A DNA stretch of 64,000 bases. It comes from Candidatus Vogelbacteria bacterium (GTDB taxonomy: Bacteria; Patescibacteriota; Minisyncoccia; Phycocordibacterales; XYD1-FULL-46-19). The notes under the pieces were generated by a model. That model was not told the DNA's origin. It worked only from the letters and a program-made list of their open reading frames with translations, and did no database searches. The position numbers and the translations under genes were made by a program. How positions within the stretch are numbered: the first letter of the stretch is position 1; each line of letters opens with the position of its first letter. Positions 1 to 64,000 of this stretch are shown piece by piece. The stretch is from assembly GCA_016188295.1 (NCBI GenBank), contig JACPIA010000003.1, positions 30-64,029 of the forward strand. The letters are read 5' to 3'.

Positions 1-87
1 GAACCGGCGGGTGACCGCAAGAAACGTTGATATTACACTGTCTTTTCCGTTCGAAGCCATCGCCAACCGTGAGCTTGTCTCGGCGGG

Positions 88-159
88 TGACCCTACCGGG
101 AATCGAACCCGGCTTCCAAGCTTGAAAAGCTTGTGTCCTAACCGATAGACGATAGGGCC
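88..159 (-). tRNA. tRNA-Glu (anticodon TTC)
   Basis: Reverse complement folds as a cloverleaf: acceptor GGCCCTA/TAGGGTC, anticodon loop tTTCaa, T-arm GGTTCGATTCC. Confidence 0.8.
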
Positions 160-247
160 GAAAGGTGTACCTAAAAACGCTTAAATTCTAACAATTTTTG
201 GCTTTTTTGGCAAAAAGTACAAAAAGTGATAGGATAAACCAAGTTTT

Positions 248-334
248 GGAGAAGTGGCTGAGTGGTCTAAGGCACCGCACTCGAAATGCGGCAAGGGAGC
301 AATTCCTTCGTGAGTTCAAATCTCACCTTCTCCG
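248..334 (+). tRNA. tRNA-Ser (anticodon CGA)
   Basis: Acceptor GGAGAAG/CTTCTCC, anticodon loop ctCGAaa, long variable arm, T-loop GTTCAAATC. Confidence 0.8.
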
Positions 335-379
335 CCTTCCTCTAGTTTCAGCGAAGTGAAGGAGGATTTACAATTTCAA

Positions 380-456
380 GGTCGATTAGCTCAGCTGGTT
401 AGAGCGCCACATTGACATTGTGGAGGTCACAGGTTCGAGTCCTGTATCGACCACCA
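380..456 (+). tRNA. tRNA-Val (anticodon GAC), CCA encoded
   Basis: Acceptor GGTCGAT/ATCGACC, D-loop AGCTGGTTAGAGC, anticodon loop ttGACat, T-loop GGTTCGAGTCC, followed by CCA. Confidence 0.8.
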
Positions 457-462
457 AACTTT

Positions 463-1173
463 TTACAGCCCCGCTAATGCAATCATTCCATATAAGACAA
501 CAATACCTAAAATGGTCATAATAGTAGTCCAGTGAGTAGGATGGGTATGATGACTCTCGGGCAGTAAATCGCTCGCTCCAATATAGAGGAAAAAACCCGC
601 AAATAAAGCGAGTACCAAACCGAGACTCGCGGCCGATAAAGTAAAAAACATAGTTGAGGCGATACCTAGTACTGGTGCTATGGCGTCAACCGACAGCCAA
701 CACAAAGCCGTACGCCGTATGCCACCGTTTTTAATGATCAAGCCAACGGTATTAACTCCGTCCGAAAAGCCGTGGGCCAACACCGCCAGCGCCACCACTG
801 CCCCCAACACCGCCGAGACTTGGAAAGCCAGGCCGATCGCTGTGCCATCTAAGAAACTATGGACCGAGATACTCCCTGCCCCTAATACGCCACGCTGGCT
901 ATGCTCAGTATCATCATGAGTGTGGAAATAAAAAAATCGATCTAAAATTAAATAGGTCACAAAACCCAGTGCCGTCACCGTCATAATCGTCGAGGCATTA
1001 TAAACCCCACCACCAAACTCAAGCGCCTCCGGGATTAAATCAAAAAAAGCAACGCCAATCACTGCGCCGGCGCTAAAACCTAAAATTAAATGGAGTCGAT
1101 CTTTAAATTTAAGCGCAAACAGACCGCCAAACATTGTGGCTAAAAAGGCGGCAATGGAAATTAAAATAAGCAT
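463..1173 (-). CDS. zupT: ZIP family zinc/metal transporter (ZupT-like)
   Basis: 236 aa polytopic membrane protein with the ZIP signature HSFLDGTAIGLAF and histidine-rich loops. Confidence 0.8.
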   Translation of the reverse strand: MLILISIAAFLATMFGGLFALKFKDRLHLILGFSAGAVIGVAFFDLIPEALEFGGGVYNASTIMTVTALGFVTYLILDRFFYFHTHDDTEHSQRGVLGAGSISVHSFLDGTAIGLAFQVSAVLGAVVALAVLAHGFSDGVNTVGLIIKNGGIRRTALCWLSVDAIAPVLGIASTMFFTLSAASLGLVLALFAGFFLYIGASDLLPESHHTHPTHWTTIMTILGIVVLYGMIALAGL

Positions 1174-1218
1174 CTATTAACTCTAACTTAAGATCCCAGA
1201 TTGTGCTAGTGTAAGCTC

Positions 1219-2403
1219 ATGCGTATTTTAGCTATTGAGACTAGTTGTGACGACACCGCCGTGAGCTTGGTGGAGGCTAGTGGTGATTTAAGCGCGCCCG
1301 CGTTTACAGTGCTAGCTCATGAGGTCTCCTCGCAGACGGCCACTCATGCCGCTTGGGGCGGAGTGGTACCTACTTTAGCTAAACGCGAGCATGGTAAAAA
1401 TTTAGTGCCGTTACTCGCTCAAGTGTTAAGTAAAGCAGAAAGTAGTGAAAAGCCGGTAGAAAATCCGCCGGCTGGCGGATTAGAACGAGAAGTAGAGCTT
1501 AAAGATAATTTAATTGAATTTTTACAACAAACTAATACCCCAAATATTGATGCGATTGCTGTTACTCAAGGTCCGGGGCTTGAGCCAGCGCTTTGGGTCG
1601 GTCTCAATGCTGCTCGCGCCTTGGCGCTCGCTTGGAAAAAGCCTTTGATACCGGCCAATCATTTGGAGGGACACATCATTTCACCGTTAACTAATCCACC
1701 AGTTGGTGGAGTCGCCTTCCCGGCTTTGGCTTTAATTGTGAGTGGTGGACATACCGAGCTTGATTTGGTTCATAGTTGGGGCCAATACGAACAAATTGGC
1801 GCTACGCGCGATGATGCCGTAGGTGAAGCCTTTGATAAAGTGGCACGCTTAATGGGTTTGCCTTACCCCGGCGGACCAGCGGTTAGCCACCTCGCCTCTC
1901 GAGGACTCTCCTCGGAACCTTATGAGGAGAGTCCTCATAAAAGATGGAATTTACCGCGACCAATGATCGACTCTCCTGACTTCGACTTTTCTTTTTCCGG
2001 TCTCAAAACCGCCGTACGTTACGCGATCGAAAAACATGGTGAATTAAGTGAGCAAGATAAAGAAACCTTAGCTTATGAGTTCCAACAAGCAGTGATTGAT
2101 GTTTTAACTACCAAAACCAAAAAAGCGTTACAACAATTTAATATTCAGACTTTAATTATTGGTGGTGGCGTCATAGCAAATCAAAAACTCAGACATCACT
2201 TTGCGCTCTTGGCCACTAAATTCCAAACAACCAATCCCGAATTCCAATTATTAATCCCCGACTTCCAATTAGCCACCGACAACGCCACCATGATCGCTAT
2301 GGCCGCCTATGTCCGTTACCTCAAAAACGAGTTTATAGCTCCCGACCAAATCACCACCGCTGACGACCTAATCGCCAAGGGTACGCTCCCGCTTAACCTT
2401 TAA
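1219..2403 (+). CDS. tsaD: tRNA N6-adenosine threonylcarbamoyltransferase TsaD (Kae1/Gcp family)
   Basis: N-terminal MRILAIETSCDDTAVSLV, GPG motif and ASKH-fold pattern. Carries a roughly 40-aa insertion relative to the usual ~340-aa TsaD. Confidence 0.85.
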   Translation: MRILAIETSCDDTAVSLVEASGDLSAPAFTVLAHEVSSQTATHAAWGGVVPTLAKREHGKNLVPLLAQVLSKAESSEKPVENPPAGGLEREVELKDNLIEFLQQTNTPNIDAIAVTQGPGLEPALWVGLNAARALALAWKKPLIPANHLEGHIISPLTNPPVGGVAFPALALIVSGGHTELDLVHSWGQYEQIGATRDDAVGEAFDKVARLMGLPYPGGPAVSHLASRGLSSEPYEESPHKRWNLPRPMIDSPDFDFSFSGLKTAVRYAIEKHGELSEQDKETLAYEFQQAVIDVLTTKTKKALQQFNIQTLIIGGGVIANQKLRHHFALLATKFQTTNPEFQLLIPDFQLATDNATMIAMAAYVRYLKNEFIAPDQITTADDLIAKGTLPLNL

Positions 2404-2436
2404 TTTAGGGTTATTTCTTGTTAAGATAACATAAAA

Positions 2437-4575
2437 ATGGCCAATGTTCCGGACAAACTAACTAAACCTTATGATCCCGCCCAGACTGAAGGGCGGATTT
2501 ATAAAGAGTGGGAGGACGGTAATCACTTTGCTCCTCAAGGCAAAGGCGAATCATTCACCATTATTATGCCGCCGCCAAATGCTAATGGTGACTTACACGC
2601 CGGACACGCCCTCTTTATTACGCTTGAGGACATCATGACTCGCTATGCCCGAATGCAAGGTAAGCGCGCGTTATGGGTCCCAGGGGCCGATCATGCCGGG
2701 TTTGAAACACAGATTGTTTACGAGAAAAAGTTAGAAAAAGAGGGACGATCAAGATTTAAAATGTCGCGTGAGGAGCTCTATCAAGAAATTTTAGCGTTTA
2801 CTTTAGAGAATAAAACCAATATGGAGGCCCAGGTACGTCGCCTCGGCGCCTCTTGTGACTGGAGTCGCGAAAAATTTACTTTAGATCCTGAGGTCGTGGC
2901 CGAAGTAGGACGCACCTTTAAAAAAATGTTTGACGACGATTTAATTTACCGCGGCGAGCGCATTGTTAATTGGTGCTCTAAACACGGCACCTCGCTCTCC
3001 GACGTTGAGACCGAGTTTGTGGAGCAAGTTGATCCCCTTTATTACCTCCAATACGGCCCATTTGTGATTGCGACTACTCGCCCCGAGACCAAATTTGGCG
3101 ATAAGTATGTGGTAACGCACCCCGATGATGAGCGCTACGCTAATTACACTCATGGCCAACAACTTGAGCTGGAGTGGATTAATGGCCCGATTACCGCCAC
3201 TGTTATTAAAGATGACGTTATTGATATGAATTTTGGCACCGGCGTGATGACCATCACCCCGTGGCATGATGCGACCGACTTTGAGATCGCTAAGCGACAC
3301 AATTTAAGTAAAGAGCAGATTATTGATGAACACGGTAAATTATTGCCAGTCGCTGGCGATTTAGCCGGCTTAAAAATCAAAGAGGCTAGAGCTAAAATTA
3401 TGGAAAAGTTACAAGCTAAAGGTTTGATAGTTAAAGTGGAAGATAAATATAACCACGCGGTTAAAACTTGTTACAAATGTGGCACCGCTATTGAGCCTCA
3501 AATCCGCGATCAGTGGTTTGTAAAAATGAAGCCGCTAGCTGACCAAGCGGTTAAAGCGGTTAATGACTGCCAGATTAAATTTATCCCCGACAATCAGCGC
3601 AAAATCTTTTTGTATTGGATGGAAAACACTATTGATTGGAACATCTCGCGCCAAATTGTGTGGGGCATACCAATACCGGCTAAAATTTGTGACGCTTGTC
3701 GCAGTGGTATGCCCGATTTAGAAAATAAAATAACTACTTGTCCTAGTTGTAGTGGCCCAATGCGAACCGATACCGATACTTTTGATACCTGGTTCTCTAG
3801 TGGGCAATGGCCGCAATTAGTCCTTGGTTATCCGGATCATGCTGACTTTAAAACTTTTTACCCCACCAGTGTCATGGAAACGGGCCACGACCTCATTTTT
3901 AAATGGGTACCACGAATGGTTATTTTTGGTCTGTACTTAACCGGGCAAGTCCCCTTCCACACTGTTTACTTGCATGGCTTGGTCAATGACGCTAAGGGTC
4001 AAAAAATGAGTAAATCTAAAGGTAATGTAGTTAGCCCTGAAGAGCTAATTAATGAGTTCGGCACCGATGCTCTGCGTATGGCTTTAGTGGTGGGCAATAC
4101 ACCAGGAACTGACTTGGCTCTCGCTCGTGATAAAGTTAAAGCTTACAAGCACTTTGCTAATAAATTGTGGAATGTGGCCCGTTTTATTATTACTGAATTA
4201 GAGCAAAATAAAGATTGGGTAAAAACTGACTTAACCGAGATCGATCACTTATTATTAAAACAATTTGAGGCAGTGATTAAGGAAGTGACTGGTGATTTAG
4301 AACATTATCGATTTCACTTAGCGGCTGAAAAATTGTATCATTATATATGGCACGAGTTAGCTGATGTGTTAATTGAAGAATCTAAAATCATCTTAAAAAC
4401 CGATGCCGCCAATTCTCGCCGGCAGTTATTGTTTAAAATTTTAGACGGCAGTTTACGCACCTTGCATCCGTTTATGCCCTTTATTACGGAAGAAGTTTGG
4501 TCGCTACTGACTCCTCATCACTCTAATCATCAATTGCTCATTATTACCCCATGGCCGCTGTCCTCCAATTTATAA
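2437..4575 (+). CDS. valS: valyl-tRNA synthetase (short form, 712 aa)
   Basis: Class I aaRS motifs PPPNANGDLHAGHA (HIGH) and KMSKSKGN (KMSKS). The PPPN pattern is typical of ValRS. It appears to lack the long C-terminal coiled-coil. Confidence 0.75.
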   Translation: MANVPDKLTKPYDPAQTEGRIYKEWEDGNHFAPQGKGESFTIIMPPPNANGDLHAGHALFITLEDIMTRYARMQGKRALWVPGADHAGFETQIVYEKKLEKEGRSRFKMSREELYQEILAFTLENKTNMEAQVRRLGASCDWSREKFTLDPEVVAEVGRTFKKMFDDDLIYRGERIVNWCSKHGTSLSDVETEFVEQVDPLYYLQYGPFVIATTRPETKFGDKYVVTHPDDERYANYTHGQQLELEWINGPITATVIKDDVIDMNFGTGVMTITPWHDATDFEIAKRHNLSKEQIIDEHGKLLPVAGDLAGLKIKEARAKIMEKLQAKGLIVKVEDKYNHAVKTCYKCGTAIEPQIRDQWFVKMKPLADQAVKAVNDCQIKFIPDNQRKIFLYWMENTIDWNISRQIVWGIPIPAKICDACRSGMPDLENKITTCPSCSGPMRTDTDTFDTWFSSGQWPQLVLGYPDHADFKTFYPTSVMETGHDLIFKWVPRMVIFGLYLTGQVPFHTVYLHGLVNDAKGQKMSKSKGNVVSPEELINEFGTDALRMALVVGNTPGTDLALARDKVKAYKHFANKLWNVARFIITELEQNKDWVKTDLTEIDHLLLKQFEAVIKEVTGDLEHYRFHLAAEKLYHYIWHELADVLIEESKIILKTDAANSRRQLLFKILDGSLRTLHPFMPFITEEVWSLLTPHHSNHQLLIITPWPLSSNL

Positions 4576-5324
4576 CCGAATCGCCTAATTTAGCGGCCAT
4601 CATTGGCGGTGTGGCCCCGGCTGTGGTTTGGTTGTGGTTTTGGCTTAAAGAGGACGGTACTCGCCCCGAGCCCAAGCGTTTAATCGTGCTTTCATTTTTA
4701 CTCGGAGCGATGGCTGTCTTTTTGGCTTTTATTTTAGAACGAATCGCTTTAATGGTTATCGCTCCAGGCTACTCCCCGGCCGACTCGCTCATAACCCTAC
4801 CCTTTAATCAACAAGTAACTGTCATTATTACTTGGTCCTTAATTGAAGAGATGATCAAATATGGTTTAGCCGCCGCCACCATCTTCCGTCTTGCCTCGTT
4901 TGATGAGCCGGTTGACGCTATGATTTATATGATTACCATTGCGTTAGGCTTTAGTGCGATGGAAAACAGCCTCTTTTTACTCAATGCAGGGACATTAGGT
5001 GGAGCCGCGGAACTTTTTTTAACTGGCAATTTACGTTTTTTAGGCGCAACTATTTTGCACGTGGTCTCTTCGGCAGTCATTGGCGGAATGGTCGCTCTCT
5101 CCTTTTACGCTCCCCATATCAAACAAATCGAATATTTTTTAGTCGGGTTATGCACGGCTACCGGATTGCACGCCTTGTTTAATTTCTTTATAATTAGTAC
5201 TGATAGTCGTGATATAATTAAAGTGTTGGCATTTTTATGGCTCTCGGCGATTTTGATTTTGCTTTTGTTTGAGCGAGTCAAACGAACTATTGTTGTTACT
5301 ACTCCACCTACTACTTATGTCTAA
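4551..5324 (+). CDS. PrsW-family-like intramembrane protease (putative)
   Basis: Polytopic membrane protein with an EExxK motif (SLIEEMIKYG), FSAMEN and HALFN motifs reminiscent of PrsW/CPBP-type proteases. Overlaps the valS stop. Confidence 0.45.
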   Translation: MAAVLQFITESPNLAAIIGGVAPAVVWLWFWLKEDGTRPEPKRLIVLSFLLGAMAVFLAFILERIALMVIAPGYSPADSLITLPFNQQVTVIITWSLIEEMIKYGLAAATIFRLASFDEPVDAMIYMITIALGFSAMENSLFLLNAGTLGGAAELFLTGNLRFLGATILHVVSSAVIGGMVALSFYAPHIKQIEYFLVGLCTATGLHALFNFFIISTDSRDIIKVLAFLWLSAILILLLFERVKRTIVVTTPPTTYV

Positions 5325-5778
5325 AGAAAAACGATCATTTTTTGAACGGATTACCGGCAGTGTCTCAGCGGATGAGACTATTGTTGATGCGCCGATAAAT
5401 GGTAAAGCTGGTCCCGCCTCAGCTAACTGGCTTGAGGATGAACCGGAGGAGGGCGAACTTTCGGTTGATGTTTATCAAACCGCCAACGAGATCGTGATCC
5501 AATCAATGGTCGCCGGCGTCAAACCCGAAGATTTGCAGGTGACCATCACTCGCGAATTGGTCACTATTAAAGGCCATCGCGAACGCCCCAGTGTCGTGGA
5601 CGATGAGAGCTATTTCCAAAAAGAATTGTATTGGGGCTCATTTACCCGCACTATTTTACTACCCGCTGAAGTGGAAGCCGAAGAATCTGAAGCGACTGAA
5701 CGTTTTGGTCTCCTTACTCTCCGTCTCCCTAAAATCGACAAAGCCAAAATCCAAAAAGTAAAAGTCAGGTCAGTTTAA
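5317..5778 (+). CDS. Hsp20/alpha-crystallin family small heat shock protein
   Basis: Alpha-crystallin domain (ELSVDVYQT...VTITRELVTIKGHRE...LPK). The start is trimmed to ATG 5317, which overlaps the stop of the upstream gene. The track ORF starts at 5269. Confidence 0.8.
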   Translation: MSKEKRSFFERITGSVSADETIVDAPINGKAGPASANWLEDEPEEGELSVDVYQTANEIVIQSMVAGVKPEDLQVTITRELVTIKGHRERPSVVDDESYFQKELYWGSFTRTILLPAEVEAEESEATERFGLLTLRLPKIDKAKIQKVKVRSV

Positions 5779-5813
5779 AGTGGCTTGCCACGTGAGAGCG
5801 TAGCGACTTTACG

Positions 5814-5889
5814 TGGTGCCGAGGACCGGTCTCGAACCGGTGACCCTTCCCTCTTCAGGGGAATGCTCTACCAACTGAGCTACCTCGGC
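5814..5889 (-). tRNA. tRNA-Phe (anticodon GAA), CCA encoded
   Basis: Reverse complement GCCGAGGTAGCTCAGTTGGTAGAGC...ctGAAga...GGTTCGAGACC...CACCA. Confidence 0.85.
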
Positions 5890-5913
5890 TTGTCTGCGCT
5901 TATGGCGCAAAAT

Positions 5914-6168
5914 TTATAATAACAGTAAGGAGCGGTAAGTTTCAACTAAAGGTTTTAGGTAGGGTTCGAGGTAGTAAAAAACACCTAAGGTTAGTCCAAT
6001 GACCACCACCCAACGTAAAATAAACCAAAAGAATTGCCGCCGCTGATAACCAAGCAACTTGCGCAAGATCCGATTATTATCGGTCGCTAATTCCTTAATT
6101 TCATCTAATTCCGAATTAGTCACAGTTTTATTATAACTCATCTTGACGGTCTTTGTCGCTAGGCGCAC
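5914..6168 (-). CDS. hypothetical small membrane protein
   Basis: 84-aa ORF with one C-terminal TM helix. On the same strand as its neighbours. No recognisable domain. Confidence 0.35.
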   Translation of the reverse strand: MRLATKTVKMSYNKTVTNSELDEIKELATDNNRILRKLLGYQRRQFFWFILRWVVVIGLTLGVFYYLEPYLKPLVETYRSLLLL

Positions 6169-6223
6169 ACTGGATATAGAATCAGTTCTTTAACTTCAAC
6201 TACAATCGATGGGGAGAATACCG

Positions 6224-6652
6224 ATGGTAACAACAGACCAACCTTTTATTGTCTGGGGATTTGTACCTTTAGCTGTTCCTCGTGGAGGATATCGCCGAAC
6301 TTTCACATTAGGACGTCGTGATTGGCAACAAAGTGATCTGAAACCAGACACCAATGGATTTTTCTTGAGTAATGATCCCACTACGGGCTTAACGGTTACA
6401 GAAATCCGTCATCATAGCCCACCGCTCTGCTTTTTGCCGGTCAGATTCGCTATCGAAGATGACAGCCATTTGTACATTGACGATGAAGGTGGTATTTGGT
6501 TGGGCAACAACCAACTACCAATATTTGGTTCAATGAGTAGATTATTAAAAGCTCAATTCACTCGCCACCTCGAGTCTAGTTTACAATGGAGGTTTAGTGA
6601 CTATTGGATCAATAAAATAAAAATAGCTGGCACTGTTATGATTGGGATTTGA
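6224..6652 (+). CDS. hypothetical protein
   Basis: ORF preceded by GGGGAG 8 nt upstream of ATG 6224 and followed directly by an intrinsic terminator. No recognisable domain. Confidence 0.45.
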   Translation: MVTTDQPFIVWGFVPLAVPRGGYRRTFTLGRRDWQQSDLKPDTNGFFLSNDPTTGLTVTEIRHHSPPLCFLPVRFAIEDDSHLYIDDEGGIWLGNNQLPIFGSMSRLLKAQFTRHLESSLQWRFSDYWINKIKIAGTVMIGI

Positions 6653-6654
6653 AG

Positions 6655-6690
6655 CGCCGAAATCAATCGGCGCTTTTATTATTTGTTTTA
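6655..6690 (+). terminator. rho-independent terminator
   Basis: Hairpin GCGCCGAaatcaaTCGGCGC followed by TTTTATTATTTGTTTT, immediately after the stop at 6652. Confidence 0.6.
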
Positions 6691-6691
6691 G

Positions 6692-6763
6692 TGCTCCCGA
6701 TAGGAGTCGAACCTATATTTACCTCTTAGGACGGGGTTGTTCTATCCATTGAACTACAGGAGC
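6692..6763 (-). tRNA. tRNA-Arg (anticodon CCT, probable)
   Basis: Reverse complement GCTCCTGTAGTTCAATGGATAGAAC...gtCCTaa...GGTTCGACTCC...TCGGGAGCA. The anticodon stem has one mismatch, so the anticodon call is moderate. Confidence 0.65.
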
Positions 6764-6984
6764 AGGGAGCTTAACTTAGCTTGATCAAAACCAACTAAAA
6801 TCTGATCATCAATAATAATCACTGGCACACCCATTTGGCCGCTCTTGGCAATCATCTCATTACGCCTCACGGCGTCAGCGGCTACATTAAACTCCTCATA
6901 GGTCACGCCGTTAGCTTTAAAAAACTCTTTAGCCATTTTACAGTAATGGCAAGTGGGAGTGGAGTAGATTGTTACTTTTTTCAT
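6754..6984 (-). CDS. glutaredoxin (NrdH/GrxC-like)
   Basis: 76 aa with a CHYC active site (TPTCHYCKMAKEFF) and a thioredoxin-fold pattern. Confidence 0.8.
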   Translation of the reverse strand: MKKVTIYSTPTCHYCKMAKEFFKANGVTYEEFNVAADAVRRNEMIAKSGQMGVPVIIIDDQILVGFDQAKLSSLLL

Positions 6985-6990
6985 GCTGTT

Positions 6991-7287
6991 TTATTTTACC
7001 ATATCAGTCAAATAATCCCCAAGCTCATCATTTTTGGCCGCTTTATTGGGTTTAATGTAACCACATCTAACGCAAACGTGCTCAATAATAAACTCCCCGC
7101 CTTCCAGTTTAACCACTTTAGGCTCCATTAAGCCACCACATTGTGCCGCCCGATCGCCGGGTGTTACGTCCACATGTTTACTCCACAAACACTTAGAGCA
7201 ATGATTAGTGTACCCATCCCCCGCCACCTCCGCGCCACACTTCTCACACCCAAAATCCTCTTTAACTTTTTTAAATCCTTGGGACAT
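6991..7287 (-). CDS. RNHCP domain-containing zinc-ribbon protein
   Basis: Cys-rich protein with CxxC pairs (GCEKCG...HCSKC...CVRCG) and a YTNHC motif. Confidence 0.55.
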   Translation of the reverse strand: MSQGFKKVKEDFGCEKCGAEVAGDGYTNHCSKCLWSKHVDVTPGDRAAQCGGLMEPKVVKLEGGEFIIEHVCVRCGYIKPNKAAKNDELGDYLTDMVK

Positions 7288-7288
7288 G
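7246..7288. repeat. 43-bp direct repeat, copy 1 (covers the start codon and codons 1-14 of the RNHCP gene)
   Basis: acacccaaaatcctctttaacttttttaaatccttgggacatg, identical to 7800-7842. Confidence 0.85.
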
Positions 7289-7292
7289 GTTA

Positions 7293-7535
7293 TTATTTGG
7301 TATAAAACTTATCCCTTAATTCATCTTCCGATACAAATTTACTAGTCTGATTAAAAATCGCTTTTAAAGTACCCCTATCAATATCTCTATGATTAGGGAC
7401 AGTCAGTATTTGAAAACCAAAATCAGTTTCCCTTCTCATCTTGATGTGACTACCTCTTTGTTTAGCAACAATAAAACCAAAGCCCTCAAGAATTTTGATG
7501 ACTTCTTTTTGAGAGAGCCTTTTTAATTTAGGCAT
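7293..7535 (-). CDS. hicA: type II toxin-antitoxin system HicA family toxin
   Basis: 80 aa with the KEVIKILEGFGF...RGSHIKM...TVPNH pattern typical of HicA/YcfA mRNA interferases. Confidence 0.8.
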   Translation of the reverse strand: MPKLKRLSQKEVIKILEGFGFIVAKQRGSHIKMRRETDFGFQILTVPNHRDIDRGTLKAIFNQTSKFVSEDELRDKFYTK

Positions 7536-7755
7536 ACGACAACTGCGGGAGTTCGAAATTCAATAAGACAGACGGCGAGTTGGTAAAACCTAAAGACTTG
7601 GCATTTTCGTCCTCAAAATGGAGTTCTACCGCCTCCTTTATATTTAGAGCCAGCTCATCAAGCGTTTTACCTTGAGTCACAATAGCCACATCAACCCCTT
7701 CGGCGACATAGTATTTTTCCCCTTTAGAGATATGAAATTGGATGATATTTTTCAT
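7528..7755 (-). CDS. hicB: HicB-family antitoxin (UPF0150 N-domain only)
   Basis: 75 aa with YYVAEGVDVAIVTQGKTLDEL...IKEAVELHFED. Overlaps hicA by 8 nt. Confidence 0.7.
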   Translation of the reverse strand: MKNIIQFHISKGEKYYVAEGVDVAIVTQGKTLDELALNIKEAVELHFEDENAKSLGFTNSPSVLLNFELPQLSYA

Positions 7756-7799
7756 AATTACAATATAACCACAAATGACGATTTACCGCAACTTAACTT

Positions 7800-7842
7800 A
7801 CACCCAAAATCCTCTTTAACTTTTTTAAATCCTTGGGACATG
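7800..7842. repeat. 43-bp direct repeat, copy 2 (orphan 5-prime fragment of the RNHCP gene abutting the tRNA-Gly 3-prime end)
   Basis: Perfect copy of 7246-7288. Ends 1 nt before tRNA-Gly. Confidence 0.85.
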
Positions 7843-7913
7843 TGCGGGATATGGGAATCGGACCCATGTCTCATCCTTGGGAAGGACGTGTTCTGCCATT
7901 GAACCAATCCCGC
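7843..7913 (-). tRNA. tRNA-Gly (anticodon CCC)
   Basis: Reverse complement GCGGGATTGGTTCAATGGCAGAAC...ttCCCaa...TGGGTCCGATTCCCATATCCCGCA. Confidence 0.8.
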
Positions 7914-7915
7914 AT

Positions 7916-8296
7916 TTAATTTTTCTTCTTAAACATCTCTTGGAACAGCCTCTGCCAGAGCGAAATTTCCGTTGTCGAAGCATTAGAAGAAGCACTCGTA
8001 TCTTCTACCACCGTTATCACCTGCTCGCCGGGCCAAACGATGGGGAAGTTGGCTCTAATTTCGGCCTCCTCGCCACGTGGGGTTTTAAGAAGCTCAACGA
8101 CGGCCACCAAGGCGGCCTTGCGCGCTTCTGACTCACTTAACTCTTGCTCGGTTTGTTGACGATGATTAGTTGTAATTACCTTTTTTTGATACAAACCATA
8201 AACTGATTTAGTCAAAACGATTACTATAATAACAAGTAGTACCACCAACACCGGAGTAAAAACCGAAGCTCGTTTATTACCTTGCCAGCGAGTCAT
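7916..8296 (-). CDS. hypothetical membrane-anchored protein
   Basis: 126 aa with an N-terminal TM helix and a charged C-terminus. No recognisable domain. Confidence 0.45.
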   Translation of the reverse strand: MTRWQGNKRASVFTPVLVVLLVIIVIVLTKSVYGLYQKKVITTNHRQQTEQELSESEARKAALVAVVELLKTPRGEEAEIRANFPIVWPGEQVITVVEDTSASSNASTTEISLWQRLFQEMFKKKN

Positions 8297-8435
8297 TGTG
8301 CCTGTATAGTACTATACATGAACTACTCCAGCAAACCAAAAAATAAAATTTCGCCTTTATGGGCCTTCGTCGGCTTTATCGTGATTGTGGGAATGATTCT
8401 CCTTTACCTTGCTCCCATTTTTACTTAATCCAATT

Positions 8436-10229
8436 TTAATTACTGTCGGCCCTCATCATTTGTAAAAAAACATTATCAGGGATCTCCACCGAACCGCGCG
8501 CTTGCATTTTTTTCTTCCCTCTCTTTTGTTTTTCGCGCAACTTCATTTTGCGAGTGATATCACCACCATACAAGTAACCGGTAACATCTTTACGGAGAGC
8601 GGATAAAGTTTCTGAAGAGATAATCCGTCCCAGCGCTTGAGCTTGGATTTTAACCGCGATTAATTGTCGTGGCAATAATCTAGCTAATTTTTCCACCGCC
8701 ACTTTAGCCTCATGCTCCACTTGGCGTCGCGCCACTACCCGCGAAAAAGCGGCCACGATTTCGCTATTAACTAACACATCGAGGCGCACTACCTCCGCCG
8801 GTTGCCATTCCCCAATCCGGTATGAGAGCGAAGCGAAGCCGGAGGAAATACTTTTTAATTTATCAAAAAAGTGGCGCATTAACTCACGAAGTGACATATT
8901 AATCGTCAATGCCGTTCGACCAGCCGACCAATTGTCGGTATTTATAATAATTGCTTCATGTTCATAAAGAAGTGGCATAATCGCCGCCAAATACTCCGGC
9001 GGTGTAATCAACGTTACTGTCACCCACAACTCACGGATCGAGTAATTTTTGGTCTCTTCAGGAAAGCGAGTTGGCGAGTAAATAAGAGCGGTCTCACCGG
9101 TAATATTATTAGTGACCTCATAACTGATGGTTGGTGTGGCCACAATCAGAGTTAAGCCAAACTCTCGTCGCAAGCGCTCGGTAATAATCTCCAAGTGGAG
9201 CATACCAAGGAAGCCAATTCTAAAACCCCGCCCTAAAGCGCCAGACGACTCCTCCTCAAAGGTAAAAGCTGAATCCGAGAGGTTGAGCCGCTCTAAAGCC
9301 TGTTTAAGAACCGGGAAGTCATCCTGACTCTCCGGATACACCGAAGCCCAGACCACCGGTCGAGGTTGCTCATAGCCCGGTACAGCCGGTAGAGCTTCTC
9401 TACCGGTTAAGGTATCACCCACATGGGCCAAACCTGGCTTTTTAAGTCCAGTGACAATGTAACCGATTTCACCCGCTTTTAGGGCCGTAGCTGGGGTACG
9501 TTCGGGAGCAAAAAAGCCAACTTCGCCTACTACACAACCCTCACCACTACCTACAAAATGGAGGATATTACCAGCTGTTAAGATGCCATCTAAGACTCTT
9601 ACGTACACGATCACACCTCGATGAGTAGAATATTCAAAATCAAACACTAAAGCTCGCGAGCCATTGGGTACACTGTCGACCGGTGGTGGTACTCGCTTCA
9701 CAATCTCAACCAATAATTCATCCACGCCCGCGCCGGTTTTACCGGACACCGCTAAAATAGTGTCCGGATTTACTTCCAATAATTTAGCAACCTCGGTTCG
9801 TACCTCCTCGACTCGGGCAATTGGTAAATCAATTTTATTAAGCACAGGAATAATAGTAAGGTCGAATGTTCGAGCTAACGACAACACTGATAAAGTTTGC
9901 GCCTGTACGCCCTGTGTCGCATCAATCAATAAAATGACTCCTTCTACTGCCTGCAAGGCTCGCGATACTTCGTACGAAAAATCAATATGTCCCGGCGTAT
10001 CAATTAAATTAAATTCATAAGTCTCCCCTTGATGCCGATAGCTCATTCGCACCGGCTGCATTTTAATAGTAATCCCCCGCTCGCGCTCCAAGTCCATCCG
10101 GTCTAAGACTTGATTCTTCATCTTACGCTGTTCAATCGTTCCGGTACGCTCAAGGAGCCGGTCAGCCAAAGTGGACTTACCGTGATCAATGTGAGCAATA
10201 ATACTAAAATTTCTAATCTTCTCCGCCAT
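8436..10229 (-). CDS. lepA: translation elongation factor 4 (LepA)
   Basis: N-terminal NFSIIAHIDHGKSTLADRLL with the G1-G4 GTPase motifs and the LepA C-terminal domain. Confidence 0.9.
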   Translation of the reverse strand: MAEKIRNFSIIAHIDHGKSTLADRLLERTGTIEQRKMKNQVLDRMDLERERGITIKMQPVRMSYRHQGETYEFNLIDTPGHIDFSYEVSRALQAVEGVILLIDATQGVQAQTLSVLSLARTFDLTIIPVLNKIDLPIARVEEVRTEVAKLLEVNPDTILAVSGKTGAGVDELLVEIVKRVPPPVDSVPNGSRALVFDFEYSTHRGVIVYVRVLDGILTAGNILHFVGSGEGCVVGEVGFFAPERTPATALKAGEIGYIVTGLKKPGLAHVGDTLTGREALPAVPGYEQPRPVVWASVYPESQDDFPVLKQALERLNLSDSAFTFEEESSGALGRGFRIGFLGMLHLEIITERLRREFGLTLIVATPTISYEVTNNITGETALIYSPTRFPEETKNYSIRELWVTVTLITPPEYLAAIMPLLYEHEAIIINTDNWSAGRTALTINMSLRELMRHFFDKLKSISSGFASLSYRIGEWQPAEVVRLDVLVNSEIVAAFSRVVARRQVEHEAKVAVEKLARLLPRQLIAVKIQAQALGRIISSETLSALRKDVTGYLYGGDITRKMKLREKQKRGKKKMQARGSVEIPDNVFLQMMRADSN

Positions 10230-10437
10230 CGCCCTATCCTATCATAACTCGCGAGGTATCATAAAAAACTTACAATTTTTAGCCTAGTATGCTAACCTAT
10301 AGGTACAAATGGCTTCGGCCCTCCCCGCAAGGGGTAAAAACAAAGATAAGCTCAGGCGAGTAATTGCTTGAGTTTTTCTTTTACTTCCTTAAAATCTTTG
10401 CTCATCAACAATAGATATTTTTCACTCTGTTTTGTTA

Positions 10438-11463
10438 TTAAATCTTCTTAATTGTTCGGAGTAAATCATCAAGTGGTTTAGTTTTACCGGAACCATCTAT
10501 ATGAAGTTTAAGAAACGTGCTATGTGACAACGGGATAATAAATGTGGCCCAACGTCCAGCCCCCACAAGTACTGGCAAACCATCTGCGGTGTATGGATAG
10601 TAAATATATGGAGTTGCTATTGGGGATAATGTTTCGCCAGTTTTTTCACTCTGGCGCACATTTGTCATCCATCGCTGATTACTCTCATCGTAATAATAAG
10701 TAACCGTACCAAATTTTGTGTCAGAAGTAGTAATACTGGTGCCTGATATATAGCTAATATCAATTGTATCCCCTACTGAATCTCCTGAGACTTGCTTAAG
10801 TTCTATACGGTCACCAGTATCACTAATCAAATTCCAGTTGGGTGATTTTGTAAAAGAAACACCCCAATTGTTTTTTATGATTGGAACTAATGAAGTACTA
10901 ACAGGGGTGTTCTGTATAGCAACGGAGGAATAAATTTGTTGGGCAATTTTAGGATCATAATTTTTTCCAGTTGCTACACCCAACTCACACGATTGTTGGA
11001 AATCATCCCTGTTAATGAAAATTAAACTAAAATCACTCGCCGCTTTTCTGTCTCTATCCTTTAGATTCCACAACTCAACTTTATATGTCTTTCCGGCTTG
11101 CTTAATTTCCCTCGTCTGAGATTCTATATCCCATGCTTCATATCCAACTTCTCTAATGGGACAACGTAGAGAACCTACATGCTCTCCATCCACAGCAAAA
11201 GTGGCTCCGTTTGATAATGGATTAGCAACCCATCCCGAAGGATACAAAAATTGATAATTATTAAATGAATACGTTTGCCAATTTGCTGTCGTTTGCCTAG
11301 CCAATAATTTTTGCAGTATTTGGGTTAAAACTTGGATTTGTTCCCTCAATAAATTAATCAATTGTTGATTGTAGGAAGTAGCTAAAGTTTGAGCTTGGAC
11401 TACTCCCACTGGCACTACGATTATGGCTAATAAAACCAGGCCAATGGCTATATATTTCTTCAT
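10438..11463 (-). CDS. hypothetical secreted protein
   Basis: 341 aa with a signal-peptide-like N-terminus (MKKYIAIGLVLLAIIVVPVGVVQA). No known domain recognised. Confidence 0.5.
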   Translation of the reverse strand: MKKYIAIGLVLLAIIVVPVGVVQAQTLATSYNQQLINLLREQIQVLTQILQKLLARQTTANWQTYSFNNYQFLYPSGWVANPLSNGATFAVDGEHVGSLRCPIREVGYEAWDIESQTREIKQAGKTYKVELWNLKDRDRKAASDFSLIFINRDDFQQSCELGVATGKNYDPKIAQQIYSSVAIQNTPVSTSLVPIIKNNWGVSFTKSPNWNLISDTGDRIELKQVSGDSVGDTIDISYISGTSITTSDTKFGTVTYYYDESNQRWMTNVRQSEKTGETLSPIATPYIYYPYTADGLPVLVGAGRWATFIIPLSHSTFLKLHIDGSGKTKPLDDLLRTIKKI

Positions 11464-11486
11464 ATAAAGCTACTATATAACATCGC

Positions 11487-13160
11487 TTATAATTCGCCAA
11501 CTTCAGGCACGATGGTTTCTTGGGAGCGGCGGCGAGTGAGAGAGCGTTTTAATTCGACTATTTCTTGATTACTGATCGAAAGTAGTAATATCGCAATGAC
11601 GATAATCCCAACGATTCCCGCTAATAATCCTTGAGTTAAAACTCCGAGTGTAGTGGACAGCGGTATGGACTCACCAATCAAGAGCAACACACTGTAAGCA
11701 GCTACGCCGCCAATTAAAGAGGCACCCAGTGACTCCGCGGTCGCGCGACGCAGACCAGTCGTGACCCAGCCAAAATCGCGACGAAACCACTGCCACAATA
11801 ATAATCCTTGTATAGTGACGCCAATGGTAAAAGCCAATGGGATCATAATGACCGCCGTACCGGGTACTTCCGGAATGCGCAATAATGACTCAACCATTAA
11901 CCGAAGTGAGGATGAGGTATTAAACGCCGTCACCAAGACCCAAGCTAAGGTGGAGGTAATAACCAACATTACGCCTGCGGCCACTAACGGTGTTTTAGTT
12001 TTACCGCCAGCATAATAACCCCGGACCAATAACAAGACTAAATTCTGAGCCGCTAACGACAAAACAAAAATAGCCACCGCGGCGGCGGTTAAACGAGTAG
12101 CCGTCCAGTCAAAAGCACCCGCACCTAAAATCACCCGCACAATATGCGCTCGTAAGACCATAAACAACACCATTACCGGTACCGACCAAAAGACAATGTG
12201 CCGGGCCGCCCGACCAATATGACTTAAAAATTCTGCCCGAGAGCCTTTAGTGTAAAGGGCCGTGAGGGTAGGGAAGGCGGCTACCGAATAGCTGACACCA
12301 ATTAAAGCCAGCGGCACTGATTGTAAATTTAAAGCAAAAGTAAAAACCGCAATCGAGCCAATTGGCAAGAGCGAAGTGATCATCACTAAACCAACTTGGA
12401 CCAATTGATGACAACCCAAAGTAAACGTGCGTGGTAAGGACACAACTAAGACCGGTTTAATCTCCTGCCAATTGACTAAACGCCATGTCGGCAAAAATCC
12501 CAGTTTAGTAATCGTCGGTAATTGGATAACTAAATGCAATAACGCCCCCAAGACTACTCCCCAAGCCAAACCACTAAGGCCCCGGTAGGGATATAGCCAT
12601 AAGATACCAAAAATAATACCTAAGTTGTAAAAAATCGGACTAAGCGAGTAAATAACAAAACGCCGATAAGCTTGAGTAATACTGGCAAATAAATTAGATA
12701 AGCCAAGTAAAAACGGTGATATTAAAATAATCCGCGACAACTCGACCACCGTTAATTGATCAACCACCGTAAACCCTGGTACCACTCTGATGATTAACCA
12801 AGGTATTATGATATAAAGTCCCACACTAACTAGCACCATCATTAAACTAAATAAAGTCACCACTCCAGACAAAAAACGCTTGGCCTCCGCTTCTTTACCG
12901 TCAGCCAAACGTGTCAGTACAAAAGGGATAAGCACCGTAACGGAAACCAGTGAGGCCACCGACACGTAAACCAGATCCGGAATCCGAAAAGAAGCATAAT
13001 AAATATCCAGTGTCCGTCCCACTCCAAAAGCACTGGCCAATAGACGGTCACGGACTAAACCTAGTAATTGTGAAGTTAAAGCTGAAATCGATAAAAACAA
13101 AGCCGCCTGATGCAGGCCGCTTAATTCGCGATCTAAAAGTTTGAGCAAACTTTTAACCAT
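11487..13160 (-). CDS. murJ: lipid II flippase MurJ (MviN)
   Basis: 14-TM MOP-superfamily pattern with the N-terminal LSISALTSQLLGLVRDRLLASAFG typical of MurJ. Confidence 0.8.
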   Translation of the reverse strand: MVKSLLKLLDRELSGLHQAALFLSISALTSQLLGLVRDRLLASAFGVGRTLDIYYASFRIPDLVYVSVASLVSVTVLIPFVLTRLADGKEAEAKRFLSGVVTLFSLMMVLVSVGLYIIIPWLIIRVVPGFTVVDQLTVVELSRIILISPFLLGLSNLFASITQAYRRFVIYSLSPIFYNLGIIFGILWLYPYRGLSGLAWGVVLGALLHLVIQLPTITKLGFLPTWRLVNWQEIKPVLVVSLPRTFTLGCHQLVQVGLVMITSLLPIGSIAVFTFALNLQSVPLALIGVSYSVAAFPTLTALYTKGSRAEFLSHIGRAARHIVFWSVPVMVLFMVLRAHIVRVILGAGAFDWTATRLTAAAVAIFVLSLAAQNLVLLLVRGYYAGGKTKTPLVAAGVMLVITSTLAWVLVTAFNTSSSLRLMVESLLRIPEVPGTAVIMIPLAFTIGVTIQGLLLWQWFRRDFGWVTTGLRRATAESLGASLIGGVAAYSVLLLIGESIPLSTTLGVLTQGLLAGIVGIIVIAILLLSISNQEIVELKRSLTRRRSQETIVPEVGEL

Positions 13161-13163
13161 ATA

Positions 13164-15515
13164 CTAATTGTCTTTGACTGGAGGGGTAGAGCGCTTCTCT
13201 GGCGTATCTTTGGTACCAGTGGCAAATGGTGCTCGGCCCGCGCGCAAATTAGCTAAAATGGATTTGACCTCGGCATTACCGGGATTAAGAGCAGCTACCG
13301 CCTCAAATTGATTAATAGCCGCTTGACGATTACCCAGAGCTGACTCGGCTAAACCCAAAAAATATTGAGCATTAGCATAATTAGATATGAGGTCAGTGGC
13401 TCTAGTAAGCGCTTGTCTAGCCTCAACGTAGTCGCCGGCTCGATAACGTAAAAAACCAAGTTGGAAAAAGATCCCGCCATCATTGGGTGAGAGGAGAACA
13501 GCGTTCTCGGCCCGAATAATCGCCTCTTTTAAGTTGCCTGATTCCACATCAAGTTGGGCTAACAAAAAGAGAGCGTCAGTATAATTAGCTTTTTTAGCTA
13601 CCGCTGTCAGCAAGTGCTCGCGTGCGGCCTTGCGATCATTAAGCGCCAACTCTAAACGAGCAAGCAATAAATCAATCGCCGGGCTAGTGGGATTACGTTT
13701 AGCGACCTCGGCATAAGTAGCGACGGCTTGCTCGTAAGCACCCGGAATTTTAAGCGGTACTAGTGACTCATAAACACGAGCTAAAGCAATCCAATTTAAA
13801 TAATTATTAGGATTGTGATCAATAGCCCTTTTAGTCGCGATTAAAGTGGTAGAGAGCAAACCCTCAAATTGGGCCCGCACCGTCTCCGGTGAAGTTTCAT
13901 TGTTGGATGATAATAATAAACTAATCTTAGCTAAACCGACATCAGCCAAAGCTCGCTCATAAATCTCACTATCACTCCAATTGGCCGCGGCTAAGAAGTA
14001 GGGTTCGACCTCGTCTACCGACTTGCCATTTTGGACCAAACTTAGACCTTGTTGAAACCAATAAATTGAAACCATTTTTTGAATTAATAAATAACCAGCA
14101 CCAATACTCAAAATTAAACTGAAAATTATTACCAAAATAGAGATAAAATTGATGCGCGGATTATGCGCTAAAAATAATTCATAAATCGGCAATCGCTTGA
14201 TCGCCACTAAAACACCGAAACTCATCCCCGACAAAGCCATAGTGATAATCAACAAAGCGGCACTCGGTACATAAAAAAGGCTAAAAATCCAACCATACAC
14301 TGTTACGAGTAGAATTACTAACGCCAAACTATGGCCACTTTTGTCGGTAGTAACGGTAAAAATATTCCTAATTATACCAAAACCAAAAAGTAGCAAAAAA
14401 GCCAAAACCCCCAATAGGCCGACTCCTCCGGCGGTAATTAAAAAAGTCGGCAAATAACCACTGGCGGCATCAAAATCGACTGCCCAAAATGGACTATTAT
14501 TGACTCCTGATGGCTTAAAGACCAGCCAACTGTTAGTAAACTGCCCCGGCCCAACACCAAGCAAGGGGTCTTTAATAATCGCCTGTTTAAACACCGCCCA
14601 AGTAGCACTCTCTGTCGGCCAGACCTCAATAGAATTGACCCCTAGTTTGATGGTCATTAAATTAAGACCGCGACCAACCACATTACTAGTCTGACCAATA
14701 GTTAAAAAGATGATAGCGACCACCAAGACAATAAATACCGGCCGAATAATCCGACGGTGCTCGCCGGAATTACTTCTCTCACGCATCACTATCAAGTAAA
14801 TAAATAAAATTAAACTTAATACGGCTAATACCAACCAGACACGGTAAAAATTAATAAAAGCGAGTGCAATTAAACTGGTAATCAAACTAACCCTGACTAA
14901 GTAAGAAATTACTTTGGAACCCTTTGGGGGCACTAATTCCCAAATACTCACCGCCATAGTAGCGATGAGGCCAAAAAAGACGGCGAGCTCATTCCACTTA
15001 CCGATTAAATTGACTGTTTTGGTACTAAAAATAGCGAGCCAATTAAATGGCCCAAAGATAATTAATAAAGCTTGGAATAAAAAGACTAAAATACTAGCTG
15101 CCAATAAACCCAAACAGACACGGATTACCCGTTCTTTGGATTGGAAAATAATCGCTGATAAGCCAAAAACTAAACTTAAAACCAACCAAAACCAGACCGT
15201 TCCATGTTCATAGCCACTGCCATAAAGCGAAAAACGGATTGCACCGGAAAAAAGCGCCGAGATTAACAGGCCAACTAACAGTGGCACCGGAGCTAACAAG
15301 CCGATCGTTTTAGGTAAAGTTAAATGGCTCTCTTGCAAAAGACTGATCAACCATAAGATTAAAACGGCAATGATACCGAACGACAGAATAAGGGTTTTAC
15401 CGACATCAATAGTCAGACCAAGGATAGGTAAAAATAAAAGTGGTGCTAAGATAATCAAAGCGGTTAAGACCCACAGAGCGATGATCTCAAAGGTTGGCCA
15501 TTGCTTTATAAACAT
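13164..15515 (-). CDS. O-antigen ligase-like (Wzy_C) polytopic membrane protein with C-terminal TPR repeats
   Basis: About 12 TM helices, then a roughly 250-aa C-terminus of TPR-like repeats. Confidence 0.55.
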   Translation of the reverse strand: MFIKQWPTFEIIALWVLTALIILAPLLFLPILGLTIDVGKTLILSFGIIAVLILWLISLLQESHLTLPKTIGLLAPVPLLVGLLISALFSGAIRFSLYGSGYEHGTVWFWLVLSLVFGLSAIIFQSKERVIRVCLGLLAASILVFLFQALLIIFGPFNWLAIFSTKTVNLIGKWNELAVFFGLIATMAVSIWELVPPKGSKVISYLVRVSLITSLIALAFINFYRVWLVLAVLSLILFIYLIVMRERSNSGEHRRIIRPVFIVLVVAIIFLTIGQTSNVVGRGLNLMTIKLGVNSIEVWPTESATWAVFKQAIIKDPLLGVGPGQFTNSWLVFKPSGVNNSPFWAVDFDAASGYLPTFLITAGGVGLLGVLAFLLLFGFGIIRNIFTVTTDKSGHSLALVILLVTVYGWIFSLFYVPSAALLIITMALSGMSFGVLVAIKRLPIYELFLAHNPRINFISILVIIFSLILSIGAGYLLIQKMVSIYWFQQGLSLVQNGKSVDEVEPYFLAAANWSDSEIYERALADVGLAKISLLLSSNNETSPETVRAQFEGLLSTTLIATKRAIDHNPNNYLNWIALARVYESLVPLKIPGAYEQAVATYAEVAKRNPTSPAIDLLLARLELALNDRKAAREHLLTAVAKKANYTDALFLLAQLDVESGNLKEAIIRAENAVLLSPNDGGIFFQLGFLRYRAGDYVEARQALTRATDLISNYANAQYFLGLAESALGNRQAAINQFEAVAALNPGNAEVKSILANLRAGRAPFATGTKDTPEKRSTPPVKDN

Positions 15516-15548
15516 AGAAGTTCTTTAATTATAAACGACAAACCCATT

Positions 15549-15773
15549 ATGACGCAACCACGAATTAAATTAAAGAAATTATTACCCATCAAAGAGGCGG
15601 CCGAGTGGTTAGGTGTCTCCCCCGCCACTTTGCGGATCTGGGACAAAAAGGGAATTTTAAAAGCCACCCGCCAGCCCGACAATCATTATCGTCGTTATAA
15701 TCTCCACACTCTCCAGCAAATCGCCGCCAGCCGTGATCTGGGCCCAAAACTAAGACGAAAATTAGTTGATTGA
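15549..15773 (+). CDS. MerR/excisionase-type HTH DNA-binding protein
   Basis: IKEAAEWLGVSPATLRIWDKKGILKATR helix-turn-helix. The start is trimmed to ATG 15549. The track ORF starts at 15501. Confidence 0.5.
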   Translation: MTQPRIKLKKLLPIKEAAEWLGVSPATLRIWDKKGILKATRQPDNHYRRYNLHTLQQIAASRDLGPKLRRKLVD

Positions 15774-15798
15774 TTTTTAGGGTGTTTTGTGCTATAGT
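15770..15798 (+). promoter_or_regulatory. candidate sigma70-type promoter for rnpB (TTGATT-17-TATAGT)
   Basis: -35 at 15770-15775 and -10 at 15793-15798, with 17-nt spacing. The RNA 5-prime end is predicted near 15805. Confidence 0.45.
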
Positions 15799-15802
15799 GA
15801 AA

Positions 15803-16253
15803 GAGCCTGGTCGGATAGTTGCCCCGCCAGTAGTGGGGAGGAAAGTCCGAACATCCTTGATCTTTGATTTAGAAGTACGTCGTGGGTAACGCCCACCCAG
15901 TTGTATGTGAATACAATTGAGGGACAGTGCCACAGAGACAATACTACCCGCCAATATCTTTTAAGGTTGTGGCGGGGAAAGGTGAAAAGTCTATGGAGGT
16001 TTACGCCACCATAGAGAATCCGTAGCGATACGGATACTTGGTAAACCCGACGTGATGCAAGGCCGTGATAATTTAGAGGTTGGAGATTTGAGGTGGGAAG
16101 TTGGATAATCTAATTTCTAACTTCCCACCTCCAACTTCTACTTTGTAGTGCCGCTTGACCCCGAGAGTAATCGAGGGGCTTAGATAAATAACTATCGTCC
16201 AGACTAAAACGTCTGGATACAGAATTCGGCTTATAGATCAGGCAAACAATATC
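15803..16253 (+). ncRNA. rnpB: RNase P RNA (bacterial type A-like)
   Basis: Conserved blocks GGAGGAAAGTCCG, GGGTAACGCCCACCC, CAGTGCCACAGAGACAA, GGTAAACCCGAC and ACAGAATTCGGCTTATAG. P1 pairs GCCTGGTC with GATCAGGC. Carries an extended perfect hairpin at 16078-16140. Confidence 0.85.
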
Positions 16254-16263
16254 AAAACCTCCC

Positions 16264-16294
16264 GCCAATTGGCGGGAGGTTTTGTGTTATGTCA
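16264..16294 (+). terminator. rho-independent terminator after rnpB
   Basis: AAAACCTCCCGCCaattGGCGGGAGGTTTT followed by GTGTT. Confidence 0.55.
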
Positions 16295-16480
16295 GTGCCA
16301 TCTGCTCCCTAAATTTCGGATAACTTTCAGCAACAAAATTATTGTCACGCGGGTCTTCTATCGCATTCATCATGAAAGAAAATCCCGGCTGCTTCCATTC
16401 TTCCAAAGGTATGAAGTCAGTTCTTGAAATTCTCCGGTGTCCGCCTTCAGTTGTGGCCTAAATTTTTCCATATTGTTCCT

Positions 16481-17488
16481 TTAAACTTTAATGTAGCGCG
16501 TGGCCCGGCCTCGTCCCACTCTTTTAATTTCGCCGAGCTCGACGAGACGATCCAGCGCTTGGCGGACTGTCCCCAGCGCCATATTGGTCGCTTTCACAAT
16601 TTCCCCTGGAGCTGCTTCTTTAACGCTTGAGAGGTATTTCCAAACCTCGTATTGCTTAGGCGAAAGGGTATCTTCAATTTTTTCTGCCTGCAGATACGAA
16701 AGAGCTTTGGTAGCTTGCTCCTGCACAACAAACAAAAAGAAATTTAACCATGGCGAGATTGTGTCGTGATCTGTTTTAAATGTCTCCTGTGATTTGCGGA
16801 GCGCTATATAATATTCGTCTTTGCGGCGTTCGATAACTTGCTCATGCGAGACATACTGCACAAAAGTGTAGCCTGAGCGAAGAAGCAAAAGATTTGTGAG
16901 GACGCGCGAAAGACGTCCATTCCCATCTTCAAATGGATGGATTTTCAAAAACTCGACAATGAAATCAGCGATGATAAGAAGCTGGTGGAAACGATTCTTT
17001 TCAAGTGCATCGGCAGTCCAGTCGACGAGCTCCTGCATTTCTTTGCCGGTGAGATACGCTGGCGTAGTTTCAAACATTATTTTTACCACTTTGCCGTCCG
17101 CCCCTACCACACCGACTGTATTTTCTTTCTTTTTGTATCCTCCGCGATATGTGTCATCTTTATTCGAATATTTAAGAAGCTGATTATGTAGAGAGGTAAT
17201 GACACTCTTCCGAAGCGGCAGAGCCTGAAAGCTGTCGAATACATTTTGAAGCGTTTCAAGATAGCCCTGCACTTCCTGTGAGTCACGATCCGCAAATTTA
17301 GAAACCGTCAGCCCGCGCATAACTTTCTCGACTTTCTCGTCAGTGATGTCCGCTCCTTCAATGCGGGTGGATGCACCAGCTGAAGTAATCAGCGTCGATC
17401 TCTTAAGGTTGGTAATCGCCTGAGGTGTCATTCTTAATCCCCCCTTAAATTCACCCCGAATCCCGTCAATTTCAGCCAAAAGAGCCAC
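16481..17488 (-). CDS. fic: Fic family protein (AMPylator/adenylyltransferase-like) with C-terminal winged HTH
   Basis: Fic motif HPFEDGNGRLSRVL and a C-terminal wHTH (GEIVKATNMALGTVRQALDRLVELGEIKRVGRG). Confidence 0.8.
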   Translation of the reverse strand: MALLAEIDGIRGEFKGGLRMTPQAITNLKRSTLITSAGASTRIEGADITDEKVEKVMRGLTVSKFADRDSQEVQGYLETLQNVFDSFQALPLRKSVITSLHNQLLKYSNKDDTYRGGYKKKENTVGVVGADGKVVKIMFETTPAYLTGKEMQELVDWTADALEKNRFHQLLIIADFIVEFLKIHPFEDGNGRLSRVLTNLLLLRSGYTFVQYVSHEQVIERRKDEYYIALRKSQETFKTDHDTISPWLNFFLFVVQEQATKALSYLQAEKIEDTLSPKQYEVWKYLSSVKEAAPGEIVKATNMALGTVRQALDRLVELGEIKRVGRGRATRYIKV

Positions 17489-17502
17489 GATAGAGGATCT
17501 GT

Positions 17503-19809
17503 CTATGATTGAGGTATTTCTGGTGTAATCTCGATCTCACAAGTGCCACCAGCACAAGCTAGTTCGCGCTTATTTTCTGTTTCGTCAGTCATCTCATAAG
17601 AAATGATTTTAGAGAAGTCGATGCCCACCCATTGTTTAGACAATTCTTCGTATTGAGCTTTGGTAATCTCCTCGTAGGGGGCTAATTGATAGACGTGATT
17701 ATCGCGCGGTAAAAAAGAGAGCCCACCAATAATATCCCAGTGTTCATACAACCAATTAGCCACTTGGAGCCACTCGTCGTCACCAACTGACACCGTTACC
17801 GACGGATTATGTTCGGTGTAATTAGTTTTAACCATTTGCCAATATTCTAATTGTTGTAGCGCCGATAAATCATTTTTAAACACCGAACCCCCCGGCGCCT
17901 TGACCGGGAAATCAATCACATAAGTAGTCGCCGTTTCTGCATTTTGCCCCACTTCCGGATGATAGGGTACCCCTTGGTCTTTAAGCATTTTAAAAAGGGC
18001 ATCAGTCGAGGCAATGCGTACTCGACGGATGTAGTACGGTGCATGACGTGGATGCATCCCCGAGGAGCAGTCCACTGTCTGAGACAAATTGCCTGAAGGT
18101 TTGACACAAGTAATACAAGTCGAGGTATTTATTTTAAAGCGTTTAGCGTAAATTTCATTAACTCTAATCGACTCATCTCGGAGCTTACGGAGCACCGCCG
18201 GATCGCGCACCACCTCGGCATCCCATTGACCAGTGATTGACAAGCCCAGTAGACGCTCCGCTTCACAATTATCCTTCCAGCCCTTGGACAGATATTTAAA
18301 ATTAGTGAGAGTTGATTGGTAGGTCCCCAAGATCGTCGCTAATTTTACTTTATGCAACAAAGTTTTAAGCGTATCCTCTGGACGAGCTACCACTTCCGAT
18401 AAATTACAAAACTGTTTTGACTGGAGGATGATCTCGCCACAGGGATTAGTCCCTAAATTATCAATAACCCCCTTTAGGGCCTTAAGTCGTCGCTTAGGCA
18501 AAGTGGTCGCTAGACTACCACGATTAAAAATACCACGCTCACCGGAGCCACTGGCTACTAAGGCGGCCCACTCATCAAGAAACTCGGCCGCGGTGGGCTT
18601 ATTGTTATACACCGCCGAGTTATTAGCCAAACTTCGTTGTGGATCCGTTAGGTAAAATTGTCCCTTTTTAGCATCGCGAATACCTTCATCATCCAAATCC
18701 GAAAGTGAGATCATGGCACTGCGACGAACACCACCAGCTACTACAATCTCACCGATTTTACAAATCAAATCATGAGCATCTAAATTAGTTAAGCGCTTGC
18801 CTTGGCGACGTAACACTCGCTCGCGGGCAAAACGAAGCAGATCGCGAAGTGGATCAGGTCCTGACGATTTACCACCCATCGTTTGTAGCCGCGCCCCGGC
18901 CGGACGCAAGAGCGAGAAGTCAAAATCAACATCTTTACCGTCATACCACGTTTTAAGACCATGAGTTAAAGCATCGCACCAACCCCCTTTACTGTCGGCA
19001 ATAACGTGGGTTTTTAATTTAACACCGGTTTGACGTTTGATTACCGGTAATTGTTGAATATTAGCACTCTCGACCGACCAACCAGCACCAGTACCACACA
19101 TTGAGATATACATAATCTCGGCAAAATCCTCAAGTTGGCTGGGAGCAAGATAAGAGCAGTTGTAAGCGCAAACACTAGTAGCACGAGCCGCCTTACCGGC
19201 AAATTGAAGTAAACGCATGGAGGGCATCACCTGCTGTTTTAAAATCCCCTGGCGGATGTCCTCATACTCGGTGATTGTCAATTTGTTGCCTAAATTTTCT
19301 TTCATAAAATCAACATAGCGATCCACTGTCTCAATCCAGGTCTCACGACGATTCTCCGCTTCAATCCAACGCGAATAAGTCCGGTAATAAATAAACTCGC
19401 CCAGAGCATTGCGGAAATATTTTTGACTATCCTCGGCTAATTGGCGTACTTTGGCCGGAATATCGCCCTTTTGGCGCCGGAGCTCGGCCCGGCGCTCGCG
19501 GTATAAGATATAAGCCTTGGCTGTTGCTGCAAATTGATGGTGGACTAATTCCTGTTCGACAATATCTTGAATCTCCTCAACAGTCGGTAGGTAATCGGTG
19601 GTGGCTCGAATTTTGGAGAGTAGTGTCTTCTCTACCGACCCACCAACTCTAACCGCGTCCTTGTTGACCCCCTCGCCGGCGACACGCATCGCCTTCCAAA
19701 TTGCTTGTTCGATCTTGATTAAATCAAAATCAACTAAAGTGCCATCACGCTTCTTAATTTTAGTGAGAGAAAACGTCTTTTTCGAAGCTTTTTTGGCACT
19801 TTTGGGCAT
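17503..19809 (-). CDS. nrdJ: ribonucleotide reductase, class II (adenosylcobalamin-dependent NrdJ-like) with N-terminal ATP-cone
   Basis: ATP-cone (KRDGTLVDFDLIKIEQAIWKAM), active-site NPCGEI motif and a C-terminal Cys pair (CAGGTCEI). Confidence 0.55.
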   Translation of the reverse strand: MPKSAKKASKKTFSLTKIKKRDGTLVDFDLIKIEQAIWKAMRVAGEGVNKDAVRVGGSVEKTLLSKIRATTDYLPTVEEIQDIVEQELVHHQFAATAKAYILYRERRAELRRQKGDIPAKVRQLAEDSQKYFRNALGEFIYYRTYSRWIEAENRRETWIETVDRYVDFMKENLGNKLTITEYEDIRQGILKQQVMPSMRLLQFAGKAARATSVCAYNCSYLAPSQLEDFAEIMYISMCGTGAGWSVESANIQQLPVIKRQTGVKLKTHVIADSKGGWCDALTHGLKTWYDGKDVDFDFSLLRPAGARLQTMGGKSSGPDPLRDLLRFARERVLRRQGKRLTNLDAHDLICKIGEIVVAGGVRRSAMISLSDLDDEGIRDAKKGQFYLTDPQRSLANNSAVYNNKPTAAEFLDEWAALVASGSGERGIFNRGSLATTLPKRRLKALKGVIDNLGTNPCGEIILQSKQFCNLSEVVARPEDTLKTLLHKVKLATILGTYQSTLTNFKYLSKGWKDNCEAERLLGLSITGQWDAEVVRDPAVLRKLRDESIRVNEIYAKRFKINTSTCITCVKPSGNLSQTVDCSSGMHPRHAPYYIRRVRIASTDALFKMLKDQGVPYHPEVGQNAETATTYVIDFPVKAPGGSVFKNDLSALQQLEYWQMVKTNYTEHNPSVTVSVGDDEWLQVANWLYEHWDIIGGLSFLPRDNHVYQLAPYEEITKAQYEELSKQWVGIDFSKIISYEMTDETENKRELACAGGTCEIEITPEIPQS

Positions 19810-19900
19810 ATTTTAGCAAAAATTAATGATTAATGTTCACTTATTTTACACCCAAATTGATTTTGAGTAGCTATGGGGATAATTTTGGCAAACTAGGGCT

Positions 19901-20569
19901 CTACTGTTTAACCGCCACAATGGTCACCTCTACCGACACTTCATTTTTAATCACTTTATCACCCAAATTTTTGAAGAAAGTCTCTGAACCATACTTAATC
20001 TCCCACAAGGAGCGATCAAAGGAGAATTTAGCTTTAGCCGTAATCGTATTACCAGCGAGCGTAATAATCGCCGGAAAGGTAATCGGCTTAGTAATACCCT
20101 TGATCGTCAAATCACCGGTCACTACTGCCTCGGCCGTAGCTGGATCGCCCGCCTCAAGTTTAGTAATCATCAAGGTCGCGGTTGGATATTTGGCCACGTC
20201 AAAAAAATCAGCATTTTTTAGGTGGTCTTCTAGTTGCGTTTTACCAGCATTATCTTTAATCGTGTCTAAATCAATCGTAAACTGCCCGCCGGTGAGCGTA
20301 TTCTCCACCACATTAAACTGACCTTGACTCACCTTAACTGTGCCGGCCTCGCTGATTCCTCCCACAAAGCTCCCGATCCATTTAAAGGTGCTAGAGGCGG
20401 TATTAATTAAATAAGCCTCACCTTGATCCTCTGGTAAAGTTGTAACCGTGTTCTCACCAGTGGATACACCATCAGTTGGCACCACCACCGGCGTTTTGCT
20501 AGCCCACCACAAACCACCAATCACGATAATAATCAAAACAATTGTCCCGATAATTAAATCTTTATTCAT
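19901..20569 (-). CDS. YceI-like family periplasmic protein
   Basis: N-terminal TM/signal, then a beta-barrel YceI-like pattern (KWIGSFVGG...GDLTIKGITKPITF). Confidence 0.5.
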   Translation of the reverse strand: MNKDLIIGTIVLIIIVIGGLWWASKTPVVVPTDGVSTGENTVTTLPEDQGEAYLINTASSTFKWIGSFVGGISEAGTVKVSQGQFNVVENTLTGGQFTIDLDTIKDNAGKTQLEDHLKNADFFDVAKYPTATLMITKLEAGDPATAEAVVTGDLTIKGITKPITFPAIITLAGNTITAKAKFSFDRSLWEIKYGSETFFKNLGDKVIKNEVSVEVTIVAVKQ

Positions 20570-20628
20570 ATGTCGCTAGTTTAGCATAGTGATGCTGAGG
20601 TGAAAATTAACATGAGGGGTCATTGTCT

Positions 20629-20826
20629 TTATAGGTTTTTTATTTTAATTCCTGCCTCCTCTAACACCTCTCGCTTGGCCGTATTTTCAAATGACTCCCC
20701 ATACTCCAAATGCCCACCGGGTACGGACCAACTACCGGACCTGTGTGAATTAGCTCGTTTAAGCATTAAAAATTTACCTTCTTTAAAAATAAAAACCCCG
20801 ACCCCAACTCTCGTCTGTTTTTCCAT
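20629..20826 (-). pseudogene. NUDIX hydrolase, truncated (N-terminal 65 aa only)
   Basis: Intact Nudix box GGHLEYGESFENTAKREVLEEAGI, but the ORF stops about 20 aa after it. Normal Nudix proteins are 130 aa or longer. Confidence 0.5.
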
Positions 20827-20874
20827 AACTCTATAATAACGGTTTTACCATTTTTTCCTAAAAGCGTAATCAAT

Positions 20875-20914
20875 GTGGTCTCTATTTTCTACGACCGTAG
20901 AAAATAGAGACCAC
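20875..20914. repeat. perfect palindrome (19-bp arms, 2-nt spacer)
   Basis: GTGGTCTCTATTTTCTACG ac CGTAGAAAATAGAGACCAC, between two gene fragments. Confidence 0.8.
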
Positions 20915-21114
20915 TTAAAATTCTCTCTCTTGCCCGAGTTCTAAATAGACAAACTCAATCCCCGCTTGTGGTAAAAAGATCTCGGGCAAGCGTTTGGTTA
21001 TGCCAATGGCTTTAACGAGTCCGCCGTCGTGGACGGGGAAAGCGACGCGCGGTTTAACTTCCAGCGCATACTCCACCACCAAGCAACAGTGCCCCAGTTT
21101 AGTTATTTTAACAT
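20915..21114 (-). pseudogene. MBL-fold metal-dependent hydrolase remnant (N-terminal beta-strand plus C-terminal segment, middle missing)
   Basis: Translates to MLKITKLGHCCLVVEYALEVKPRVAFPVHDGGLVKAIGITKRLPEIFLPQAGIEFVYLELGQEREF. The MKITxLGHSC start is typical of UPF0173/MBL hydrolases, which are normally about 220 aa. Confidence 0.4.
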
Positions 21115-21125
21115 AGATCTAATTA

Positions 21126-21713
21126 TCAAGGCGTTGCCTTGATAATTAGATACCGAAAGCAGGTGACCTCATGATCATTAACTAAGCCAACCGCCTGCAT
21201 CAAGGCATAGCAGATAGTGGGGCCGACAAATTTAAAGCCACGTTTTAGCAAATCTCTACTCATCGCCACGGACTCTTTAGTGGTAATGGGGATGTCGGTT
21301 AAGGATTTAATTTTATGATTAATCGGCTTACCGCCGACAAACTGCCAAATGTACCGGTCAAAAGAGCCAAACTCCTTTTGCACCTTTAAAAAGGCTTGGG
21401 CGTTTTTGATAGTAGCAACAATTTTTAGACGATTGCGGATAATGCCGGGGTCGACCAAGAGCCGTTTAACGTCCTTGGCGTCATAAGAGGCTATTTTCTT
21501 TACATTAAAATTAGCAAAAGCTTTACGATAGATCTGACGCTTATTGAGCACTGTTTGCCAGGTAAGTCCAGCTTGTGCACCTTCTAAAATCAAAAATTCA
21601 AACAGCGTTCGGTCGTCGTGGACCGGTACGCCCCACTCCTTATCGTGATAGGCGACCATTAGTGGGTTGCTTCCGCACCACTGACAGCGATATAGCCCAG
21701 ATTTTTTAGCCAT
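21126..21713 (-). CDS. tag: DNA-3-methyladenine glycosylase I (Tag)
   Basis: RCQWCGSNPLMVAYHDKEWGVPVHDD zinc-binding N-terminus and an HhH-GPD-like fold, 195 aa. Confidence 0.85.
   Translation of the reverse strand: MAKKSGLYRCQWCGSNPLMVAYHDKEWGVPVHDDRTLFEFLILEGAQAGLTWQTVLNKRQIYRKAFANFNVKKIASYDAKDVKRLLVDPGIIRNRLKIVATIKNAQAFLKVQKEFGSFDRYIWQFVGGKPINHKIKSLTDIPITTKESVAMSRDLLKRGFKFVGPTICYALMQAVGLVNDHEVTCFRYLIIKATP
21128..21152. repeat. REP-like palindrome variant (atcaaggcgttgccttgat), overlaps the tag stop
   Basis: Core caaggc-N3-gccttg is shared with the REP family at 21730, 34596 and 35011. Confidence 0.4.
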
Positions 21714-21729
21714 TATTTTTTTAAATACC

Positions 21730-21756
21730 CACTGTCAAGGCGAGGCCTTGACAGTG
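21730..21756. repeat. REP-like palindromic element (cactgtcaaggc gag gccttgacagtg)
   Basis: 12-bp arms with a 3-nt spacer. Same family as the elements flanking the RAYT gene at 34.6-35.1 kb. Confidence 0.7.
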
Positions 21757-21787
21757 CTTCTAGTCGACTTCACTAAAGTTTCAATTT

Positions 21788-21875
21788 TGGCGGAGGGTGA
21801 GGGATTTGAACCCTCGATGCCTTTCGGCATACACGCTTTCCAAGCGTGCGCACTAGACCGCTATGCGAACCCTCC
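21788..21875 (-). tRNA. tRNA-Ser (anticodon GGA), CCA encoded
   Basis: Reverse complement GGAGGGTTCGCATAGCGGTCTAGTGCG...ttGGAaa...long variable arm ATGCCGAAAGGCATC...GGTTCAAATCC...CCGCCA. Confidence 0.85.
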
Positions 21876-21918
21876 AGTCTATCGCATAGTGCCTTAATAT
21901 TTGGTTTTTTTCAAGTTA

Positions 21919-22806
21919 TTACAAACTCATCTCGCGGAGGAGACGGATGCGCTCAGCGACAGGTGGATGGGTGGCGAGGAGCCCGGTAAAACGCTTGGTC
22001 GCCCCGCCGAAAGGGTTAGCGATGTATAAGTGTGCCGTGGCACTATTAGCCGTTTTGAGTGGCACAACGCTGACACTGATTTTCTCTAAGGCACTCGCCA
22101 ATCCCTCGGGGTAACGTGTAAGGAGCGCACCAGTGGCATCGGCTAAGTACTCTCGCCGGCGTGAGATCGCTAAATGGAGCAGTGAAGCGACAAGCGGTGC
22201 CAAAAGCCCGGCGATAAATACCCCAAGCATCAGGAGGCCGCCGGCGCGACTATCGCGATTACTTCGACCATGCAAACCACTGCGTAAAATCATATCACTG
22301 GCAATAGAGACAAAACCCACCAACACCACTGCCGCGGTAGAGAGCAACATATCACGATTACCGATATGGGCAAGCTCATGAGCAATAACGCCCTCAAGTT
22401 CATTGCGCTCTAAACACGCTAATAAGCCAGTAGTTACGGCTACGGCCGAGTGCTTTCTGTCACGCCCAGTGGCAAAAGCATTGAGGGCCATATCCTCAAT
22501 CACATACAGTTTAGGCATCGGAAGTCCAGCGGCGATAGATAAATTCTCGGTTACAGTATAAAGATCAAAAAATCCACTTCGCATCGCCGGTTTGGCCCGC
22601 GCCATTTTTAAGACCAACTTGTCGGACCACCAATAGCCGGCTACATTCATGACGAGCGAGAAAATCACCGCCACGTAAAGCACATTAGGTGAATCAAAAT
22701 AAACACTCAAGAGCCAGCCCACACCGATCACTACCACCACGAAAACACCAAACAACGCCCAAGTCTTGGCGTTGTTACTCGCCTGATGAGTATAAAGCGT
22801 CGCCAT
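21919..22806 (-). CDS. htpX: zinc metalloprotease HtpX (M48 family)
   Basis: HELAHIGNRD zinc-binding motif and 4 TM helices. Confidence 0.85.
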   Translation of the reverse strand: MATLYTHQASNNAKTWALFGVFVVVVIGVGWLLSVYFDSPNVLYVAVIFSLVMNVAGYWWSDKLVLKMARAKPAMRSGFFDLYTVTENLSIAAGLPMPKLYVIEDMALNAFATGRDRKHSAVAVTTGLLACLERNELEGVIAHELAHIGNRDMLLSTAAVVLVGFVSIASDMILRSGLHGRSNRDSRAGGLLMLGVFIAGLLAPLVASLLHLAISRRREYLADATGALLTRYPEGLASALEKISVSVVPLKTANSATAHLYIANPFGGATKRFTGLLATHPPVAERIRLLREMSL

Positions 22807-22817
22807 AGATTACAAAA

Positions 22818-23372
22818 TTAAAACGAGACTGGTACCGGATTTTTAGCCACCGCCTCCTCGAGCTCAAAAAAGTCGCTGACTTTAAAACCAAATATCCCGG
22901 CAATAAGATTGGAGGGGAAAGAGCCCACCAGCACATTTAAGTCCCGGACATTGCCATTGTAAAAGCGACGCGCCGCTTGGATCTTATTCTCGGTATCAGC
23001 GAGCTCGCGCTGGAGCTCTAAAAAGTTTTGATTTGCTTTCAAATCTGGGTAGGCCTCGGCCACCGCAAACAGACTTTTAAGCGCGCCAGTTAGCATGTTC
23101 TCGGCCTCACCATGCTCGACCACACTGCCAGCCGAGAGCGCTTTGGCCCGAGCAGTGGTCACGCGATCAAAAGTCTCGCGCTCGTGGGTGGCATAACTCT
23201 TAACCGTCTCCACCAAGTTAGGGATCAGATCGTAACGGCGCTTAAGTTGCACGTCGATATCAGCCCAAGCTTCTTTAACCCGTATTGTTAAAGCCACAAA
23301 TCGATTATAAACAAAAACAATGATAATTAATAAAAAGACAATTATTCCTAATACAATATAGAGTGTAGACAT
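22818..23372 (-). CDS. lemA: LemA family protein
   Basis: N-terminal TM plus the LemA pattern (WADIDVQLKRRYDLIPNLVETVK...NFLELQRELADTENKI). Confidence 0.8.
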   Translation of the reverse strand: MSTLYIVLGIIVFLLIIIVFVYNRFVALTIRVKEAWADIDVQLKRRYDLIPNLVETVKSYATHERETFDRVTTARAKALSAGSVVEHGEAENMLTGALKSLFAVAEAYPDLKANQNFLELQRELADTENKIQAARRFYNGNVRDLNVLVGSFPSNLIAGIFGFKVSDFFELEEAVAKNPVPVSF

Positions 23373-23399
23373 AGTAAGATTAATTATACCACCTGCCCA

Positions 23400-25040
23400 C
23401 TAGTAATCCATCTCGGGTACCCCATGTTTATGTTCCTCTTTTTTAGGTTCATCCACAATCGCCACCTCAGTCGTGAGGAGAATAGCCGCCGCGCTGGCCG
23501 CTCGCTCAAGACCGGTGCGTGTTACTTTAACCGGATCAATAATCCCGGCAACATACATATCAGCCACAATCTCATCAGCATTGGCATCATAACCCTCATT
23601 GCCCTTACCGATTTTAACTTTATCCACAATTACCGCACCATCATCTTTACCAGCGTTAATCGCAATTTGACGCAAGGGGGCATCGAGAGCTTTCAATAAA
23701 ATCTGGACACCAACCTCAAACTCGGCGGTCACATCATTAGATGGTGGGACAATTTTTTTACTGGCCACTTTAGCACCCGCTCTTACTAACGCCGTACCAC
23801 CACCGGGCACAATCCCCTCCGCCACCGCCGCTTTAGTCGCTTTGACTGCATCCTCAATTTTTAATTTTTTATACTTCATCTCCGACTCGGTCGAAGCACC
23901 GACTTTAATTACCGCCACACCGCCAGAGAGCTTGCTCAAACGCTCCACTAACTTTTCTTTATCGTAACTTGATTCGGTATTTTCAATCTGTCCGCGTAAT
24001 TGGGCAATCCGCTTATCTATCTCTCCTTTCTTCCCTTTACCACCCACAATCGTAGTTGAGTCTTTAGTGGCAATTATTTTACGGGCCCGGCCGAGCATTC
24101 CCACCTCCACATTCTCCAACTTTAATCCTAAACTTTCGGTCACCACTTGACCGCCAGTTAAAATAGCAATGTCCTCCAGCATCTCCTTACGCCGATCACC
24201 AAAACCCGGTGCTTTAATCGCTAGAGCACTAAAAGCACCGCGCAGTTTATTAACAATCAAAGTGGCCAAAGCCTCACCATCCACATCCTCGGCAATAATC
24301 ACCAATTCTTTTTTACCGGCCCCCGCCATCTTTTCCAACAACGGCAAAATCTCTTTGATGGATGAAATCTTTTTGTCGGTAATTAAAATGTGCGCATCAC
24401 CATACTCGGCCTCCATCCGCTCATTGTCGGTAATTAAGTAGGGCGAGGCATAACCTTTATCAAATTGCATCCCCTCCACAAACTCCGACTCGACGGCAAA
24501 AGTTTGCGACTCCTCCACTGTCACCACACCATCCTTACCCACCTGATCAATGGCCGCGGCAATAATCTCGCCAAACTCGGCTGACTCGGCGGAGATCGTC
24601 GCCACTTGGGTAATCTCTTGTTTATTTTTAATCGGCTTAGCCATCGCTTGTAGCGCTTTAACCACCTCGGCCGCCGCGGCCTCAATGCCCAGTTTTACCC
24701 CCATGGCATTTACGCCCAAAGTGGTCTTTTTAAAACCCTCCTCAATTAACGCTTGAGTTAAAACCACCGCGGTGGTGGTACCGTCACCGGCCACCTCATC
24801 TGTTTTACTAGCCACCTCTTTAATAATCTCGGCGCCCATGTTTTCGAGGCGATTAGTTAAGGTAATTTCTTTAGCAATGGAGACGCCGTCATTGGTGATC
24901 ATCGGCGTACCAAAGCTTTTGTCGAGGACCACATTGCGCCCCTTCGGACCGATAGTCACTCGCACGACACTAGCTACCGCGTCAATACCACGTTTTAAAC
25001 CCAATCGGGCCGCCTCATTAAAAATAATTTGTTTTGCCAT
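23400..25040 (-). CDS. groL: chaperonin GroEL (Cpn60)
   Basis: [23 protein letters not shown]...[17 protein letters not shown] and a Gly/Met-like C-terminus. Confidence 0.95.
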
Positions 25041-25058
25041 AATTTTACTCGGTAATAA

Positions 25059-25361
25059 TTACTCGATAATCGCTAAAATATTCGACTCGCTGATGATCAA
25101 ATACTCCTGATCGCCCACCTTGACCTCGTCAGGACCATACTTAGAGAATAAAACTGTCTGGCCTTTTTTGACTTTAATTGGGACGAGCCGGCCATCATCA
25201 GCCACCTTGCCCTCGCCGACAGCGATCACCAAACCCTGTTCCGGTCGCTCTTTACTTGCCGTCTCGGGGATATACAAACCACTTTTGGTTTTAGAATCCT
25301 CTTTTGAGGGCGCCACCAGCACTTTATCGCCTAATGGCTTAATTTTGATAGTATTTTTCAT
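25059..25361 (-). CDS. groS: co-chaperonin GroES (Cpn10)
   Basis: IKPLGDKVLV...SGLYIPETA...GEGK pattern, 100 aa, directly upstream of groL. Confidence 0.9.
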   Translation of the reverse strand: MKNTIKIKPLGDKVLVAPSKEDSKTKSGLYIPETASKERPEQGLVIAVGEGKVADDGRLVPIKVKKGQTVLFSKYGPDEVKVGDQEYLIISESNILAIIE

Positions 25362-25370
25362 AGCACTACT

Positions 25371-25398
25371 ATTATAGACAGAAAAAACTGTTTGTCAA
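25371..25398 (-). promoter_or_regulatory. candidate sigma70-type promoter for groES-groEL (TTGACA-16-TATAAT on the minus strand)
   Basis: Minus-strand reading tttGACAaacagttttttctgtcTATAATag. The -10 lies at 25371-25376 and the -35 at 25393-25398. No CIRCE inverted repeat found. Confidence 0.55.
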
Positions 25399-25435
25399 AA
25401 AATAAAATCCCCTGGATCAACAAGGATCCAGGAGA
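25396..25435 (-). terminator. rho-independent terminator for the upstream minus-strand gene
   Basis: Hairpin TCCCCTGGATCaacaaGGATCCAGGAGA followed on the minus strand by a T-run (plus strand AAAAAATAAAAT). Confidence 0.5.
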
Positions 25436-25461
25436 TGAAGGATTGAGAACTCTTAAACGAT

Positions 25462-26163
25462 TTACCGCTTGGACGCTCCAACCAGTCGCTTCTGATTTGC
25501 GACATGATTAGGGAGGACAACACGATGACAACAACAACCTTCGGTATTCAAGGTAACATCAATAGAAAAAGGACTAAGGCCATCAAAACCTAATATTGAC
25601 TGGCCGTCATCACGCAAAGATACACAGGCAGCGGAGAACTGATTGCCAGTTCTAAAAAAGAAGACCGTGTAATAATCCCTACTAAGCCAATCGCGATGAT
25701 CCAGACAAAACTGAATAATCTTATCCTCCGGAAGGACAAAATCATCTAATGTACCACCAGACAGACTCTCGATTATTTGTCTATAAGTGACATTTGGACG
25801 CATTTCCCGTACTGCGACTGCTATTGGCGGACTAGTGTCACGACAGGCACCAGTATTGAGTTCTGAGAAGACTGAATCGATGAAAGCAAACACGTCACGT
25901 GCTTCGGCTAGTGTTCGACTGCCATCTGTTTCGGCGATAATCAAGTTCTCACCACCGGGCAATCGTCGTAGGTATCTATCTTGATAGGCCTGACCGACAG
26001 CCAAAAATGCGACCCTGACCACTTCTCTACCCTTACCTGTCGTCAACCACTCTACAATGGCCGGACTGACACCAAGATCAGTCATGGTGTTGCGGAAGAG
26101 GACGACCAATTCTTGACACACTGCCGCCAGTTTGGTTAGCGCTTTCCAGTCTTCCATTTCCAA
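25462..26163 (-). CDS. hypothetical protein (paralog 1 of a tandem pair)
   Basis: 233 aa. Shares blocks with 26451-27131 (ETDGSRTLAEARDVFAFID vs PTDGTETLAKAKDLFVWID, YYTVFFFRTGNQFSAACVSLRDDG vs YATLFLFKQGEEFFIAYVDLDDDG, RVVLP). Confidence 0.55.
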   Translation of the reverse strand: MEMEDWKALTKLAAVCQELVVLFRNTMTDLGVSPAIVEWLTTGKGREVVRVAFLAVGQAYQDRYLRRLPGGENLIIAETDGSRTLAEARDVFAFIDSVFSELNTGACRDTSPPIAVAVREMRPNVTYRQIIESLSGGTLDDFVLPEDKIIQFCLDHRDWLSRDYYTVFFFRTGNQFSAACVSLRDDGQSILGFDGLSPFSIDVTLNTEGCCCHRVVLPNHVANQKRLVGASKR

Positions 26164-26450
26164 GGTCCTTTCTATGAGCTACAGCCACTCATCCCGCCAC
26201 TAGGCGCGACCCTAAGCCATAGCGTTTATCTACTACCAGTATACACTTAAAGCAAATTAAGTCAATGGTTTGTGGTAATGTGCACACACATTACCAAGTT
26301 GCCTCAACGCTGGCTTTGTAAATATGACGGGGTTTAGGATCATTGATTGAAAAGGCGTAATAGTAGTATACAAAAAAGTCTCTCAAATCCATAAGTATAA
26401 GGATGAGAGAGACTAAGGGTTGAGGAAGAACAAATTGAGAGTAAGAGAGA

Positions 26451-27131
26451 TTAAGCAGCCAGTTGTGGGAGGACAACGCGAGGCCGGTAGACCGCGTACC
26501 AGACACTGTCGTTCGAAAAACGGTAAACGTCCACCCGCAGCCCGCCGTCGTCGTCCAGGTCCACGTAGGCGATGAAGAATTCTTCTCCCTGTTTAAAGAG
26601 GAAGAGGGTAGCATATTCACTGGTACGTAACCACCCCCCATATTTCTGTACAAACTGCTTGATTTGGTGCTGGGTCAAACAGAGCTGATCCAAGTTACCA
26701 CCAACACTGTTAAAGAATTGGTTAAACCGACCGTTCTTGACTAACTCATGCACTTGGACCTTCGTGGCAGGAGTGGCCGTCGCTGGTAGACCCAAACCCC
26801 AACTGGTAAAGCAATCATCGATCCAAACAAACAGATCTTTGGCTTTGGCCAAGGTTTCGGTACCGTCAGTCGGGTCGAGAGTAATTTCCTCTTTGCCCGA
26901 AATGAGCTTGAGAAAACCATTGGCCTCGCGGTATTTGACCACAAACACTTCCGTTACCTCGGCCAGAACCTTGCGACCTTCGTCAGTGTTAGTCCAGTAG
27001 AGAATGTTTTCATCCATCCCAAGCTTTGCGAGCGTTTTGCCAATGACCACCAGCGACTCGCTCAACACCGCGCCAAACAAACCAAACAATTTTTCCATGA
27101 CCAGTCTCCTGGTTGTGCTTCTGTCCCTCAC
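26451..27131 (-). CDS. hypothetical protein (paralog 2 of a tandem pair)
   Basis: 226 aa, paralogous to 25462-26163. The probable true start is the internal MEKLFG. The P2 palindrome lies about 100 bp upstream. Confidence 0.55.
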   Translation of the reverse strand: MRDRSTTRRLVMEKLFGLFGAVLSESLVVIGKTLAKLGMDENILYWTNTDEGRKVLAEVTEVFVVKYREANGFLKLISGKEEITLDPTDGTETLAKAKDLFVWIDDCFTSWGLGLPATATPATKVQVHELVKNGRFNQFFNSVGGNLDQLCLTQHQIKQFVQKYGGWLRTSEYATLFLFKQGEEFFIAYVDLDDDGGLRVDVYRFSNDSVWYAVYRPRVVLPQLAA

Positions 27132-27227
27132 CCTGTCACATAACAGAGCCCCAGACAGTTGCTTTTTACCCTTATTTTCAAGGGTCTACTCTACCCTTTA
27201 CTATACACCTATTACCAATTTTAGTCA

Positions 27228-27269
27228 ATTATTCCAAAAAATACGCTATAGCGTGTAATTTGGAATAAT
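27228..27269. repeat. P2 palindromic element, copy 1 (ATTATTCCAAAAAATACGCTATAGCGTGTAATTTGGAATAAT)
   Basis: Outer arms ATTATTCCAAA/TTTGGAATAAT and inner palindrome ACGCTATAGCGT. The same family occurs at 58754 and 59398. Confidence 0.75.
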
Positions 27270-27299
27270 CTAACTTATTCTACTTATAAAGAGTAAAAA

Positions 27300-27857
27300 T
27301 TAAATGTAATCAAATTCTTGGAACACTTGTTTATAGAGCTCAATGGTAGCGCGCGCTTCGCGCTTGTTTAATTGATGATTAGGCTCGTGGGCAATTTGAT
27401 TCCGTACTTTATGCGCTTCCCAGGCTTGGTTAAGGGTAAGGAAGTCACTTGCCTCAATCGCCTTTAAGCGCTCGCCTAAATTCTCGCCCGGGTAATTCAT
27501 CCTCGCCACGAGTGCATCTAAAATAGTATCGGCTTCAATAATCGCCAGCTTCCAATCCGAGGGATTGTCCGAGTCAATAAATTTCATTACTCGCTCAAAC
27601 TGCTCGGTATAATCTTTAGAGGCCACCACTGGTTGAGTAATATTTTCAATAATCTTTTTCTTATTCAACTCAATTAATCGTAGCGAAATGTAAACAATAA
27701 GCGCGAGCCAGATCAGACCAATAGTTATTCCGATTACTTTAATTACCGGCAACCACACCAATACCGGCATCCCTAAATTACGCCAACCACCATTAAACAG
27801 TAATTGGTAAATTAAGTTAAAAAAATATTCAAAGTTAATGTAAACAGTCGATTGCAT
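27300..27857 (-). CDS. hypothetical membrane-anchored protein
   Basis: 185 aa with an N-terminal TM segment. No recognisable domain. Probably co-transcribed with gatCA. Confidence 0.45.
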   Translation of the reverse strand: MQSTVYINFEYFFNLIYQLLFNGGWRNLGMPVLVWLPVIKVIGITIGLIWLALIVYISLRLIELNKKKIIENITQPVVASKDYTEQFERVMKFIDSDNPSDWKLAIIEADTILDALVARMNYPGENLGERLKAIEASDFLTLNQAWEAHKVRNQIAHEPNHQLNKREARATIELYKQVFQEFDYI

Positions 27858-29278
27858 TATGATGTTTTAGCTTCAAATTCACCCGCAATCTCAAATAAAG
27901 TATTCTCACCCATTGGCGCACCAGTTAATTGGATACCGAGGGGTAAGCCCGCTTTAGTTTTGCCCGCCGGTATCGAGATGGCGGGTACGCCAGCTAAATT
28001 AATCGGCACCGTAAAAATATCTTCCAGATACATGGTCAAGGGATCACTCGCCTTCTCGCCGATTTTAAAGGCCGGCCCTGGGGTAGTGGGCGTTAAAATG
28101 GCATCCACCTCTTTAAACACTTTAGCGTAATCGGCTTTAATCATCTCACGCACTGCCCCGGCTTTAGCATAATAAGCATCGTAATAACCAGCCGAGAGTA
28201 CATAAGTACCAAGCATTATTCGCCGACGCACCTCTGGGCCAAAACCCTCGGCCCGCGACACCTCATACTCCTCCAGTAAATTTTTCCCTTCCGCATGATG
28301 ACCATAACGCACACCATCAAAGCGGGCTAAATTAGTGGAGGCCTCGGCCGGCATAATAATGTAATAACAAGCCAGTGCATATTTAATGGACGGCAACTCA
28401 ACATCCACCACTTCATAACCTAAGTTTTTAAATATCTTTTCCGCTTCGGCAAAAGTCGCCGCCATTTCTGGATCTAAACCCTCACTCACAAACGAGCGTG
28501 GTACGCCAATTTTTTTACGAGTCGAGACTGGCCGCAACTCATCAGCGCGAGTGGTGGAATCAAGCAGATCTACTCCTTTAATTACCTCAAACAATAATTT
28601 AGCATCAGCCACTGTTTTAGTAATGGGACCAATTTGATCAAGCGATGAGGCCATAGCTACAAGTCCTGAACGAGAGACTAGACCATAAGTGGGCTTAAGT
28701 CCGACTACTCCACAAAAAGCCGCCGGCTGACGAATCGAACCACCAGTGTCCGAGCCCAAAGCGCCCAAAGCCAAGTCAGCTGCTACTACAGCCACTGATC
28801 CACCCGAGGAACCACCGGCCACTCGAGTTAAATCCTTAGGATTTTTAACCGCCCCAAAAGCGGAGTTTTCCGTCGAGCCACCCATCGCAAATTCGTCCAT
28901 ATTAGTCCGGCCGAGTAAAATAGCCCCCGCCTCTTTTAATTTACTAATCACCGCCGCATCATAACTAGCGGTGTAATTAGCTAGAATTTTAGAAGCACAT
29001 GAAGCAATTTTGCCTTTAATTAAGATATTATTTTTAATCGCAAGCGGTACGCCGGCTAAAGGGGACAACTTTTCACCCTTGGCTCGACGCTCATCAATTA
29101 ATTTAGCTTGAACTAAAGCATCGGTAAATACTTCTAAATAAGCATTTAAATTATCACCCTTCGCTTTGGCTAAATAGTGCTCGGTTAAAGCCACGGCCGT
29201 TAACTCACCACTTGCTAATTTTTTAGCTACCCCGCTAATGGTCAAATTAGTGGTATCCATATTAACTGGTACTGTCAC
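27857..29278 (-). CDS. gatA: Glu-tRNA(Gln)/Asp-tRNA(Asn) amidotransferase subunit A
   Basis: Amidase signature GGSSGGS with Ser-cisSer-Lys triad context, 473 aa. Confidence 0.9.
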   Translation of the reverse strand: MTVPVNMDTTNLTISGVAKKLASGELTAVALTEHYLAKAKGDNLNAYLEVFTDALVQAKLIDERRAKGEKLSPLAGVPLAIKNNILIKGKIASCASKILANYTASYDAAVISKLKEAGAILLGRTNMDEFAMGGSTENSAFGAVKNPKDLTRVAGGSSGGSVAVVAADLALGALGSDTGGSIRQPAAFCGVVGLKPTYGLVSRSGLVAMASSLDQIGPITKTVADAKLLFEVIKGVDLLDSTTRADELRPVSTRKKIGVPRSFVSEGLDPEMAATFAEAEKIFKNLGYEVVDVELPSIKYALACYYIIMPAEASTNLARFDGVRYGHHAEGKNLLEEYEVSRAEGFGPEVRRRIMLGTYVLSAGYYDAYYAKAGAVREMIKADYAKVFKEVDAILTPTTPGPAFKIGEKASDPLTMYLEDIFTVPINLAGVPAISIPAGKTKAGLPLGIQLTGAPMGENTLFEIAGEFEAKTS

Positions 29279-29555
29279 CTAAAATAGCTTTGACCTCCAC
29301 AAAGCCATCATGAGATTTAGGCGCCGCGGCAAGTAGTTCATTAGTGTACTCACCAGCATCATGAGGATTAGTATCCACTCGCATCACATTAGCGGCGGGC
29401 AATTCCGTCGAGAGTGCCGGCACGTCAACTTGAGCAAGTTCCCCAACATAATTTAAAATCGAGTTTAAATCCTGCACCAAACTCGCCTCCTCCTCAGACT
29501 TAAGGGAGAGCCGGGCTAATCGGGCTAATTTTTGGACTTCCTCATTACTGATCAT
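29262..29555 (-). CDS. gatC: amidotransferase subunit C
   Basis: 97 aa with MISNEEVQKLARLARLSL, directly upstream of gatA. Confidence 0.8.
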   Translation of the reverse strand: MISNEEVQKLARLARLSLKSEEEASLVQDLNSILNYVGELAQVDVPALSTELPAANVMRVDTNPHDAGEYTNELLAAAPKSHDGFVEVKAILGDSTS

Positions 29556-29567
29556 AGGGTTATCGTA

Positions 29568-31553
29568 TCATTCTCCGAGTAGTTTGAGAAATGCCTTTTC
29601 ATCTAAAATAGATACCCCCAATTGCTCTGCTTTGTCATATTTAGAACCGGGATCGGTGCCAGCCACCACGTAACTAGTATTTTTGGAAACACTAGCCACT
29701 ACCTCACCACCCAAGCTTTTGATTTTTTGCTTGGTCTCATCGCGACTCATGGTGCTTAAAGTGCCAGTCAAGACAAAACTCTGGCCAGTCAATTTACCAG
29801 CTTGTTTTTTTTCTACTCTTTCGATCTTTACTTGCTCGAGTAAATCAGCCACCATTTTTTGATTAGCTTTATCGGCAAAAAATTCGACCACCTTCCCGGC
29901 CACTATCTCACCTACGCCATTTATTTGAGCGAGCTCCTCATGACCAGCCCGCATTAATTTATCCAAACAACCAAAATGTTGAGCTAAATCTTCAGCCGTC
30001 TCCTCGCCTACTTGAGGAATAGAAAGCGCCGTAACAAAACGCGCTAAAGTGATCTGACGACGCGAATTAATTGATCTAATTAACTTTTTGACTGACACCT
30101 CAGCAAAACGGGGTAAGGCCAAAAGATTATTGTCTGTCAATTTAAAAATATCAGCATAGGAGGAAATTAAATTATTTTCCAACAAGATATCAATTTGTTT
30201 GGGCCCTAGCCCCGGGATATCAAAAGCGTGTTTGCTAACAAAATAATGAAAGCGGCGCGATACTTGAGCAAAAGTATTGTTATTTACCGCTCGATGGGCA
30301 GCCTCACCGGATAAGCGTTTGATTGCTCCAATCCCCGGTAAGTGATCAGGAAAAATATACGGCTTAGTATTATGGGGACGCAATTCCGTCAGCACCTTAA
30401 CCACATCAGGAATAATGTCGCCTGATTTTTGAATAATCACCGTATCACCCACTCGGACATCGAGCCGCTTAATCTCATCCTCATTATGAAGGGTCGCTCG
30501 GGTAACAGTAGTACTGGCCACTAGTACTGGTCTAAGTTCGGCGACCGGTGTGATCGTCCCTTGTCGACCCACTTGCAAAGAGATCGCCTCCACCACAGTT
30601 GTAACCTGTTCGGCTGGAAATTTAAACGCAATAGCAAAGCGCGGCGACTTACCGGTATAGCCCATTTGTTGTTGCAGTCTGATATCATTAACTTTTACCA
30701 CCACCCCGTCGAGCCAATAATTCTCTTTATTTTTTTGGTTTTGCCATTTTTGCCAATACTTAATGACTGCTTCAATATCTGGCGCCAAAATAAAATGTTT
30801 GTTAACTTTAAAACCCAAATCTTGGAGTAACTTTAATTCTGCCAACTGATTATCCGGCAAACCAAAATCAGCCTGAGCCACATCATAAATAAACGAGTCT
30901 AATTGGCGGGCAGCTACAATTTTAGCATCAAGTTGGCGGATAGTGCCGGCGGCAATATTGCGCGGATTAGCATATAGTGGCAAATTATTTTTAGCTTGCT
31001 CGTCATTAATTCGCTTAAACTCTTTTTGGCCCATCCAAATCTCACCTTCCACAATGATATTGACCTTTTGTTCCAATTTTAAGGGAATCGAGGCGATGGT
31101 CCGGATATTTTGAGTCACATCTTCGCCCACCATACCATCGCCACGAGTAGCCGCCGTTTTAAGTAAACCCTCTACATAAGTTAAAACGATCTTAAAGCCA
31201 TCAATTTTAAGTTCGCAGACATACTCGAGCCGTTCGCGACCAGCCCACTTTTTGACCCGCTTATCAAACGCCCTAATATCCGCCTCATCAAAAGCATCGG
31301 CAAAAGACCACTGGGGTACTTGGTGGCGGATTTTAGCAAAAGCGGCCAAGGGGGCCCCCGAGACCCGCTGGGTTGGCGAGTCGGGAGTAATTAAATCGGG
31401 ATACTGCTCTTCTAATTGTCTAAGCTCCTCTTCTAAAGAGTCATAAGCTTGATCCGAGATCTCGGGTTGGTCTAATACATGGTAAAGCCGACGATGATAA
31501 TTAATGAGCTCTCGGAGCTTGATTACTCGTACAATCGCCTCTTGTTTATTCAT
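29568..31553 (-). CDS. ligA: NAD-dependent DNA ligase LigA
   Basis: Adenylation motif KxDG (ELKIDG), OB, Zn-finger, HhH and a C-terminal BRCT, 661 aa. Confidence 0.9.
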   Translation of the reverse strand: MNKQEAIVRVIKLRELINYHRRLYHVLDQPEISDQAYDSLEEELRQLEEQYPDLITPDSPTQRVSGAPLAAFAKIRHQVPQWSFADAFDEADIRAFDKRVKKWAGRERLEYVCELKIDGFKIVLTYVEGLLKTAATRGDGMVGEDVTQNIRTIASIPLKLEQKVNIIVEGEIWMGQKEFKRINDEQAKNNLPLYANPRNIAAGTIRQLDAKIVAARQLDSFIYDVAQADFGLPDNQLAELKLLQDLGFKVNKHFILAPDIEAVIKYWQKWQNQKNKENYWLDGVVVKVNDIRLQQQMGYTGKSPRFAIAFKFPAEQVTTVVEAISLQVGRQGTITPVAELRPVLVASTTVTRATLHNEDEIKRLDVRVGDTVIIQKSGDIIPDVVKVLTELRPHNTKPYIFPDHLPGIGAIKRLSGEAAHRAVNNNTFAQVSRRFHYFVSKHAFDIPGLGPKQIDILLENNLISSYADIFKLTDNNLLALPRFAEVSVKKLIRSINSRRQITLARFVTALSIPQVGEETAEDLAQHFGCLDKLMRAGHEELAQINGVGEIVAGKVVEFFADKANQKMVADLLEQVKIERVEKKQAGKLTGQSFVLTGTLSTMSRDETKQKIKSLGGEVVASVSKNTSYVVAGTDPGSKYDKAEQLGVSILDEKAFLKLLGE

Positions 31554-31558
31554 AATTC

Positions 31559-32116
31559 CTACTGTACCACACGAGTCTCAATAAAACGCTGGACTAACCG
31601 TGGCGAGGGTGAGTTACAATCAGCACTATAACCGAACGCTCGGATGGTAGCGACAACCCTGGGATCATCAGATAAAATGTCCCCATCTGGACTAGTTGCT
31701 GGTACGCCATGAAAAACTGTGACTTCGGCGCAACGAGGAGGAATATTATTTTCTCCTAACAAATCCACCTGATAAGAAAAAGACCCTCGACGTTCAATAT
31801 TATTGAATAGCTCCTCTACAATCACTGCACCATTATGACAAGTTAAAGCGGTAATACCGCCATTAAATAGACTGGCGCCCAACTCATTGACCCAAAACAA
31901 GGCGCAGTCCCGTCCGGCATCGGCGGCATAGTAAGCGATTTTAGCATCACGAGCCGTAGCGGCGATCACTAATTGTTTAAGTAAAATATTAGCTAACAGT
32001 AAGCCTACTGTGATCACAATACTAGAAACCAATACGGCATACAAGAGTACGAAACCATAATTTAATTTTAAATTAATCTTCATAATTTTAGAGTACTTCT
32101 TGAATTGGTCGAGCAT
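31559..32116 (-). CDS. pilus-associated protein (PilX-like / minor pilin-like)
   Basis: N-terminal hydrophobic segment in operon position with minor pilins. Weak class III signal. Confidence 0.35.
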   Translation of the reverse strand: MLDQFKKYSKIMKINLKLNYGFVLLYAVLVSSIVITVGLLLANILLKQLVIAATARDAKIAYYAADAGRDCALFWVNELGASLFNGGITALTCHNGAVIVEELFNNIERRGSFSYQVDLLGENNIPPRCAEVTVFHGVPATSPDGDILSDDPRVVATIRAFGYSADCNSPSPRLVQRFIETRVVQ

Positions 32117-32684
32117 AAATCACATCTTTTAACACCAATGTCCGCGGAGCCGCTTTATTCATCCATTTTACCGTTACTATCACCTCGGCTTGATTATATT
32201 GAGTTGTTTGATTGTCGGGAATAGGATTACCGTCAATACTACCAGTAATAGTATTGCTACCTGGTATGATCCCGATCTGCCTTACAAAATGAGCCTCATT
32301 TTCAACCCCACCAATAAATTCAAATGGTTTACATAACTCACCATTAGCTGGAGTATTGCAACTTTCTACCGTCTCTGGATTTTCTACATCAATATAACAA
32401 CCATGATCAGCAACACAATTAGTTAATCCAGCCAGCCATGGATAGTTATTCGGATAATCCATATCACCAATCCCAAACTGATTAGCATCACGACGATTCA
32501 TTACTAACTCGAGGCCCTCTTGAGCTAGATAAAATGCAGTAATCTCGTTCTTAGCATAATTACCATCAGTAATACCCCGTACCATTAATGATAGCGGACC
32601 AATTACCGCAATCACTAAAATAGTAACCGCCACAAAAGTCTCTAGTAAAGTGAAGCCACGATTGTTTGGGAGTGAGAATTTCAT
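32088..32684 (-). CDS. prepilin-type N-terminal cleavage/methylation domain protein (minor pilin)
   Basis: N-terminal NNRGFTLLETFVAVTILVIAV. Confidence 0.6.
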   Translation of the reverse strand: MKFSLPNNRGFTLLETFVAVTILVIAVIGPLSLMVRGITDGNYAKNEITAFYLAQEGLELVMNRRDANQFGIGDMDYPNNYPWLAGLTNCVADHGCYIDVENPETVESCNTPANGELCKPFEFIGGVENEAHFVRQIGIIPGSNTITGSIDGNPIPDNQTTQYNQAEVIVTVKWMNKAAPRTLVLKDVIYARPIQEVL

Positions 32685-32690
32685 AAACTC

Positions 32691-33239
32691 TTAAAAATTG
32701 CGTTGAGTCACGGCAGTTTGTAAATTTAATTTTGTCTCCGAGCGACCTATTTTGGCTTTGCCTTGAATTGAAATTACCACATAAGACCGACTAGTAGCTG
32801 TTATCACCCGAAACTTAGCCTGTTCAATACTAATTTCCGGTGAGAGTAAATCAGCGCGAGTCAATGAGGGATCTGATTCATCAGTTAAGAAAATAGATTT
32901 TTCCCCGTTACCACGGTCAGCCAATTCATAAATAATTTCTCTCGCTACACCACCGGGTGGTAAATACTTAAACTCAATTTTTGATTCATTGTCGTTGGCG
33001 TAATAATCCACTCCTTCAGCCAGGCGATACGTCATACCATCAAGGGTAAAATTAAGATTGTCGACAATCAAACGGATAGCTTGGGCTTTTTTATTAGCCT
33101 CATTGACAGTAATGAATACCGTGGAAGCAATAAAAGCAACGATGATAAAAATAGAGACCGAGACCATAATCTCGATTAAGGTGAAACCTTTCGATGGGCT
33201 CAGGACAGGCCCCTTAGTTTTAGATTTTATTGTTGACAT
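32691..33239 (-). CDS. prepilin-type minor pilin
   Basis: N-terminal [21 protein letters not shown]. Confidence 0.6.
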   Translation of the reverse strand: MSTIKSKTKGPVLSPSKGFTLIEIMVSVSIFIIVAFIASTVFITVNEANKKAQAIRLIVDNLNFTLDGMTYRLAEGVDYYANDNESKIEFKYLPPGGVAREIIYELADRGNGEKSIFLTDESDPSLTRADLLSPEISIEQAKFRVITATSRSYVVISIQGKAKIGRSETKLNLQTAVTQRNF

Positions 33240-33814
33240 TGAAATCCGGGGATAACAGCGATTTGACCATTAATGGAAATCCTAATTTGCTTACAACGAT
33301 CTCCTCCACGTTTGCTTTTAATTTTGATCGTTAATGAGTCACCGGTGATATTAGAATTATTATGTAAAATCCTAGCCTCGGGATTGGGTCGGCGATAAGT
33401 AATATCAAAAACTCCAGTCAAATCATCACCACTTTGATCATAAAAATTAGTGATATCAGCTCCTTGTAGAGTATACTCCTCTACTATTTTATCTCCTTCA
33501 TCAAAAGTACCATCCTCCTTATTACTACCAATAAAACTGATAAATTTATTTGTATTATCACTATTAAAGTGAACCCCGTAAGACCTAGCGGCGGCAGGCC
33601 CGCTTGAACCCACTCTAGTACCAGTACCAAGCACTTGGGCGGTACGGATATTAACCGCCATCTCTTGAGCCATCAGTTCCAGCGCCGACTGGTCCTTAAA
33701 TTGCGGATAGTTGGCAACGATAATGCCAGTGATAATTAAAAAAATGACAATCACTACCAACATCTCCACCAAGGAGAAGCCACGATTTTGTTTAAATTTA
33801 AAAAGGGATAACAT
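33227..33814 (-). CDS. prepilin-type minor pilin
   Basis: N-terminal QNRGFSLVEMLVVIVIFLIITGII. Confidence 0.6.
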   Translation of the reverse strand: MLSLFKFKQNRGFSLVEMLVVIVIFLIITGIIVANYPQFKDQSALELMAQEMAVNIRTAQVLGTGTRVGSSGPAAARSYGVHFNSDNTNKFISFIGSNKEDGTFDEGDKIVEEYTLQGADITNFYDQSGDDLTGVFDITYRRPNPEARILHNNSNITGDSLTIKIKSKRGGDRCKQIRISINGQIAVIPGFQCQQ

Positions 33815-34553
33815 GCCAGGAAAAGAACAGAACCATCAACAAACCAAGAATCATAAATGGCGCAAAGGGCAACTCACTCTTTATTGTAATCAATTTACTC
33901 CCCCACCACAATCGCTTGAGTCGAGAAGCTACCATCAAACCGATACCCACTAAAGCCCCACTCCAAAAAGCAAGCGCCAAAGCGGATAATGTCGCCACCG
34001 GACCCAAGAGCCAACCAAGCGCCAAGCCGAGCTTGGCATCACCAAAACCCATCCAGCGTCCGCCCGAGACAGCCCACAGGAACGCGAAAAAAGCAAAACT
34101 CCCTAGGCCGGCCAATAAGTAAGCCCCGCCATTTGCCACTGCCCAAATTAAACTGAGGGCAATTAGGATGTACATTGGACCAGTGGGAATAATTTGATGC
34201 CGCCAGTCGTAGGCGCCGATGATAACTACCAGAGCCATTATCAACCAGTAAAAAGCGATTAAATTAAAATTAGGGAAAAAGCGCCAGACGGTCAAGACAA
34301 ACAACAGCCCGGTCAATACTTCAACAATTGGATATTGAAGTGAGATATGACTCTGACACTCGCGACAACGACCTTTTAAACTTAGGTAACTTAAAATGGG
34401 TACTAAATCTAAAGCGGTTAATTGCCGGCCACAAGCAAGACAGCCCGAGCGACCGGCAAGAGATTTGCCGGTGTTGTAGCGGATAATTAAGACATTTAAA
34501 AAACTGCCAATAATCGTGCCAAAAATAAAAATTAGTAGATACCACAGCCACAT
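33798..34553 (-). CDS. pilD: prepilin peptidase (A24 family, PilD)
   Basis: Tetracysteine CLACG...CRECQ motif and a polytopic membrane domain with catalytic Asp context. Confidence 0.8.
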   Translation of the reverse strand: MWLWYLLIFIFGTIIGSFLNVLIIRYNTGKSLAGRSGCLACGRQLTALDLVPILSYLSLKGRCRECQSHISLQYPIVEVLTGLLFVLTVWRFFPNFNLIAFYWLIMALVVIIGAYDWRHQIIPTGPMYILIALSLIWAVANGGAYLLAGLGSFAFFAFLWAVSGGRWMGFGDAKLGLALGWLLGPVATLSALALAFWSGALVGIGLMVASRLKRLWWGSKLITIKSELPFAPFMILGLLMVLFFSWHVIPF

Positions 34554-34595
34554 ATATCACTTAATTTTACCACGTTAGTCATTATTACCACCTTA

Positions 34596-34620
34596 AATGT
34601 CAAGGCCTCGCCTTGACATT
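34596..34620. repeat. REP palindrome (aatgtcaaggc ctc gccttgacatt), overlaps the RAYT stop
   Basis: Inverted-orientation copy of the 21730 element. Confidence 0.75.
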
Positions 34621-34992
34621 GTCGATGGAACCAGTTTGTTGATATTTTTTATTAAAATACATGGAATATCCAGTCATCAACTTTTGCACAAAAATACTAA
34701 TACCCTGTTCCGATTTTTCTTTTACTAGCAAATGAAAATGATTAGGCATTAAACAATAAGCACCGATATCAACTAGGGTACTACCTCGGTCTAAATTAAA
34801 AACTTTTTTTAAATCAGTCTGCTCTTGTCGCCAATGATCACTTAAATGGATAACTTTTTTGGCATTGGTAGTGTAAAGTAAGAGGATAAATCGTAGATGA
34901 TCATTATCGTCCAAGAAAATCTCACGACGATTAGTACCACGAGTGTATAAGTGATAATACTCATCGGGACTGAATTCCAATTTACGAGCCAT
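34600..34992 (-). CDS. REP-associated tyrosine transposase (RAYT; IS200/IS605-like HuH Y1 transposase)
   Basis: HuH motif CLMPNHFHLLV and catalytic Tyr region TGYSMYFNKKY, 130 aa. Flanked on both sides by REP palindromes. Confidence 0.75.
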   Translation of the reverse strand: MARKLEFSPDEYYHLYTRGTNRREIFLDDNDHLRFILLLYTTNAKKVIHLSDHWRQEQTDLKKVFNLDRGSTLVDIGAYCLMPNHFHLLVKEKSEQGISIFVQKLMTGYSMYFNKKYQQTGSIDNVKARP

Positions 34993-35010
34993 AACTTTAA
35001 TTTATTATAC

Positions 35011-35036
35011 CATGTCAAGGCCTCGCCTTGACAATG
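35011..35036. repeat. REP palindrome (catgtcaaggcctcgccttgacaatg)
   Basis: Same family. Confidence 0.7.
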
Positions 35037-35073
35037 AGGGGAAACAAAAAACCTCCTTGGTTGGAGGAGGGTT

Positions 35074-35128
35074 AATGTCAAGGCCTCGCCTTGCCGAAGG
35101 CTACGCCTTGCCGAAGGCTACCTAATTA
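35074..35128. repeat. degenerate REP plus 17-bp tandem duplication (cgccttgccgaaggcta x2)
   Basis: aatgtcaaggcctcgccttgccgaaggctacgccttgccgaaggctacc. Confidence 0.6.
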
Positions 35129-35574
35129 CAAACTCCAGCGCCTGCAGCTTCAGTATTTTTAGATGCACCTGTACTATCAACACACCAATAAGTGTTAGTA
35201 GTTGCAACTAAAGGAGATGATACTGCCCAAGCTGTTGCAGAAGTATTTGCATCAGTCGTACAAGTTAGATCAATATTCCCATTTGCACTTTTAACAGCCG
35301 TGATCAGACCAGCCAAGCCACCTTCGGCAGCTGTAGCACCAAACATACCACCAGCACAGGAATCTGCACTATCACCATAGTCAGAGTTAGTATCAAAGTA
35401 AATCTCTGCTTGGGCACGCATACTAGCCAATTGGGCCTTAATCGCCGCATCTTTAGCTTTGTTACGAGCGGTGTTGAGTGAGGTCAAGACCACACCGGAC
35501 AAGATACCAATGATGGCAATAACCACCAACAATTCGATTAACGTAAAACCTTTCGATGAACCTTTTTTAGACAT
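35122..35574 (-). CDS. pilA: type IV pilin (major pilin, PilA-like)
   Basis: N-terminal [23 protein letters not shown] class III signal and a C-terminal Cys pair. Confidence 0.8.
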
Positions 35575-35704
35575 AAATTTAAATTAATTATAATCTCGTT
35601 TTCGACGTTAGTTCTATTATACAGCACACCCGTAAAATGAGTACATCACGGGTCAAGCCCCTGTGGATATCCCGTAAAGCGCAGACGCCACGGGACTAGG
35701 TACC

Positions 35705-36913
35705 CTAGAACCCTGAAGCGATGTTATAGATAGGCACCAAGACGGAAGTAAGGAGAACACCCACTCCAATACCCAAAAAGACGATCAAAGCCGGCTCAAT
35801 CAAGCCCACCAAAGTGTCTACGGCATCATTAACCTCCCGACGATAAAAGCGCGAGAGCGTCTCCAAGACAAATCCCAATTTACCGGTCTCCTCACCCACC
35901 TTCATCATTTGAATCATAATGGGCGGAATATCCGAGTATTTGCTCATAATCTCGGATACCGCCGAGCCGGTTTTAATGGCGGCCGAGGCCGACAGCAAAA
36001 TATCGCGGAAGATGACATTGTTGACCACCTCGGCGGTAATCTCCAAGGCCCGGACCATCGAGATACCGCTCGTCAACATCGTATTTAAGTTATCGGCAAT
36101 CCGCGAGAGATAGAGCTTTTGGTACAAATTACCCACGTACGGAATCGCCAATTTAGCCGAGTCTAAAGAACGACGACCTTTCTCTGTCTGGATATAACGC
36201 AAAACAACAATCGCCACCGTAATTACCAAAATCAACAAAATTACGCCGTAGGCCACAAAAAAGTCGCTTAAACCGATCACTATCCGAGTATAGATCGGCA
36301 ATTCCTGCCCCGTCTCGATTAAAATCTGGGACAATTGCGGGATCACAAACATCAACATAATAATGAGTACCACGACAAAAGAAAAAATGATAAAAATCGG
36401 GTAGATCAAGGCATTTTTAGCGCGGCTGACCAACGCATAAGAGCGCTCTAAATAATCGGCCAAATAAGTAAAAGTCTCGGATAGTTTGCCGGTCTCTTCG
36501 CCGGACTTAACCATACTGACGTAAAAGTTAGAAAAAAGGTCCGGATGATGAGCAAAAGCAGTGGAGATCGGCTGACCCGCTTGGACATCATCTAAAATGG
36601 CGGTGAGTTTGGCGCGTAAAATAGGACTAGATGCCTCACCAGCCAGTAATTTAAAAGTAGCGGTGACCGATACCTTGGCTTCAAATAAAGTCGCGATCTG
36701 CCGCGACAAAATCACAATATCGCGCGACTTAACAGTATTAAATAAATGAAAGCGACTTAAAAATGATTTACTCTTAACCACCTCCGGCACAATTGAGAGT
36801 AAAATAAGACCCCGACGTTGGAGCGAGGCAATAGCTACATCAATCGAGGGTGCTTCGATTGAGCCACTTTGCTCAATACCCTCTTTGCCGGTAGCTTTGT
36901 AAATAAACAACAT
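35705..36913 (-). CDS. pilC: type IV pilus assembly platform protein PilC (GspF family)
   Basis: Two GspF repeats and 3 TM segments, 402 aa. Confidence 0.85.
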   Translation of the reverse strand: MLFIYKATGKEGIEQSGSIEAPSIDVAIASLQRRGLILLSIVPEVVKSKSFLSRFHLFNTVKSRDIVILSRQIATLFEAKVSVTATFKLLAGEASSPILRAKLTAILDDVQAGQPISTAFAHHPDLFSNFYVSMVKSGEETGKLSETFTYLADYLERSYALVSRAKNALIYPIFIIFSFVVVLIIMLMFVIPQLSQILIETGQELPIYTRIVIGLSDFFVAYGVILLILVITVAIVVLRYIQTEKGRRSLDSAKLAIPYVGNLYQKLYLSRIADNLNTMLTSGISMVRALEITAEVVNNVIFRDILLSASAAIKTGSAVSEIMSKYSDIPPIMIQMMKVGEETGKLGFVLETLSRFYRREVNDAVDTLVGLIEPALIVFLGIGVGVLLTSVLVPIYNIASGF

Positions 36914-36916
36914 AAA

Positions 36917-37981
36917 TTACAATAGCCGTTCTAAACTTTTAGGATTGAGAGAAAAGCGGTAAGCGTTATCGGCCGTAATCTCGCCACGGCGGGCCAAGTC
37001 AGCTAACGAGTGATTAAGATCGACCATTCCCTGCTCGGCACCAGTCTCAATGACCACATCAATCTCCGGCGTCCGACCCTCCCGGATTAAGTTAGCGATG
37101 GCATTATTATTGATTAACAATTCATAAGCTGGAATTAAACCACCCGATACTCGAGGGAGCAAGCGTTGGGAAAAGATGCCTAATAAGCTGTCAGCCAGTT
37201 GGACTCGAATTTGGCGTTGCTCATTGCCGGGAAAAGAATCAATAATCCGATCAATGGTTTGCGAGGCGCTGTTAGTGTGGAGAGTAGAAAGAATTAAGTG
37301 ACCGGTCTCGGCGGCCGTGACGGCAGTACTAATGGTTTCCGGCTCGCGCATCTCGCCGATCATGGCCACATTAACGTCTTGACGAAACATCGCCTTTAAA
37401 GCGGTATGGAAATCGGCGGTATCAAAACGAACTTCGCGCTGATCAATAATTGATTTGTCGCTGGTGAACAAATATTCAACCGGATCCTCGACGGTAATGA
37501 TGTGCTCACTTCGCTCGTGATTGATGTGATCCACCATTGAAGCCAAGGTGGTTGATTTACCATGACCAACTGGACCCACTACTAAAAAGAAACCTTGTTC
37601 CCGTTTACAAAAATCAAGCAAGGACGGCGGTAAATTTAGCTCGGCTAAAGTCCGGATCGTCCGCGGAATCAGGCGAAAAGCCAAGCCGACTGTCCCTTTT
37701 TGATAAAACGCATTACCGCGAAAACGGACCGCCCCGTCGGGGCTGTAAGAAAAGTCGATGTCATGATTATCTAAAAAGAGTTTTTTATTTTTTTCATTTA
37801 ACACCGTCATGGCAAAACCCATGGTGTCCTCGGGAGTAAGGATTGGCTTTTTAACCACCGGAATCAAGTCGCCCGAAACCCGGATGGTGGGATGGCGTCC
37901 GGCCGTTAAGTGAAGATCGGAGGCCCCTTCGCGCGCCACCACCAAAATCAATTCATCCAACTCTTTTTTGTAATCAGTCAT
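36917..37981 (-). CDS. pilT: twitching motility retraction ATPase PilT
   Basis: Walker A GPVGHGKST, Asp/His boxes and the PilT-type N-terminus. Confidence 0.85.
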   Translation of the reverse strand: MTDYKKELDELILVVAREGASDLHLTAGRHPTIRVSGDLIPVVKKPILTPEDTMGFAMTVLNEKNKKLFLDNHDIDFSYSPDGAVRFRGNAFYQKGTVGLAFRLIPRTIRTLAELNLPPSLLDFCKREQGFFLVVGPVGHGKSTTLASMVDHINHERSEHIITVEDPVEYLFTSDKSIIDQREVRFDTADFHTALKAMFRQDVNVAMIGEMREPETISTAVTAAETGHLILSTLHTNSASQTIDRIIDSFPGNEQRQIRVQLADSLLGIFSQRLLPRVSGGLIPAYELLINNNAIANLIREGRTPEIDVVIETGAEQGMVDLNHSLADLARRGEITADNAYRFSLNPKSLERLL

Positions 37982-37993
37982 AAGTTAAAAATA

Positions 37994-38392
37994 TTAAAAA
38001 CTAATTCCTTTTTGTTTGGCAATATCTATTGTTTTAGCAACCACCTCTGATGGTGTCGCAGTAGCCTTGATGATGTAACCATCAGCACCGACCGCCAAAC
38101 CTTTGTCGACATCATCTTTTTGGCCCAAGTTGGAAAGGATAATAATGGCGGTGTTAGCTAGATCAGCCCGCGCTTTTAATTTTTTAACTAATTCCAAACC
38201 ATCCATCCCCGGCATGACAATATCGACCAAACAGACCATTGGCACAAAACCGCTCTCAATGCGAGTTAAAGCCTCCTCGGCACCACTGACGGTCTCCACC
38301 GTAAAATCATGCTCGCTAAATTTAATCGAGTACATGTCGAGCAAAAACTTGTCATCGTCAACGACTAGCACTTTAAGACCATTTCCAGACAT
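37994..38392 (-). CDS. response regulator receiver domain protein (CheY-like, PilH/PilG-like position)
   Basis: 132-aa receiver domain (KVLVVDDD...phospho-acceptor D in CLVDIVMPGMDG...K in YIIK), embedded between pilT and pilB. Confidence 0.75.
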   Translation of the reverse strand: MSGNGLKVLVVDDDKFLLDMYSIKFSEHDFTVETVSGAEEALTRIESGFVPMVCLVDIVMPGMDGLELVKKLKARADLANTAIIILSNLGQKDDVDKGLAVGADGYIIKATATPSEVVAKTIDIAKQKGISF

Positions 38393-38405
38393 AGAGTTAT
38401 TTTAA

Positions 38406-39983
38406 TTATAGCTTATTAACCTCCTCAAAGGCAATCTGCCCCGCAAACGCCTTTTGCATCGCATCCTCCCGGATCGACAGAAAACCCTTGGAGCGCAGTA
38501 ATTTGTAAATATCGGTTTGACCGCCGTTTTTTAGAACAATCTTTTCTAAATCCTTATCCATTTCAAAAAACTCGGCCGCCGCCGTCCGACCGCGGGTACC
38601 GGAGGGACAAGAAGAACTGGACACCGATTTGTACACTTCAGCCGGAATAGCTAATTTAGAGCGATGCTCGGGCGACAAATCCGCCAACTCTTTATCGAGC
38701 ATCATTTTAAGTGAGTCAGCGAGTGGCTCTTTTTGTTTGGAGTCGCAGAGTATTGGCACTAAGCGCTGACTGATCACTAAATTGAGAGTTGGCGGGATCA
38801 AATACGGCTCGACTCCCATATCAATTAAACGCGGAATCGCGCCTGCGGCGGTATTAGTGTGCAGAGTGGACAACACCAAGTGACCAGTTAAAGCCGCCTG
38901 AATGGCAAGTTTAGCCGTCTCCCGATCACGGATCTCGCCAACCATAATAATGTCCGGATCTTGGCGCAAGATCGAACGGAGACCATTAGCAAAAGTGTAA
39001 TTAATTTCCGGCTGGACTTGAGATTGATTAACCCCAGTAATATCGTACTCAATTGGGTCCTCTAGACTGACAGTGTTGAATTTTTCTTTATCAATCTCAT
39101 TTAACATTGAGTAAAGGGTAGTGGTTTTACCCGAGCCAGTCGGGCCAGTGAGTAAGATCATCCCATACGGCCGCTTGAGCGCATTGCGAATCGAGTTAAC
39201 TACCCGCTCGTTTAGGCCTAAAGTCTCTAGTGTCACAAATTTATGATCAGGATCAAGAATACGGATCACCACCTTCTCGCCAAAAAAGGTTGGCAAGGTG
39301 GAAACCCGGAAGTCGATCTGCTTGCCTTCGACTTTAGCCGAAAAACGACCATCTTGCGGTTTACGTTTTTCATCTAACTTCATATTCGTCAAAATTTTGA
39401 CTCGAGAAACCACGGCATTATGAACGGTTACGGGCAACAATAAACTGGTATACAAGACGCCATCGACGCGGAAACGGACGCGCACCTTACCCGCCATCGG
39501 CTCAATATGAATGTCTGAGGCATTACCGCTAATCGCGTGCTGGAGAATAACACCGACAATTTTGGTTACCGGCGCTTCCTCCACTAAGCTGGCATCCTCG
39601 GCCTTACGTTTAGCGGCCGGCGAGCCAATCACCGTCTCGCTACCCGTACCACTGTCGCCGGAAGTAGTTTTATATTCTTCAAGGGCCTCATCGACCGCGC
39701 CGGAAATACTCTTATAACCCTCAAAGACTTTAGTAAACTGCTCGGTCGTGATTTTAAAAATCTTAAACGGCATATCACTCTTGGAAGCGATAAATTGGAG
39801 CGCATCGCGCGCCTCCATATTGTCGGGATCAACCATTCCCACCTCCAAAACACCATCTTTAACCGCCATCGGCACTAATTGATAGTACGAAGCGGCATCC
39901 TCTGGGACATAGCGCAAGACCGCCGCGGCGATATGTTTGTCGCCCAGCTCTTTAGTTGGGACTGTTAAATCATCAGTACTCAT
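38406..39983 (-). CDS. pilB: type IV pilus assembly ATPase PilB (GspE family)
   Basis: N-terminal GspII_E-like domain, Walker A GPTGSGKTTT and a tetracysteine motif, 525 aa. Confidence 0.85.
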   Translation of the reverse strand: MSTDDLTVPTKELGDKHIAAAVLRYVPEDAASYYQLVPMAVKDGVLEVGMVDPDNMEARDALQFIASKSDMPFKIFKITTEQFTKVFEGYKSISGAVDEALEEYKTTSGDSGTGSETVIGSPAAKRKAEDASLVEEAPVTKIVGVILQHAISGNASDIHIEPMAGKVRVRFRVDGVLYTSLLLPVTVHNAVVSRVKILTNMKLDEKRKPQDGRFSAKVEGKQIDFRVSTLPTFFGEKVVIRILDPDHKFVTLETLGLNERVVNSIRNALKRPYGMILLTGPTGSGKTTTLYSMLNEIDKEKFNTVSLEDPIEYDITGVNQSQVQPEINYTFANGLRSILRQDPDIIMVGEIRDRETAKLAIQAALTGHLVLSTLHTNTAAGAIPRLIDMGVEPYLIPPTLNLVISQRLVPILCDSKQKEPLADSLKMMLDKELADLSPEHRSKLAIPAEVYKSVSSSSCPSGTRGRTAAAEFFEMDKDLEKIVLKNGGQTDIYKLLRSKGFLSIREDAMQKAFAGQIAFEEVNKL

Positions 39984-39995
39984 AAAGACAACTAC

Positions 39996-40364
39996 TTAGG
40001 GCCTAATACCAGAGCTGATGACCTGACCCGGTAAAGGAGCAAAGGGATTAGTTCGACCAGCTGGCACGGCCGGTAATGGTTGATGGAAATCAGAGAAACC
40101 ATTAGCAAACACCGGGTCATCAAAAATATTGATCCCTAAATTGGCTGATTGCAGGGCCGCTAACAGCTCCACAAATTGTTTATCAGTCTCCAAGTCGGCA
40201 TCTGACTCACTGTTATCGGTAACGACCAATGTTCCATCAGCAGTGGCTGTGCTGGTAGTCAAGCCAATACCAGCCTGTTCCTCGTCACCTAAATACCAAT
40301 AGCCAAGCACTAAAGCACTAGCAAACAGAAGGATAATAATCGTGTTAATTAAAGTCTTAGACAT
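39996..40364 (-). CDS. hypothetical membrane-anchored protein (PilP-like position)
   Basis: N-terminal TM and a Pro-rich C-terminus. Operon context only. Confidence 0.35.
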   Translation of the reverse strand: MSKTLINTIIILLFASALVLGYWYLGDEEQAGIGLTTSTATADGTLVVTDNSESDADLETDKQFVELLAALQSANLGINIFDDPVFANGFSDFHQPLPAVPAGRTNPFAPLPGQVISSGIRP

Positions 40365-40365
40365 A

Positions 40366-40950
40366 CTAATTTTTTAACCAATAGGTTTTAAAGTTGATAG
40401 TGTATTGATAAGTGTCTTTATCATCAACTGAAGTAAAACTGAGAGCAGTTAAATCAATCACGCGTAGACTTTTAGCTAAATCACTGATAAATCTTTGAAA
40501 TTGAGTGTAGTTACCAGAGACGGTGGCCGAGAAACTCTCTGTCCCTAAACTACCGATCACAATGGTACTAGTTGAGACGGCAGTGTTAGTAGTGCGCGTG
40601 ATTACCGGCGTCTCCACTTTAATATTTTTGACACTTAAACCGTTTTGTTTGGCAATCGTCGCCACATCTACCACTACCTCAATGGGATCCAGACTATCCG
40701 GCAAAAAACTATCAAGTTTGGCTAAATCTTGAGGTGTTAGTGCGCCAAAGCGTTCGTTCAGCTTTTCTTCCAAAGCGGTTAAAGCATCGGCTCGCTCAAG
40801 GGCTTGGTTTAAAGAGTCACGCTCGGCTCGTTGAGCCAAGATCCCCGGCCGACTAGCATCGGCCGTATTATAAATCAACGGACTGATCCCGCCCCAAAAC
40901 AGAGCAATGATTAAGAACAGGATAATAATAGGGGCAATGATTCTGGTCAT
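40366..40950 (-). CDS. PilO-like pilus assembly protein
   Basis: N-terminal TM plus coiled-coil. Called from operon position and size. Confidence 0.45.
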   Translation of the reverse strand: MTRIIAPIIILFLIIALFWGGISPLIYNTADASRPGILAQRAERDSLNQALERADALTALEEKLNERFGALTPQDLAKLDSFLPDSLDPIEVVVDVATIAKQNGLSVKNIKVETPVITRTTNTAVSTSTIVIGSLGTESFSATVSGNYTQFQRFISDLAKSLRVIDLTALSFTSVDDKDTYQYTINFKTYWLKN

Positions 40951-41618
40951 ATTGATATCGTGGAGCTGGCCGTAGAACTGGCGATAATCGCCGGTATTGT
41001 GACCGCATGATTAGTTAAGAAAGCGCGATAAGATAATAATCGCGGATCAAGGGAAAGAGCTAATTTAAAATTGACATTATTCTGATTATCTAAAACGAAA
41101 TCAGAAAAGGTAAAGGAGCGTACCCGTTTGTCGGTGCGGAAGTTGGCCGCCTGGATGGCAATATCCTCATAACGCGCCGCTACCCCCTCTAAAGCCAGAC
41201 CTTCATCAGTCTGAGTTAATTTTTTATAACGAATAGTTGAAAGGGTGGATTGATTAAAAAAATCTAATAACGGCAACATCGTAATGTGGTTATCCACAAG
41301 CGTGCGCGCCGTTTTAAATTTAACATCTAATCGTTGATACTCTTGCAACGTACTTTTATTAAGCTCCTCTTCTTTGCGATCTAAAGTCGCTTTTAAACCA
41401 CAACCCACCGGTACGCCCTCGGCCGTAACTTGGCAAGCACGATTAATCTGCCCATCCAAATACCAGTGATAAGCGTAAAGTATGGCTGTAAACAAGGCGA
41501 CAATGATTAAAATAATTACCGCCAAGGAAGATAAAAAACCAAAACGCTCTGGCGCTTGGATGGGCGCTTGCCGCAATGGTTGTTTAGGAATGAATGATGT
41601 TTGAATAGATGGCTCCAT
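40947..41618 (-). CDS. PilN-like pilus assembly protein
   Basis: N-terminal TM and operon position after pilM. Confidence 0.45.
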   Translation of the reverse strand: MEPSIQTSFIPKQPLRQAPIQAPERFGFLSSLAVIILIIVALFTAILYAYHWYLDGQINRACQVTAEGVPVGCGLKATLDRKEEELNKSTLQEYQRLDVKFKTARTLVDNHITMLPLLDFFNQSTLSTIRYKKLTQTDEGLALEGVAARYEDIAIQAANFRTDKRVRSFTFSDFVLDNQNNVNFKLALSLDPRLLSYRAFLTNHAVTIPAIIASSTASSTISI

Positions 41619-41667
41619 AAAAACGAACTACTATCACTTACATTGTAACGCGAAATTAAACCGCGTG

Positions 41668-42798
41668 CTAGTGATTATTAAGCACCCGCAAGGCCACACC
41701 GAGGGCAATCGCGAATGACGGCCCCGCTTCGGCCAACACATCAGTTAAAAATGGTGGTGCTTCCACACGATCAAACGGCTCACCTAAAACAATTGGCGTC
41801 TCGACTAAGCCTTTAGCCACCTCAGGCAAACCGGCCAACAATGAGCCACCACCGATCAAAATAATTTTATTGACTGCTCGACTGTATTTACGCTGATAAT
41901 CTAAAATCACTTGATTCACTTCGGAAAAAATAAATTCGATCATCGGATTGACCGTTGGCGCAATATGCTCCTCACCCACCTGCTCCATTAAACCAACTTT
42001 GCGTTTAATCTCCTCGGCTTTAGCAAACGAGACTCCGAGCGAGCGTGACACCGCGGTAGTAATATCTTGGGCGCCTTTATTAATCGTGTGCGAAACTCGG
42101 ACAATGCCGTAGTCAACAATCGTCATTTTAGCGGTACCGGCCCCAAGATCTAAAATGGCCGTCGCCGACAGTTCGGTCCCTAAACTGGAGCGGATAGCGC
42201 CAAACGTCTCAATCTCAAAAAAGCGCGTATCTAATTTAGCGGCTTGAGCAATCGCTTGGTATTGTTTTAAAGTGTCATTATGAATAGCGGCCACCAACAC
42301 TTCCACCATTTTGGTTTTAAGGGTATTCTCACGCTCGCGGGTTGGGATCGTAATTTCCTCATCGATTTTTTTAGGAATCACCCACCAATCAAGCGCCACT
42401 TCACTAATCGGTACCGGCACATATTTGCGAGCCTCAAGCGATACTACTTGAGGCAATTCTTTGTTACTGACCTCGGGCACCTCCATCGTCACCAACAAAC
42501 TAGAGCGAAGTGGAATCGCAATCGCTCCGGTGCGAGAAGTCACATTAGCCTCACGGAATAAGTCATCCAGCAAAGTGACAATCTGCTCGGTGTTGAGATT
42601 GATCGCCTGCCCCACTGCCAAGTCACCATAAGGACCGGTAGCAATCTCACCATAAGTCTCCAAAATTAAACGGCCCTGTTCGGTTTTGATTTGCACCACT
42701 TTGACGGAGGAAAAACCAATGTCCACACCAATAACACTCCCTGGTGTTTGCCACAGTTTTGGTTTTTTAATCCAACCTAATACCCGCGACCAATCCAT
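41668..42798 (-). CDS. pilM: type IV pilus assembly protein PilM (actin-like ATPase)
   Basis: FtsA/actin-like fold pattern (GVDIGFSSVKVVQI...DLGAGTAKMTIV). Confidence 0.75.
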   Translation of the reverse strand: MDWSRVLGWIKKPKLWQTPGSVIGVDIGFSSVKVVQIKTEQGRLILETYGEIATGPYGDLAVGQAINLNTEQIVTLLDDLFREANVTSRTGAIAIPLRSSLLVTMEVPEVSNKELPQVVSLEARKYVPVPISEVALDWWVIPKKIDEEITIPTRERENTLKTKMVEVLVAAIHNDTLKQYQAIAQAAKLDTRFFEIETFGAIRSSLGTELSATAILDLGAGTAKMTIVDYGIVRVSHTINKGAQDITTAVSRSLGVSFAKAEEIKRKVGLMEQVGEEHIAPTVNPMIEFIFSEVNQVILDYQRKYSRAVNKIILIGGGSLLAGLPEVAKGLVETPIVLGEPFDRVEAPPFLTDVLAEAGPSFAIALGVALRVLNNH

Positions 42799-42819
42799 AG
42801 ATAAGTTACAATAAAGTTA

Positions 42820-43476
42820 ATGGGTTTATTATATCACATTAAGGAATGGATTAATGACTTACTTTTTCCCGACTACTGCTTGGGTTGTGATCGTGCTGAT
42901 GAAATACTGTGCGCTGATTGTGCTGGACACTTACCGGTGGCGGGGCCCGCCGAGGATGACACCTGGGCCTTATTTGATTATCATCAGCCGCTGACTAAAA
43001 AATTATTGTGGCGTTTAAAATATAATGGCAAACAGCGGATTGGGTGGCGTTTAGGTCAACTGGCCGCCGAAAAATGGTACGAAGATTTGGCCGAGATAGT
43101 ATTGATGACTGGTGAACAAAAATTGATTATTGTGCCAATACCACTCGGCACTAGACGTTTACGCCAACGGGGCTTTAATCAAGCCTTAAGCATTGCCGCC
43201 GGTCTTCACGAACACACTCGTGATTTAACGGAATTGTTGCCGGATAGTCTAAAAAGAATTAAAGAAACAGGAAGTCAAGTCAAAACCACTAGTCGCACTG
43301 AAAGATTAAAAAATTTAAAAGACGCGTTTGGTGAGGTGAACCCGACGATCAAAAATAAAGTGGTGTTGTTGATCGACGACACCACCACCACTGGAGCGAC
43401 CATGCAAAGCGCCGCCCTTGCGTTGTCGCGGGGCGGCGCTTCTCGAGTAATCAAATTAGCAATCGCTCGCGGCTAA
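42820..43476 (+). CDS. comFC: ComF family protein (phosphoribosyltransferase domain, competence ComFC-like)
   Basis: N-terminal zinc-finger CLGC...CADCAG and a C-terminal PRTase motif VVLLIDDTTTTGATM. Confidence 0.75.
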   Translation: MGLLYHIKEWINDLLFPDYCLGCDRADEILCADCAGHLPVAGPAEDDTWALFDYHQPLTKKLLWRLKYNGKQRIGWRLGQLAAEKWYEDLAEIVLMTGEQKLIIVPIPLGTRRLRQRGFNQALSIAAGLHEHTRDLTELLPDSLKRIKETGSQVKTTSRTERLKNLKDAFGEVNPTIKNKVVLLIDDTTTTGATMQSAALALSRGGASRVIKLAIARG

Positions 43477-43486
43477 TTAAATTTAA

Positions 43487-43741
43487 TTAGGATAAATGCT
43501 TGGAAACAAGTTTAGTCATCTCAAACATGGAAACAGTCCCTTTTCCCCCAAAAACTGCTTTGAGTTTAGCGTCAGCATTGATATTGCGCTTATTACTAGG
43601 GTCTTGAAGATTATTGCCTTTGATGTACACCCATAACTTTTTGACCACCTCGGAGCGGGGCATTGGGCCCTTGCCTATCACTTCAGCTAACTCATCACTA
43701 ATCTGCATTGGCTTCATAAAAGCCGAATTACCTTTTGGCAT
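43487..43741 (-). CDS. SWIB/MDM2 domain protein
   Basis: ISDELAEVIGKGPMPRSEVVKKLWVYIKGNNLQDP pattern. Confidence 0.7.
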   Translation of the reverse strand: MPKGNSAFMKPMQISDELAEVIGKGPMPRSEVVKKLWVYIKGNNLQDPSNKRNINADAKLKAVFGGKGTVSMFEMTKLVSKHLS

Positions 43742-43821
43742 GTTTATTTAAATTAACGATTATTAAGACTACTTTTTCTCCTGCCAGCCATTATACCCTA
43801 TGTAGCCCTAGAGAGCAATCT

Positions 43822-43925
43822 GCGGTGTATTCTTAAAATAGCTCGAACGGAATTCTGTTCTCGCCCGCCTGCGGCGGGCTCGGGTCGGGAGGGCAAAAAA
43901 TCCGTGCGGCTTTGCCGCAAAAATT
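43822..43925. repeat. GC-rich inverted repeat A-prime (inverted copy of 44839-44942, about 99% identity)
   Basis: gcggtgtattcttaaaatagctcgaacggaattctgttctcgcccgcctgcggcgggctcgggtcgggagggcaaaaaatccgtgcggctttgccgcaaaaatt. Confidence 0.85.
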
Positions 43926-43964
43926 AACAATTTCAAGTTTTTCTTTGGCGGCAATTTAAAAATT

Positions 43965-44729
43965 TTAGAGACAGGGAACTGAAGAAAAATCCTGGTGACC
44001 TCGATTAAGTTGGCATCGTTGAGTAACTGTCGCATTTCCTAGTGTCCAAACATTATTGTTGTAATACGCAGATGCAACTTTTTTCTGTGCACTAACAGAA
44101 TCGTCTCGCATTCCTTCGTATATTGCAGTTACAGCGTATTGACCATTGTTGTTTTGGACACTGACGGTAACTGATCCACAAGTGTCAGGCGTACAACCGC
44201 CCCAATTCCGCAATACAAGAGTCCGAGCTTGTTCCTGAGTAAAAGTGGGTGTAGCAGATGTGATTGTAAAGTAATTATCAGAAACATCTTCAAGTTCTTG
44301 ACCAACAGTGACCGCTAATTTGTATCGTCCTGCTGGAATATCTACTGGAATGGTAACTGTTTTTACGCCATTATTTGGAGCATCAGTCCAACTGCTAACT
44401 AAATCTCCGTTGTTCAAATGTTTTCCGTCAGCTGTGTCCAAATGAATCCAAATACCAGCGGTAGAGGCAACATTTTTGGTTTGCCATTTGATTGTTATTT
44501 GATTTCCAGTCGTGTATGTTTCCCCGCCGTTCGGGGAAAGTAGAGTAATCGAACCATTGGCAAATTGCAGACTACCATCTTTCCCTCCCGCGCCACCAGT
44601 TGTCTTAATGCCTGGCGTAGGCGACAGCTGTTGATTGGACTTCAACATAAAATATCCGGCTATCCCCAAAACAACAACGACTAACACAATGAGCGCTATG
44701 ATTATATTTGCAAAACCTTTTTGATTCAT
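43965..44729 (-). CDS. hypothetical exported/membrane-anchored protein
   Basis: 254 aa with an N-terminal TM (IIIALIVLVVVVLGIAGYF) and a Gly/Thr/Asn-rich extracellular region. Bracketed by inverted repeats A-prime and A. Confidence 0.55.
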   Translation of the reverse strand: MNQKGFANIIIALIVLVVVVLGIAGYFMLKSNQQLSPTPGIKTTGGAGGKDGSLQFANGSITLLSPNGGETYTTGNQITIKWQTKNVASTAGIWIHLDTADGKHLNNGDLVSSWTDAPNNGVKTVTIPVDIPAGRYKLAVTVGQELEDVSDNYFTITSATPTFTQEQARTLVLRNWGGCTPDTCGSVTVSVQNNNGQYAVTAIYEGMRDDSVSAQKKVASAYYNNNVWTLGNATVTQRCQLNRGHQDFSSVPCL

Positions 44730-44838
44730 ATTTATAAATTTATTAGTTAATAATTTTTATGACTTTATGAAAAAATTTCTTTTGCCCTTCCAAAATATGG
44801 TCCGAGCCGATTTGTTTTCAGGTTCTTTGGCAGCTTGG

Positions 44839-44942
44839 AATTTTTGCGGCAAAGCCGCACGGATTTTTTTCCCTCCCGACCCGAGCCCGCCGCAGGCGGG
44901 CGAGAACAGAATTCCGTTCGAGCTATTTTAAGAATACACCGC
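44839..44942. repeat. GC-rich inverted repeat A (central copy)
   Basis: Reverse complement of 43822-43925. Contains sub-hairpins tgcggcaaagccgca and gcccgccgcaggcgggc. Confidence 0.85.
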
Positions 44943-45043
44943 AATTCAGGATTTCGCAAGTGGAAAGATGATGCCGAGCGGCGCGAAACGCGCCGCTCGG
45001 CTAGAATTTGAAAGGGCTTTTCGGGCGAAAAGGAAAAGGATTT
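44939..45043. repeat. GC-rich inverted repeat B (central copy, contiguous with A)
   Basis: Reverse complement of 46462-46566. Contains the perfect hairpin gccgagcggcgcg aaa cgcgccgctcggc. Confidence 0.85.
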
Positions 45044-45093
45044 ATCAATGAAGGGCAAAAGAAAATTTTTATCAATTTTAATCAAACAAAAAC

Positions 45094-46617
45094 ATGAAAT
45101 ACATAATCTATGCGAGAAAATCTACCGAGAGCGAGGAACGACAAATCATGTCTATTGAATCCCAGCTTTCTGAATTAAAAGAATTTGCCGCCAAAGAAAA
45201 ACTTGAAATTGTTGCTTCGCTTTGCGAAGCCCAAACTGCCAAAGAACCTGGGCGAATTAAATTCGCTGAAATGTTGTCATTTCTGGAGAGTGGAAAAGCA
45301 GACGGAATTCTCTCTTGGAATCCAGATCGTCTCGCCCGAAATTCCATAGACGGAGGACAGATTATCTATATGCTGGACACAGGAAAAATTAAGGACTTAA
45401 AATTTCCGACTCATTGGTTTGAAAATACACCGCAAGGAAAATTTATGCTGAACATTGCATTTGGGCAAAGCAAATACTATGTAGATAATCTAAGTGAAAA
45501 TATCAAACGCGGACATAGAGCAAAATTAAGAAAAAGCATTTGGCCCGGCTTTGCCCCGCTTGGCTACACCAACAATCATAAAACGCGAGATATTGATGTT
45601 GACCACGAAAAAGCTCCGTTCATACGAAAGGGTTTTGAATTGTATGCGACTGGAAAATATACGCTAAAACAGATTGCAAAAATTCTCAAAGATTTAGGAT
45701 TGCGAAGCTACAAAGGAAATGTCCTTTCAGTTTCCTGTGTCCAGCGATTTTTGCAGAATCGATTTTACTACGGACTGTTTGAATTCAAGGGCGAGACGCA
45801 TCAAGGAACGCACGAGCCAGTTATCACGAAGAAACTTTTTGATAAATGTCAGGAAGTTATGAAGGATCGCGGACATATTAAAACGAGAAAAGCAGAGAAA
45901 ACTTTTCCATTTCGCGGATTACTCGCTTGCGGAGAATGTAGTTGCGCTATTACTGCCGAGACACAAAAAGGTCATAACTATTATCGTTGCACGAAAAAGA
46001 AAATCGCTTGTTCGCAAAAATATGTCCGCGAAGAATTACTAACGGAACAAGTAAAAAGTTTTCTTCAAAAAGTTTCTTTATCGAGCCAAGACACCGAAAA
46101 AGTTTTGCGTGAGCTGGACAAAGACGAGCAGAAAGCAAAAGCGAGTAGTTTCGTAATCGTTCAAAATCTGAAGAGTGAGTTATCCGACATCGGCACAAAA
46201 TTGAATAAATTACTTTCTGCGTATCTCGACGAGATAATTACTTCGGAAGAGTATGCCACGCAAAAACAAAAAATGCTCTCACTCAAAATAGAGTGTGCGG
46301 AAGAAATCAGGGAAATTGAAGATGGAATTGTGTCTTGGCTCGAACCGGCTCGTGCGTGGATTAAATCCTTAAATCAAGCAGAGAAACTGCTTTCCTCTGG
46401 GGATAAGTCGGAAATGACAACATTTCTAAAACAAAACGGCTCGAACCATATTTTGATCGATAAATCCTTTTCCTTTTCGCCCGAAAAGCCCTTTCAAATT
46501 CTAGCCGAGCGGCGCGTTTCGCGCCGCTCGGCATCATCTTTCCACTTGCGAAATCCTGAATTGCGGAAGGGGAGGGATTCGAACCCTCGAGAGACTTTTA
46601 CATCCCTACCTCGTTAG
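45094..46617 (+). CDS. large serine recombinase (resolvase/invertase N-domain plus recombinase domain plus zinc ribbon plus coiled-coil)
   Basis: N-terminal IIYARKSTESEERQIMSIESQ catalytic-Ser region, recombinase domain and zinc ribbon CGECSC...YYRCTKKKIAC, 507 aa. The last ~50 codons read through repeat B-prime into the tRNA-Ser flank. The true C-terminus is probably near 46460. Confidence 0.8.
   Translation: MKYIIYARKSTESEERQIMSIESQLSELKEFAAKEKLEIVASLCEAQTAKEPGRIKFAEMLSFLESGKADGILSWNPDRLARNSIDGGQIIYMLDTGKIKDLKFPTHWFENTPQGKFMLNIAFGQSKYYVDNLSENIKRGHRAKLRKSIWPGFAPLGYTNNHKTRDIDVDHEKAPFIRKGFELYATGKYTLKQIAKILKDLGLRSYKGNVLSVSCVQRFLQNRFYYGLFEFKGETHQGTHEPVITKKLFDKCQEVMKDRGHIKTRKAEKTFPFRGLLACGECSCAITAETQKGHNYYRCTKKKIACSQKYVREELLTEQVKSFLQKVSLSSQDTEKVLRELDKDEQKAKASSFVIVQNLKSELSDIGTKLNKLLSAYLDEIITSEEYATQKQKMLSLKIECAEEIREIEDGIVSWLEPARAWIKSLNQAEKLLSSGDKSEMTTFLKQNGSNHILIDKSFSFSPEKPFQILAERRVSRRSASSFHLRNPELRKGRDSNPRETFTSLPR
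46462..46566. repeat. GC-rich inverted repeat B-prime, abutting and overlapping by about 3 nt the 3-prime end of tRNA-Ser(GCT)
   Basis: aaatccttttccttttcgcccgaaaagccctttcaaattctagccgagcggcgcgtttcgcgccgctcggcatcatctttccacttgcgaaatcctgaattgcgg. Confidence 0.85.
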
Positions 46618-46652
46618 CAGTGAGGCGCTTTCGACCACTCAGCCACCCCTCC
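46564..46652 (-). tRNA. tRNA-Ser (anticodon GCT)
   Basis: Reverse complement GGAGGGGTGGCTGAGTGGTCGAAAGCG...ctGCTaa...long variable arm...GGTTCGAATCCCTCCCCTTCCG. Confidence 0.8.
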
Positions 46653-46663
46653 ATTGATTGTCA

Positions 46664-46915
46664 CTACTTTATACTCTCTATCAACAAAAACTTCAACCTT
46701 TCTTTTCCTTTGCCAGTCTTGAGAAACAATTCCTCTCTACGTGCATCTTTTTCTGATACAAAAGCTTGATAATAAACCAATTTCCACGGGCCATTATTAC
46801 TGGTAAATTTACTATTACCTAACGAGTGTTCTTTAACTCGTCGCTTTAAATCAGCAGTAAAACCTTTGTATAATTTATTATTTCTCAAGCTTCTTAAAAC
46901 GTAGACATAATACAT
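46664..46915 (-). CDS. GIY-YIG nuclease superfamily protein (UPF0213-like)
   Basis: MYYVYVLRSLRNNKLYKGFTADLKRRVKEH is a GIY-YIG motif. The start is trimmed to the internal Met. The track ORF is 46664-46993. Confidence 0.7.
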   Translation of the reverse strand: MYYVYVLRSLRNNKLYKGFTADLKRRVKEHSLGNSKFTSNNGPWKLVYYQAFVSEKDARREELFLKTGKGKERLKFLLIESIK

Positions 46916-47044
46916 AAATTGTCCACTCTCAGCCCTAGGCTGATCGGCCTTGGGCCGAAGCCACCCCTCCGTATTACTGCAACACACCGGCAATTTAACA
47001 CATCTAGAGCAGTAAGGCTAGCTTAAAATTTAACACAAAATTAA

Positions 47045-47072
47045 CCCGGCGATGTGTACCCGCATCGCCGGG
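47045..47072 (-). terminator. candidate intrinsic terminator (minus strand)
   Basis: CCCGGCGATGtgtacccgCATCGCCGGG followed on the minus strand by TTAATTTTGTGTT. Confidence 0.4.
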
Positions 47073-47074
47073 TC

Positions 47075-47332
47075 TTAGATTGAGAATTCTTGGTTGTTTT
47101 CAAAACGGTTAGCAAAATCAGTTGCGCCACCATTTCGAATAAAATGCATCACAGCCTCGTTATCGCTTGGCGGATGCTGGAGAGCAATACCTGCAAACCA
47201 GCGATTCTCCGGCCCGAGCGCTTCCCGCTTCTGTACCTCTAAGAATTGTCTCAACCCTTCTGGTGTCCTACGATCAATTGGAGTTGACATGACTCCCCTC
47301 CTTTGTGACCGTTCCTGTCTCCAACATACCAT
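47075..47332 (-). CDS. hypothetical small protein (GC-rich)
   Basis: 85-aa ORF with GC content above the local background. The true start is possibly MSTPIDRR. No known domain. Confidence 0.3.
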   Translation of the reverse strand: MVCWRQERSQRRGVMSTPIDRRTPEGLRQFLEVQKREALGPENRWFAGIALQHPPSDNEAVMHFIRNGGATDFANRFENNQEFSI

Positions 47333-47424
47333 TTCTTAATTATTTGCAAACCAACTAATCCACACCTCCATTTTAAATCAATAATCATTTATTTTATCTC
47401 TTATTGCCCCTTCTTCATCCCTTT

Positions 47425-47469
47425 CAATTGTACCATCTTCCAGTGATCACGTTTACTTGGTACAATTGA
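47425..47469. repeat. P3 palindromic direct repeat, left copy (caATTGTACCAtcttccagtgatcacgtttactTGGTACAATtga)
   Basis: 10-bp perfect inverted arms AATTGTACCA/TGGTACAATT around a 22-nt core containing GTGATCAC. A second copy lies at 48070-48113. Confidence 0.8.
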
Positions 47470-47475
47470 TCTAAA

Positions 47476-48051
47476 ATGAAACATAAAACCAATAACATTA
47501 AAAGGGTTTATAGCCCCATGAAGCAAAAAATAATACTTTTACTTCACGCCGGCATTGCCTTATCCTTAACTCGTACCGCTAAAAAACAAATCTATCTTTT
47601 AAAAACCACACATCGAAAATGGCAAAAAATCGAAAAAAGAAAGCTTTATCGCTTAATTCGTGAATTTCACCATGAGCGACTAGTTGATTGGCGAGAGTAT
47701 AATGATGGTAGTATTAGCATCACCTTATCTCAAGCTGGCAAAAAACTAGCGCAAAAATTTGATTTTGATAATATGACTCTTCCGCAATCAGGACGATGGG
47801 ATAGGAAATGGCGAGTAGTGATGTACGATATTCCTCAACCAAAACAGGCTACTCGTGATGCTTTAAGGTCAAAATTAAAAGAATTAGGTTTTAAAGAATT
47901 CCAAAAATCCGTTTTCATTTACCCCTACTCTTGTTGCGATGAAATCAATTTTATTATTGAATTTTTTGATATTAGACCATATGTCACCTTTGGTGAGTTA
48001 GTTAATCCAACCAATGAAGCTTCATTAAAAATGAGTTTTGGTGTTAAATAA
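47476..48051 (+). CDS. wHTH plus Cas2-like (Cas2/VapD-fold) domain protein, paralog A (PaaX-like architecture)
   Basis: C-terminal RWRVVMYDIPQPKQATRDALRSKLKELGFKEFQKSVFIYPY matches the Cas2 core pattern (hhhYDh..kr..kv.k.L...G.r.Q.SVF). The N-terminal roughly 100 aa is a basic helix-rich domain. About 45% identical to 58811-59374. Confidence 0.55.
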   Translation: MKHKTNNIKRVYSPMKQKIILLLHAGIALSLTRTAKKQIYLLKTTHRKWQKIEKRKLYRLIREFHHERLVDWREYNDGSISITLSQAGKKLAQKFDFDNMTLPQSGRWDRKWRVVMYDIPQPKQATRDALRSKLKELGFKEFQKSVFIYPYSCCDEINFIIEFFDIRPYVTFGELVNPTNEASLKMSFGVK

Positions 48052-48069
48052 ATTTTTAAAAATAAATCT

Positions 48070-48113
48070 AATTGTACCATCTTCCAGTGATCACGTCTAC
48101 TTGGTACAAGTTG
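48070..48113. repeat. P3 palindromic direct repeat, right copy
   Basis: 41/44 identical to 47425-47469. Confidence 0.8.
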
Positions 48114-48188
48114 TGATTTTATAGGATTCAATTTATCTAGCGACCTAACTAATTTGGTGTTTATTTAAATTAGTACTATAATTTTAAG

Positions 48189-48545
48189 ATGAACAGGTTT
48201 GGGTTGATTGGATTAATAGTGGTAATTATTGTGGTCGGCTTAATTGCTTGGCAATATGAAATCCCGTCCAGCCAAACACCGACTATCAGTGATCTTAATC
48301 AAAACAAAGTGGAGCCTGGCACTATTAGAGTGGAGGGTTATGTGGTTAAAAAATCTATTAAGAGTGGTAACATTATCATTTCCCAAACTAATGAATCCCT
48401 CACTGATTACACCCAATTAACTGATGATGATTTGATTATTTACCTCGATCATCCCGATCGCTATAATCTGGGCCAAAAATATACTTTCGAGTTAATGTTG
48501 GAAAGTTACGACAGCCAAGGCCACCCAATCTATAGTTTGAAATAG
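48189..48545 (+). CDS. hypothetical membrane-anchored protein
   Basis: 118 aa with an N-terminal TM. Precedes the GspE-like gene. Confidence 0.45.
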   Translation: MNRFGLIGLIVVIIVVGLIAWQYEIPSSQTPTISDLNQNKVEPGTIRVEGYVVKKSIKSGNIIISQTNESLTDYTQLTDDDLIIYLDHPDRYNLGQKYTFELMLESYDSQGHPIYSLK

Positions 48546-48553
48546 ACTGCCCT

Positions 48554-49768
48554 ATGGCCGCCGAGGCAATTACACAAGAATTAGCGCGAGGCGGATCTGT
48601 CTCTATTATTAATTTAGTTAATTGTTTGATCAGCCAAGCGGCGGAAGTGGGTGCCTCTGATTTACATCTCGACCCATCAGAGTCAGGACTGGAAGCGCGT
48701 CTGCGTATTGATGGCGTGCTGGAGGATTTATGTCACATCCCTAAAGAAATTAAGTCTGAAGTAGTCTCCCGGATTAAAGTGGTCGCCGGTCTCCGGACTG
48801 ATGAGCACCAGATGCCACAGGATGGCCGCTTCCGCCACCTTTTCCCTAACCAACACTTTGTCGACATCCGCGTCTCGATTGCCCCAACGTACCATGGTGA
48901 GAATGTGGTTTTGCGCCTACTCTCCGACAAGGCTGAGGATTTTAGTTTAGGGATGTTGGGGTTTAGTGAGAGTGATCAAGTAAAAATTGGCCAGGCAATT
49001 AAAAAATCAAGTGGGATGATTTTAGTCACCGGGCCCACTGGTTCTGGCAAAACCACTACTCTATACACTTTAATTAAAATGCTTAATTCTAAAAGCGTTT
49101 CGATTATTACCGTCGAGGATCCAATTGAGTATGCCATTTGTGGCATTAAACAAATTCAAGTTAACCCACGCGCCGGCCTCACTTTTGTCACCGGCCTCCG
49201 GACCATTTTACGCCAGGATCCTAATATTATTATGGTCGGCGAAATTCGCGATGTCGAGACCGCCAGCATGGCCGTCAACACCGCTTTAACCGGCCACTTA
49301 TTACTTTCGACCTTACACACCAACGATGCCGCCACTACCCTACCGCGCTTGTTGGATATGAAGATTGAATCTTTTTTAGTCGCCTCCACTGTTAGTGTCG
49401 CCATCGGCCAACGCTTAGTCCGCCGGATTTGTAGTAAATGTAAAGAGAAGATAATAGTCACCCCAGCTCTAGCTCAAAGTTTGGCCGCTATTTGTTTAGC
49501 TCAACCGATATTAAGTGGCGAGATTTTTTACCGAGGTAAGGGTTGTGAGTATTGCCACCACAGTGGTTACACTGGTCGACTAGTAATTAACGAGGTCTTA
49601 GTCGCTACTCCTAATTTACGCGAAGCGATTTTAAACAAAGCCTCGGCTAGCCGATTAAAACAAATTGCAATCACCGAAGGAATGACCACTATGATCGATG
49701 ACGGTTTTATTAAAGCACGCTCCGGCCAAACTACCATTGAGGAAGTCTTACGGGTGATTCATGAATAG
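48554..49768 (+). CDS. GspE/PilB-family secretion ATPase (short form, ComGA-like)
   Basis: Walker A GPTGSGKTTT, Asp/His boxes and a tetracysteine CSKC...CEYCHHSG, 404 aa. Lacks the long N-terminal domain. Confidence 0.8.
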   Translation: MAAEAITQELARGGSVSIINLVNCLISQAAEVGASDLHLDPSESGLEARLRIDGVLEDLCHIPKEIKSEVVSRIKVVAGLRTDEHQMPQDGRFRHLFPNQHFVDIRVSIAPTYHGENVVLRLLSDKAEDFSLGMLGFSESDQVKIGQAIKKSSGMILVTGPTGSGKTTTLYTLIKMLNSKSVSIITVEDPIEYAICGIKQIQVNPRAGLTFVTGLRTILRQDPNIIMVGEIRDVETASMAVNTALTGHLLLSTLHTNDAATTLPRLLDMKIESFLVASTVSVAIGQRLVRRICSKCKEKIIVTPALAQSLAAICLAQPILSGEIFYRGKGCEYCHHSGYTGRLVINEVLVATPNLREAILNKASASRLKQIAITEGMTTMIDDGFIKARSGQTTIEEVLRVIHE

Positions 49769-50837
49769 ATTATTTCAACATCACACCAAGTGGTCGATTA
49801 AAGAACAATCGTTTTTTGCCAAACGATTATCGTTTTTAATGAGCGCCGGTTTGCCACTTTTAGATAGCCTCCAACTTTTGCATCGACAAACCAATGTCCG
49901 TTCGCGCTCAAATAAAGTGCTGGATACTTTAATTGATGATATTGCCAGTGGTTATTATTTGTCTAAAAGTTTAGCCCGCTTCCCCACTATTTTTGGCCAG
50001 TTTGCGGTTAATATTGTCAAAATCGGCGAGGAGAGTGGTATCTTAAGCCAAAACCTCAATTACCTCGCCGCCGAATTAAAAAAGAAGCAAATTCTCCGCC
50101 GTAAAATAATCAGCGCTTTAATTTACCCAATAATTATTACTTTGGCCACTTTAGGCATCACCGCTTTTTTGATGATTTACCTTTTTCCTAAAATTATGCC
50201 GATTTTTACCAGCCTCCGTGTCGACTTACCATTAAGCACTAAAATAGTGATTGCGATTAGTAGTTTTTTGCATCACTGGGGACTAGCTTCTTTAATCGGT
50301 TTAAGCTCTAGTTTGATTATTTTAGCAACCACCATTAAAAAGAATCGACCAATCAGACGCTGGTATGAAAAATTATTATTAAAATTACCGGTACTGGGGA
50401 CCATGATTAAAAATTACAATTTAGCCAATGCCAGTCGGACCTTGAGCTTATTACTCCAAAGCAATATGACTTTAAATGGCGCCTTAGCGATCACCGCCGA
50501 AACTAGTGAAAATCTAATCTTTAAAAACACTTGGCAAACTTGGGCAGAGATCGCTAATCGGGGCGAGTGCCTGGATTTTGCTTTAAATAAAGAAGGAACC
50601 AAGGTCTTGCCCGACATTTTTAAACAATTAGTCTCGGTTGGTGAGGTCAGTGGCAACTTAGCCGACACTTTAATGTATTTATCCGAGCTTTACGAGCAAG
50701 AGCTGGATGATATTACCAAAGATTTATCAACGATGATTGAGCCGGCCTTAATGATTTTTATGGGCTTATTAATCGGCTTTATCGCCATTTCGATTATTAC
50801 TCCAATTTATAGTTTGACCCAAAATTTACATGGCTAA
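49761..50837 (+). CDS. GspF/PilC-family platform protein (ComGB-like)
   Basis: Duplicated GspF domain and 3 TM segments, 358 aa. Confidence 0.75.
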   Translation: MNRLFQHHTKWSIKEQSFFAKRLSFLMSAGLPLLDSLQLLHRQTNVRSRSNKVLDTLIDDIASGYYLSKSLARFPTIFGQFAVNIVKIGEESGILSQNLNYLAAELKKKQILRRKIISALIYPIIITLATLGITAFLMIYLFPKIMPIFTSLRVDLPLSTKIVIAISSFLHHWGLASLIGLSSSLIILATTIKKNRPIRRWYEKLLLKLPVLGTMIKNYNLANASRTLSLLLQSNMTLNGALAITAETSENLIFKNTWQTWAEIANRGECLDFALNKEGTKVLPDIFKQLVSVGEVSGNLADTLMYLSELYEQELDDITKDLSTMIEPALMIFMGLLIGFIAISIITPIYSLTQNLHG

Positions 50838-51309
50838 AACTGGACCTGCCCTGAGCTTGTCGAAGGGTTTTACTTTGATTGAAATTGTTTTGGCACTTGG
50901 TTTAATTGTCTTCGTCGCCGGTTTTGCTTTAACTATTGACTATCAGCGTTACCAAAAGCAGTCACTAAAGACCGAACAACAAACCATAATCACCCTATTA
51001 CAAACCGCTCGTTCCCAAGCTATTAATAATATTGGCCAATCTTCTCATGGCTTAGTAATTTATCCACCAGATGAACCGCAAAATTATGTTTTATTTACGG
51101 GGACAGATTACAGTACTAGTGACCCAACCAAAAATCAAATTATTGAGTCTGGTTATAACTGGGACTTAGCCTCTACCTCTTTAAGCCAGGTGATATTTAA
51201 TCAATTAAGTGGTGATGTAAATACGGCCGGAGAAATTATTTTAATCGATCCTGTTAGTAATAACACTAGCACTATTTCTGTAAATCATGAAGGAGCCATC
51301 AATTGGTAA
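50830..51309 (+). CDS. prepilin-type pseudopilin/pilin
   Basis: N-terminal [21 protein letters not shown]. Confidence 0.6.
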   Translation: MAKTGPALSLSKGFTLIEIVLALGLIVFVAGFALTIDYQRYQKQSLKTEQQTIITLLQTARSQAINNIGQSSHGLVIYPPDEPQNYVLFTGTDYSTSDPTKNQIIESGYNWDLASTSLSQVIFNQLSGDVNTAGEIILIDPVSNNTSTISVNHEGAINW

Positions 51310-52714
51310 TAATTGCGGTTTTAGTACTTTAGAGATAACGCTCGCCTTCGCGATTATGAGTCTCGCGCTTAGTGGTGTCGTTTTTGCTTTGTTTGGGACT
51401 AACTACTGGACCATTGCCGCCCAAAGGCACACCACTGCCATCACCGAAGCTGAAGCTAAGTTAGAAGCTTGGCACCACTTAACGCAAACTGATTTCCTCT
51501 CGGCCAGCTCGAGTGAAATTAGTGATCTCTCCCCCTGTATCAAAGAGGTCGCAGTAAAAATAAGCTGGCAAGTCACTCCTTATCCTACCAGCACTGTAAC
51601 TTTATTTAGTCTATTGACTAATCCTAGCGAGGCTAAAGCCTTGGGTGGTGATTGTTTATTCAACGAGCCTAGGGCTGATTGGTCTAATCCCATCTTAGCC
51701 TCGAGTACTACTTTTAGCTCTCGCCCCTTAGCGATTGACATTTTAAACGAAACTACTTATTTAGCCACTGATCAAAGTCCTTATTTTAAAATCATTACCG
51801 CAAGTGGTGAGCAAACTTTCGCAAATTACTTTCAGGTGGGCGATTTAATTAATGATTTGGATGTAGTTTATAATCCAGACACTCAAAAAACTTATGCTTA
51901 TGCCGCCATAGCCTCATCGACTAATCAATTCCAAATTATAGAGGTGACTGACCCACAAAATCCGGTTTTAATAGCCAGTCGATCGTTATATGGTGTCGAC
52001 CCCACCGGCACCGCCCCTGAAGGTTGGCGTTTAACTTATTATGACCACTTTATTTACTTAACTACCCGTTTTACCGCTGGTCCAGAATTCCACATCTTTG
52101 ACGTTACTGATAACACTAATCCATTTGAGATTAGTGTTGGTAGAAATTTAAACACCTCTGTTTATGATTTAGCAGTTAGAGATCAGACAATCAATGCGAC
52201 AACTTATCGCTTAGCTTATATGGCTACCACTCAAGACAGCCAGGAATTACAAATCTTAGATGTCACTGACCCCACTACAATCCAAACTTTACCTAGTCTA
52301 AATTTACCAGACAGCTCAGCTTGCGTGTCCAATGAGCCTGATACTAAGACGATTTTCATTGCTGGTTATACTGCCTATGTCGGTCGAGAGAATTTAACCA
52401 ATTGTGCCACTTTACCTGATTTATACTTAATTGATATTAGCAACCCCATCGCCACCACTAGTATTAAAGCAAGCGCCAATCTCGGTACTAGTGTCATTGG
52501 CCTTAAAGTCAGCGGACAAAATATTTTTGTTGCCACAACCAATATAACTAATCCGCCAGCCAGTAAACTCCTAGATCTTAATGGAAATTATCTTTATTTA
52601 GCCAAAGATAAAGCTAGATTGGTTGAGATTTGGCAACAAAACCAAACTGTTTTAACTAAAATCGGTACTTACACTGCCAGCCTCGAACCCTTACAACTAA
52701 TTACCTCTCCATGA
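51287..52714 (+). CDS. prepilin-like N-terminus plus large LVIVD-repeat (beta-propeller-like) domain protein
   Basis: N-terminal GFSTLEITLAFAIMSLAL and repeated motifs of type QIIEVTDPQNPVLIA / LQILDVTDPTTIQTL / LYLIDISNPIATT (LVIVD-like), 475 aa. Confidence 0.5.
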   Translation: MKEPSIGNNCGFSTLEITLAFAIMSLALSGVVFALFGTNYWTIAAQRHTTAITEAEAKLEAWHHLTQTDFLSASSSEISDLSPCIKEVAVKISWQVTPYPTSTVTLFSLLTNPSEAKALGGDCLFNEPRADWSNPILASSTTFSSRPLAIDILNETTYLATDQSPYFKIITASGEQTFANYFQVGDLINDLDVVYNPDTQKTYAYAAIASSTNQFQIIEVTDPQNPVLIASRSLYGVDPTGTAPEGWRLTYYDHFIYLTTRFTAGPEFHIFDVTDNTNPFEISVGRNLNTSVYDLAVRDQTINATTYRLAYMATTQDSQELQILDVTDPTTIQTLPSLNLPDSSACVSNEPDTKTIFIAGYTAYVGRENLTNCATLPDLYLIDISNPIATTSIKASANLGTSVIGLKVSGQNIFVATTNITNPPASKLLDLNGNYLYLAKDKARLVEIWQQNQTVLTKIGTYTASLEPLQLITSP

Positions 52715-53139
52715 CTAAACAAGGTTTTACTTTAATCGAAGTGATTATTTATATTGCCTTATTTGGCTTATTAATTGGTGGCGCTTTAGTCGCCACTTAC
52801 GAGATAATTTCGAGCGATAATCATCAACAATTAGCCATTATCACCGCTCAAGACAGTGCTTTCATTAAGGCTAAAATCACTTGGGTCTTAAGTGGTGCCA
52901 CTAATATTTATAGTACTGGTAATAGTTTAGTTATAGATAACCCGAGCCTGGGCCTAATCACCCTGGAGGAGGTAGACCATAACTTAACGATCAAACGTGG
53001 ATCAAACCCAGCCTTACCATTAAATAGTAGCTTATTGAAAATTACTGATGTTAATTTTATCGTCACCACCAGTAGTGTAACCACTAATTTAATAACCAAC
53101 CAAAAACCTTTTATTTTTATAAACTATTTACATTATTAG
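52711..53139 (+). CDS. prepilin-type pseudopilin
   Basis: N-terminal TKQGFTLIEVIIYIALFGLLIGG. Confidence 0.55.
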   Translation: MTKQGFTLIEVIIYIALFGLLIGGALVATYEIISSDNHQQLAIITAQDSAFIKAKITWVLSGATNIYSTGNSLVIDNPSLGLITLEEVDHNLTIKRGSNPALPLNSSLLKITDVNFIVTTSSVTTNLITNQKPFIFINYLHY

Positions 53140-53156
53140 TCTGTATAGTAGAAATA

Positions 53157-54290
53157 CTAGCGAATTAAGTGATCGAAGATCTGGGATATTTGAGGAGCGA
53201 GGTGGTCCCAGTTGTAATTGTTTTTAATTAGAGCGCGGGCCATGTTGATCACCTCCCAGACTTGTTGTTGGTTATCGGGGTCTGTAATGTAGCTAACTTT
53301 TTCAGCTAGTTTATTAGCATCATCAACAGGCACTAAAAAACCAGTTTGATTGTCTTTAAGAAAGTCTAGTATCCCCCCCACTGGCGTAGCAATCACTGGC
53401 ACCCCAGCAGCCATCGCCTCTAGAAAAGAAACGCCTAAACCTTCAGAACGTGACGGGCGAACAAAGACACTGGCTTGGTTTAACTCACTAAATAATTGAT
53501 GATTAGGCACATTGCCTAAAAATATCACCTTATCTTCTACTTTTAATTTTTTAGTTAATTGTTTTAAATTAACCTCCTCGGGACCACCACCAGCAATACG
53601 TAATTTAAAATTACTGGGTAATTTAGCTAAAGCTTGGATAATAATATCTACCGCATTTTTGTGAACCAAGCGCGAGGCAGTGAAAATAATTTTTTCGGTC
53701 CTAGTATCTAACCGCTCTTGATCGCAATAAAAAGTTTTTAAATCAATACCATTAGGCACTACTGTAACTGGACAAGTAGCACCCATACGCTTCGCCCAAT
53801 CAGCCAAATAGTGCGAAATACATTGAACATGATCAGCTTTCGTAAATATTTTTTTAAACCACCACCAAGCACCGAGCATTTTCATTTTAGTCTCTAAAGC
53901 CTTGAGATCATCGCCTTCTTGTAAAGAGAGCAGGTAAGGAGTGTTGAGGTTAGCTTTTTTAAACGAAGTGGCAGCCAGACCACCGTAACTAGCCATCATC
54001 GACCATACCAAAGCTGGCTTATTTTTTTTAGCTAACCACTTAGCGTAAGTAGCACCTGTTAATACCAAAACAAATTTATCTAGTTTAGTCCCCCAACCCA
54101 AGCGGTGAATAGTAACATTACCTATACTTTCTTTAGCTGGTAATAATCGCTTAAATCGTGCGGTGATAATCTCAAATTGATACTCCGGTAGACGTTTGAT
54201 AATTTCTGTTAAAGCCACTTCCGCACCGCCAATTAGTGGCCAATAAGCAGTAGTAAAAACAAAAACACGCTGAGACATATTATTTACCAT
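53157..54290 (-). CDS. glycosyltransferase family 1 (GT4-like)
   Basis: GT-B fold with the E-x7-E context (RPSRSEGLGVSFLEAMAAGVPVIAT), 377 aa. Confidence 0.75.
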   Translation of the reverse strand: MVNNMSQRVFVFTTAYWPLIGGAEVALTEIIKRLPEYQFEIITARFKRLLPAKESIGNVTIHRLGWGTKLDKFVLVLTGATYAKWLAKKNKPALVWSMMASYGGLAATSFKKANLNTPYLLSLQEGDDLKALETKMKMLGAWWWFKKIFTKADHVQCISHYLADWAKRMGATCPVTVVPNGIDLKTFYCDQERLDTRTEKIIFTASRLVHKNAVDIIIQALAKLPSNFKLRIAGGGPEEVNLKQLTKKLKVEDKVIFLGNVPNHQLFSELNQASVFVRPSRSEGLGVSFLEAMAAGVPVIATPVGGILDFLKDNQTGFLVPVDDANKLAEKVSYITDPDNQQQVWEVINMARALIKNNYNWDHLAPQISQIFDHLIR

Positions 54291-55944
54291 CTACTTTTAA
54301 CATCGAGCGGAGCTGGTCCTCGGGTATCTCTTTGGTTGTTTGAGTCATTGGTTGACTTGATGTAGGAGCCGATGTCGGTGCTGGCTTAGTCTCAGTCAAC
54401 ACATCATTAAGCGCCGCTCGAAGAGCATCTTTATGTTTACCAGTATCTTTGGATTTTGGCGCAACAGCAACTAAGGTATTTAATGAAACCTTAGCTTCTG
54501 GTACAGCTCGTTCTAATTGAGGTTTAGGGGTAATTGGTGCGGGCGCCGGTGTGGCTACTTGAACCACCGGTGCTGGAGGTGGTGTTGGTGGCTTGGGTTT
54601 AGGTATAGATGTTGCCCGAGGCTTTGGTACGGGTTCTAACTTAGGTTCACTATTACCCTTCTCATCATGAAATTGCCCGATCACCTCTTCTACTTTGATT
54701 CGAGGCTGAGAGTAAGTCTGGCGCGACCACTCCACAATCTCGGCTTTAAAGTTATTCTCGGCCGGCACAATTGGCGGCAAAGTCACGGCCGAGAATGGCC
54801 GAGATCCGACTCCATCGATCATTAAAGTCAAATAAATTTGAGCAAAACCTAAATTGACCAGATCCTCGGCGGTAAATACCGGGGCAAAGATCTTTTCTAA
54901 CAATTCCGCATCTAGTGGCCCAACCCGAAAGGCAATCGTAGTACCAACGTTGCCAAATACCGCACTGCGCACCGTTTCGGGCATTTGCTCAACATATTGA
55001 TGAGCGATCGTTAACGACAATTTATATTTGCGGGCTTCGGATAAAATATCAGCAAAAGTGTCATTAACAAAAGACTGGAACTCATCGACATATAAATAAA
55101 ATGGTGGCAACCGGCGAATCTCATTGTCGCTAACATTGGCTCGCGACATCGCCCCTAAATAAAGTTTAGTGATTAAGAGACTACCCAACAAACTGGCATT
55201 TTGCTCACCAATTAAACCTTTAGATAAGTTGATGATCAAAATCTTTTTTTGATCCATTAATTGGCGAATATCAAAATTAGATTTAGGCTGACCAATAATA
55301 TTGCGAACCAGCGGATTGGAAGTAAATTGACCGATTTTGTTTTGAATCGCCGGCACCGCCTCGGCGGCAAATCGCTCGGTATAACCGGCATACTCTTTAA
55401 CCCAATAACTTTTAACTGACGGGTCGGTAATATTAGCAATCACTTTATTGCGATAATCCTTCTCGGCAAGCATTTTATTAATACCGAGCATGGTTGATCC
55501 CGGATACTCCAATAGAGCTAAAATGGTATTCTGTAAAATATACTGCATTCGATCGGAGAAACTCTCTTCACCAAACAGTTTTTTGAAAGCACTCATGAGG
55601 CCAGACAACACCAAGTGACGTTGATCTTTGCCCACATCCTCCATTACATTAAAAGCAATCGGATAATCAAGGTCGAACGGTGCAAAATAAACGACATCTT
55701 TTATCCTTTCTTGTGGCACATAATCCAGCAGCAAATCAGCGGTCTTGCCGTGAGGATCAATAAAGGCCATCCCCTCACCATTTTTAATGTCTTGAATCGC
55801 CAAATTCTCGAGCAAGGTCGATTTACCCATACCGGTTTTACCGATAATGTAGACATGTTTAGACCGATCCTCGGCTTTAATACCAAAAGTCGTCTTTTTG
55901 CCCCGGAAATCCGTTTGAGCAAAATAATTAATAAGAGAGGTCAT
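54280..55944 (-). CDS. TraD/VirD4-like (type IV coupling protein family, FtsK/HerA-superfamily) P-loop ATPase with Pro-rich C-terminal tail
   Basis: Walker A YIIGKTGMGKST, Walker B YLYVDEFQ and an IAHQ motif. C-terminal low-complexity PKPKPPTPPPAPVVQVATPAPAP. Confidence 0.5.
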   Translation of the reverse strand: MTSLINYFAQTDFRGKKTTFGIKAEDRSKHVYIIGKTGMGKSTLLENLAIQDIKNGEGMAFIDPHGKTADLLLDYVPQERIKDVVYFAPFDLDYPIAFNVMEDVGKDQRHLVLSGLMSAFKKLFGEESFSDRMQYILQNTILALLEYPGSTMLGINKMLAEKDYRNKVIANITDPSVKSYWVKEYAGYTERFAAEAVPAIQNKIGQFTSNPLVRNIIGQPKSNFDIRQLMDQKKILIINLSKGLIGEQNASLLGSLLITKLYLGAMSRANVSDNEIRRLPPFYLYVDEFQSFVNDTFADILSEARKYKLSLTIAHQYVEQMPETVRSAVFGNVGTTIAFRVGPLDAELLEKIFAPVFTAEDLVNLGFAQIYLTLMIDGVGSRPFSAVTLPPIVPAENNFKAEIVEWSRQTYSQPRIKVEEVIGQFHDEKGNSEPKLEPVPKPRATSIPKPKPPTPPPAPVVQVATPAPAPITPKPQLERAVPEAKVSLNTLVAVAPKSKDTGKHKDALRAALNDVLTETKPAPTSAPTSSQPMTQTTKEIPEDQLRSMLKVDGK

Positions 55945-55965
55945 TTGTTTATAGTATAGCCAGTT

Positions 55966-57141
55966 TTAAGGTGCGGTGCTAGTGGCGATATTAAGTTGAT
56001 AAGCACTATTAGTGTATTTATTAGACGGGTCCCACATCATCCAGGAATTAATACCGAGATCGTAGAGAGCTTGTTTTTGCGCTTCAATCATTTTAGCAGT
56101 ATAATCGGCACCAAGACTAAAATCTTGCAACCATGGCCGGATTTTAGCCACCGTCGAGCTGGCCGCCACCGTCTTATCGATCGCCCCTTGAGCGGCGATT
56201 TTAATCATCGCATAAGGGTGCTCCGCCGGATTAGCAAAACCATTAAAGGTCGGCGGATAATGCGAGGGATAAATCATTGGAGCTAAATAATCAAAGTGAG
56301 GTAAGGCCCGTTCCCAGACCTGGCCGATCCCTAAATCATCGTTATTGGTAGTGGTCATGCCAAATAAATCGGCCGAAATAGGGATAGTCAATAATGATAA
56401 TTGCTCGTCCAAATATTTAAAGAAAGATTCTAACGCCTCGGGTTTAGTTTGCTCATTAGAATTATAAAAACGGTAAGCAATGTCCTGCATATTACCGTCA
56501 GAAGGAAAACGGATATAATCAAAATTAAGCTCGTCAAAACCAACTTGTTCAGCCATCTTACCTACCATTACCGTGTAATCCCAAACCTCATGTGAGCCTT
56601 GATCGAGCCAACTAACGCCCTTGTGATCCCTCCACATTTCACCATCACTAGCTCGGATCACCGCTAAGTCTGGCCGCGTTTTAGACAAATGGCTATCTTG
56701 AAATACTGAAATCCGGGCAATCACGTAAATATTTTTTTCATGAAGGCGTTTGATTAAACCCTCTATATCGAGAATACGCTGACTCATACTCCCATATTTA
56801 GACATTGCGGTATTGGTCGCCGTAAAAGAGATGATGCCGGTATAATCTTTAACATCAATCACCACAGCATTAATCTCCGTTTGATCAATCAAATTGATCA
56901 ACGGTTCACGAATACTAGCGGTACCCGCTACCCAACTGGTCATATATACCGCTCGTAATGGATCAGGGGTTGGTAAATGTCGTGGTTTGGATGGAGTAAC
57001 GGCCACTGTCAGATTGTCGCTATCACCAGAAACATAAGAAGTGCTCGGCCAAATCAAACTGGAGATTAAAATTAAACCAATCAAAGCTGCCACTATCAGC
57101 AACGCTCGGCCAAATTTAGATTTAATTGCTTTCTGGGTCAT
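55966..57141 (-). CDS. putative glycoside-hydrolase-like TIM-barrel protein (DUF4015-like), membrane-anchored
   Basis: N-terminal TM. FDELNFDYIRFPSDG and AVVIDVKDYTG motifs resemble the GHL families. Low certainty. Confidence 0.35.
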   Translation of the reverse strand: MTQKAIKSKFGRALLIVAALIGLILISSLIWPSTSYVSGDSDNLTVAVTPSKPRHLPTPDPLRAVYMTSWVAGTASIREPLINLIDQTEINAVVIDVKDYTGIISFTATNTAMSKYGSMSQRILDIEGLIKRLHEKNIYVIARISVFQDSHLSKTRPDLAVIRASDGEMWRDHKGVSWLDQGSHEVWDYTVMVGKMAEQVGFDELNFDYIRFPSDGNMQDIAYRFYNSNEQTKPEALESFFKYLDEQLSLLTIPISADLFGMTTTNNDDLGIGQVWERALPHFDYLAPMIYPSHYPPTFNGFANPAEHPYAMIKIAAQGAIDKTVAASSTVAKIRPWLQDFSLGADYTAKMIEAQKQALYDLGINSWMMWDPSNKYTNSAYQLNIATSTAP

Positions 57142-57349
57142 GCCAGTCTTTGCGAGCCTCTTGATACTTAATCGCGTGGACTAACTGGCGATTAGCCACT
57201 ATCCCAAACAAAACAATCAATAAACCGGCGGCAAGTAAAATAAAATTATCAATAGTCAGAGGCAAACCCAAAAAGGGCACCAAAGCGACAACGACCCCTA
57301 AAATAGTAATAGCGCGATTGCGCCACAAAGCGCGAGTATTATCTTCCAT
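57122..57349 (-). CDS. hypothetical small membrane protein
   Basis: 75 aa with 2 TM segments. Overlaps the neighbour by 20 nt. Confidence 0.35.
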   Translation of the reverse strand: MEDNTRALWRNRAITILGVVVALVPFLGLPLTIDNFILLAAGLLIVLFGIVANRQLVHAIKYQEARKDWHDPESN

Positions 57350-57356
57350 ACGGCGA

Positions 57357-58730
57357 CTAGTATATCACAGCTTGGGCCACTTGGCCTATATCCCCAGCTC
57401 CTAAAATGACCACTAAATCGCCAGGACTAGTTGCCGCTTTAATAAAAGTGATAGCATCGGTTAATTGGGGAGTATAGTGGACTACCTTTTTTTGTTTAAC
57501 GATTAATTCAACTAGATCTCGACTGCTGATGTGAGGATCGAGCGCCTCACGGGCGGCGTAAATGTCCGTGATCGCAATAATATCAGCATCGGTAAAACTG
57601 TTAGCAAACTCTTTGAGAAGTAATTTGGTTCGACTATAGAGATGGGGCTGAAAGACGGCGATGAGCTGTCCGGGAGTAATACTTTTTTGGCGGGCGCGCA
57701 AAAATTCCCGCGCGCCCGCCAACGTGGCCCGGATCTCGGTGGGATGATGAGCGTAATCATCGTAAACCAAAGCCCCATTCTCCGTTGCACCTTTATACTC
57801 AAAACGCCGCCAAGTGCCAGCAAAATCCGCTAGAGCATTTAAGGCGACCACTTGGCTGATCCCTAAAATTTTAGCCGTCGCTATAACCGCCTTGGCATTA
57901 AGCACATTATGGACACCAGGCACTTTAAGTTTTGGTCTAATCCGACTAGCGGTCCAATCAATTATTGTACATTTAGCTTTTTTTAGCACTGGTCTTAATA
58001 CTTTATCCTTAGTATTACAAATGACATAACCATCCTCCGGCACTTTAGCCACTAACTCACCAAACGCTTTTTGAATATCTTTTAAATCTTTATAGTAATC
58101 TAGATGATCAGTCTCAATGTTGGTAATAATCACCATATTGGGGTGTAGATTTAAAAACGAGCGCTGATACTCGCAAGCCTCCACGATCAATAAATCACTG
58201 TGGCCGGCAATAAAATTAGAACCAACATTATTGTGATTTTTAATCAGACTACCAACAATCACTGTAGGATCTTTTTCAGCTTCGACGCAGACTTGAGCCA
58301 GCATCGCGGTGGTAGTGGTCTTACCGTGCGTGCCGGCGACAGCCACGGTATATTTGTCGCGGGAAATTATACCAATCATCTCCGGGTAAGTGACACAAGG
58401 TATGCCATATTTTTTAGCAATCATTAATTCCGGATTGTTAGCTGGTATCGCTATAGTATAGACCACCAAATCTAGGTCATTAGTAATATGACTGGCGGTA
58501 TGACCCTCATAAATCATTGCTCCCGCCCGCGCCAATTCCTCCGTCACTAGCGACTTACTGCGATCCGAGCCACTAACTTGTTTACCTCCGCCCAACATCA
58601 TCCGAGCAATGGCCGAGACGCCAATTCCCCCAATGCCAATAAAGTGCACCTTTCTTGCCTTGAGCAAAGTCGAAGGATTACTTCCATATATAGACTCCAT
58701 ACGTCCCCAATTAAAGCATTTTACTGACAC
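57357..58730 (-). CDS. murC: UDP-N-acetylmuramate--L-alanine ligase
   Basis: N-terminal VHFIGIGGIGVSAIARMM, Mur ligase central GTHGKTTTT and a C-terminal domain. Confidence 0.85.
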   Translation of the reverse strand: MSVKCFNWGRMESIYGSNPSTLLKARKVHFIGIGGIGVSAIARMMLGGGKQVSGSDRSKSLVTEELARAGAMIYEGHTASHITNDLDLVVYTIAIPANNPELMIAKKYGIPCVTYPEMIGIISRDKYTVAVAGTHGKTTTTAMLAQVCVEAEKDPTVIVGSLIKNHNNVGSNFIAGHSDLLIVEACEYQRSFLNLHPNMVIITNIETDHLDYYKDLKDIQKAFGELVAKVPEDGYVICNTKDKVLRPVLKKAKCTIIDWTASRIRPKLKVPGVHNVLNAKAVIATAKILGISQVVALNALADFAGTWRRFEYKGATENGALVYDDYAHHPTEIRATLAGAREFLRARQKSITPGQLIAVFQPHLYSRTKLLLKEFANSFTDADIIAITDIYAAREALDPHISSRDLVELIVKQKKVVHYTPQLTDAITFIKAATSPGDLVVILGAGDIGQVAQAVIY

Positions 58731-58753
58731 AAAAACAAAATGACAGCCAACTA

Positions 58754-58797
58754 ATTATTCCTCCCAAAAATACGCTATCGCGTATTTTTTGGTATAA
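58754..58797. repeat. P2 palindromic element, copy 2 (overlaps the -35/-10 region of the downstream gene)
   Basis: ATTATTCCTCCCAAAAATACGCtatcGCGTATTTTTGGTATAAT with 12-bp arms CCAAAAATACGC/GCGTATTTTTGG. TATAAT at 58792-58797 sits 13 nt before ATG 58811. Confidence 0.8.
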
Positions 58798-58810
58798 TCA
58801 TATTTATATT

Positions 58811-59374
58811 ATGAGAAGTAAACCCAAGAACATCCATAGCCCTCTAAAACAGAAGGTGCTTACTCTCTTGCTGGCTGGTACCGCCTTGGGACTAACCCGA
58901 TCCTACAAAACCCAAAAGAGAATCTTAAAATCCATACCTAGAACCTTGAGGGATATTGACCGGGGCTATCTGTACCGTATTCTTGATGAATTTAATAACA
59001 ACCGATTAATTGACTGGAAAGAAAAAGCTGATGGTTCTATTTGTTTGATCATTACCGAAAAAGGCAAAGAAACCGCTCTTCAATTTAACCCTGATTTTCT
59101 TAAAATCAAACGACCGCCCATTTGGGATAAGCGTTGGCGAGTAGTTATTTATGACATCCCCGATAAGAAAAAGAGCGCCCGTGACGCCCTACGATACAAA
59201 TTAAAAGAGCTCGGTTTTAAAGAGTGGCAGAAATCTGTTTTTATCCATCCCTACCCTTGTCTCAATGAAATTAACTTTACTGTCGAATTTTTTGATGTCC
59301 GGCCTTATGTCCGTTATGCCGAACTAATCAATCCAACCAATGAAGCGGAGCTTAAACTACATTTCAAAATCTAG
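58811..59374 (+). CDS. wHTH plus Cas2-like domain protein, paralog B
   Basis: C-terminal RWRVVIYDIPDKKKSARDALRYKLKELGFKEWQKSVFIHPYPCLNE is the Cas2-like core. Paralog of 47476-48051. Bracketed by inverted P2 elements. Confidence 0.55.
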   Translation: MRSKPKNIHSPLKQKVLTLLLAGTALGLTRSYKTQKRILKSIPRTLRDIDRGYLYRILDEFNNNRLIDWKEKADGSICLIITEKGKETALQFNPDFLKIKRPPIWDKRWRVVIYDIPDKKKSARDALRYKLKELGFKEWQKSVFIHPYPCLNEINFTVEFFDVRPYVRYAELINPTNEAELKLHFKI

Positions 59375-59397
59375 TAAAGATAACTCTAATTTTTACT

Positions 59398-59440
59398 ATT
59401 ATTCCATTTTATACGCGATAGCGTATTTTTGGGAGGAATC
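59398..59440. repeat. P2 palindromic element, copy 3 (inverted relative to copy 2)
   Basis: Its reverse complement GATTCCTCCCAAAAATACGCTATCGCGTATAAAATGGAATAAT shares a 28-bp identical core with copy 2. Confidence 0.8.
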
Positions 59441-59443
59441 AAC

Positions 59444-59908
59444 CTATTTTAACTTATCACTCCAATAGATAGTGATTATGTAGCGTGGCTTGGCATTGTT
59501 AAATATCACATTATGAATAACTGGTGTCCCCGACTTAGAATCATTACTAATGGCCTGATCATCACCGAGATAAAAACCAATGTGTTTATGATTTTCGCCC
59601 TTTTCGTCTATCTGGCTTTCCCAGATTAAAACCGAACCTGGTTTTAACTCTTTGGTCTTTTGCCAATCAGCTTGTTCTAAAGCCCTCGTTGTTCCATCTA
59701 CCGTGACATGAATACCATCGATTAAATCAAAAATCTTAAGGAAGGAAGAAACAAAAAAGGCACATGATAAATCTCCGCTTTTAGTAATCTCTGTTTTAAC
59801 ACCATCAACTTCCGCAAAACCGCTTTGGAACATTTTAGTCCCAACGGCATTTTTTATCATAACTAAGTAAGTCTCAAATAAAAGTGGTTTAATAACAGGC
59901 GCGTCCAT
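59444..59908 (-). CDS. putative papain-like fold cysteine peptidase/amidase (NlpC/P60-superfamily-like)
   Basis: Candidate Cys (GDLSCAFFVSS) and His (HKHIGFYLGD) in the order typical of permuted papain-like enzymes. Low certainty. Confidence 0.3.
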   Translation of the reverse strand: MDAPVIKPLLFETYLVMIKNAVGTKMFQSGFAEVDGVKTEITKSGDLSCAFFVSSFLKIFDLIDGIHVTVDGTTRALEQADWQKTKELKPGSVLIWESQIDEKGENHKHIGFYLGDDQAISNDSKSGTPVIHNVIFNNAKPRYIITIYWSDKLK

Positions 59909-59909
59909 A

Positions 59910-61292
59910 TTATATTTTCTTTACTAAATTATTAAATTGGCCACCTCTATCAAATTCATTACGAAAGATACCAAAGGAAGCGGCACCAGGTGAGAGTAAA
60001 ACCAGATCACCTCTCGTCGCTAAATCCTCGGCCTGTCGAAGAGCCTCCTTCATACTCTCCACTACGGTAACTGGGAATTTTAATTTTTTAGGCAAAACGG
60101 CTAAAATTTTATCGGTGGCAGTGCCTTTAAATAAGACTAGACCTTTTAAATATTTAGGCACAATTTGAGCGTATCGTTTAAAATCGAGCCCTTTGTCGGT
60201 ACCACCACCAATTAAGATTATCTTTCCAAGGTGAGTCCTTGGAGACTGTTTAAAGGACTCCCCTTTAGAGAGGGTGTGTACCGCTGCCATAACGGCGTCG
60301 GGGGTAGTGGCAGTGGTATCATTGTAATACTTTACCCCCTTAACCTCTTTAATCAGCTCTAGCCGCCCCGGTAAACCTTTAAAATCAACTAACACTTTTT
60401 TAATCACTTGATCTTTAACTCCCAACTCCCGCGCGGCGACTACCGCCAACATCGCATTGTATTCATTGTGGACACCTGGTATTTTTAATTGCCAACCGGT
60501 CGGTAATTTGGCTTTAGGAATAATGAGTTTACTTTTGATTTTTACTTTTGATTTTTGTTTTTTGACTTGGTTGCCCAGAATTAGTGTATCTCCCCTTTTT
60601 TGATATTTAAAATTATTAACTTTATCGGCCCAATACCGCTTCATATCACCAGCATAATAATTTAGATGATCCACCATAAAGGTGGTAAAAATGGCTAAAT
60701 GAGGAGAGAGTTTGTTGTCACCAAAACTTTGTAATTGCCAGGAGTCGAGCTCCAAAACCACAATATCACCAGCTTTTATTTTTTTTAATAAAGGCAAAGT
60801 AGCCACCCCCCTGACATTGCCACCCAAAAAAACCTTTCGGTTTTTTTGCCCTGAACCTCGTCGAAGGGCTGATTGCAATATCTTATATAGTAAATGCGTC
60901 ACCGTACTTTTACCACGTGTACCAGTAATGCCGACAATCTTTACGCTCGCTGGTACTAATTTAACAAATAATGAAGCGTCTTGTTCGATTTCAATATTAT
61001 TCTTTTTAGCCTCGGCTAAATAGGGCGAATCAAGTGGTGCATTAGGAGCTCTAATAATTAAGTTTTTATTTTGGAAGTCTTCCAGCCGATGCTCCCCTAA
61101 CACGTATTTTATATTTTTGTATTTACTTAATTGCTTAAGGGCCGGGGCTAATTGCTTGCGAGTTTTAAGATCAGTCACTAAAATATCAACGCCGCAATCA
61201 GCTAAAAATTTAATCACGCCAATACCCCGCCCAAGAAGCCCGAGGCCCATGACAGTTACCTTTTTACCTTTAAAATAATCCCGATAATCCAT
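59910..61292 (-). CDS. murD: UDP-N-acetylmuramoylalanine--D-glutamate ligase
   Basis: N-terminal KKVTVMGLGLLGRGIGVIKFL Rossmann domain, Mur ligase GTRGKST and a C-terminal domain. Confidence 0.85.
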   Translation of the reverse strand: MDYRDYFKGKKVTVMGLGLLGRGIGVIKFLADCGVDILVTDLKTRKQLAPALKQLSKYKNIKYVLGEHRLEDFQNKNLIIRAPNAPLDSPYLAEAKKNNIEIEQDASLFVKLVPASVKIVGITGTRGKSTVTHLLYKILQSALRRGSGQKNRKVFLGGNVRGVATLPLLKKIKAGDIVVLELDSWQLQSFGDNKLSPHLAIFTTFMVDHLNYYAGDMKRYWADKVNNFKYQKRGDTLILGNQVKKQKSKVKIKSKLIIPKAKLPTGWQLKIPGVHNEYNAMLAVVAARELGVKDQVIKKVLVDFKGLPGRLELIKEVKGVKYYNDTTATTPDAVMAAVHTLSKGESFKQSPRTHLGKIILIGGGTDKGLDFKRYAQIVPKYLKGLVLFKGTATDKILAVLPKKLKFPVTVVESMKEALRQAEDLATRGDLVLLSPGAASFGIFRNEFDRGGQFNNLVKKI

Positions 61293-61353
61293 ATCGAGCC
61301 TATTCTATCATACTATTGTTTTAGGACTATTTTTTTGTTATAGTCGCTTAAAT

Positions 61354-61430
61354 GCGCGTGTAGCTCAGGTGGTTAGAGCGCGTCACTGATAATGACGAGG
61401 TCGTAGGTTCGAGTCCTACCATGCGCACCA
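61354..61430 (+). tRNA. tRNA-Ile (anticodon GAT), CCA encoded
   Basis: GCGCGTGTAGCTCAGGTGGTTAGAGCG...ctGATaa...GGTTCGAGTCC...CATGCGCACCA. Candidate promoter TTGTTT-17-TATAGT lies upstream. Confidence 0.85.
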
Positions 61431-61639
61431 AAACTAACTTTGTCGGAAATGACTGCTCCGCGCGGCGAGTACGCCGCGCTCCGCAGGGCAAAATCCGCTC
61501 CTCTTTCCTAATCCTGAAAATGTCTCTACTGGTGCTGTAATTCTACACTTTGCGCGAACCTTTTTCGAACGGAAACTGAACGAAACTCACCGCGGGTTTC
61601 TCAAAGTTGTTCATTCGTAAACGAAAGGAGGTGAGAACT

Positions 61640-61795
61640 ATGGACGCGAAGCACCCCTCGCTTCTCGACCAGCTTTTCGAGTCGGTTCCCGAGACGCCCG
61701 CGGCGGAGCTTGGGTCGTACGACCCGATCACCCAGACGTGGTCGCATCGGAACGCGCGGCTCATGAGCCCGGTCAAGCACAATCAGGAGCACTAG
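61640..61795 (+). CDS. small ORF (51 aa) with strong Shine-Dalgarno; candidate peptide
   Basis: AAAGGAGGTGAgaactATG. Acidic, Ser/Thr-rich peptide MDAKHPSLLDQLFESVPETPAAELGSYDPITQTWSHRNARLMSPVKHNQEH, GC-rich. A hairpin-plus-T-run terminator lies at 61805-61850. Confidence 0.35.
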   Translation: MDAKHPSLLDQLFESVPETPAAELGSYDPITQTWSHRNARLMSPVKHNQEH

Positions 61796-61841
61796 CTCCA
61801 CAATAGCTCATCAAGAGAACTATCTTGATGGGCTATTTCTT

Positions 61842-63683
61842 TTACGCACCTAATGCAAATCGAATTGCCTTAGCTATTAACCGTACGCGAAGGTTAGTAT
61901 TAGTGAATCCTCCTATATGACCGGATCTAAACCACTCAACATCAAAGCTTTTCTTATTCTTTTTGAGCACATCAATAAAGCGTTTCATTTGACGAGGTGG
62001 ACAACGAATATCATTCTCTCCATGTAAAATAAGCAAGGGCGATTGTATATGATTCACGTAAGTTATGGGCGAACTGCGCAGATAGCGAGAGCGCGCGGTC
62101 TCCGGCGTTCCTCTAAATCTTTCCTCGTCCTGCGCCCGAAAATACGCTGGCTCATTTTCGTATTGTGTAAGACAGTCTGCGATCCCCGCGCCCGCAACAC
62201 TCGAACTCCACAATGCCGGATAGGTTCCCGTCGCAAGTAGTGTAACATACCCTCCCCACGACCATCCGTACAACGTGATGCGTTTTGGATCGGCATAGCG
62301 GTTTTGGATAAGCCAGTTTCGCGCGGAAACAATATCTTCAACTTCCCAATGTCCCGGATTACCGTATATTTTTCGTTCAAATTTCTTGCCAAACCCGATC
62401 GAGCCGCGATAATTCACCGCGCAATACCCGAAGCCGCTTTCAATCCAGGCATGCATTTCCGGCGAAAATTCATCACCAACAACCCCATGCGGACCTCCGT
62501 GTACATCTATAACGAACGGCGGCTGTTTTATGCCTTTAGGTTGCATAATCCACATCTGCACATCTTCCCCATCGGAGGAGCGAGTCCAAAGACTTTTCAC
62601 GATATATTGAGATTTGATATTTCCCGACCATTCTGGTATTTCGCTCCATTTGTTGTATTGCGACGCATAGAGACGAATCAAACGAGGAGAATTATTGAAA
62701 TCGCTCCATTTAAAAATGAGTGAATTATCTGATAGGCGTACAACTGAACCAAAGTGGAAATTAAAACTGCCATTTTTAGGACCGATCCGCCGCAGGCTTT
62801 TATTCTCTAAATTGTAGATATACAACTTTTGTTGTGCCTGATAAACATCACAAAGAATCATTTCTTTACGATTTTCATTCCAATCAAGTACCCATACATC
62901 GCCGCGGAAGGAACCGTGTTGTATAAACGAAACGCGGTTATGCGCAAAGTCGTACAGCATAGGCCGGAGCCACTCGCCGCGTCTTGCAAGAGCGAGTATT
63001 TTACGTTGATCTGCTATTCGTGAGAACGCGAGGGGAGTGACGGAGCTAAAAGAACACGAACATATTTTCCTCTCACCGCCGTTGGTCGGTATAACGAGGA
63101 TTGTGTTTTGTTTCGTTTTCACATCAGTTTCAGCCACGCACACATACGTGCCATCGGAAGAGCAAATTGATTCGGAAAGAGAAGTGGCAGAGGTATGCAC
63201 GTTATAAGTTTGACGTGTGCCGTTATTGCTTTCTTTCGTAACAAAAATAGTATTTTTATTTTCTAGAGCGGCGGTAAACACGAGTGTTTTTTCGTCATCG
63301 CTTGCGTTCATGGAGTATGAAAAATACGGCTTGAGACGCGGCGTCATATCAATTTGTTTACCACCCTCAAAAGGAATTTGTAAAAAATGACCGTGCTCAG
63401 CGCCCTTTTTGTCGTCAAGAATATAGATATATTGCCCATCCGAAGAAATTGAGCCAAAAAGAGCCCCTCCTTTTCGCCTGGTAATTTGCCGGTGAAAACC
63501 ACTCGCAAAATCAACCGCATGAAGCTGATAATCTCCGGAACGGTTGGAAACCACAATCGCTCTATGCGGCGCATTTTGCGCAGTAAATAAATACTGCACA
63601 CTCGGCGTTTTGAATAACGATTGCAGTCGCGAAATGGATATAAAACTATATCGACCAATTTGTTTTATCATACGAGGATACAT
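61842..63683 (-). CDS. S9 family serine peptidase (prolyl oligopeptidase / acylaminoacyl-peptidase-like) with N-terminal beta-propeller
   Basis: Nucleophile elbow GWSWGG and a C-terminal HGENDIRCP (Asp/His region), 613 aa. Confidence 0.75.
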   Translation of the reverse strand: MYPRMIKQIGRYSFISISRLQSLFKTPSVQYLFTAQNAPHRAIVVSNRSGDYQLHAVDFASGFHRQITRRKGGALFGSISSDGQYIYILDDKKGAEHGHFLQIPFEGGKQIDMTPRLKPYFSYSMNASDDEKTLVFTAALENKNTIFVTKESNNGTRQTYNVHTSATSLSESICSSDGTYVCVAETDVKTKQNTILVIPTNGGERKICSCSFSSVTPLAFSRIADQRKILALARRGEWLRPMLYDFAHNRVSFIQHGSFRGDVWVLDWNENRKEMILCDVYQAQQKLYIYNLENKSLRRIGPKNGSFNFHFGSVVRLSDNSLIFKWSDFNNSPRLIRLYASQYNKWSEIPEWSGNIKSQYIVKSLWTRSSDGEDVQMWIMQPKGIKQPPFVIDVHGGPHGVVGDEFSPEMHAWIESGFGYCAVNYRGSIGFGKKFERKIYGNPGHWEVEDIVSARNWLIQNRYADPKRITLYGWSWGGYVTLLATGTYPALWSSSVAGAGIADCLTQYENEPAYFRAQDEERFRGTPETARSRYLRSSPITYVNHIQSPLLILHGENDIRCPPRQMKRFIDVLKKNKKSFDVEWFRSGHIGGFTNTNLRVRLIAKAIRFALGA

Positions 63684-63733
63684 ATATTTTACTATAAGTC
63701 GATACTATAAATAAAAGAAAGGGGCGGTCGGTT

Positions 63734-64000
63734 TTACGCCGAGCCGCCCATTCGAGAAACGAGCGCATCTGCAAGAGCACGACAGATGGCGCCATTATAG
63801 AACTGGTCAAGCCACCACCACGCACCGCATGTGTTCACTTCAAGGAAAAACAGATTTCCATCCGTGTCTTCCATGAAGTCAGCCGCGCAGTAATCAAGCT
63901 GAAGCATGCGCATAAGTGAATGGAGCTTGTGTGTTGTTTCTGCATCAACATTGCAAGCCTCAAACGATTCGCCTGCGCCACTCTCTTTGCGCACGTCCTC
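63734..64000 (-). CDS. ATP-grasp family protein, C-terminal part only (gene continues beyond the window end)
   Basis: C-terminal LFFLEVNTCGAWWWLD resembles the ATP-grasp C-domain (Mg/ATP-binding E-x-N). Truncated by the window. Confidence 0.4.
   Translation of the reverse strand, partial: EDVRKESGAGESFEACNVDAETTHKLHSLMRMLQLDYCAADFMEDTDGNLFFLEVNTCGAWWWLDQFYNGAICRALADALVSRMGGSA

Follow-up and report, generated by a model that had tools for sequence, protein, structure and literature searches.

The spacer between the type IV pilus genes pilA and pilD of an uncultured, Vogelbacteria-type member of the Patescibacteria probably holds a decaying REPtron, which comprises a gene related to the REP-associated tyrosine transposases (RAYTs; TnpAREP in Escherichia coli) and the REP hairpins that flank it. 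The stretch of DNA that was analysed, 64,000 nucleotides in length, will be hereafter referred to as the window, and loci and proteins from other assemblies are denoted by L and P numbers, respectively. Full-length members of this protein family, of about 225 amino acids, are by analogy HuH single-strand DNA nucleases that have an invariant HxH metal site and the tyrosine of a YIHLNP motif. The gene in the window has kept the first 122 codons and runs into a REP. Comparison with relatives suggests that the element is an old resident of this spacer and that it is being lost.

The pilA-pilD spacer

On the minus strand, the genes of the locus follow the order pilB, a response regulator, pilT, pilC, pilA, an ORF of 130 amino acids, pilD, four minor pilins and ligA (Table 1). 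The first-pass annotation had described a RAYT gene between the prepilin peptidase and major pilin genes, with one REP downstream, over its stop codon, and two REPs upstream. The module is indeed located between pilA and pilD, with all genes on the minus strand, and the three REPs are present, the outermost, REP3, being imperfect. REP3 begins immediately past the pilA stop codon and is preceded on the minus strand by a unit GTAGCCTTCGGCAAGGC, a tandem duplication of 17 nt. The imperfect variant has the form GTAGCC...CGGCAAGG. The hairpin and T-run that separate REP3 from REP2 are found at the same place of the module in L114, L117, L124, L038, L043, L116 and L119. After REP2, on the minus strand, comes TGGTATAAT.

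The REP hairpins of the window, folded as single-stranded DNA, have energies of -9 to -14.7 kcal/mol and are much more stable than shuffled sequence; REP1 has -10.8 kcal/mol with a z-score of -6.0. Two further copies bracket the tag gene. With up to three mismatches allowed, the pattern TGTCAAGGC-N3-GCCTTGACA has five matches in the 64-kb window, where 0.01 would be expected. High genome-wide abundance of the flanking 16-mers has been used as a criterion for RAYTs (PMC5581495). Within the 64 kb of the window, the commonest 16-mers, with only four occurrences, are derived from the REP.

Table 1 Features of the window discussed in the text.
Feature	Position	Strand	Description
REP copy upstream in numbering	21117..21151	.	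Variant TATCAAGGC-GTT-GCCTTGATA, 16-bp stem; overlaps tag stop codon
tag	21126..21713		Gene bracketed by two REP copies
REP copy downstream in numbering	21730..21756	.	CACTGTCAAGGC-GAG-GCCTTGACAGTG, 12-bp stem; between tag start and tRNA-Ser
pilD, prepilin peptidase	33798..34553	-	Downstream neighbour; preceded by box GTGGTAAAAT
REP1	34596..34620	.	Perfect hairpin AATGTCAAGGC-CTC-GCCTTGACATT, 11-bp stem, 3-nt loop; overlaps ORF stop
Extra segment relative to L114	34598..35012	-	415 bp; RAYT fragment and one REP copy
Truncated RAYT-like Y1/HuH gene	34600..34992	-	130 aa; residues 1-122 homologous to members of about 225 aa
REP2	35012..35036	.	TGTCAAGGC-CTC-GCCTTGACA; 20 nt upstream of ORF start
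Terminator-like hairpin	35042..35070	-	CCTCCTCCAACCAAGGAGG then TTTTTTGTTT; between REP3 and REP2
REP3	35075..35122	.	Imperfect; outer arm CGGCAAGGC in place of TGTCAAGGC
pilA, major pilin	35122..35574	-	N_methyl motif; upstream neighbour
pilC	35705..36913	-	
pilB	38406..39983	-	

The box that precedes pilD is -10-like, lies downstream of REP1 and is conserved, with small variations, in both L114 and L115. This box, together with the terminator after pilA, suggests that the RAYT/REP module is located between two transcription units and not inside one. Transcription of pilA probably stops within the module, at the terminator, and that of pilD probably starts from a promoter of its own, so that the remnant may well be harmless to pilus expression.

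The two CCCGT...ACGGG hairpins that the first-pass annotation had placed in the spacer between pilC and pilA are also found there. The second of them is conserved in L114, as are a leader and a -10 box. A search of Rfam with the segment 34400-35900, which includes these hairpins, returned nothing credible.

Comparison with relatives

The two closest relatives, L114 and L115, share the gene order of the window, and L115 is the nearer in every gene compared (pilD 87% and ligA 85%, with 81% and 80%, respectively, for L114). L114 and others have protein identities of 80-95% to the Vogelbacteria-labelled genome of the window, which conflicts with the 'Saccharibacteria' in their record titles. In L115 the pilA-pilD spacer is 75 bp long and has one terminator-like hairpin and no REP. 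The spacer of L114, of 158 bp, is composed of GTAGCCTTCGGCAAGGC-AAC-GCCTTGACA, a terminator and then TGTCAAGGC-AAC-GCCTTGACA. In the window it comprises 568 bp, which consist of an L114-type module, the RAYT fragment and a third REP. When the spacers of the window and L114 were aligned with the extra segment of 415 bp removed, the window was collinear with the REP-terminator-REP spacer of L114, including the sequence that leads into pilD, and a single REP of L114 is located exactly at the junction.

Full-length RAYT genes are found at this place in more distant relatives, L117, L123 and L124, whose PilD proteins are 51-56% identical. In L117, the order after pilA is a pair of imperfect REPs, a terminator, one REP, the full-length RAYT (228 amino acids), a further REP and pilD. 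L124 shares this arrangement, with a RAYT of 235 amino acids. In L123 a REP-RAYT-REP segment is followed by one ORF, a REP and pilD. The genomic position is therefore conserved, in that the RAYT is the immediate upstream neighbour of pilD in L117 and L124, is separated from it by a single ORF in L123, and has left remnants in L114; no RAYT was found at the pilA-pilD position in L122 and L056. Among the window, L117, L123 and L124, the N-terminal parts of the RAYTs have sequence identities of 53-57%, which match those of PilD and are consistent with vertical inheritance, and the positional homologues are 55-57% identical to the RAYT of the window. The closest RAYT sequences, with identities of 62-66%, belong to L116 and L119, where they adjoin other pilus-type clusters, upstream of other T2SSE/T2SSF genes. 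For the second pilus cluster of the L116/L119 type the window has paralogous matches and no orthologue. The upstream REP module is also found before the full-length RAYTs of L038, L043, L116 and L119.

Because L117, L124 and L123 carry a full-length RAYT and REPs at or near pilD, the segment between pilA and pilD is probably an old resident that is being lost, and not a recent insertion. In the most economical history, the common ancestor already had a REPtron in its pilA-pilD spacer. L117 and L124 would have kept it intact, the copy of the window would have suffered an internal deletion, L114 would retain no more than the two upstream REPs, and L115 would have nothing left of it. The gene of the window would have lost codons ~123 to ~217 by a deletion, either an internal one or one that followed from the insertion of a REP and recombination between two REPs, and this deletion would have joined residue 122 to the REP-encoded tail VKARP*.

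Alternatively, an autonomous element of the IS200/IS605 type, or a cassette bounded by REPs, could have inserted recently, in this lineage, at a REP that already existed between pilA and pilD. We consider this unlikely. It would account for the absence of the 415 bp from the two nearest relatives and for the REP of L114 at the junction, and it is consistent with an IS200-like layout, in which the gene lies between hairpins, with the other genomic contexts of the nearest RAYT sequences and with a GC content of 33.7% in the fragment versus 43.6% in the window. However, low GC is a trait of the family, since RAYT genes are about 1-13 GC points lower than their host loci in 15 of the 15 loci examined, and the inserted gene would have been a truncated, non-functional one. 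Moreover, both L117 and L124 have a full-length homologue at this place, behind the same REP-terminator-REP module, and L123 has one nearby, tnpB is absent, and the REPs are mostly solitary, unlike the ends of insertion sequences. The earlier description of the module as inserted inside the operon holds when the window is compared with its two nearest relatives, but not when the full-length RAYTs of L117, L124 and L123 are taken into account. The gene may nevertheless have moved horizontally to some extent, or have inserted more than once at a REP hot spot, because the closest RAYTs are found in other contexts and the GC of the RAYT is low.

The truncated gene and its protein family

The 130-residue ORF matches the Pfam family Y1_Tnp with an E-value of 3.7e-9, over profile positions 25-87 of 121 only, and its HuH motif is HFH, formed by H85-F-H87, so that both the ORF and the motif named in the first-pass annotation are real. 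In the alignment, homology to the family runs to ...KKYQQTGS, at residue 122. The last eight residues, IDNVKARP*, have no homology to the family at that position; VKARP and the stop are the translation of REP1, which provides the TGA. A stop codon in the 3' REP is also found in some full-length RAYTs, such as those of L038 and L124 (...VKAVP* and ...VKVTP*), thus the tail of the window ORF is normal and only the middle of the gene is gone. About 100 residues are absent in comparison with the full-length homologues, and the parts missing are strand β4, helix αD with the catalytic tyrosine, and the C-terminal domain. No remnant of the C-terminal half was found anywhere else in the 64-kb window, in which the truncated gene is the one RAYT copy.

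A total of 2,662 homologues of the ORF were found. The full-length ones have 217-228 amino acids, are 53-64% identical, align with query residues 1 to ~123 (90-100% of the query) and reach position 119 of 121 of Y1_Tnp. Residues H85, H87, Y145, N149 and P150 are invariant in 66 homologues. Y145 is the tyrosine of the catalytic motif of the family, YIHLNP, and aligns with Y115 of E. coli TnpAREP, while N149 and the HuH motif align with N119 and H59/H61. The paper on the TnpAREP structure names H59/H61, the catalytic Y115, N119 and H123 (PMC3479197), and its numbering is consistent with the family alignment. A phmmer search was not sufficient to reach PDB-id 4er8, the structure of a REP-associated tyrosine transposase bound to a REP hairpin; with the 130-residue ORF as query, phmmer returned from the PDB only spurious matches to de novo TIM-barrel and cupin structures. 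The family profile did reach 4er8, in a weak match (E 0.53) that aligns HFH and AYIHLNPVK of the family with HMH and DYIYINPVKH.

A model of the full-length homologue P0057 was obtained with AlphaFold (pLDDT 91.7, pTM 0.89). The predicted structure comprises β1 (residues 12-19), αA (29-42), β2 (74-81), β3 (85-92), which carries the HuH motif, αC (97-116), β4 (129-133) and αD (136-153); the C-terminal domain beyond αD is helical. Strand β4 and helix αD are located beyond the break, therefore the product of the window gene ends before both. The catalytic tyrosine and the metal-binding asparagine, which are placed on αD, are present in the full-length relatives and absent from the window ORF. The segment GYSMYFNKKY, which had been proposed as the catalytic tyrosine motif, maps instead to αC of the model, a conserved helix upstream of the real motif YIHLNP. 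In a Foldseek search the best solved structure for the P0057 model is 4er8, with an E-value of 1.3e-5, a probability of 1.00 and a target TM-score of 0.66. It is followed by the transposases of ISDra2, IS608 and IS200, which are interleaved with Thg1-type guanylyltransferases of lower TM-score.

The only transposase model of NCBIfam that the family matches is REP_Tyr_transpos. The scores, 23.4 bits for the window ORF and 42-43 bits for full-length homologues, are below the equivalog cut-off of 80 bits of NF047646, and the family is therefore a distant RAYT-like lineage and not the proteobacterial RAYT equivalog. Its members are already labelled 'transposase' or 'RayT' in databases, and the entry for the exact 130-residue protein reads 'MAG: transposase [Candidatus Vogelbacteria bacterium]'. 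The assignment of the gene to the RAYT class is upheld by the HuH profile and by the best structural match, but the gene is no intact RAYT: the ~122 codons that it shares with the family are a fragment, which lacks the catalytic tyrosine.

With no β4, no catalytic helix and no C-terminal domain, the 130-residue product could therefore not act as a nuclease and is presumably inactive, and the ORF is most likely a pseudogene. The 122 codons retained form an open frame in which all the family-invariant residues are kept and no decay is visible, which means either that the deletion is recent or that the fragment is under selection.

A functional short protein, which would bind REP hairpins as a regulator or inhibit a full-length RAYT encoded elsewhere, independently of nuclease activity, appears quite unlikely. 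Such a role would fit the intact ORF with its conserved N-terminal residues, the box TGGTATAAT after REP2, and the identical allele in an assembly from an independent read set (L001). The allele is carried by SRR12113419. On the other hand, no second truncated-plus-REP form was found among the 2,662 homologues; the short homologues P0063, P0108, P0091 and P0010, considered as REP truncations, are ended by the ends of their contigs. In the model, the break takes away both αD and one of the four strands of the sheet, β4, which makes it doubtful that the product folds stably. Furthermore, no sigma-70-type promoter was called for the fragment by the promoter scan; the spacing from TTGTCA of REP2 to TGGTATAAT is 19 nt, which is beyond the range of the scan. 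In L009, two REPs 401 bp apart were also considered as the flanks of a truncated RAYT and rejected: what they enclose is a section of a MutY/Nth-like gene in which a REP stands in frame.

The REP palindrome across Patescibacteria

The palindrome is also widespread outside the window. The exact 18-base pattern was scanned in 185,579 species-representative genomes and found in at least 112 stretches, while the chance expectation is, by our own arithmetic, about 9 for the entire collection. According to the record titles, the matches listed come mostly from Patescibacteria (Kaiser-, Lloyd-, Vogel- and Nomurabacteria, Paceibacterota, and 'Saccharibacteria'-labelled MAGs). Identical 8-bp arms, TGTCAAGG and CCTTGACA, are found in at least 85 loci of Patescibacteria-type assemblies, and other assemblies have at least 8-9 separate REP loci each.

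RAYT genes near the palindromes were detected with the family HMM against the six-frame ORFs of the matched loci. In at least 17 other loci of Patescibacteria-type metagenome assemblies, TGTCAAGG-N5-CCTTGACA brackets full-length RAYT genes. The palindrome tightly flanks a full-length RAYT in L021, L025, L038, L043, L049, L089, L093 and L105, and it is found on both sides in L116, L117, L119-121, L123 and L124, which were fetched via homologues. In L034, L036, L062, L035/L040 and L094 it is visible on one side of the RAYT. The other copies among the matches listed are mostly solitary. The REPtron begins with one or more imperfect REPs, which in several loci have the GTAGCC-type unit; a terminator and a REP come next, and the RAYT gene and a final REP complete it.

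The centre of the REP is variable. The loci fetched via homologues have TGTCAAGG-TTAAA-CCTTGACA, TGTCAAGG-GTAAC-CCTTGACA, TGTCAAGG-TGCAA-CCTTGACA and TGTCAAGG-TGTCA-CCTTGACA, which leaves the 8-bp arm as the conserved part of the REP. There is covariation at the ninth base pair (C-G, T-A or G-C), and a G-to-A change at position 2 of the arm is compensated in two independent copies, at 21124 of the window and in L034. The stem extends by at least 3 bp into non-conserved sequence in 31 of the 101 Patescibacteria copies, versus about 1.6 expected by chance.

About 30 of the 101 copies in Patescibacteria loci are located in frame inside long ORFs. The insert has about 24 nt (8 codons) and encodes (M/L/V)SRxxLD or CQGxALT, while the third reading frame gives VKAxP and then a stop. 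Six host proteins were confirmed with Pfam, namely TrmD, Dus, ThyX, TsaD, CarB and TopA. LigA, SMC and a MutY-like glycosylase were added by alignment to the ligA of the window or by eye. Some of these sites are orthologous between assemblies, e.g. in five loci for TrmD and in four for CarB. The TsaD, LigA and glycosyltransferase of the window itself have no REP at the sites that are occupied in other assemblies. Short-read assemblies break at REP copies.

By analogy with TnpAREP of E. coli, to which the family is 14% identical in the structural alignment, the full-length protein may bind TGTCAAGG-N5-CCTTGACA where single-stranded DNA folds into the hairpin. It could then cut and rejoin the DNA beside the REP and so spread copies through the genome, as the work on this kind of enzyme would suggest (PMC3479197, PMC8266576). 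Phages were considered as a vehicle and rejected: no RAYT homologue was found in IMG/VR, and its 14 matches to the REP pattern are at about the chance level by a rough estimate of the size of the collection.

A wider function could be imagined for this REP system of Paceibacteria-type Patescibacteria, which has arms that are constant across many genera, copies in frame in essential genes, and a HuH nuclease that would have been kept for long in or near type IV pilus/DNA-uptake clusters. A functional link between pilus and nuclease on these grounds is speculative, and we regard it as very unlikely. If it were true, the nuclease could process incoming single-stranded DNA, and the clade-wide palindrome could serve as a DNA-uptake or self-recognition sequence and would not be a purely selfish repeat. 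That the palindromes are ordinary terminators or regulatory hairpins of the pilus genes, with a transposase remnant adjacent by coincidence, is barely credible, for although they fold stably and are found where genes end, one following the pilA stop codon and others spanning the stops of tag and RAYT, they are followed by no T-run and have a separate terminator between them, and their arms recur in the Patescibacteria-type loci, bracket RAYT genes and stand, in about one third of the copies, in frame inside housekeeping genes.

Significance

Among the papers covered by full-text searches, none connects Patescibacteria or CPR with RAYTs or REPs, and Patescibacteria are not mentioned in the 2018 paper on HuH phylogenomics. 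As the family is nevertheless already labelled in databases, the element adds a degenerate member to a kind of system that is known. The little-studied Patescibacteria have their own REP/RAYT system, for which a concrete REP consensus and a REPtron architecture are now defined; the remnant in the window is otherwise ordinary. As far as the window is concerned, the result chiefly corrects the earlier view: the 'transposase' is in all likelihood a dead remnant, and the pilus locus has probably not been freshly disrupted. The syntenic series of a full gene, a truncated gene, REPs only and nothing would be a clean natural example of RAYT loss, which is predicted in the REPIN/RAYT literature and has seldom been shown at a single locus. 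In addition, the in-frame REPs and the assembly breaks at REPs matter for the annotation and binning of Patescibacteria genomes.

Comparison with known systems

The closest known system is the REPtron of E. coli. Like TnpAREP, which belongs to RAYT group 2, the family has a Y1 HuH fold for which 4er8 is the best solved-structure match, and its HxH and Tyr-x3-Asn helix align with H59/H61, Y115 and N119. Both systems have the gene between short GC-rich palindromes, of which further copies are dispersed in the genome, and both keep it at a conserved position in related genomes. Like those of the second REP group described in PMC8266576, the REP of Patescibacteria is a perfect palindrome. However, the identity to TnpAREP is low and the profile match to 4er8 is weak in sequence, and the model predicts a helical C-terminal extension of about 75 residues in the family. 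The REP arms are conserved across many genera and are not species-specific. The copy number of the REP looks low, with 5 in 64 kb, and many copies are inside coding sequence. RAYTs typically have a single copy per genome, and the 64 kb of the window hold one. Moreover, the copy in the window is truncated and without the catalytic tyrosine.

The transposases TnpA of the IS200/IS605 family (IS608, ISDra2, IS200) share the Pfam Y1_Tnp family, the fold and the hairpins that border the coding sequence. Such insertion sequences have several identical copies per genome, often with tnpB, and their left and right subterminal hairpins differ from each other and are not scattered alone. In contrast, the gene studied here has no adjacent tnpB, has a single copy in the window and is syntenic in relatives. 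Its hairpins are identical on both sides and stand mostly alone elsewhere. The solved IS transposases score worse than TnpAREP, and no IS200 model of NCBIfam was matched.

The Rickettsia palindromic elements (RPEs) are short palindromic mobile repeats, about 100-150 bp in length, which are found in frame in housekeeping genes, where they add a short peptide in variable loops. In a similar way, the REP is found in frame in TrmD, Dus, ThyX, TsaD, CarB, TopA and LigA of other Patescibacteria. To our knowledge, RPEs have no dedicated RAYT. The REP of Patescibacteria differs from them in its much shorter insert of eight codons and in its association with a RAYT-like gene.

REP copies within and beside genes

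Housekeeping genes of other Patescibacteria, namely those for TrmD, Dus, ThyX, TsaD, CarB, TopA, LigA and SMC and a MutY-like gene, carry the same 21-nt REP as the window in frame. Each of these copies adds about 8 residues to the protein, which read (M/L/V)SRxxLD or CQGxALT, and several of the sites are orthologous across assemblies. In ThyX, the REP copies of loci L074 and L109 have loops of opposite orientation. In the window, the genes for TsaD, LigA and a glycosyltransferase are without a REP at the sites that are occupied in other Patescibacteria. Two REP copies of the window flank tag, the gene for 3-methyladenine glycosylase I, over a span of 21117-21756. The stop codon of tag lies within a REP (...IKATP*), and the same situation is found in the RAYT fragment.

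Positions of the features described
Feature	Locus	Position	Remark
tag	window	21126-21713	minus strand; bracketed by REPs
tRNA-Ser(gga)	window	21788-21875	adjoins REP-bracketed tag
pilC-pilA spacer	window	35575-35704	
pilC-pilA spacer	L114	8622-8739	
pilC-pilA spacer	L115	2972-3066	
RAYT and pilus genes	L116	6001-9711	RAYT upstream of T2SSE-T2SSF
RAYT and pilus genes	L119	424-5045	toxin-antitoxin pair separates RAYT from T2SS-type/pilus cluster
RAYT and pilus genes	L117, L124, window		RAYT between pilA and pilD
Large serine recombinase gene	window	45094-46617	domains Resolvase, Recombinase, Zn_ribbon_recom
114-nt inverted repeats	window	44939-45052, 46453-46566	around serine recombinase gene; 98% complementary
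46-nt direct repeat	window	7243-7288, 7797-7842	98% identical
In-frame REP	L004, L009, L013, L023, L031, L050, L054, L056, L060, L061, L066, L074, L076, L082, L084, L098, L109, L111, L113		

RAYT genes and the pilus locus

Gene clusters of the type IV pilus or T2SS type adjoin RAYT homologues in several unrelated contexts. About 12 other RAYT loci have no pilus gene within the locus blocks examined, and the association is a tentative one. The pilC-pilA spacer of the window contains two similar hairpins (CCCGTG...TACGGG), the second of which is kept, with one additional C-G pair, in L114, one of the two closest relatives. A GTATAAT box and leader (TAACGTCGAAAACGAGATTATAATTAATT) are common to the window and to both relatives, L114 and L115. 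The spacer has no match in Rfam.

The GC content of the RAYT genes is about 1 to 13 points below that of the remainder of their own locus in every case examined (L021, L025, L034, L038, L043, L049, L062, L089, L093, L105, L116, L117, L119, L123, L124 and window 34622-34992). This may reflect the amino-acid composition of the proteins, a low level of expression or an origin by horizontal transfer.

Assemblies and record labels

Short-read contigs stop at or beside the REP copies around RAYT genes in L001 (a 1085 bp contig of SRR12113419), L038 and L043, which suggests that these repeats break assemblies of such genomes. The proteins of L114, L004 (CAZZPK010000006.1) and other TPA MAGs labelled 'uncultured Candidatus Saccharibacteria' are 80-95% identical to those of this Vogelbacteria-labelled genome, and the class-level labels of these records look unreliable.

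Repeats at tRNA genes

The 114-nt inverted repeats contain a GC-rich palindrome, and the right one abuts tRNA-Ser(gct) (46563-46652). This serine recombinase segment, 44939-46652, may be capable of inversion or may have arrived by integration. The 46-nt direct repeat (segment 7243-7913) has its end point at tRNA-Gly(ccc), 7842-7913, and its two copies look like att sites on either side of a short stretch of integrated DNA.

Follow-up and report, generated by a model that had tools for sequence, protein, structure and literature searches.

At positions 43821 to 46566 of the window, the whole 64-kb stretch of DNA that was analysed, two nested pairs of long inverted repeats (A/A' and B/B') bracket a gene for an exported protein and a gene for a large serine recombinase (LSR), and end in the 3' end of a tRNA-Ser(GCT) gene. 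Both protein genes, called as ORFs of 254 and 507 aa in a first-pass annotation, were present, and the larger one carried the Pfam domains Resolvase, Recombinase and Zn_ribbon_recom. The features of the locus, from left to right, are as follows; arms and patches without an assigned strand are marked as unstranded.

43821-43925, unstranded: A' arm, an inverted copy of A; distal end of the element and putative attR, with the flank'-A' junction
43919-43905, minus strand: terminator-like hairpin in A'
43926-43957, unstranded: patch x', 32 nt, matching recombinase nt 89-120 (45182-45213) in inverted orientation at 97%; abuts A' with no spacer
43965-44729, minus strand: cargo gene for a predicted exported protein of 254 aa; hydrophobic segment at the N-terminus, weak match to Kre9_KNH (Ig-like)
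44770-44790, unstranded: patch p', inverted copy of the recombinase leader at 45050-45070; contiguous with q' and r' (44770-44838)
44791-44818, unstranded: patch q', inverted copy of recombinase nt 1335-1362 (46428-46455)
44819-44838, unstranded: patch r', inverted copy of recombinase nt 138-157 (45231-45250)
44839-44943, plus strand: A arm, putative P-type half-site of an internal, intact attP-like site; T-loop mimic GTTCGAGC at 44916-44923, core CCGCA at 44939-44943
44845-44859, plus strand: terminator-like hairpin in the A arm
44939-45052, plus strand: B arm, putative P' half-site of the internal attP-like site; starts with a conserved GGAxxxxGCAAG-type motif
45050-45070, plus strand: patch p, in the leader, 24-44 nt upstream of the recombinase ATG
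45094-46617, plus strand: LSR ORF in the integrated state; body 45094-46452, tail 46453-46566 encoded by B'
Inside the LSR ORF, plus strand: segments x (45182-45213), palindrome h (45214-45230), r (45231-45250), g (45268-45283), g* (46411-46426) and q (46428-46455)
46453-46566, plus strand: B' arm, tRNA-proximal end of the element and putative attL, with the B'-tRNA' junction; encodes the recombinase tail
46504-46532: terminator-like hairpin in B'
46563-46652, minus strand: tRNA-Ser(GCT), intact, the target; predicted crossover within its last nucleotides (CCGCA)

The repeats reported in the first-pass annotation were all recovered. A and A' are 99% complementary over 105 nt and bracket the exported-protein gene, while B and B', which bracket the LSR gene, match at 98% over 114 nt and thus extend beyond the limits first given (44939-45043 and 46462-46566). 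B' overlaps the end of the tRNA gene by 4 nt. The inverted match put at about 31 bp spans about 28 nt (44791-44818 and 46428-46455, 93%), the short inverted match GAAGGGCAAAAGAAA lies at 44770-44790 and 45050-45070 (95%), and the GC hairpin GCCGAGCGGCGCGAAACGCGCCGCTCGGC occupies 29 nt inside the B arm (44973-45001), B being the inverted copy of B'. Of 15 perfect inverted pairs of at least 14 nt in the window, counted with partners up to 1.6 kb apart and local hairpins included, 10 fall in this locus. An origin of A and B as dispersed repeats was rejected, as blastn showed no further copy of either in the 64-kb window.

Three short patches had escaped the first-pass annotation: 43926-43957, 44819-44838 and 46411-46426 are the reverse complements of 45182-45213, 45231-45250 and 45268-45283, respectively. 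All three repeat parts of the recombinase coding sequence in inverted orientation, and they directly adjoin the long arms. On the opposite strand, p' precedes the cargo ATG by the same distance as p precedes the recombinase ATG. In reverse complement, the segments of the cargo arc run r q p C x and are colinear with the recombinase arc once that arc is circularly permuted. An Rfam search of 43000-47500 at E<=1 matched the tRNA and no other known RNA family, and a sigma-70 promoter scan of the central block gave nothing above background. Downstream of tRNA-Ile (61354-61430) there is a B-like motif with a GC hairpin; a second element at this position was rejected, there being no recombinase or repeats.

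The recombinase exceeded the Pfam cut-offs for PF00239, PF07508 and PF13408, and S10, the nucleophilic serine of its N-terminal catalytic domain, within YARKSTESEE, was nearly invariant across the alignment. Its sequence similarity to known large serine integrases was remote (PDB E about 1e-6; NCBIfam scores far below cut-off), and exact look-ups of the recombinase and cargo proteins of the window returned no record. More than 7000 homologous recombinase proteins were found, and among 600 scanned matches from species-representative genomes 592 encoded a relative, mostly in Patescibacteria. Family members have an LSR architecture and about 490-525 aa. Membership of a phage integrase family was rejected, since IMG/VR gave just four close matches, every one at a contig end. 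An IS607-family serine transposon was rejected as well: the NCBIfam IS607 model reached 23 bits, with a cut-off of 110, and the small IS607 transposases have an N-terminal HTH and a C-terminal catalytic domain, the reverse of the order seen here.

Dozens of Patescibacteria genomes have this layout, at many different tRNAs and complete with the five short inverted patches directly beside the arms. A convergent tRNA lay within 200 nt downstream in 38 of 48 evaluable loci, with at least 12 amino-acid identities represented. B/B' was found in 43 of 48 loci and A/A' in 23 of 39 (A' being sought within 6 kb), with a median identity of 100% for both, while in several loci the arms had decayed to 82-93% identity. 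Patches p', q', r' and x' occupied equal relative positions in 25-28 loci, among them contigs of 0.77 Mb and 1.8 Mb. The cargo gene, which is co-directional with the tRNA, forms the variable arc of the element: the sequence between A' and A varied greatly across the family, and it differed also among close relatives that share tRNA-Ser(GCT) as their site. Across the family the cargo, usually one cassette each, comprises restriction-modification systems, other defence-like genes, enzymes and surface proteins, and the elements measure about 2.5-7 kb with one or few cargo genes. Tandem accretion at one tRNA was also seen, with newer elements pushing older copies outward. Together, this points to what is apparently a large, stereotyped and not yet described family of serine-recombinase elements in Patescibacteria (CPR bacteria).

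The window comes from a metagenome-assembled genome (MAG) and contigs of the family very often break at the repeats, so that a chimeric path through the repeat graph of the assembly had to be considered. However, over 40 independent assemblies, produced by different assemblers and including the 0.77-Mb and 1.8-Mb contigs, show the same architecture, and the repeat copies of tandem cases differ (about 91% identity), which means that they are not collapsed duplicates. An assembly artefact is therefore exceedingly improbable.

In the window and in about two dozen related loci, the tRNA-B, A-B and A-flank junctions share a common core, formed by the last nucleotides of the tRNA, and have identical arms. 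The core measures 1-11 nt, mostly 3-11, and up to 18 in one locus. By this pattern tRNA-B behaves as attL, the central A-B as an intact attP and A'-flank as attR. The A arm also holds a mimic of the tRNA T-loop (GTTCGA), and in 32 of about 34 loci its distance from the core exceeded that of the real T-loop by exactly 5 nt; the offset of GTTCR was tallied in 20 of 21 loci and then in 12 more, including a divergent group. In LSRs, the distance of the DBD2 motif from the centre of the site is 5 bp shorter in attB than in attP (PMC11722253), and the 5-nt offset agrees with this rule. As judged from these motifs, the A arm is a putative P-type half-site with its T-loop mimic shifted 5 bp outward, and the T-arm and acceptor 3' strand of the tRNA appear to act as a B-type half-site, while the other attB half, in the flank, appears to be without sequence specificity. 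The nested repeats are thus best read as the candidate attachment-site arms of a small element sitting precisely at the end of the tRNA-Ser gene; one pair would be the attL arm against the internal attP and the other the internal attP against the attR arm. We consider it probable that 43821-46566 is a single integrated mobile element of 2.75 kb, driven by its LSR and inserting exactly at the tRNA 3' end.

The first-pass annotation had taken the C-terminal read-through of the recombinase for an artefact of the GC-rich repeats, and here the data say otherwise. Between residue 453 and the tRNA, the recombinase frame was free of stops in 54 of 54 loci and thus open through B' in every family member, compared to 12 and 16 of 54 for the other two frames. 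In the integrated LSR ORF of the window, the last 17 codons and the stop come from the antisense strand of the tRNA gene. On its plus strand and in the recombinase frame, A' encodes the detached last ~35 codons of the recombinase, and a TAA at 43925-43927 straddles the A'-x' boundary. When the B'-A' junction was modelled, the ORF entered A', and its stop fell at the A'-x' boundary in 10 of 24 loci and no more than 18 nt away in a further 7. The natural stop of the recombinase thus appears to lie beyond the core, in A', which means that integration would split the gene: its body would continue into the antisense strand of the tRNA, with the final codons left at the opposite end of the element. 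The peptide (..VRT.F) that A' specifies is conserved, but it is the translation of a conserved DNA motif, and a function of the tail at the protein level is therefore putative. That the recombinase ORF genuinely crosses the att core, and that the central A-B block is a complete attP copy, are two observations absent from the first-pass annotation.

The same junctions bear on a reading in which two independent units bounded by terminal inverted repeats were inserted successively at the tRNA end, an IS-like recombinase unit (B to B') and a non-autonomous cargo unit (A' to A), each of which would circularise to a palindromic att site. Each unit does have its own inverted ends, repeated insertion at an occupied tRNA does happen, and many metagenome contigs consist of just B, recombinase and B', although such short contigs are expected from assembly breaks at the repeats. 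Against this, the recombinase unit was never seen without an A arm directly to the left of B, x' always abuts A', and p'q'r' always abut A; the P-type position of the T-loop mimic, at +5 in 32 of about 34 loci with the divergent group included, likewise speaks for one unit. The recombinase ORF also runs from B' into A' to a conserved stop, so B'-A' is one functional unit. We regard two separate insertions as quite unlikely.

A single element inserting at the tRNA end would have as its free form a circle in which two inverted copies of attP divide the recombinase arc from the cargo arc. Integration would use the attP copy embedded in the recombinase ORF; the second, inverted and intact copy (A-B) is retained between the recombinase arc and the variable cargo arc. 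This internal copy could serve as a spare 3' end, and the gene would regain its full length if the recombinase arc were flipped across B/B'. If the two attP copies in the circle are equivalent, both insertion orientations are expected. The bias of about 55:2 would then have to be accounted for separately, for instance by selection against an isomer in which the recombinase is intact and lies downstream of the tRNA. The element encodes only recombinase and cargo, and no candidate for a directionality factor was evident among them.

The orientation data also bear on the two readings left side by side in the first-pass annotation. The one that saw a tRNA-targeting integrative element is strongly supported by the attL/attP/attR junctions, the T-loop mimic and the stacking at one tRNA. 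The other one, a phase-variable, recombinase-driven switch of two segments in which exchange between A and A' or B and B' routinely flips the cargo or the recombinase relative to their promoters, did not hold up. It draws on the long, near-perfect inverted repeats that bracket both segments, on two loci (L068 and L046) in which the recombinase arc is opposite, directly downstream of and co-directional with the tRNA, and on the natural 3' end of the ORF that a flip of the recombinase arc would restore. However, those two are the only flipped recombinase arcs, both arcs having the same orientation in about 55 of 57 loci at 50-88% protein identity, and three independent assemblies of one element were collinear. 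The repeats are 82-93% identical in several loci, and the arms there are thus not continuously homogenised. Moreover, the enzyme is an LSR and not a Hin/Gin-type invertase (~190 aa with a C-terminal HTH, compared to ~490-525 aa and LSR architecture here), and the logic of the junctions is that of integration. Conservation of the arrangement across distant relatives had itself been named as evidence against a switch; the arrangement and the orientation of both arcs proved to be conserved across relatives at 50-88% identity, and on this ground the switch reading fails. We consider it very unlikely.

For the integrated element, an empty attB would read as the tRNA-Ser 3' end joined straight to GATTGCTCTCTAGGG. 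Exact searches of metagenome contigs for the tRNA end plus flank gave 0 matches, and a clean empty site was not found among relatives with the ComF neighbour. In the closest relatives, either the genes are ordered differently or the contig breaks off there: in one ComF-neighbour relative (L081) the contig breaks 30 nt into A', and in another (L082) the same tRNA, in the opposite orientation, is followed by another GC-rich arm and the contig end. No excised circle was found. A circular scaffold (L007, with an N gap in A-B) was rejected as proof of an episome, as the assembly graph of an integrated copy contains the same cycle.

The recombinase coding sequence was extraordinarily self-complementary, with an MFE z of -6.2 in the window and of -3.7 to -10.8 in seven homologues, far below the neighbouring genes (-0.6 and -0.5) and the cargo (+0.15). 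This, together with nested perfect helices of at least 14 nt at conserved positions with covarying pairs, could indicate that the repeats serve mainly to fold a single strand and that the duplication of att arms is secondary. Single-stranded DNA, for example after natural transformation, would then pair A'/A next to B/B' and so re-form a duplex attP, or folded transcripts would silence the recombinase. The patches abut the arms without spacer, as in perfect 3- and 4-way junctions, and leader segments are complementary to segments of the coding sequence in both subfamilies, at differing positions. However, the pairings cross one another topologically and cannot all form at once, the mismatches beside the perfect cores showed no G:U strand bias (27 GT compared to 34 AC), both strands fold equally well, and the att logic accounts for both long repeats without folding. 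Folding as the main role of the repeats is therefore unlikely. A single pseudoknot-free fold of all patches was rejected separately, by reasoning from the repeat coordinates, because the chords cross on either strand. For an integrating element, the arm-side patches and the intragenic helices would give the recombinase transcript folds that differ between the integrated and the free state.

Large serine integrases (A118/LI, SPbeta, phiC31; CcrAB of SCCmec; XisF) have the same resolvase catalytic, recombinase, and zinc ribbon plus coiled-coil domains, and are alike in the short shared core and in the DBD2 motif lying 5 bp closer to the centre in attB. The elements described here differ in targeting the extreme 3' end of many tRNAs via a T-loop mimic, in having just one sequence-specific attB half-site, in an ORF that spans the core, in the intact inverted attP that stays within the integrated element, and in a size of only about 2.5-7 kb. 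They offer a natural case of an LSR recognising the tRNA T-arm and a clean illustration, in sequence, of the 5-bp attP/attB rule.

In the 'suicidal' archaeal integrases of the SSV1 type, the att site lies within the integrase gene and integration into a tRNA splits the ORF (PMC8371274). The recombinase ORF described here likewise holds the recombination site and would be split on tRNA integration, making it a serine-recombinase counterpart. However, the SSV1-type enzymes belong to the tyrosine recombinases and their genes are split about halfway, whereas the serine recombinase loses only its last ~10-70 codons and has a spare of them, inverted, immediately upstream of its gene. Tycheposons, in Prochlorococcus and other marine bacteria, are small cargo elements that integrate beside tRNA genes and stack tRNA-proximally in an island; 474 of 501 use tyrosine recombinases, and partial tRNA copies are left as repeats (bioRxiv 10.1101/2020.12.28.424599). 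The tRNA adjacency, the cargo and the stacking are in common, but nested inverted repeats and an internal attP are not described there. An identity with tycheposons was rejected on the repeat, mostly 3-11 nt, and on the enzyme, an LSR.

In lambda sib retroregulation and in the fold-back inhibition of IS10 and IS50, sequences complementary to the recombinase or transposase message are so placed that element topology, or the start point of transcription, decides whether they pair. By analogy, x' is found immediately past attP, and the leader upstream contains p', q' and r', although the perfect duplexes are far more numerous and longer here. The yeast 2-micron circle and plastid-type circles have two inverted repeats and two unique arcs, with a site-specific recombinase in one arc. 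The proposed free circle would have the same form, but without replication functions, with a serine-type recombinase and with repeats that would be att sites for chromosomal integration.

CPR/Patescibacteria have tiny genomes, and gene exchange among them is poorly understood. The family is very abundant, with thousands of proteins and hundreds of species representatives, and carries cassettes to many tRNA ends; it may therefore be a main route of accessory-gene flow in these bacteria. It is possible, although we hold this view with considerable doubt, that the elements form a previously unrecognised class of minimal 'gene-cassette shuttles' of ultra-small CPR bacteria, defined by several properties taken jointly: the serine recombinase would read the universal tRNA T-arm as half of its target and break up its own gene by integrating, a second attP and 3' end, in inverted orientation, would be carried along in reserve so that one flip rebuilds the gene, and the message or a single-stranded DNA form would be folded by a network of perfect helices that depends on topology. 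If so, the nested repeats and patches would be a built-in sensor of the state of the element, which might possibly self-assemble a duplex attP from single-stranded DNA acquired by competence. The att sites are compact and look programmable, with a core that co-varies with the tRNA end, and could interest genome engineers. The repeats of these elements also explain a recurrent assembly break in CPR MAGs.

The first-pass annotation had described nested inverted repeats at tRNA-Ser(GCT), and these were confirmed, with arms slightly longer than previously given. The arms A' and A enclose an exported-protein gene (the cargo arc), while B and B' enclose a large serine recombinase (LSR) gene (the recombinase arc). 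Right beside the arms lie short patches of recombinase sequence in inverted orientation, which had been overlooked. These patches (x', r', q' and p') match segments x, r, q and p of the recombinase or its leader:

43821-43925 / 44839-44943: A' and A arms, inverted pair, 105 nt, 99% complementary
43926-43957: patch x', reverse complement of 45182-45213
43965-44729, minus strand: exported-protein ORF, 254 aa, bracketed by A'/A
44770-44790: patch p', reverse complement of 45050-45070
44791-44818: patch q', reverse complement of 46428-46455
44819-44838: patch r', reverse complement of 45231-45250
44939-45052 / 46453-46566: B and B' arms, inverted pair, 114 nt, 98% complementary
45094-46617: recombinase ORF, 507 aa, bracketed by B/B' (domains Resolvase, Recombinase, Zn_ribbon_recom)
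45268-45283 with 46411-46426: complementary pair within the recombinase gene
46563-46652, minus strand: tRNA-Ser(GCT), overlapped 4 nt by B'

A overlaps B by CCGCA, the A'-x', r'-A, p'-q' and q'-r' junctions have no spacer, and 3-nt overlaps occur at B-p and q-B'. Of the 15 inverted pairs in the window that match perfectly over ≥14 nt with partners ≤1.6 kb apart, 10 fall within the locus. With regard to the arms being dispersed repeats, no further copy of either was found within the 64-kb window, where both A and B are confined to this locus. Directly across tRNA-Ser from the element lies a GIY-YIG nuclease-family ORF (46664-46993) and, a little beyond, a PaaX-central/Cas2-like ORF (47476-48051). 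By eye, the latter resembles a single 187-aa gene (58811-59374, plus strand) surrounded by a perfect 29-nt inverted repeat, ATTCCTCCCAAAAATACGCTATCGCGTAT (58757-58785 / 59411-59439). Past the 3' end of tRNA-Ile (61354-61430) come TCGGAAATGAC and a GC-rich hairpin, GCGCGGCGAGTACGCCGCGC (61431-61500), in a manner resembling how a B arm begins; neither a recombinase nor an inverted repeat or cargo structure was found downstream of this tRNA, and the sequence may be a scar or merely a terminator.

Homologues of the recombinase number more than 7000, and a relative was encoded in 592 of 600 scanned stretches (one-genome-per-species contigs), mostly from Patescibacteria, with a few from Omnitrophota, Margulisiibacteriota and others; the window itself comes from a 'Candidatus Vogelbacteria' MAG. 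In the 48 loci where the gene was complete and the flank sufficient, a convergent tRNA was located ≤200 nt downstream in 38, B/B' was present in 43, and p'/p, q'/q and r'/r occurred at matching relative positions in 25 to 28; A/A' was found, at 0.9 to 5 kb, in 23 of the 39 loci having at least 2.5 kb upstream. The target tRNAs comprised five Ser isoacceptors as well as Leu, Gln, Arg, Phe, Val, Met, Lys, Asn, Pro, Glu and Tyr. Arm sequences differed from locus to locus, with a median identity of 100% within loci; some had decayed to 82 to 93%, showing that identity is not maintained everywhere. An assembly artefact was ruled out, since many assemblers produced the layout, which also occurred within contigs of 0.77 Mb and 1.8 Mb.

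Read along the tRNA strand, the tRNA-B junction of the window runs from CTTCCGCA into ATTCAGG, the central A-B junction from ACACCGCA into ATTCAGG, and the junction of A with the flank (the upstream region of a SWIB gene) from ACACCGCA into GATTGC. This three-junction pattern was repeated in about two dozen other loci, with a shared core of usually 3 to 11 nt identical to the 3'-terminal nucleotides of the local tRNA (often N73+CCA), flanks unrelated from locus to locus, and the target tRNA left whole. By this pattern, tRNA-B behaves as attL, A-flank as attR and the central A-B as an intact attP. The terminal ~35 nt of A, GAAATGCGTTCGRACTAATTCAAGAATACTG plus the core, are kept family-wide and contain a T-loop-like GTTCGA. 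Compared with the T-loop of the neighbouring tRNA, this motif is displaced away from the core end by exactly 5 nt in 20 of 21 loci, an offset that another 12 loci share, the divergent subgroup among them. In the sites of large serine integrases, attP has the motifs of the second DNA-binding domain 5 bp farther from the centre than attB does (PMC11722253), and the match between the two offsets argues that A is a P-type half-site mimicking the T-arm, with the tRNA as B-type half-site. The wide tRNA range would follow because the T-arm is universal, leaving specificity to a few core nucleotides that co-vary with the tRNA end. The mechanistic steps past this att-site logic we infer from sequence; no empty site was found, either with the tRNA-end plus flank pattern in metagenome contigs or in relatives' contigs.

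From residue 453 to the tRNA, the recombinase frame contained no stop in all 54 loci, while control frames were open over this stretch in only 12/54 and 16/54. Conserved residues in the homologue alignment continued across B' and into 'RDSNPR'-type antisense translations of tRNA T-arms, so that the stop codon in the integrated state comes from host DNA. When B' was joined to A' in a model of the excised circle, using the internal copy read backwards, the ORF entered A' in 24 of 24 loci. Its stop straddled the A'-x' boundary in 10 of these (TAA 43925-43927 in the window) and was ≤18 nt away in 7 more, and in the divergent group it came shortly past a conserved ..[IL]x[KE][IL][VA]RTxF.. segment. 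These patterns argue that the att core is inside the recombinase gene, about 10 to 70 codons ahead of the natural stop, and that integration would split the gene. The conserved tail peptide is what the conserved DNA half-site encodes, so a function of the tail at the protein level is putative. Archaeal 'suicidal' SSV-type integrases (PMC8371274) are likewise split on integration, and the element is their serine-recombinase analogue.

Given the att-site logic and the core-spanning ORF, B' and B would be the attL arm and the internal attP arm, and A and A' the internal attP arm and the attR arm. The simplest precursor giving the integrated layout would be a circle, [A B]-recombinase arc-[B' A']-cargo arc, with two inverted attP copies and insertion through the ORF-embedded copy; no excised circle was found among the element sequences examined. 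That the locus instead consists of two independent TIR-bounded units is disfavoured, as B was never seen without an adjoining A arm and the recombinase ORF handles B'-A' as one unit. The first-pass annotation had proposed either a tRNA-targeting integrative element or an invertible two-segment switch. A routine switch is not supported, in view of the essentially fixed orientation of both arcs: x' always abuts A', p'q'r' always abut A, recombinase and tRNA converged in about 55 of 57 loci, and one element present in three assemblies was collinear. In L068 and L046, the recombinase arc was flipped (tRNA-B-leader-recombinase-B'A'), and the natural 3' end of the gene was regained. Within the single-element model, the internal inverted copy could serve as a spare attP and 3' end, re-attachable by a rare flip across B/B', and the strong orientation bias might, speculatively, reflect survivorship of the silent, split state.

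In two loci (L048 and L003), the remnant of an older and diverged recombinase, together with its B', was followed directly by A'-cargo-A-B-recombinase-B'-tRNA; here, a newer element has entered the occupied tRNA end and displaced the older one outward, which agrees with an attB lacking sequence specificity in its far half. Older A'/x' remnants were located farther out in L009 and L022. In L074, tRNA-Ser(GGA) and 60 nt upstream were duplicated (1702-1845 / 7464-7607, 5.7 kb apart, 96.5% identity) on either side of the element and extra DNA, which may reflect duplication of the target or an additional insertion site of greater age. In a relative (L082, 9375-9515; ComF 72% identical), a 98% identical tRNA-Ser(GCT) in opposite orientation relative to the SWIB gene was again followed by GC-rich arm-like sequence and then the contig end, which suggests rearrangement around an occupied tRNA.

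The cargo arc was extremely variable, usually with one gene co-directional with the tRNA. Examples were restriction-modification systems, DUF262-like and HNH proteins, dehydrogenases, a NirK-like copper protein, methyltransferases, a NUDIX protein and secreted proteins. Close relatives of the window recombinase had different cargo: a methyltransferase at tRNA-Ser(GCT) in L100 (recombinase 80% identity) and only a distant Ig-like protein in L104 (86%). The cargo of L007 (397-3039) was a complete type II restriction-modification module (Vsr-like endonuclease, C5 cytosine methyltransferase, putative endonuclease and HTH regulator).

The recombinase gene was strongly self-complementary. RNA minimum-free-energy z-scores against dinucleotide shuffles were -6.2 for the window recombinase CDS, -8.3 for its antisense strand and -3.7 to -10.8 for seven homologues, compared to -0.6 and -0.5 for two neighbouring genes and +0.15 for the cargo gene. 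Perfect helices of ≥14 nt recurred at nested positions (175-190 with 1318-1333, ~375 with 675, ~390 with 585, ~720 with 1245, ~735 with 987 and ~1065 with 1230), with covariation in at least two pairs (CG/TA and TA/GC exchanges) and no G:U strand bias. Together with these helices, q'/q and r'/r make up a three-way junction, and x/x' pairing would, in the modelled circle form, close the whole message. The p/p' pairing spans the leader 14 to 44 nt ahead of the recombinase ATG, and the same module precedes the cargo ATG; the divergent subgroup has other patches, yet its leader is again complementary to CDS segments. Every arm also has a terminator-like hairpin, directed towards the arc that the arm delimits. 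The complete set of patch and helix pairings is unable to form simultaneously, and our working interpretation is that folding of the recombinase transcript depends on topology. Lambda sib retroregulation and IS10 fold-back inhibition are analogues of such folding. A role as single-stranded DNA may also be considered; the self-complementarity is robust but unexplained. L008 carried two inverted copies of recombinase nt 87-154, about 1240-1307 and 2228-2284 nt upstream of the recombinase start, in which x, the palindrome h (45214-45230 in the window) and r are contiguous, while in typical loci x' and r' are parted by cargo. This arrangement may represent an intermediate in patch origin.

The recombinase was only remotely similar to the solved or curated LSRs A118/LI, SPbeta, CcrB and XisF, and was rare in viral contigs. 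Tycheposons follow the same logic of cargo placed next to tRNAs; most of them rely on tyrosine recombinases, and they leave partial tRNA copies as repeats (bioRxiv 10.1101/2020.12.28.424599). A full-text literature search of incomplete coverage gave no prior description of the family, and an earlier one is possible. We class the element as an LSR integrative element, a variant that is unusual for its T-arm mimicry, its split ORF, the inverted attP that it retains and its extremely structured gene. CPR assemblies very often end inside the A/B arms or consist of B-recombinase-B' only (e.g., L002, L014, L021, L024, L054, L057 and L081), and this family systematically causes contigs to break in CPR genome assemblies.

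Follow-up and report, generated by a model that had tools for sequence, protein, structure and literature searches.

A PaaX-related winged-helix and Cas2-like protein of Patescibacteria encoded between two copies of a palindrome, its putative operator

Introduction

Why does the gene of a predicted winged-helix protein lie between two near-identical copies of a long palindrome? The question is raised by gene 47476-48051 in a 64,000-nucleotide stretch (called the window here) of a metagenome-assembled genome of a Candidatus Vogelbacteria bacterium (Patescibacteria/CPR). A preliminary description of this DNA proposed that the gene product and a paralog encoded in the same window each recognise their own flanking repeats, either for autoregulation or as a cognate-end mobile unit. 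Gene regulation in CPR bacteria is essentially uncharted, and few recognisable regulators are encoded in their genomes. No description of PaaX-like proteins in CPR/Patescibacteria, or of a gene bracketed by its own palindromes, was found in the literature. Here we report the computational analysis of the repeats, the protein and its relatives.

Results

Two palindrome copies surround gene 47476-48051

The repeat pair, termed P3, consists of the 42-bp hyphenated palindrome AATTGTACCATCTTCCAGTGATCACGTTTACTTGGTACAATT and a second copy in direct orientation that is identical at 40/42 positions. A search of the window with AATTGTACCATCTTCCAGTGATCACGTTTACTTGGTACAATT returned these two matches only, and none was obtained in 100 dinucleotide-preserving shuffles. 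The copies differ by T47453 to C48097 in the core and T47466 to G48110 in the right arm. The features of the locus are:

47426-47467, no strand: P3-U, upstream palindrome copy and proposed operator, centre between 47446 and 47447, 29 nt before the ATG
47476-48051, + strand: mini-PaaX gene, 191 aa (open reading frame; Pfam PaaX_M; AlphaFold2 model and Foldseek)
48070-48111, no strand: P3-D, downstream palindrome copy, centre between 48090 and 48091, 40/42 against P3-U

P3-U ends 8 nt before the ATG at 47476, and P3-D starts 18 nt after the stop codon. The elements had earlier been given as ~44 bp long and 41/44 identical, with the left one ending 7 nt before the ATG; the repeat pair and its close spacing to the gene stand, with these slightly corrected figures. 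Perfect 10-bp arms, AATTGTACCA/TGGTACAATT, had been assigned to each element and were found in the left copy only. In the right copy, the right (distal) arm is TGGTACAAGT, a 9/10 match in which TACAAT has become TACAAG. The core sequence GTGATCAC is common to both copies, lying in the left one within an asymmetric 22-bp core. P3 lacks self-complementarity in its inner part, and predicted folding of P3-D is poor (-11.6 kcal/mol, z -2). An E-value-threshold search of Rfam over 46900-48700 gave no match. A loose metagenome pattern built on the P3 arms, TTGTACCA-N18-26-TGGTACAA, returned at least 120 stretches; none among those listed carried the P3 core or adjoined a mini-PaaX gene.

The protein is related to PaaX and to Cas2

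Alignment with 34 homologues favoured the start at ATG 47476 over the NCBI start at Met14. The 191-residue product matched Pfam PF20803 (PaaX_M, "PaaX central Cas2-like domain") at E 9.5e-21 and 74.1 bits against a cut-off of 24. A fold search was needed because the PDB, searched by sequence with this protein, gave no significant match. With an AlphaFold2 model built from a 35-sequence alignment (mean pLDDT 80), the best solved-structure match in Foldseek was E. coli W PaaX (8a39, E 1.6e-6), followed by Rv0674 (3kfw) and then the Jannaschia PaaX-like protein 3l09. The C-terminal domain resembled Cas2 structures (5g4d, 2ivy, 3exc and others), and the N-terminal domain resembled MarR-type winged helices. 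The Pfam, AlphaFold2 and Foldseek results thus bear out the earlier assignment as a winged helix (wHTH) plus Cas2-like protein. On the model, the protein is a wHTH joined to a Cas2-like domain, the latter probably serving for dimerisation.

We call the protein mini-PaaX since it is related to PaaX and Cas2 and is a strict member of neither. Its score with the PaaX equivalog TIGR02277 was 28.4 bits against a cut-off of 264.55. Among Cas2 profiles, Pfam CRISPR_Cas2 scored 23.5, under the 23.8 cut-off, and TIGR01573 scored 25.0 against 24.5 with only 37 residues aligned; these matches are marginal and confined to beta1-alpha1. The Cas2 motifs YDI...QxSVF are kept in the mini-PaaX alignment, and D118, the equivalent of the Cas2 metal-binding Asp, is invariant in the 35 aligned sequences. 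E. coli PaaX has presumably lost these Cas2-type motifs. PaaX, which we take to be 316 aa long in E. coli (305 residues in the solved chain 8a39), has a C-terminal phenylacetyl-CoA effector domain, whereas mini-PaaX stops at residue 191, where that domain would begin, and Pfam detected no PaaX_C effector-binding domain in it. No Pfam match to Y1_Tnp (HUH Y1 transposase) and no transposase or recombinase fold was found. PADLOC and PHROGs returned partial Cas2 matches and one weak DNA-binding match only, with no defence-system context.

A paralog and solo palindromes in the window

The second paralog, P1, and further palindromes of the same class are located as follows:

58811-59374, + strand: second mini-PaaX gene, product of 187 aa with 53% identity to the P3 protein, PaaX_M match at 3e-20
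58757-58798, no strand: P1-U, the paralog's upstream palindrome, right arm TGGTATAAT, ATG 12 nt after the -10
59398-59439, no strand: P1-D, the paralog's downstream palindrome, best match to P1-U inverted (39/48), between convergent genes
27228-27269 (centre ~27248), no strand: solo third P1-type palindrome, intergenic, upstream of ORF 26451-27131 (- strand)
20873-20915 (centre ~20894), no strand: solo palindrome of the same class with different arms, 19/21 arm pairs, centre ACGA/CCGT (slash at the centre), upstream of a NUDIX-like ORF (- strand)

Both paralogs therefore sit in repeat-bounded cassettes with different repeats (P3-U/P3-D and P1-U/P1-D), as had been proposed. A scan of the window for long palindromes with the class centre found four sites (P3-U, P1-U and the solos centred at 27248 and 20894) against 0.07 expected; P3-D and P1-D fell just under the arm-pairing threshold of that scan. 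Of the six palindromes of this class in the window, four flank the paralogs, and within 64 kb there are two copies of the P3 type and three of the P1 type. The P1 regulator may have a further target in the solo palindrome at 27228-27269, and the one at 20873-20915 presumably belongs to a third paralog encoded beyond the window. Intergenic solo sites of this kind are compatible with small regulons. Another palindrome family in the window, TGTCAAGGC-N3-GCCTTGACA, brackets unrelated genes.

The bracket is nearly universal in the family

We found 114 homologues of the P3 protein, all in Patescibacteria, and compared 80 loci with mini-PaaX relatives in GTDB species representatives, again all Patescibacteria. 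Among 50%-identity clusters, family size was 730 at E≤1e-30 and 3133 at E≤1e-10, and several mini-PaaX paralogs occur per genome. An unanchored search compared the two 250-nt flanks of each gene. The best ungapped match of upstream with downstream flank scored 15-48 in most loci; the null, in which the upstream region of one locus was paired with the downstream region of another, had its 99th percentile at 13.5. When anchored at the palindrome centre, the upstream (U) and downstream (D) copies were more than 29/48 identical in 71/81 loci (the two window paralogs included), 29/48 being the 99th percentile of the mismatched-control null. Palindrome pairs with a non-canonical CATG centre were present in two loci, L001 and L008. 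The bracket is thus nearly universal in the family and not a peculiarity of the window. The U and D centres are ~600-700 bp apart, which corresponds to the length of the gene.

At L010, each of two tandem paralogs has its own palindrome pair. Syntenic orthologues, such as the P1 locus and L021, which share an upstream Mur ligase, differ in their arms and keep the U/D match. The recent same-genome paralogs L002 and L005, 82% identical, have nearly the same palindrome. The gene was AT-richer than its flanks in 75/77 loci (GC 0.36 vs. 0.43), and its GC3 was 0.34 vs. 0.43 in the flanks (72/79 loci), a difference for which the autorepression model does not account.

Anatomy of the palindrome

The four arms of 67 loci were read outward from the centre, and agreement was scored among the four arms of one locus:

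Positions 1-4 from the centre: T-C/A-G-Y, family-conserved, arm agreement 0.83-1.00
Positions 5-8: variable, arm agreement 0.58-0.66
Positions 9-12: A/T-rich, arm agreement 0.76-0.79
Positions 13-18 (outer box): locus-specific, arm agreement 0.76-0.84, expected 0.27-0.38
Position 24: no pattern, arm agreement at chance level

Centres seen at positions 1-4 include CGA/TCG, CTA/TAG and CGG/TCG, and that of P3 is TGA/TCA. The outer boxes are ~31 bp apart, centre to centre. Agreement that depends on position and stops at the palindrome edge points to a footprint-like functional constraint rather than to plain duplication or gene conversion.

Loci whose proteins differ more in the wHTH half also tended to differ more in the outer box (Mantel rho 0.107, p 0.008), a small effect that is confounded by phylogeny; for the Cas2-like half, rho was 0.015 (p 0.39). 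Residue-by-base mutual information, also phylogeny-confounded, gave signal throughout the protein, with the recognition helix not standing out.

The upstream copy overlaps the promoter

The right outer box of P3-U is an extended -10 element, TGGTACAAT (47458-47466, + strand), with the ATG 9 nt downstream. No Shine-Dalgarno sequence precedes ATG 47476, which implies a leaderless or near-leaderless mRNA. Because P3-U is symmetric, this extended -10 recurs in its left arm on the - strand, facing a small divergent ORF:

47075-47290, - strand: divergent small ORF, 71 aa, ATG at 47290, strong AGGAGG ribosome-binding site, canonical terminator at 47043-47074

As judged from the layout of the site, the leftward -10 in P3-U may place this ORF, which has no Pfam family match, under the same regulation. 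Across the family, sense-strand TAnnnT peaked at +15 from the U centre in 15/67 loci and at +34/+35 in 21/67 loci, so that the outer box corresponds in position to a -10 or to a -35. This is the layout expected for repression by promoter occlusion, and with the upstream copy overlapping promoter elements, autorepression is the best reading of its role.

Autoregulation by a protein that would recognise its own flanks is the best supported account of the whole locus, and on balance we lean towards it. The part of the preliminary proposal in which each protein recognises its own flanks agrees with the paralog-specific palindromes, the bracket in 71/81 loci, a spacing like that of the PaaX operator and the promoter overlap, from which we infer binding and repression; the mobile-unit half of the proposal was not supported.

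The downstream copy and alternative roles of the palindromes

Relative to U, 34 loci had a direct D copy and 24 an inverted one, and the two orientations tied in 13. Such mixed orientation is not what would be expected of att-like sites, of terminal inverted repeats or of an obligatory antisense promoter. A -10-like motif was found in 32% of sense-facing and 20% of outward-facing U arms, and in 23% of antisense-facing and 15% of outward-facing D arms. In P3-D, the gene-facing left arm retains TGGTACAAT on the - strand and the distal right arm is degraded to TACAAG. A general antisense promoter in D was rejected: both window paralogs keep a gene-facing extended -10, but the family-wide frequency is 23% and the orientation is mixed.

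Arm positions that depart from Watson-Crick pairing were biased on the sense strand of D, with 88 G:T/T:G vs. 35 A:C/C:A (p 2e-6). The same test gave 47 vs. 52 in U copies, whatever the orientation of the upstream gene. Counted per locus, the D excess was 35 vs. 11, and slid-register controls gave ratios of 1.0-1.7. A G·U bias limited to D indicates either that D is selected to pair as sense RNA or that there is a strong transcription-linked mutation bias. D was ruled out as a canonical intrinsic terminator because its stems have no U-tract: the 8 nt after D stems contained a mean of 2.6 T, with five or more T in 12% only, and P3-D was not flagged in a terminator scan. We infer that D is a second cognate DNA site that doubles as the 3' hairpin of the transcript and insulates the gene.

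The RNA-level G·U selection in D would also fit palindromes that are structural hairpins, unbound by protein, acting as insulator, terminator or in RNA stability, with the copies kept alike by gene conversion or repeated cassette duplication. The arms are long (~20 bp) and give good folds; at 51 arm positions the copies differ from each other yet each is symmetric; and the TGTCAAGGC-N3-GCCTTGACA palindromes bracket unrelated genes in the same window. However, the U copies have no RNA signature with either orientation of the upstream gene, a U-tract is absent after the stems, and the agreement between copies is position-dependent and ends exactly at the palindrome edge. The class is also tied to the mini-PaaX family (4/6 window palindromes flank the paralogs), has PaaX-operator geometry and places its outer box on a -10 or -35. 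We regard purely structural hairpins as unlikely.

Alternatively, D could serve the next transcription unit as its operator, in which case the regulator would control the downstream genes as well as itself. The neighbours of P3 are a GIY-YIG protein, small ORFs and pilus genes; those co-directional on its 3' side encode a small membrane protein and type IV pilus components (48189-53139, with PilB-like 48554-49768 and PilC-like 49761-50837). The downstream gene is co-directional in 53/77 loci, and a -10-like motif lies at +34 after some D copies. However, D was above the null in 83% of loci with a convergent next gene, as in the P1 paralog, vs. 89% with a co-directional one, and no neighbour gene family, recombinase-like genes included, was conserved across the 80 loci. 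Retention of D next to convergent genes, together with the absence of a conserved neighbour, indicates that D is not merely the operator of the next operon. In P3 itself, the distal -10 of P3-D is degraded and the copy lies ~80 bp upstream of a TATAAT (~48172) next to the 48189 start codon. An operator of the next unit is therefore a rather improbable role for D. Conserved synteny with pilus genes was considered and discarded, PilB being nearby in 2/80 loci only.

Beyond autorepression, the Cas2-like domain might itself act on a hairpin of the cognate palindrome, either by processing or binding the 3' hairpin of its own mRNA (post-transcriptional "retroregulation") or by nicking extruded DNA hairpins in the manner of a REP/RAYT-like selfish cassette. 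We consider such an activity speculative and give it a low probability. If it were real, a hairpin-acting wHTH-Cas2 module might link Cas2/VapD nucleases and PaaX regulators in evolutionary terms.

A REP/RAYT-like selfish or mobile cassette, in which the wHTH would direct the protein to the palindromes and hairpin DNA or RNA would be cleaved by the Cas2-like domain so that the unit is moved or maintained, would fit the flanking cognate palindromes with occasional solo copies, the retained Cas2 signature with its invariant Asp118, the AT-richness of the gene relative to its neighbours (75/77 loci), the L002/L005 similarity that runs only from palindrome edge to palindrome edge, and the L022 cassette, which, together with three downstream palindromes, separates an intact ABC ATPase gene from a decayed 5' fragment of it. 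The cognate-end mobile unit of the preliminary description is nevertheless very unlikely, given orthologous cassettes in conserved flanks (L041/L047, L024/L037 and L043/L078), no near-identical copies within a genome (paralogs are 52-82% identical), 2-3 copies per palindrome type in 64 kb, a mixed U/D orientation (34 vs. 24), no relatives in IMG/VR viral contigs, no transposase or recombinase fold and no conserved recombinase-like neighbour.

Discussion

In the autoregulatory unit that we favour, a mini-PaaX dimer would hold two DNA-reading heads about three helical turns apart, in a PaaX-like manner. It would bind the ~42-bp palindrome through the locus-specific outer boxes (positions 13-18) and the family-conserved centre CGA/TCG (TGA/TCA in P3). 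Binding at P3-U would shut off transcription of the gene itself, i.e., negative autoregulation, and could also affect the divergent small gene. P3-D would be a second cognate site, delimiting and insulating the unit at its 3' end by way of an RNA hairpin, a bound-protein roadblock or looping to the upstream site.

The closest known system is PaaX, the repressor of phenylacetate catabolism and the best structural match. In both proteins the wHTH is N-terminal and the Cas2-like dimerisation domain comes after it. The published operator in E. coli reads TGATTC-N27-GAATCA, its half-sites being 33 bp apart between centres, and PaaX represses its own promoter too (PMC9493321). Inverted half-sites about three helical turns apart are common to both systems (~31 bp for the mini-PaaX boxes vs. 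33 bp for PaaX), a likeness of geometry only. The described PaaX operator has no counterpart of the conserved CGATCG-like centre of the mini-PaaX family. PaaX is also associated with paa genes, whereas no paa genes are found near the P3 locus, and mini-PaaX has a second operator-like copy downstream of its gene.

What appears to be new here, as read from sequence, is a repressor-operator pair of the PaaX type in which a two-copy bracket is conserved and the downstream copy would serve at both the DNA and RNA levels. A D copy that is operator-like in DNA yet carries an RNA-hairpin signature is unusual, and no earlier description of it was found in the literature searched. The interest of the locus comes mainly from its generality across an uncharacterised family of CPR regulators. 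If the members do carry their own binding site on both sides, regulator-operator pairs could be read from sequence in hundreds of uncultivated lineages, and regulons could be predicted by scanning genomes for solo copies. The mini-PaaX family would then offer a natural case for studying regulator-operator co-diversification.

Other systems resemble the unit in part. The Cas2/VapD ferredoxin-fold nucleases share the fold of the C-terminal domain and the invariant Asp at the equivalent of the metal site. Cas2, however, is a stand-alone protein of ~90-110 aa encoded next to cas1 and a CRISPR array, whereas mini-PaaX is a 191-aa wHTH fusion without these: no cas1 was detected among the Pfam-scanned ORFs flanking both paralogs, and TRF found no CRISPR array in the window. 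The looping repressors of lac (O1/O2), gal (OE/OI) and deo also use two copies of an operator, at the promoter and downstream of it, separated by a few hundred bp. The mini-PaaX sites instead bracket the repressor's own gene throughout the family, and both looping and oligomerisation beyond a dimer are hypothetical. Site-specific recombination cassettes (att/TIR) have a fixed repeat orientation and a recombinase, and the mini-PaaX bracket has neither.

The REP/RAYT system (REPtron) also has a gene flanked by cognate palindromes that differ between paralogs, with solo copies elsewhere. RAYT proteins are HUH/Y1 transposases accompanied by hundreds of palindromes, whereas mini-PaaX has no such fold, a handful of palindrome copies and an overlap with the promoter. 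A likely true REP/RAYT example is present in the same window, at 34600-34992.

Base composition of mini-PaaX loci and local duplication or rearrangement at L022

When set against its 2.3-kb flanks, the mini-PaaX gene (encoding a wHTH plus Cas2-like protein) shows a consistent AT excess over its neighbours across the homologous loci L001-L080. GC content was 0.36 in the gene vs. 0.43 in the flanks (AT-richer in 75 of 77 loci), and GC3 was 0.34 vs. 0.43 (lower in 72/79). The P3 cassette of the window, i.e., one paralog with its two flanking palindromes, has 30-35% GC vs. 40-45% in the surroundings.

At L022, three extra copies of the cassette palindrome are found downstream within 3280-5800 (centres at about 4631, 4733, and 5003). 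On one side of the cassette and these copies is a decayed 5' fragment of an ABC-transporter ATPase gene (3280-3886), and on the other is an intact copy of that gene (from 5172); fragment and intact copy share 78% identity. The surroundings of the cassette have therefore been duplicated or rearranged locally.

Possible leaderless or near-leaderless starts

Several window genes carry a good -10 box just 7-12 nt 5' of the ATG and lack a Shine-Dalgarno sequence, including both mini-PaaX paralogs and a small membrane protein at 48189. The close -10/ATG regions are:

47458-47478
58790-58813
about 48172-48191

Strong AGGAGG sites are present in neighbouring genes, e.g., the ORF starting at 47290. The short -10 to ATG distance and the missing Shine-Dalgarno sequence suggest that leaderless or near-leaderless mRNAs are made from the Vogelbacteria genome.

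Other palindromes in the window

A solo palindrome of the P1/P3 class, with arms different from both, was detected upstream of a short minus-strand NUDIX-like ORF; its RNA fold is estimated at -29 kcal/mol, and no mini-PaaX gene is found near it.

20873-20915, 42-bp near-perfect palindrome (19/21 arm pairs, centre ACGA|CCGT)

A distinct family, TGTCAAGGC-N3-GCCTTGACA, has six copies in the window. An IS200-like Y1 transposase ORF sits between two of these copies, the same layout as the REP/RAYT "REPtron", and two others bracket a methyladenine glycosylase gene (21126-21713).

34597-35036, palindrome region around the transposase ORF
34600-34992, minus strand, Y1 transposase ORF (Pfam Y1_Tnp, 3.7e-9)
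21123-21147, 21732-21756, 33362-33386, and 35075-35099, related copies

Serine recombinase region and pilus clusters

Nested inverted repeats (∼105-114 nt, 98-99% identity) enclose a large serine recombinase ORF in region 43821-46652, and the last repeat arm adjoins a tRNA gene. Possible explanations for this arrangement are integration of an element, a segment capable of inversion, or an artefact of assembly.

43821-43925 with 44839-44943, inverted repeat pair
44939-45052 with 46453-46566, inverted repeat pair
45094-46617, recombinase ORF (Resolvase, Recombinase, and Zn-ribbon domains)
46563-46652, tRNA-Ser(GCT)
46664-46993, GIY-YIG ORF, next after the tRNA

Two separate type IV pilus/type II secretion-like clusters were also observed (33227-42798 and 48554-53139), with genes for PilB-like and PilC-like proteins, prepilin peptidase, and several N-methyl pseudopilins. 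The P3 cassette directly precedes the start of one cluster.
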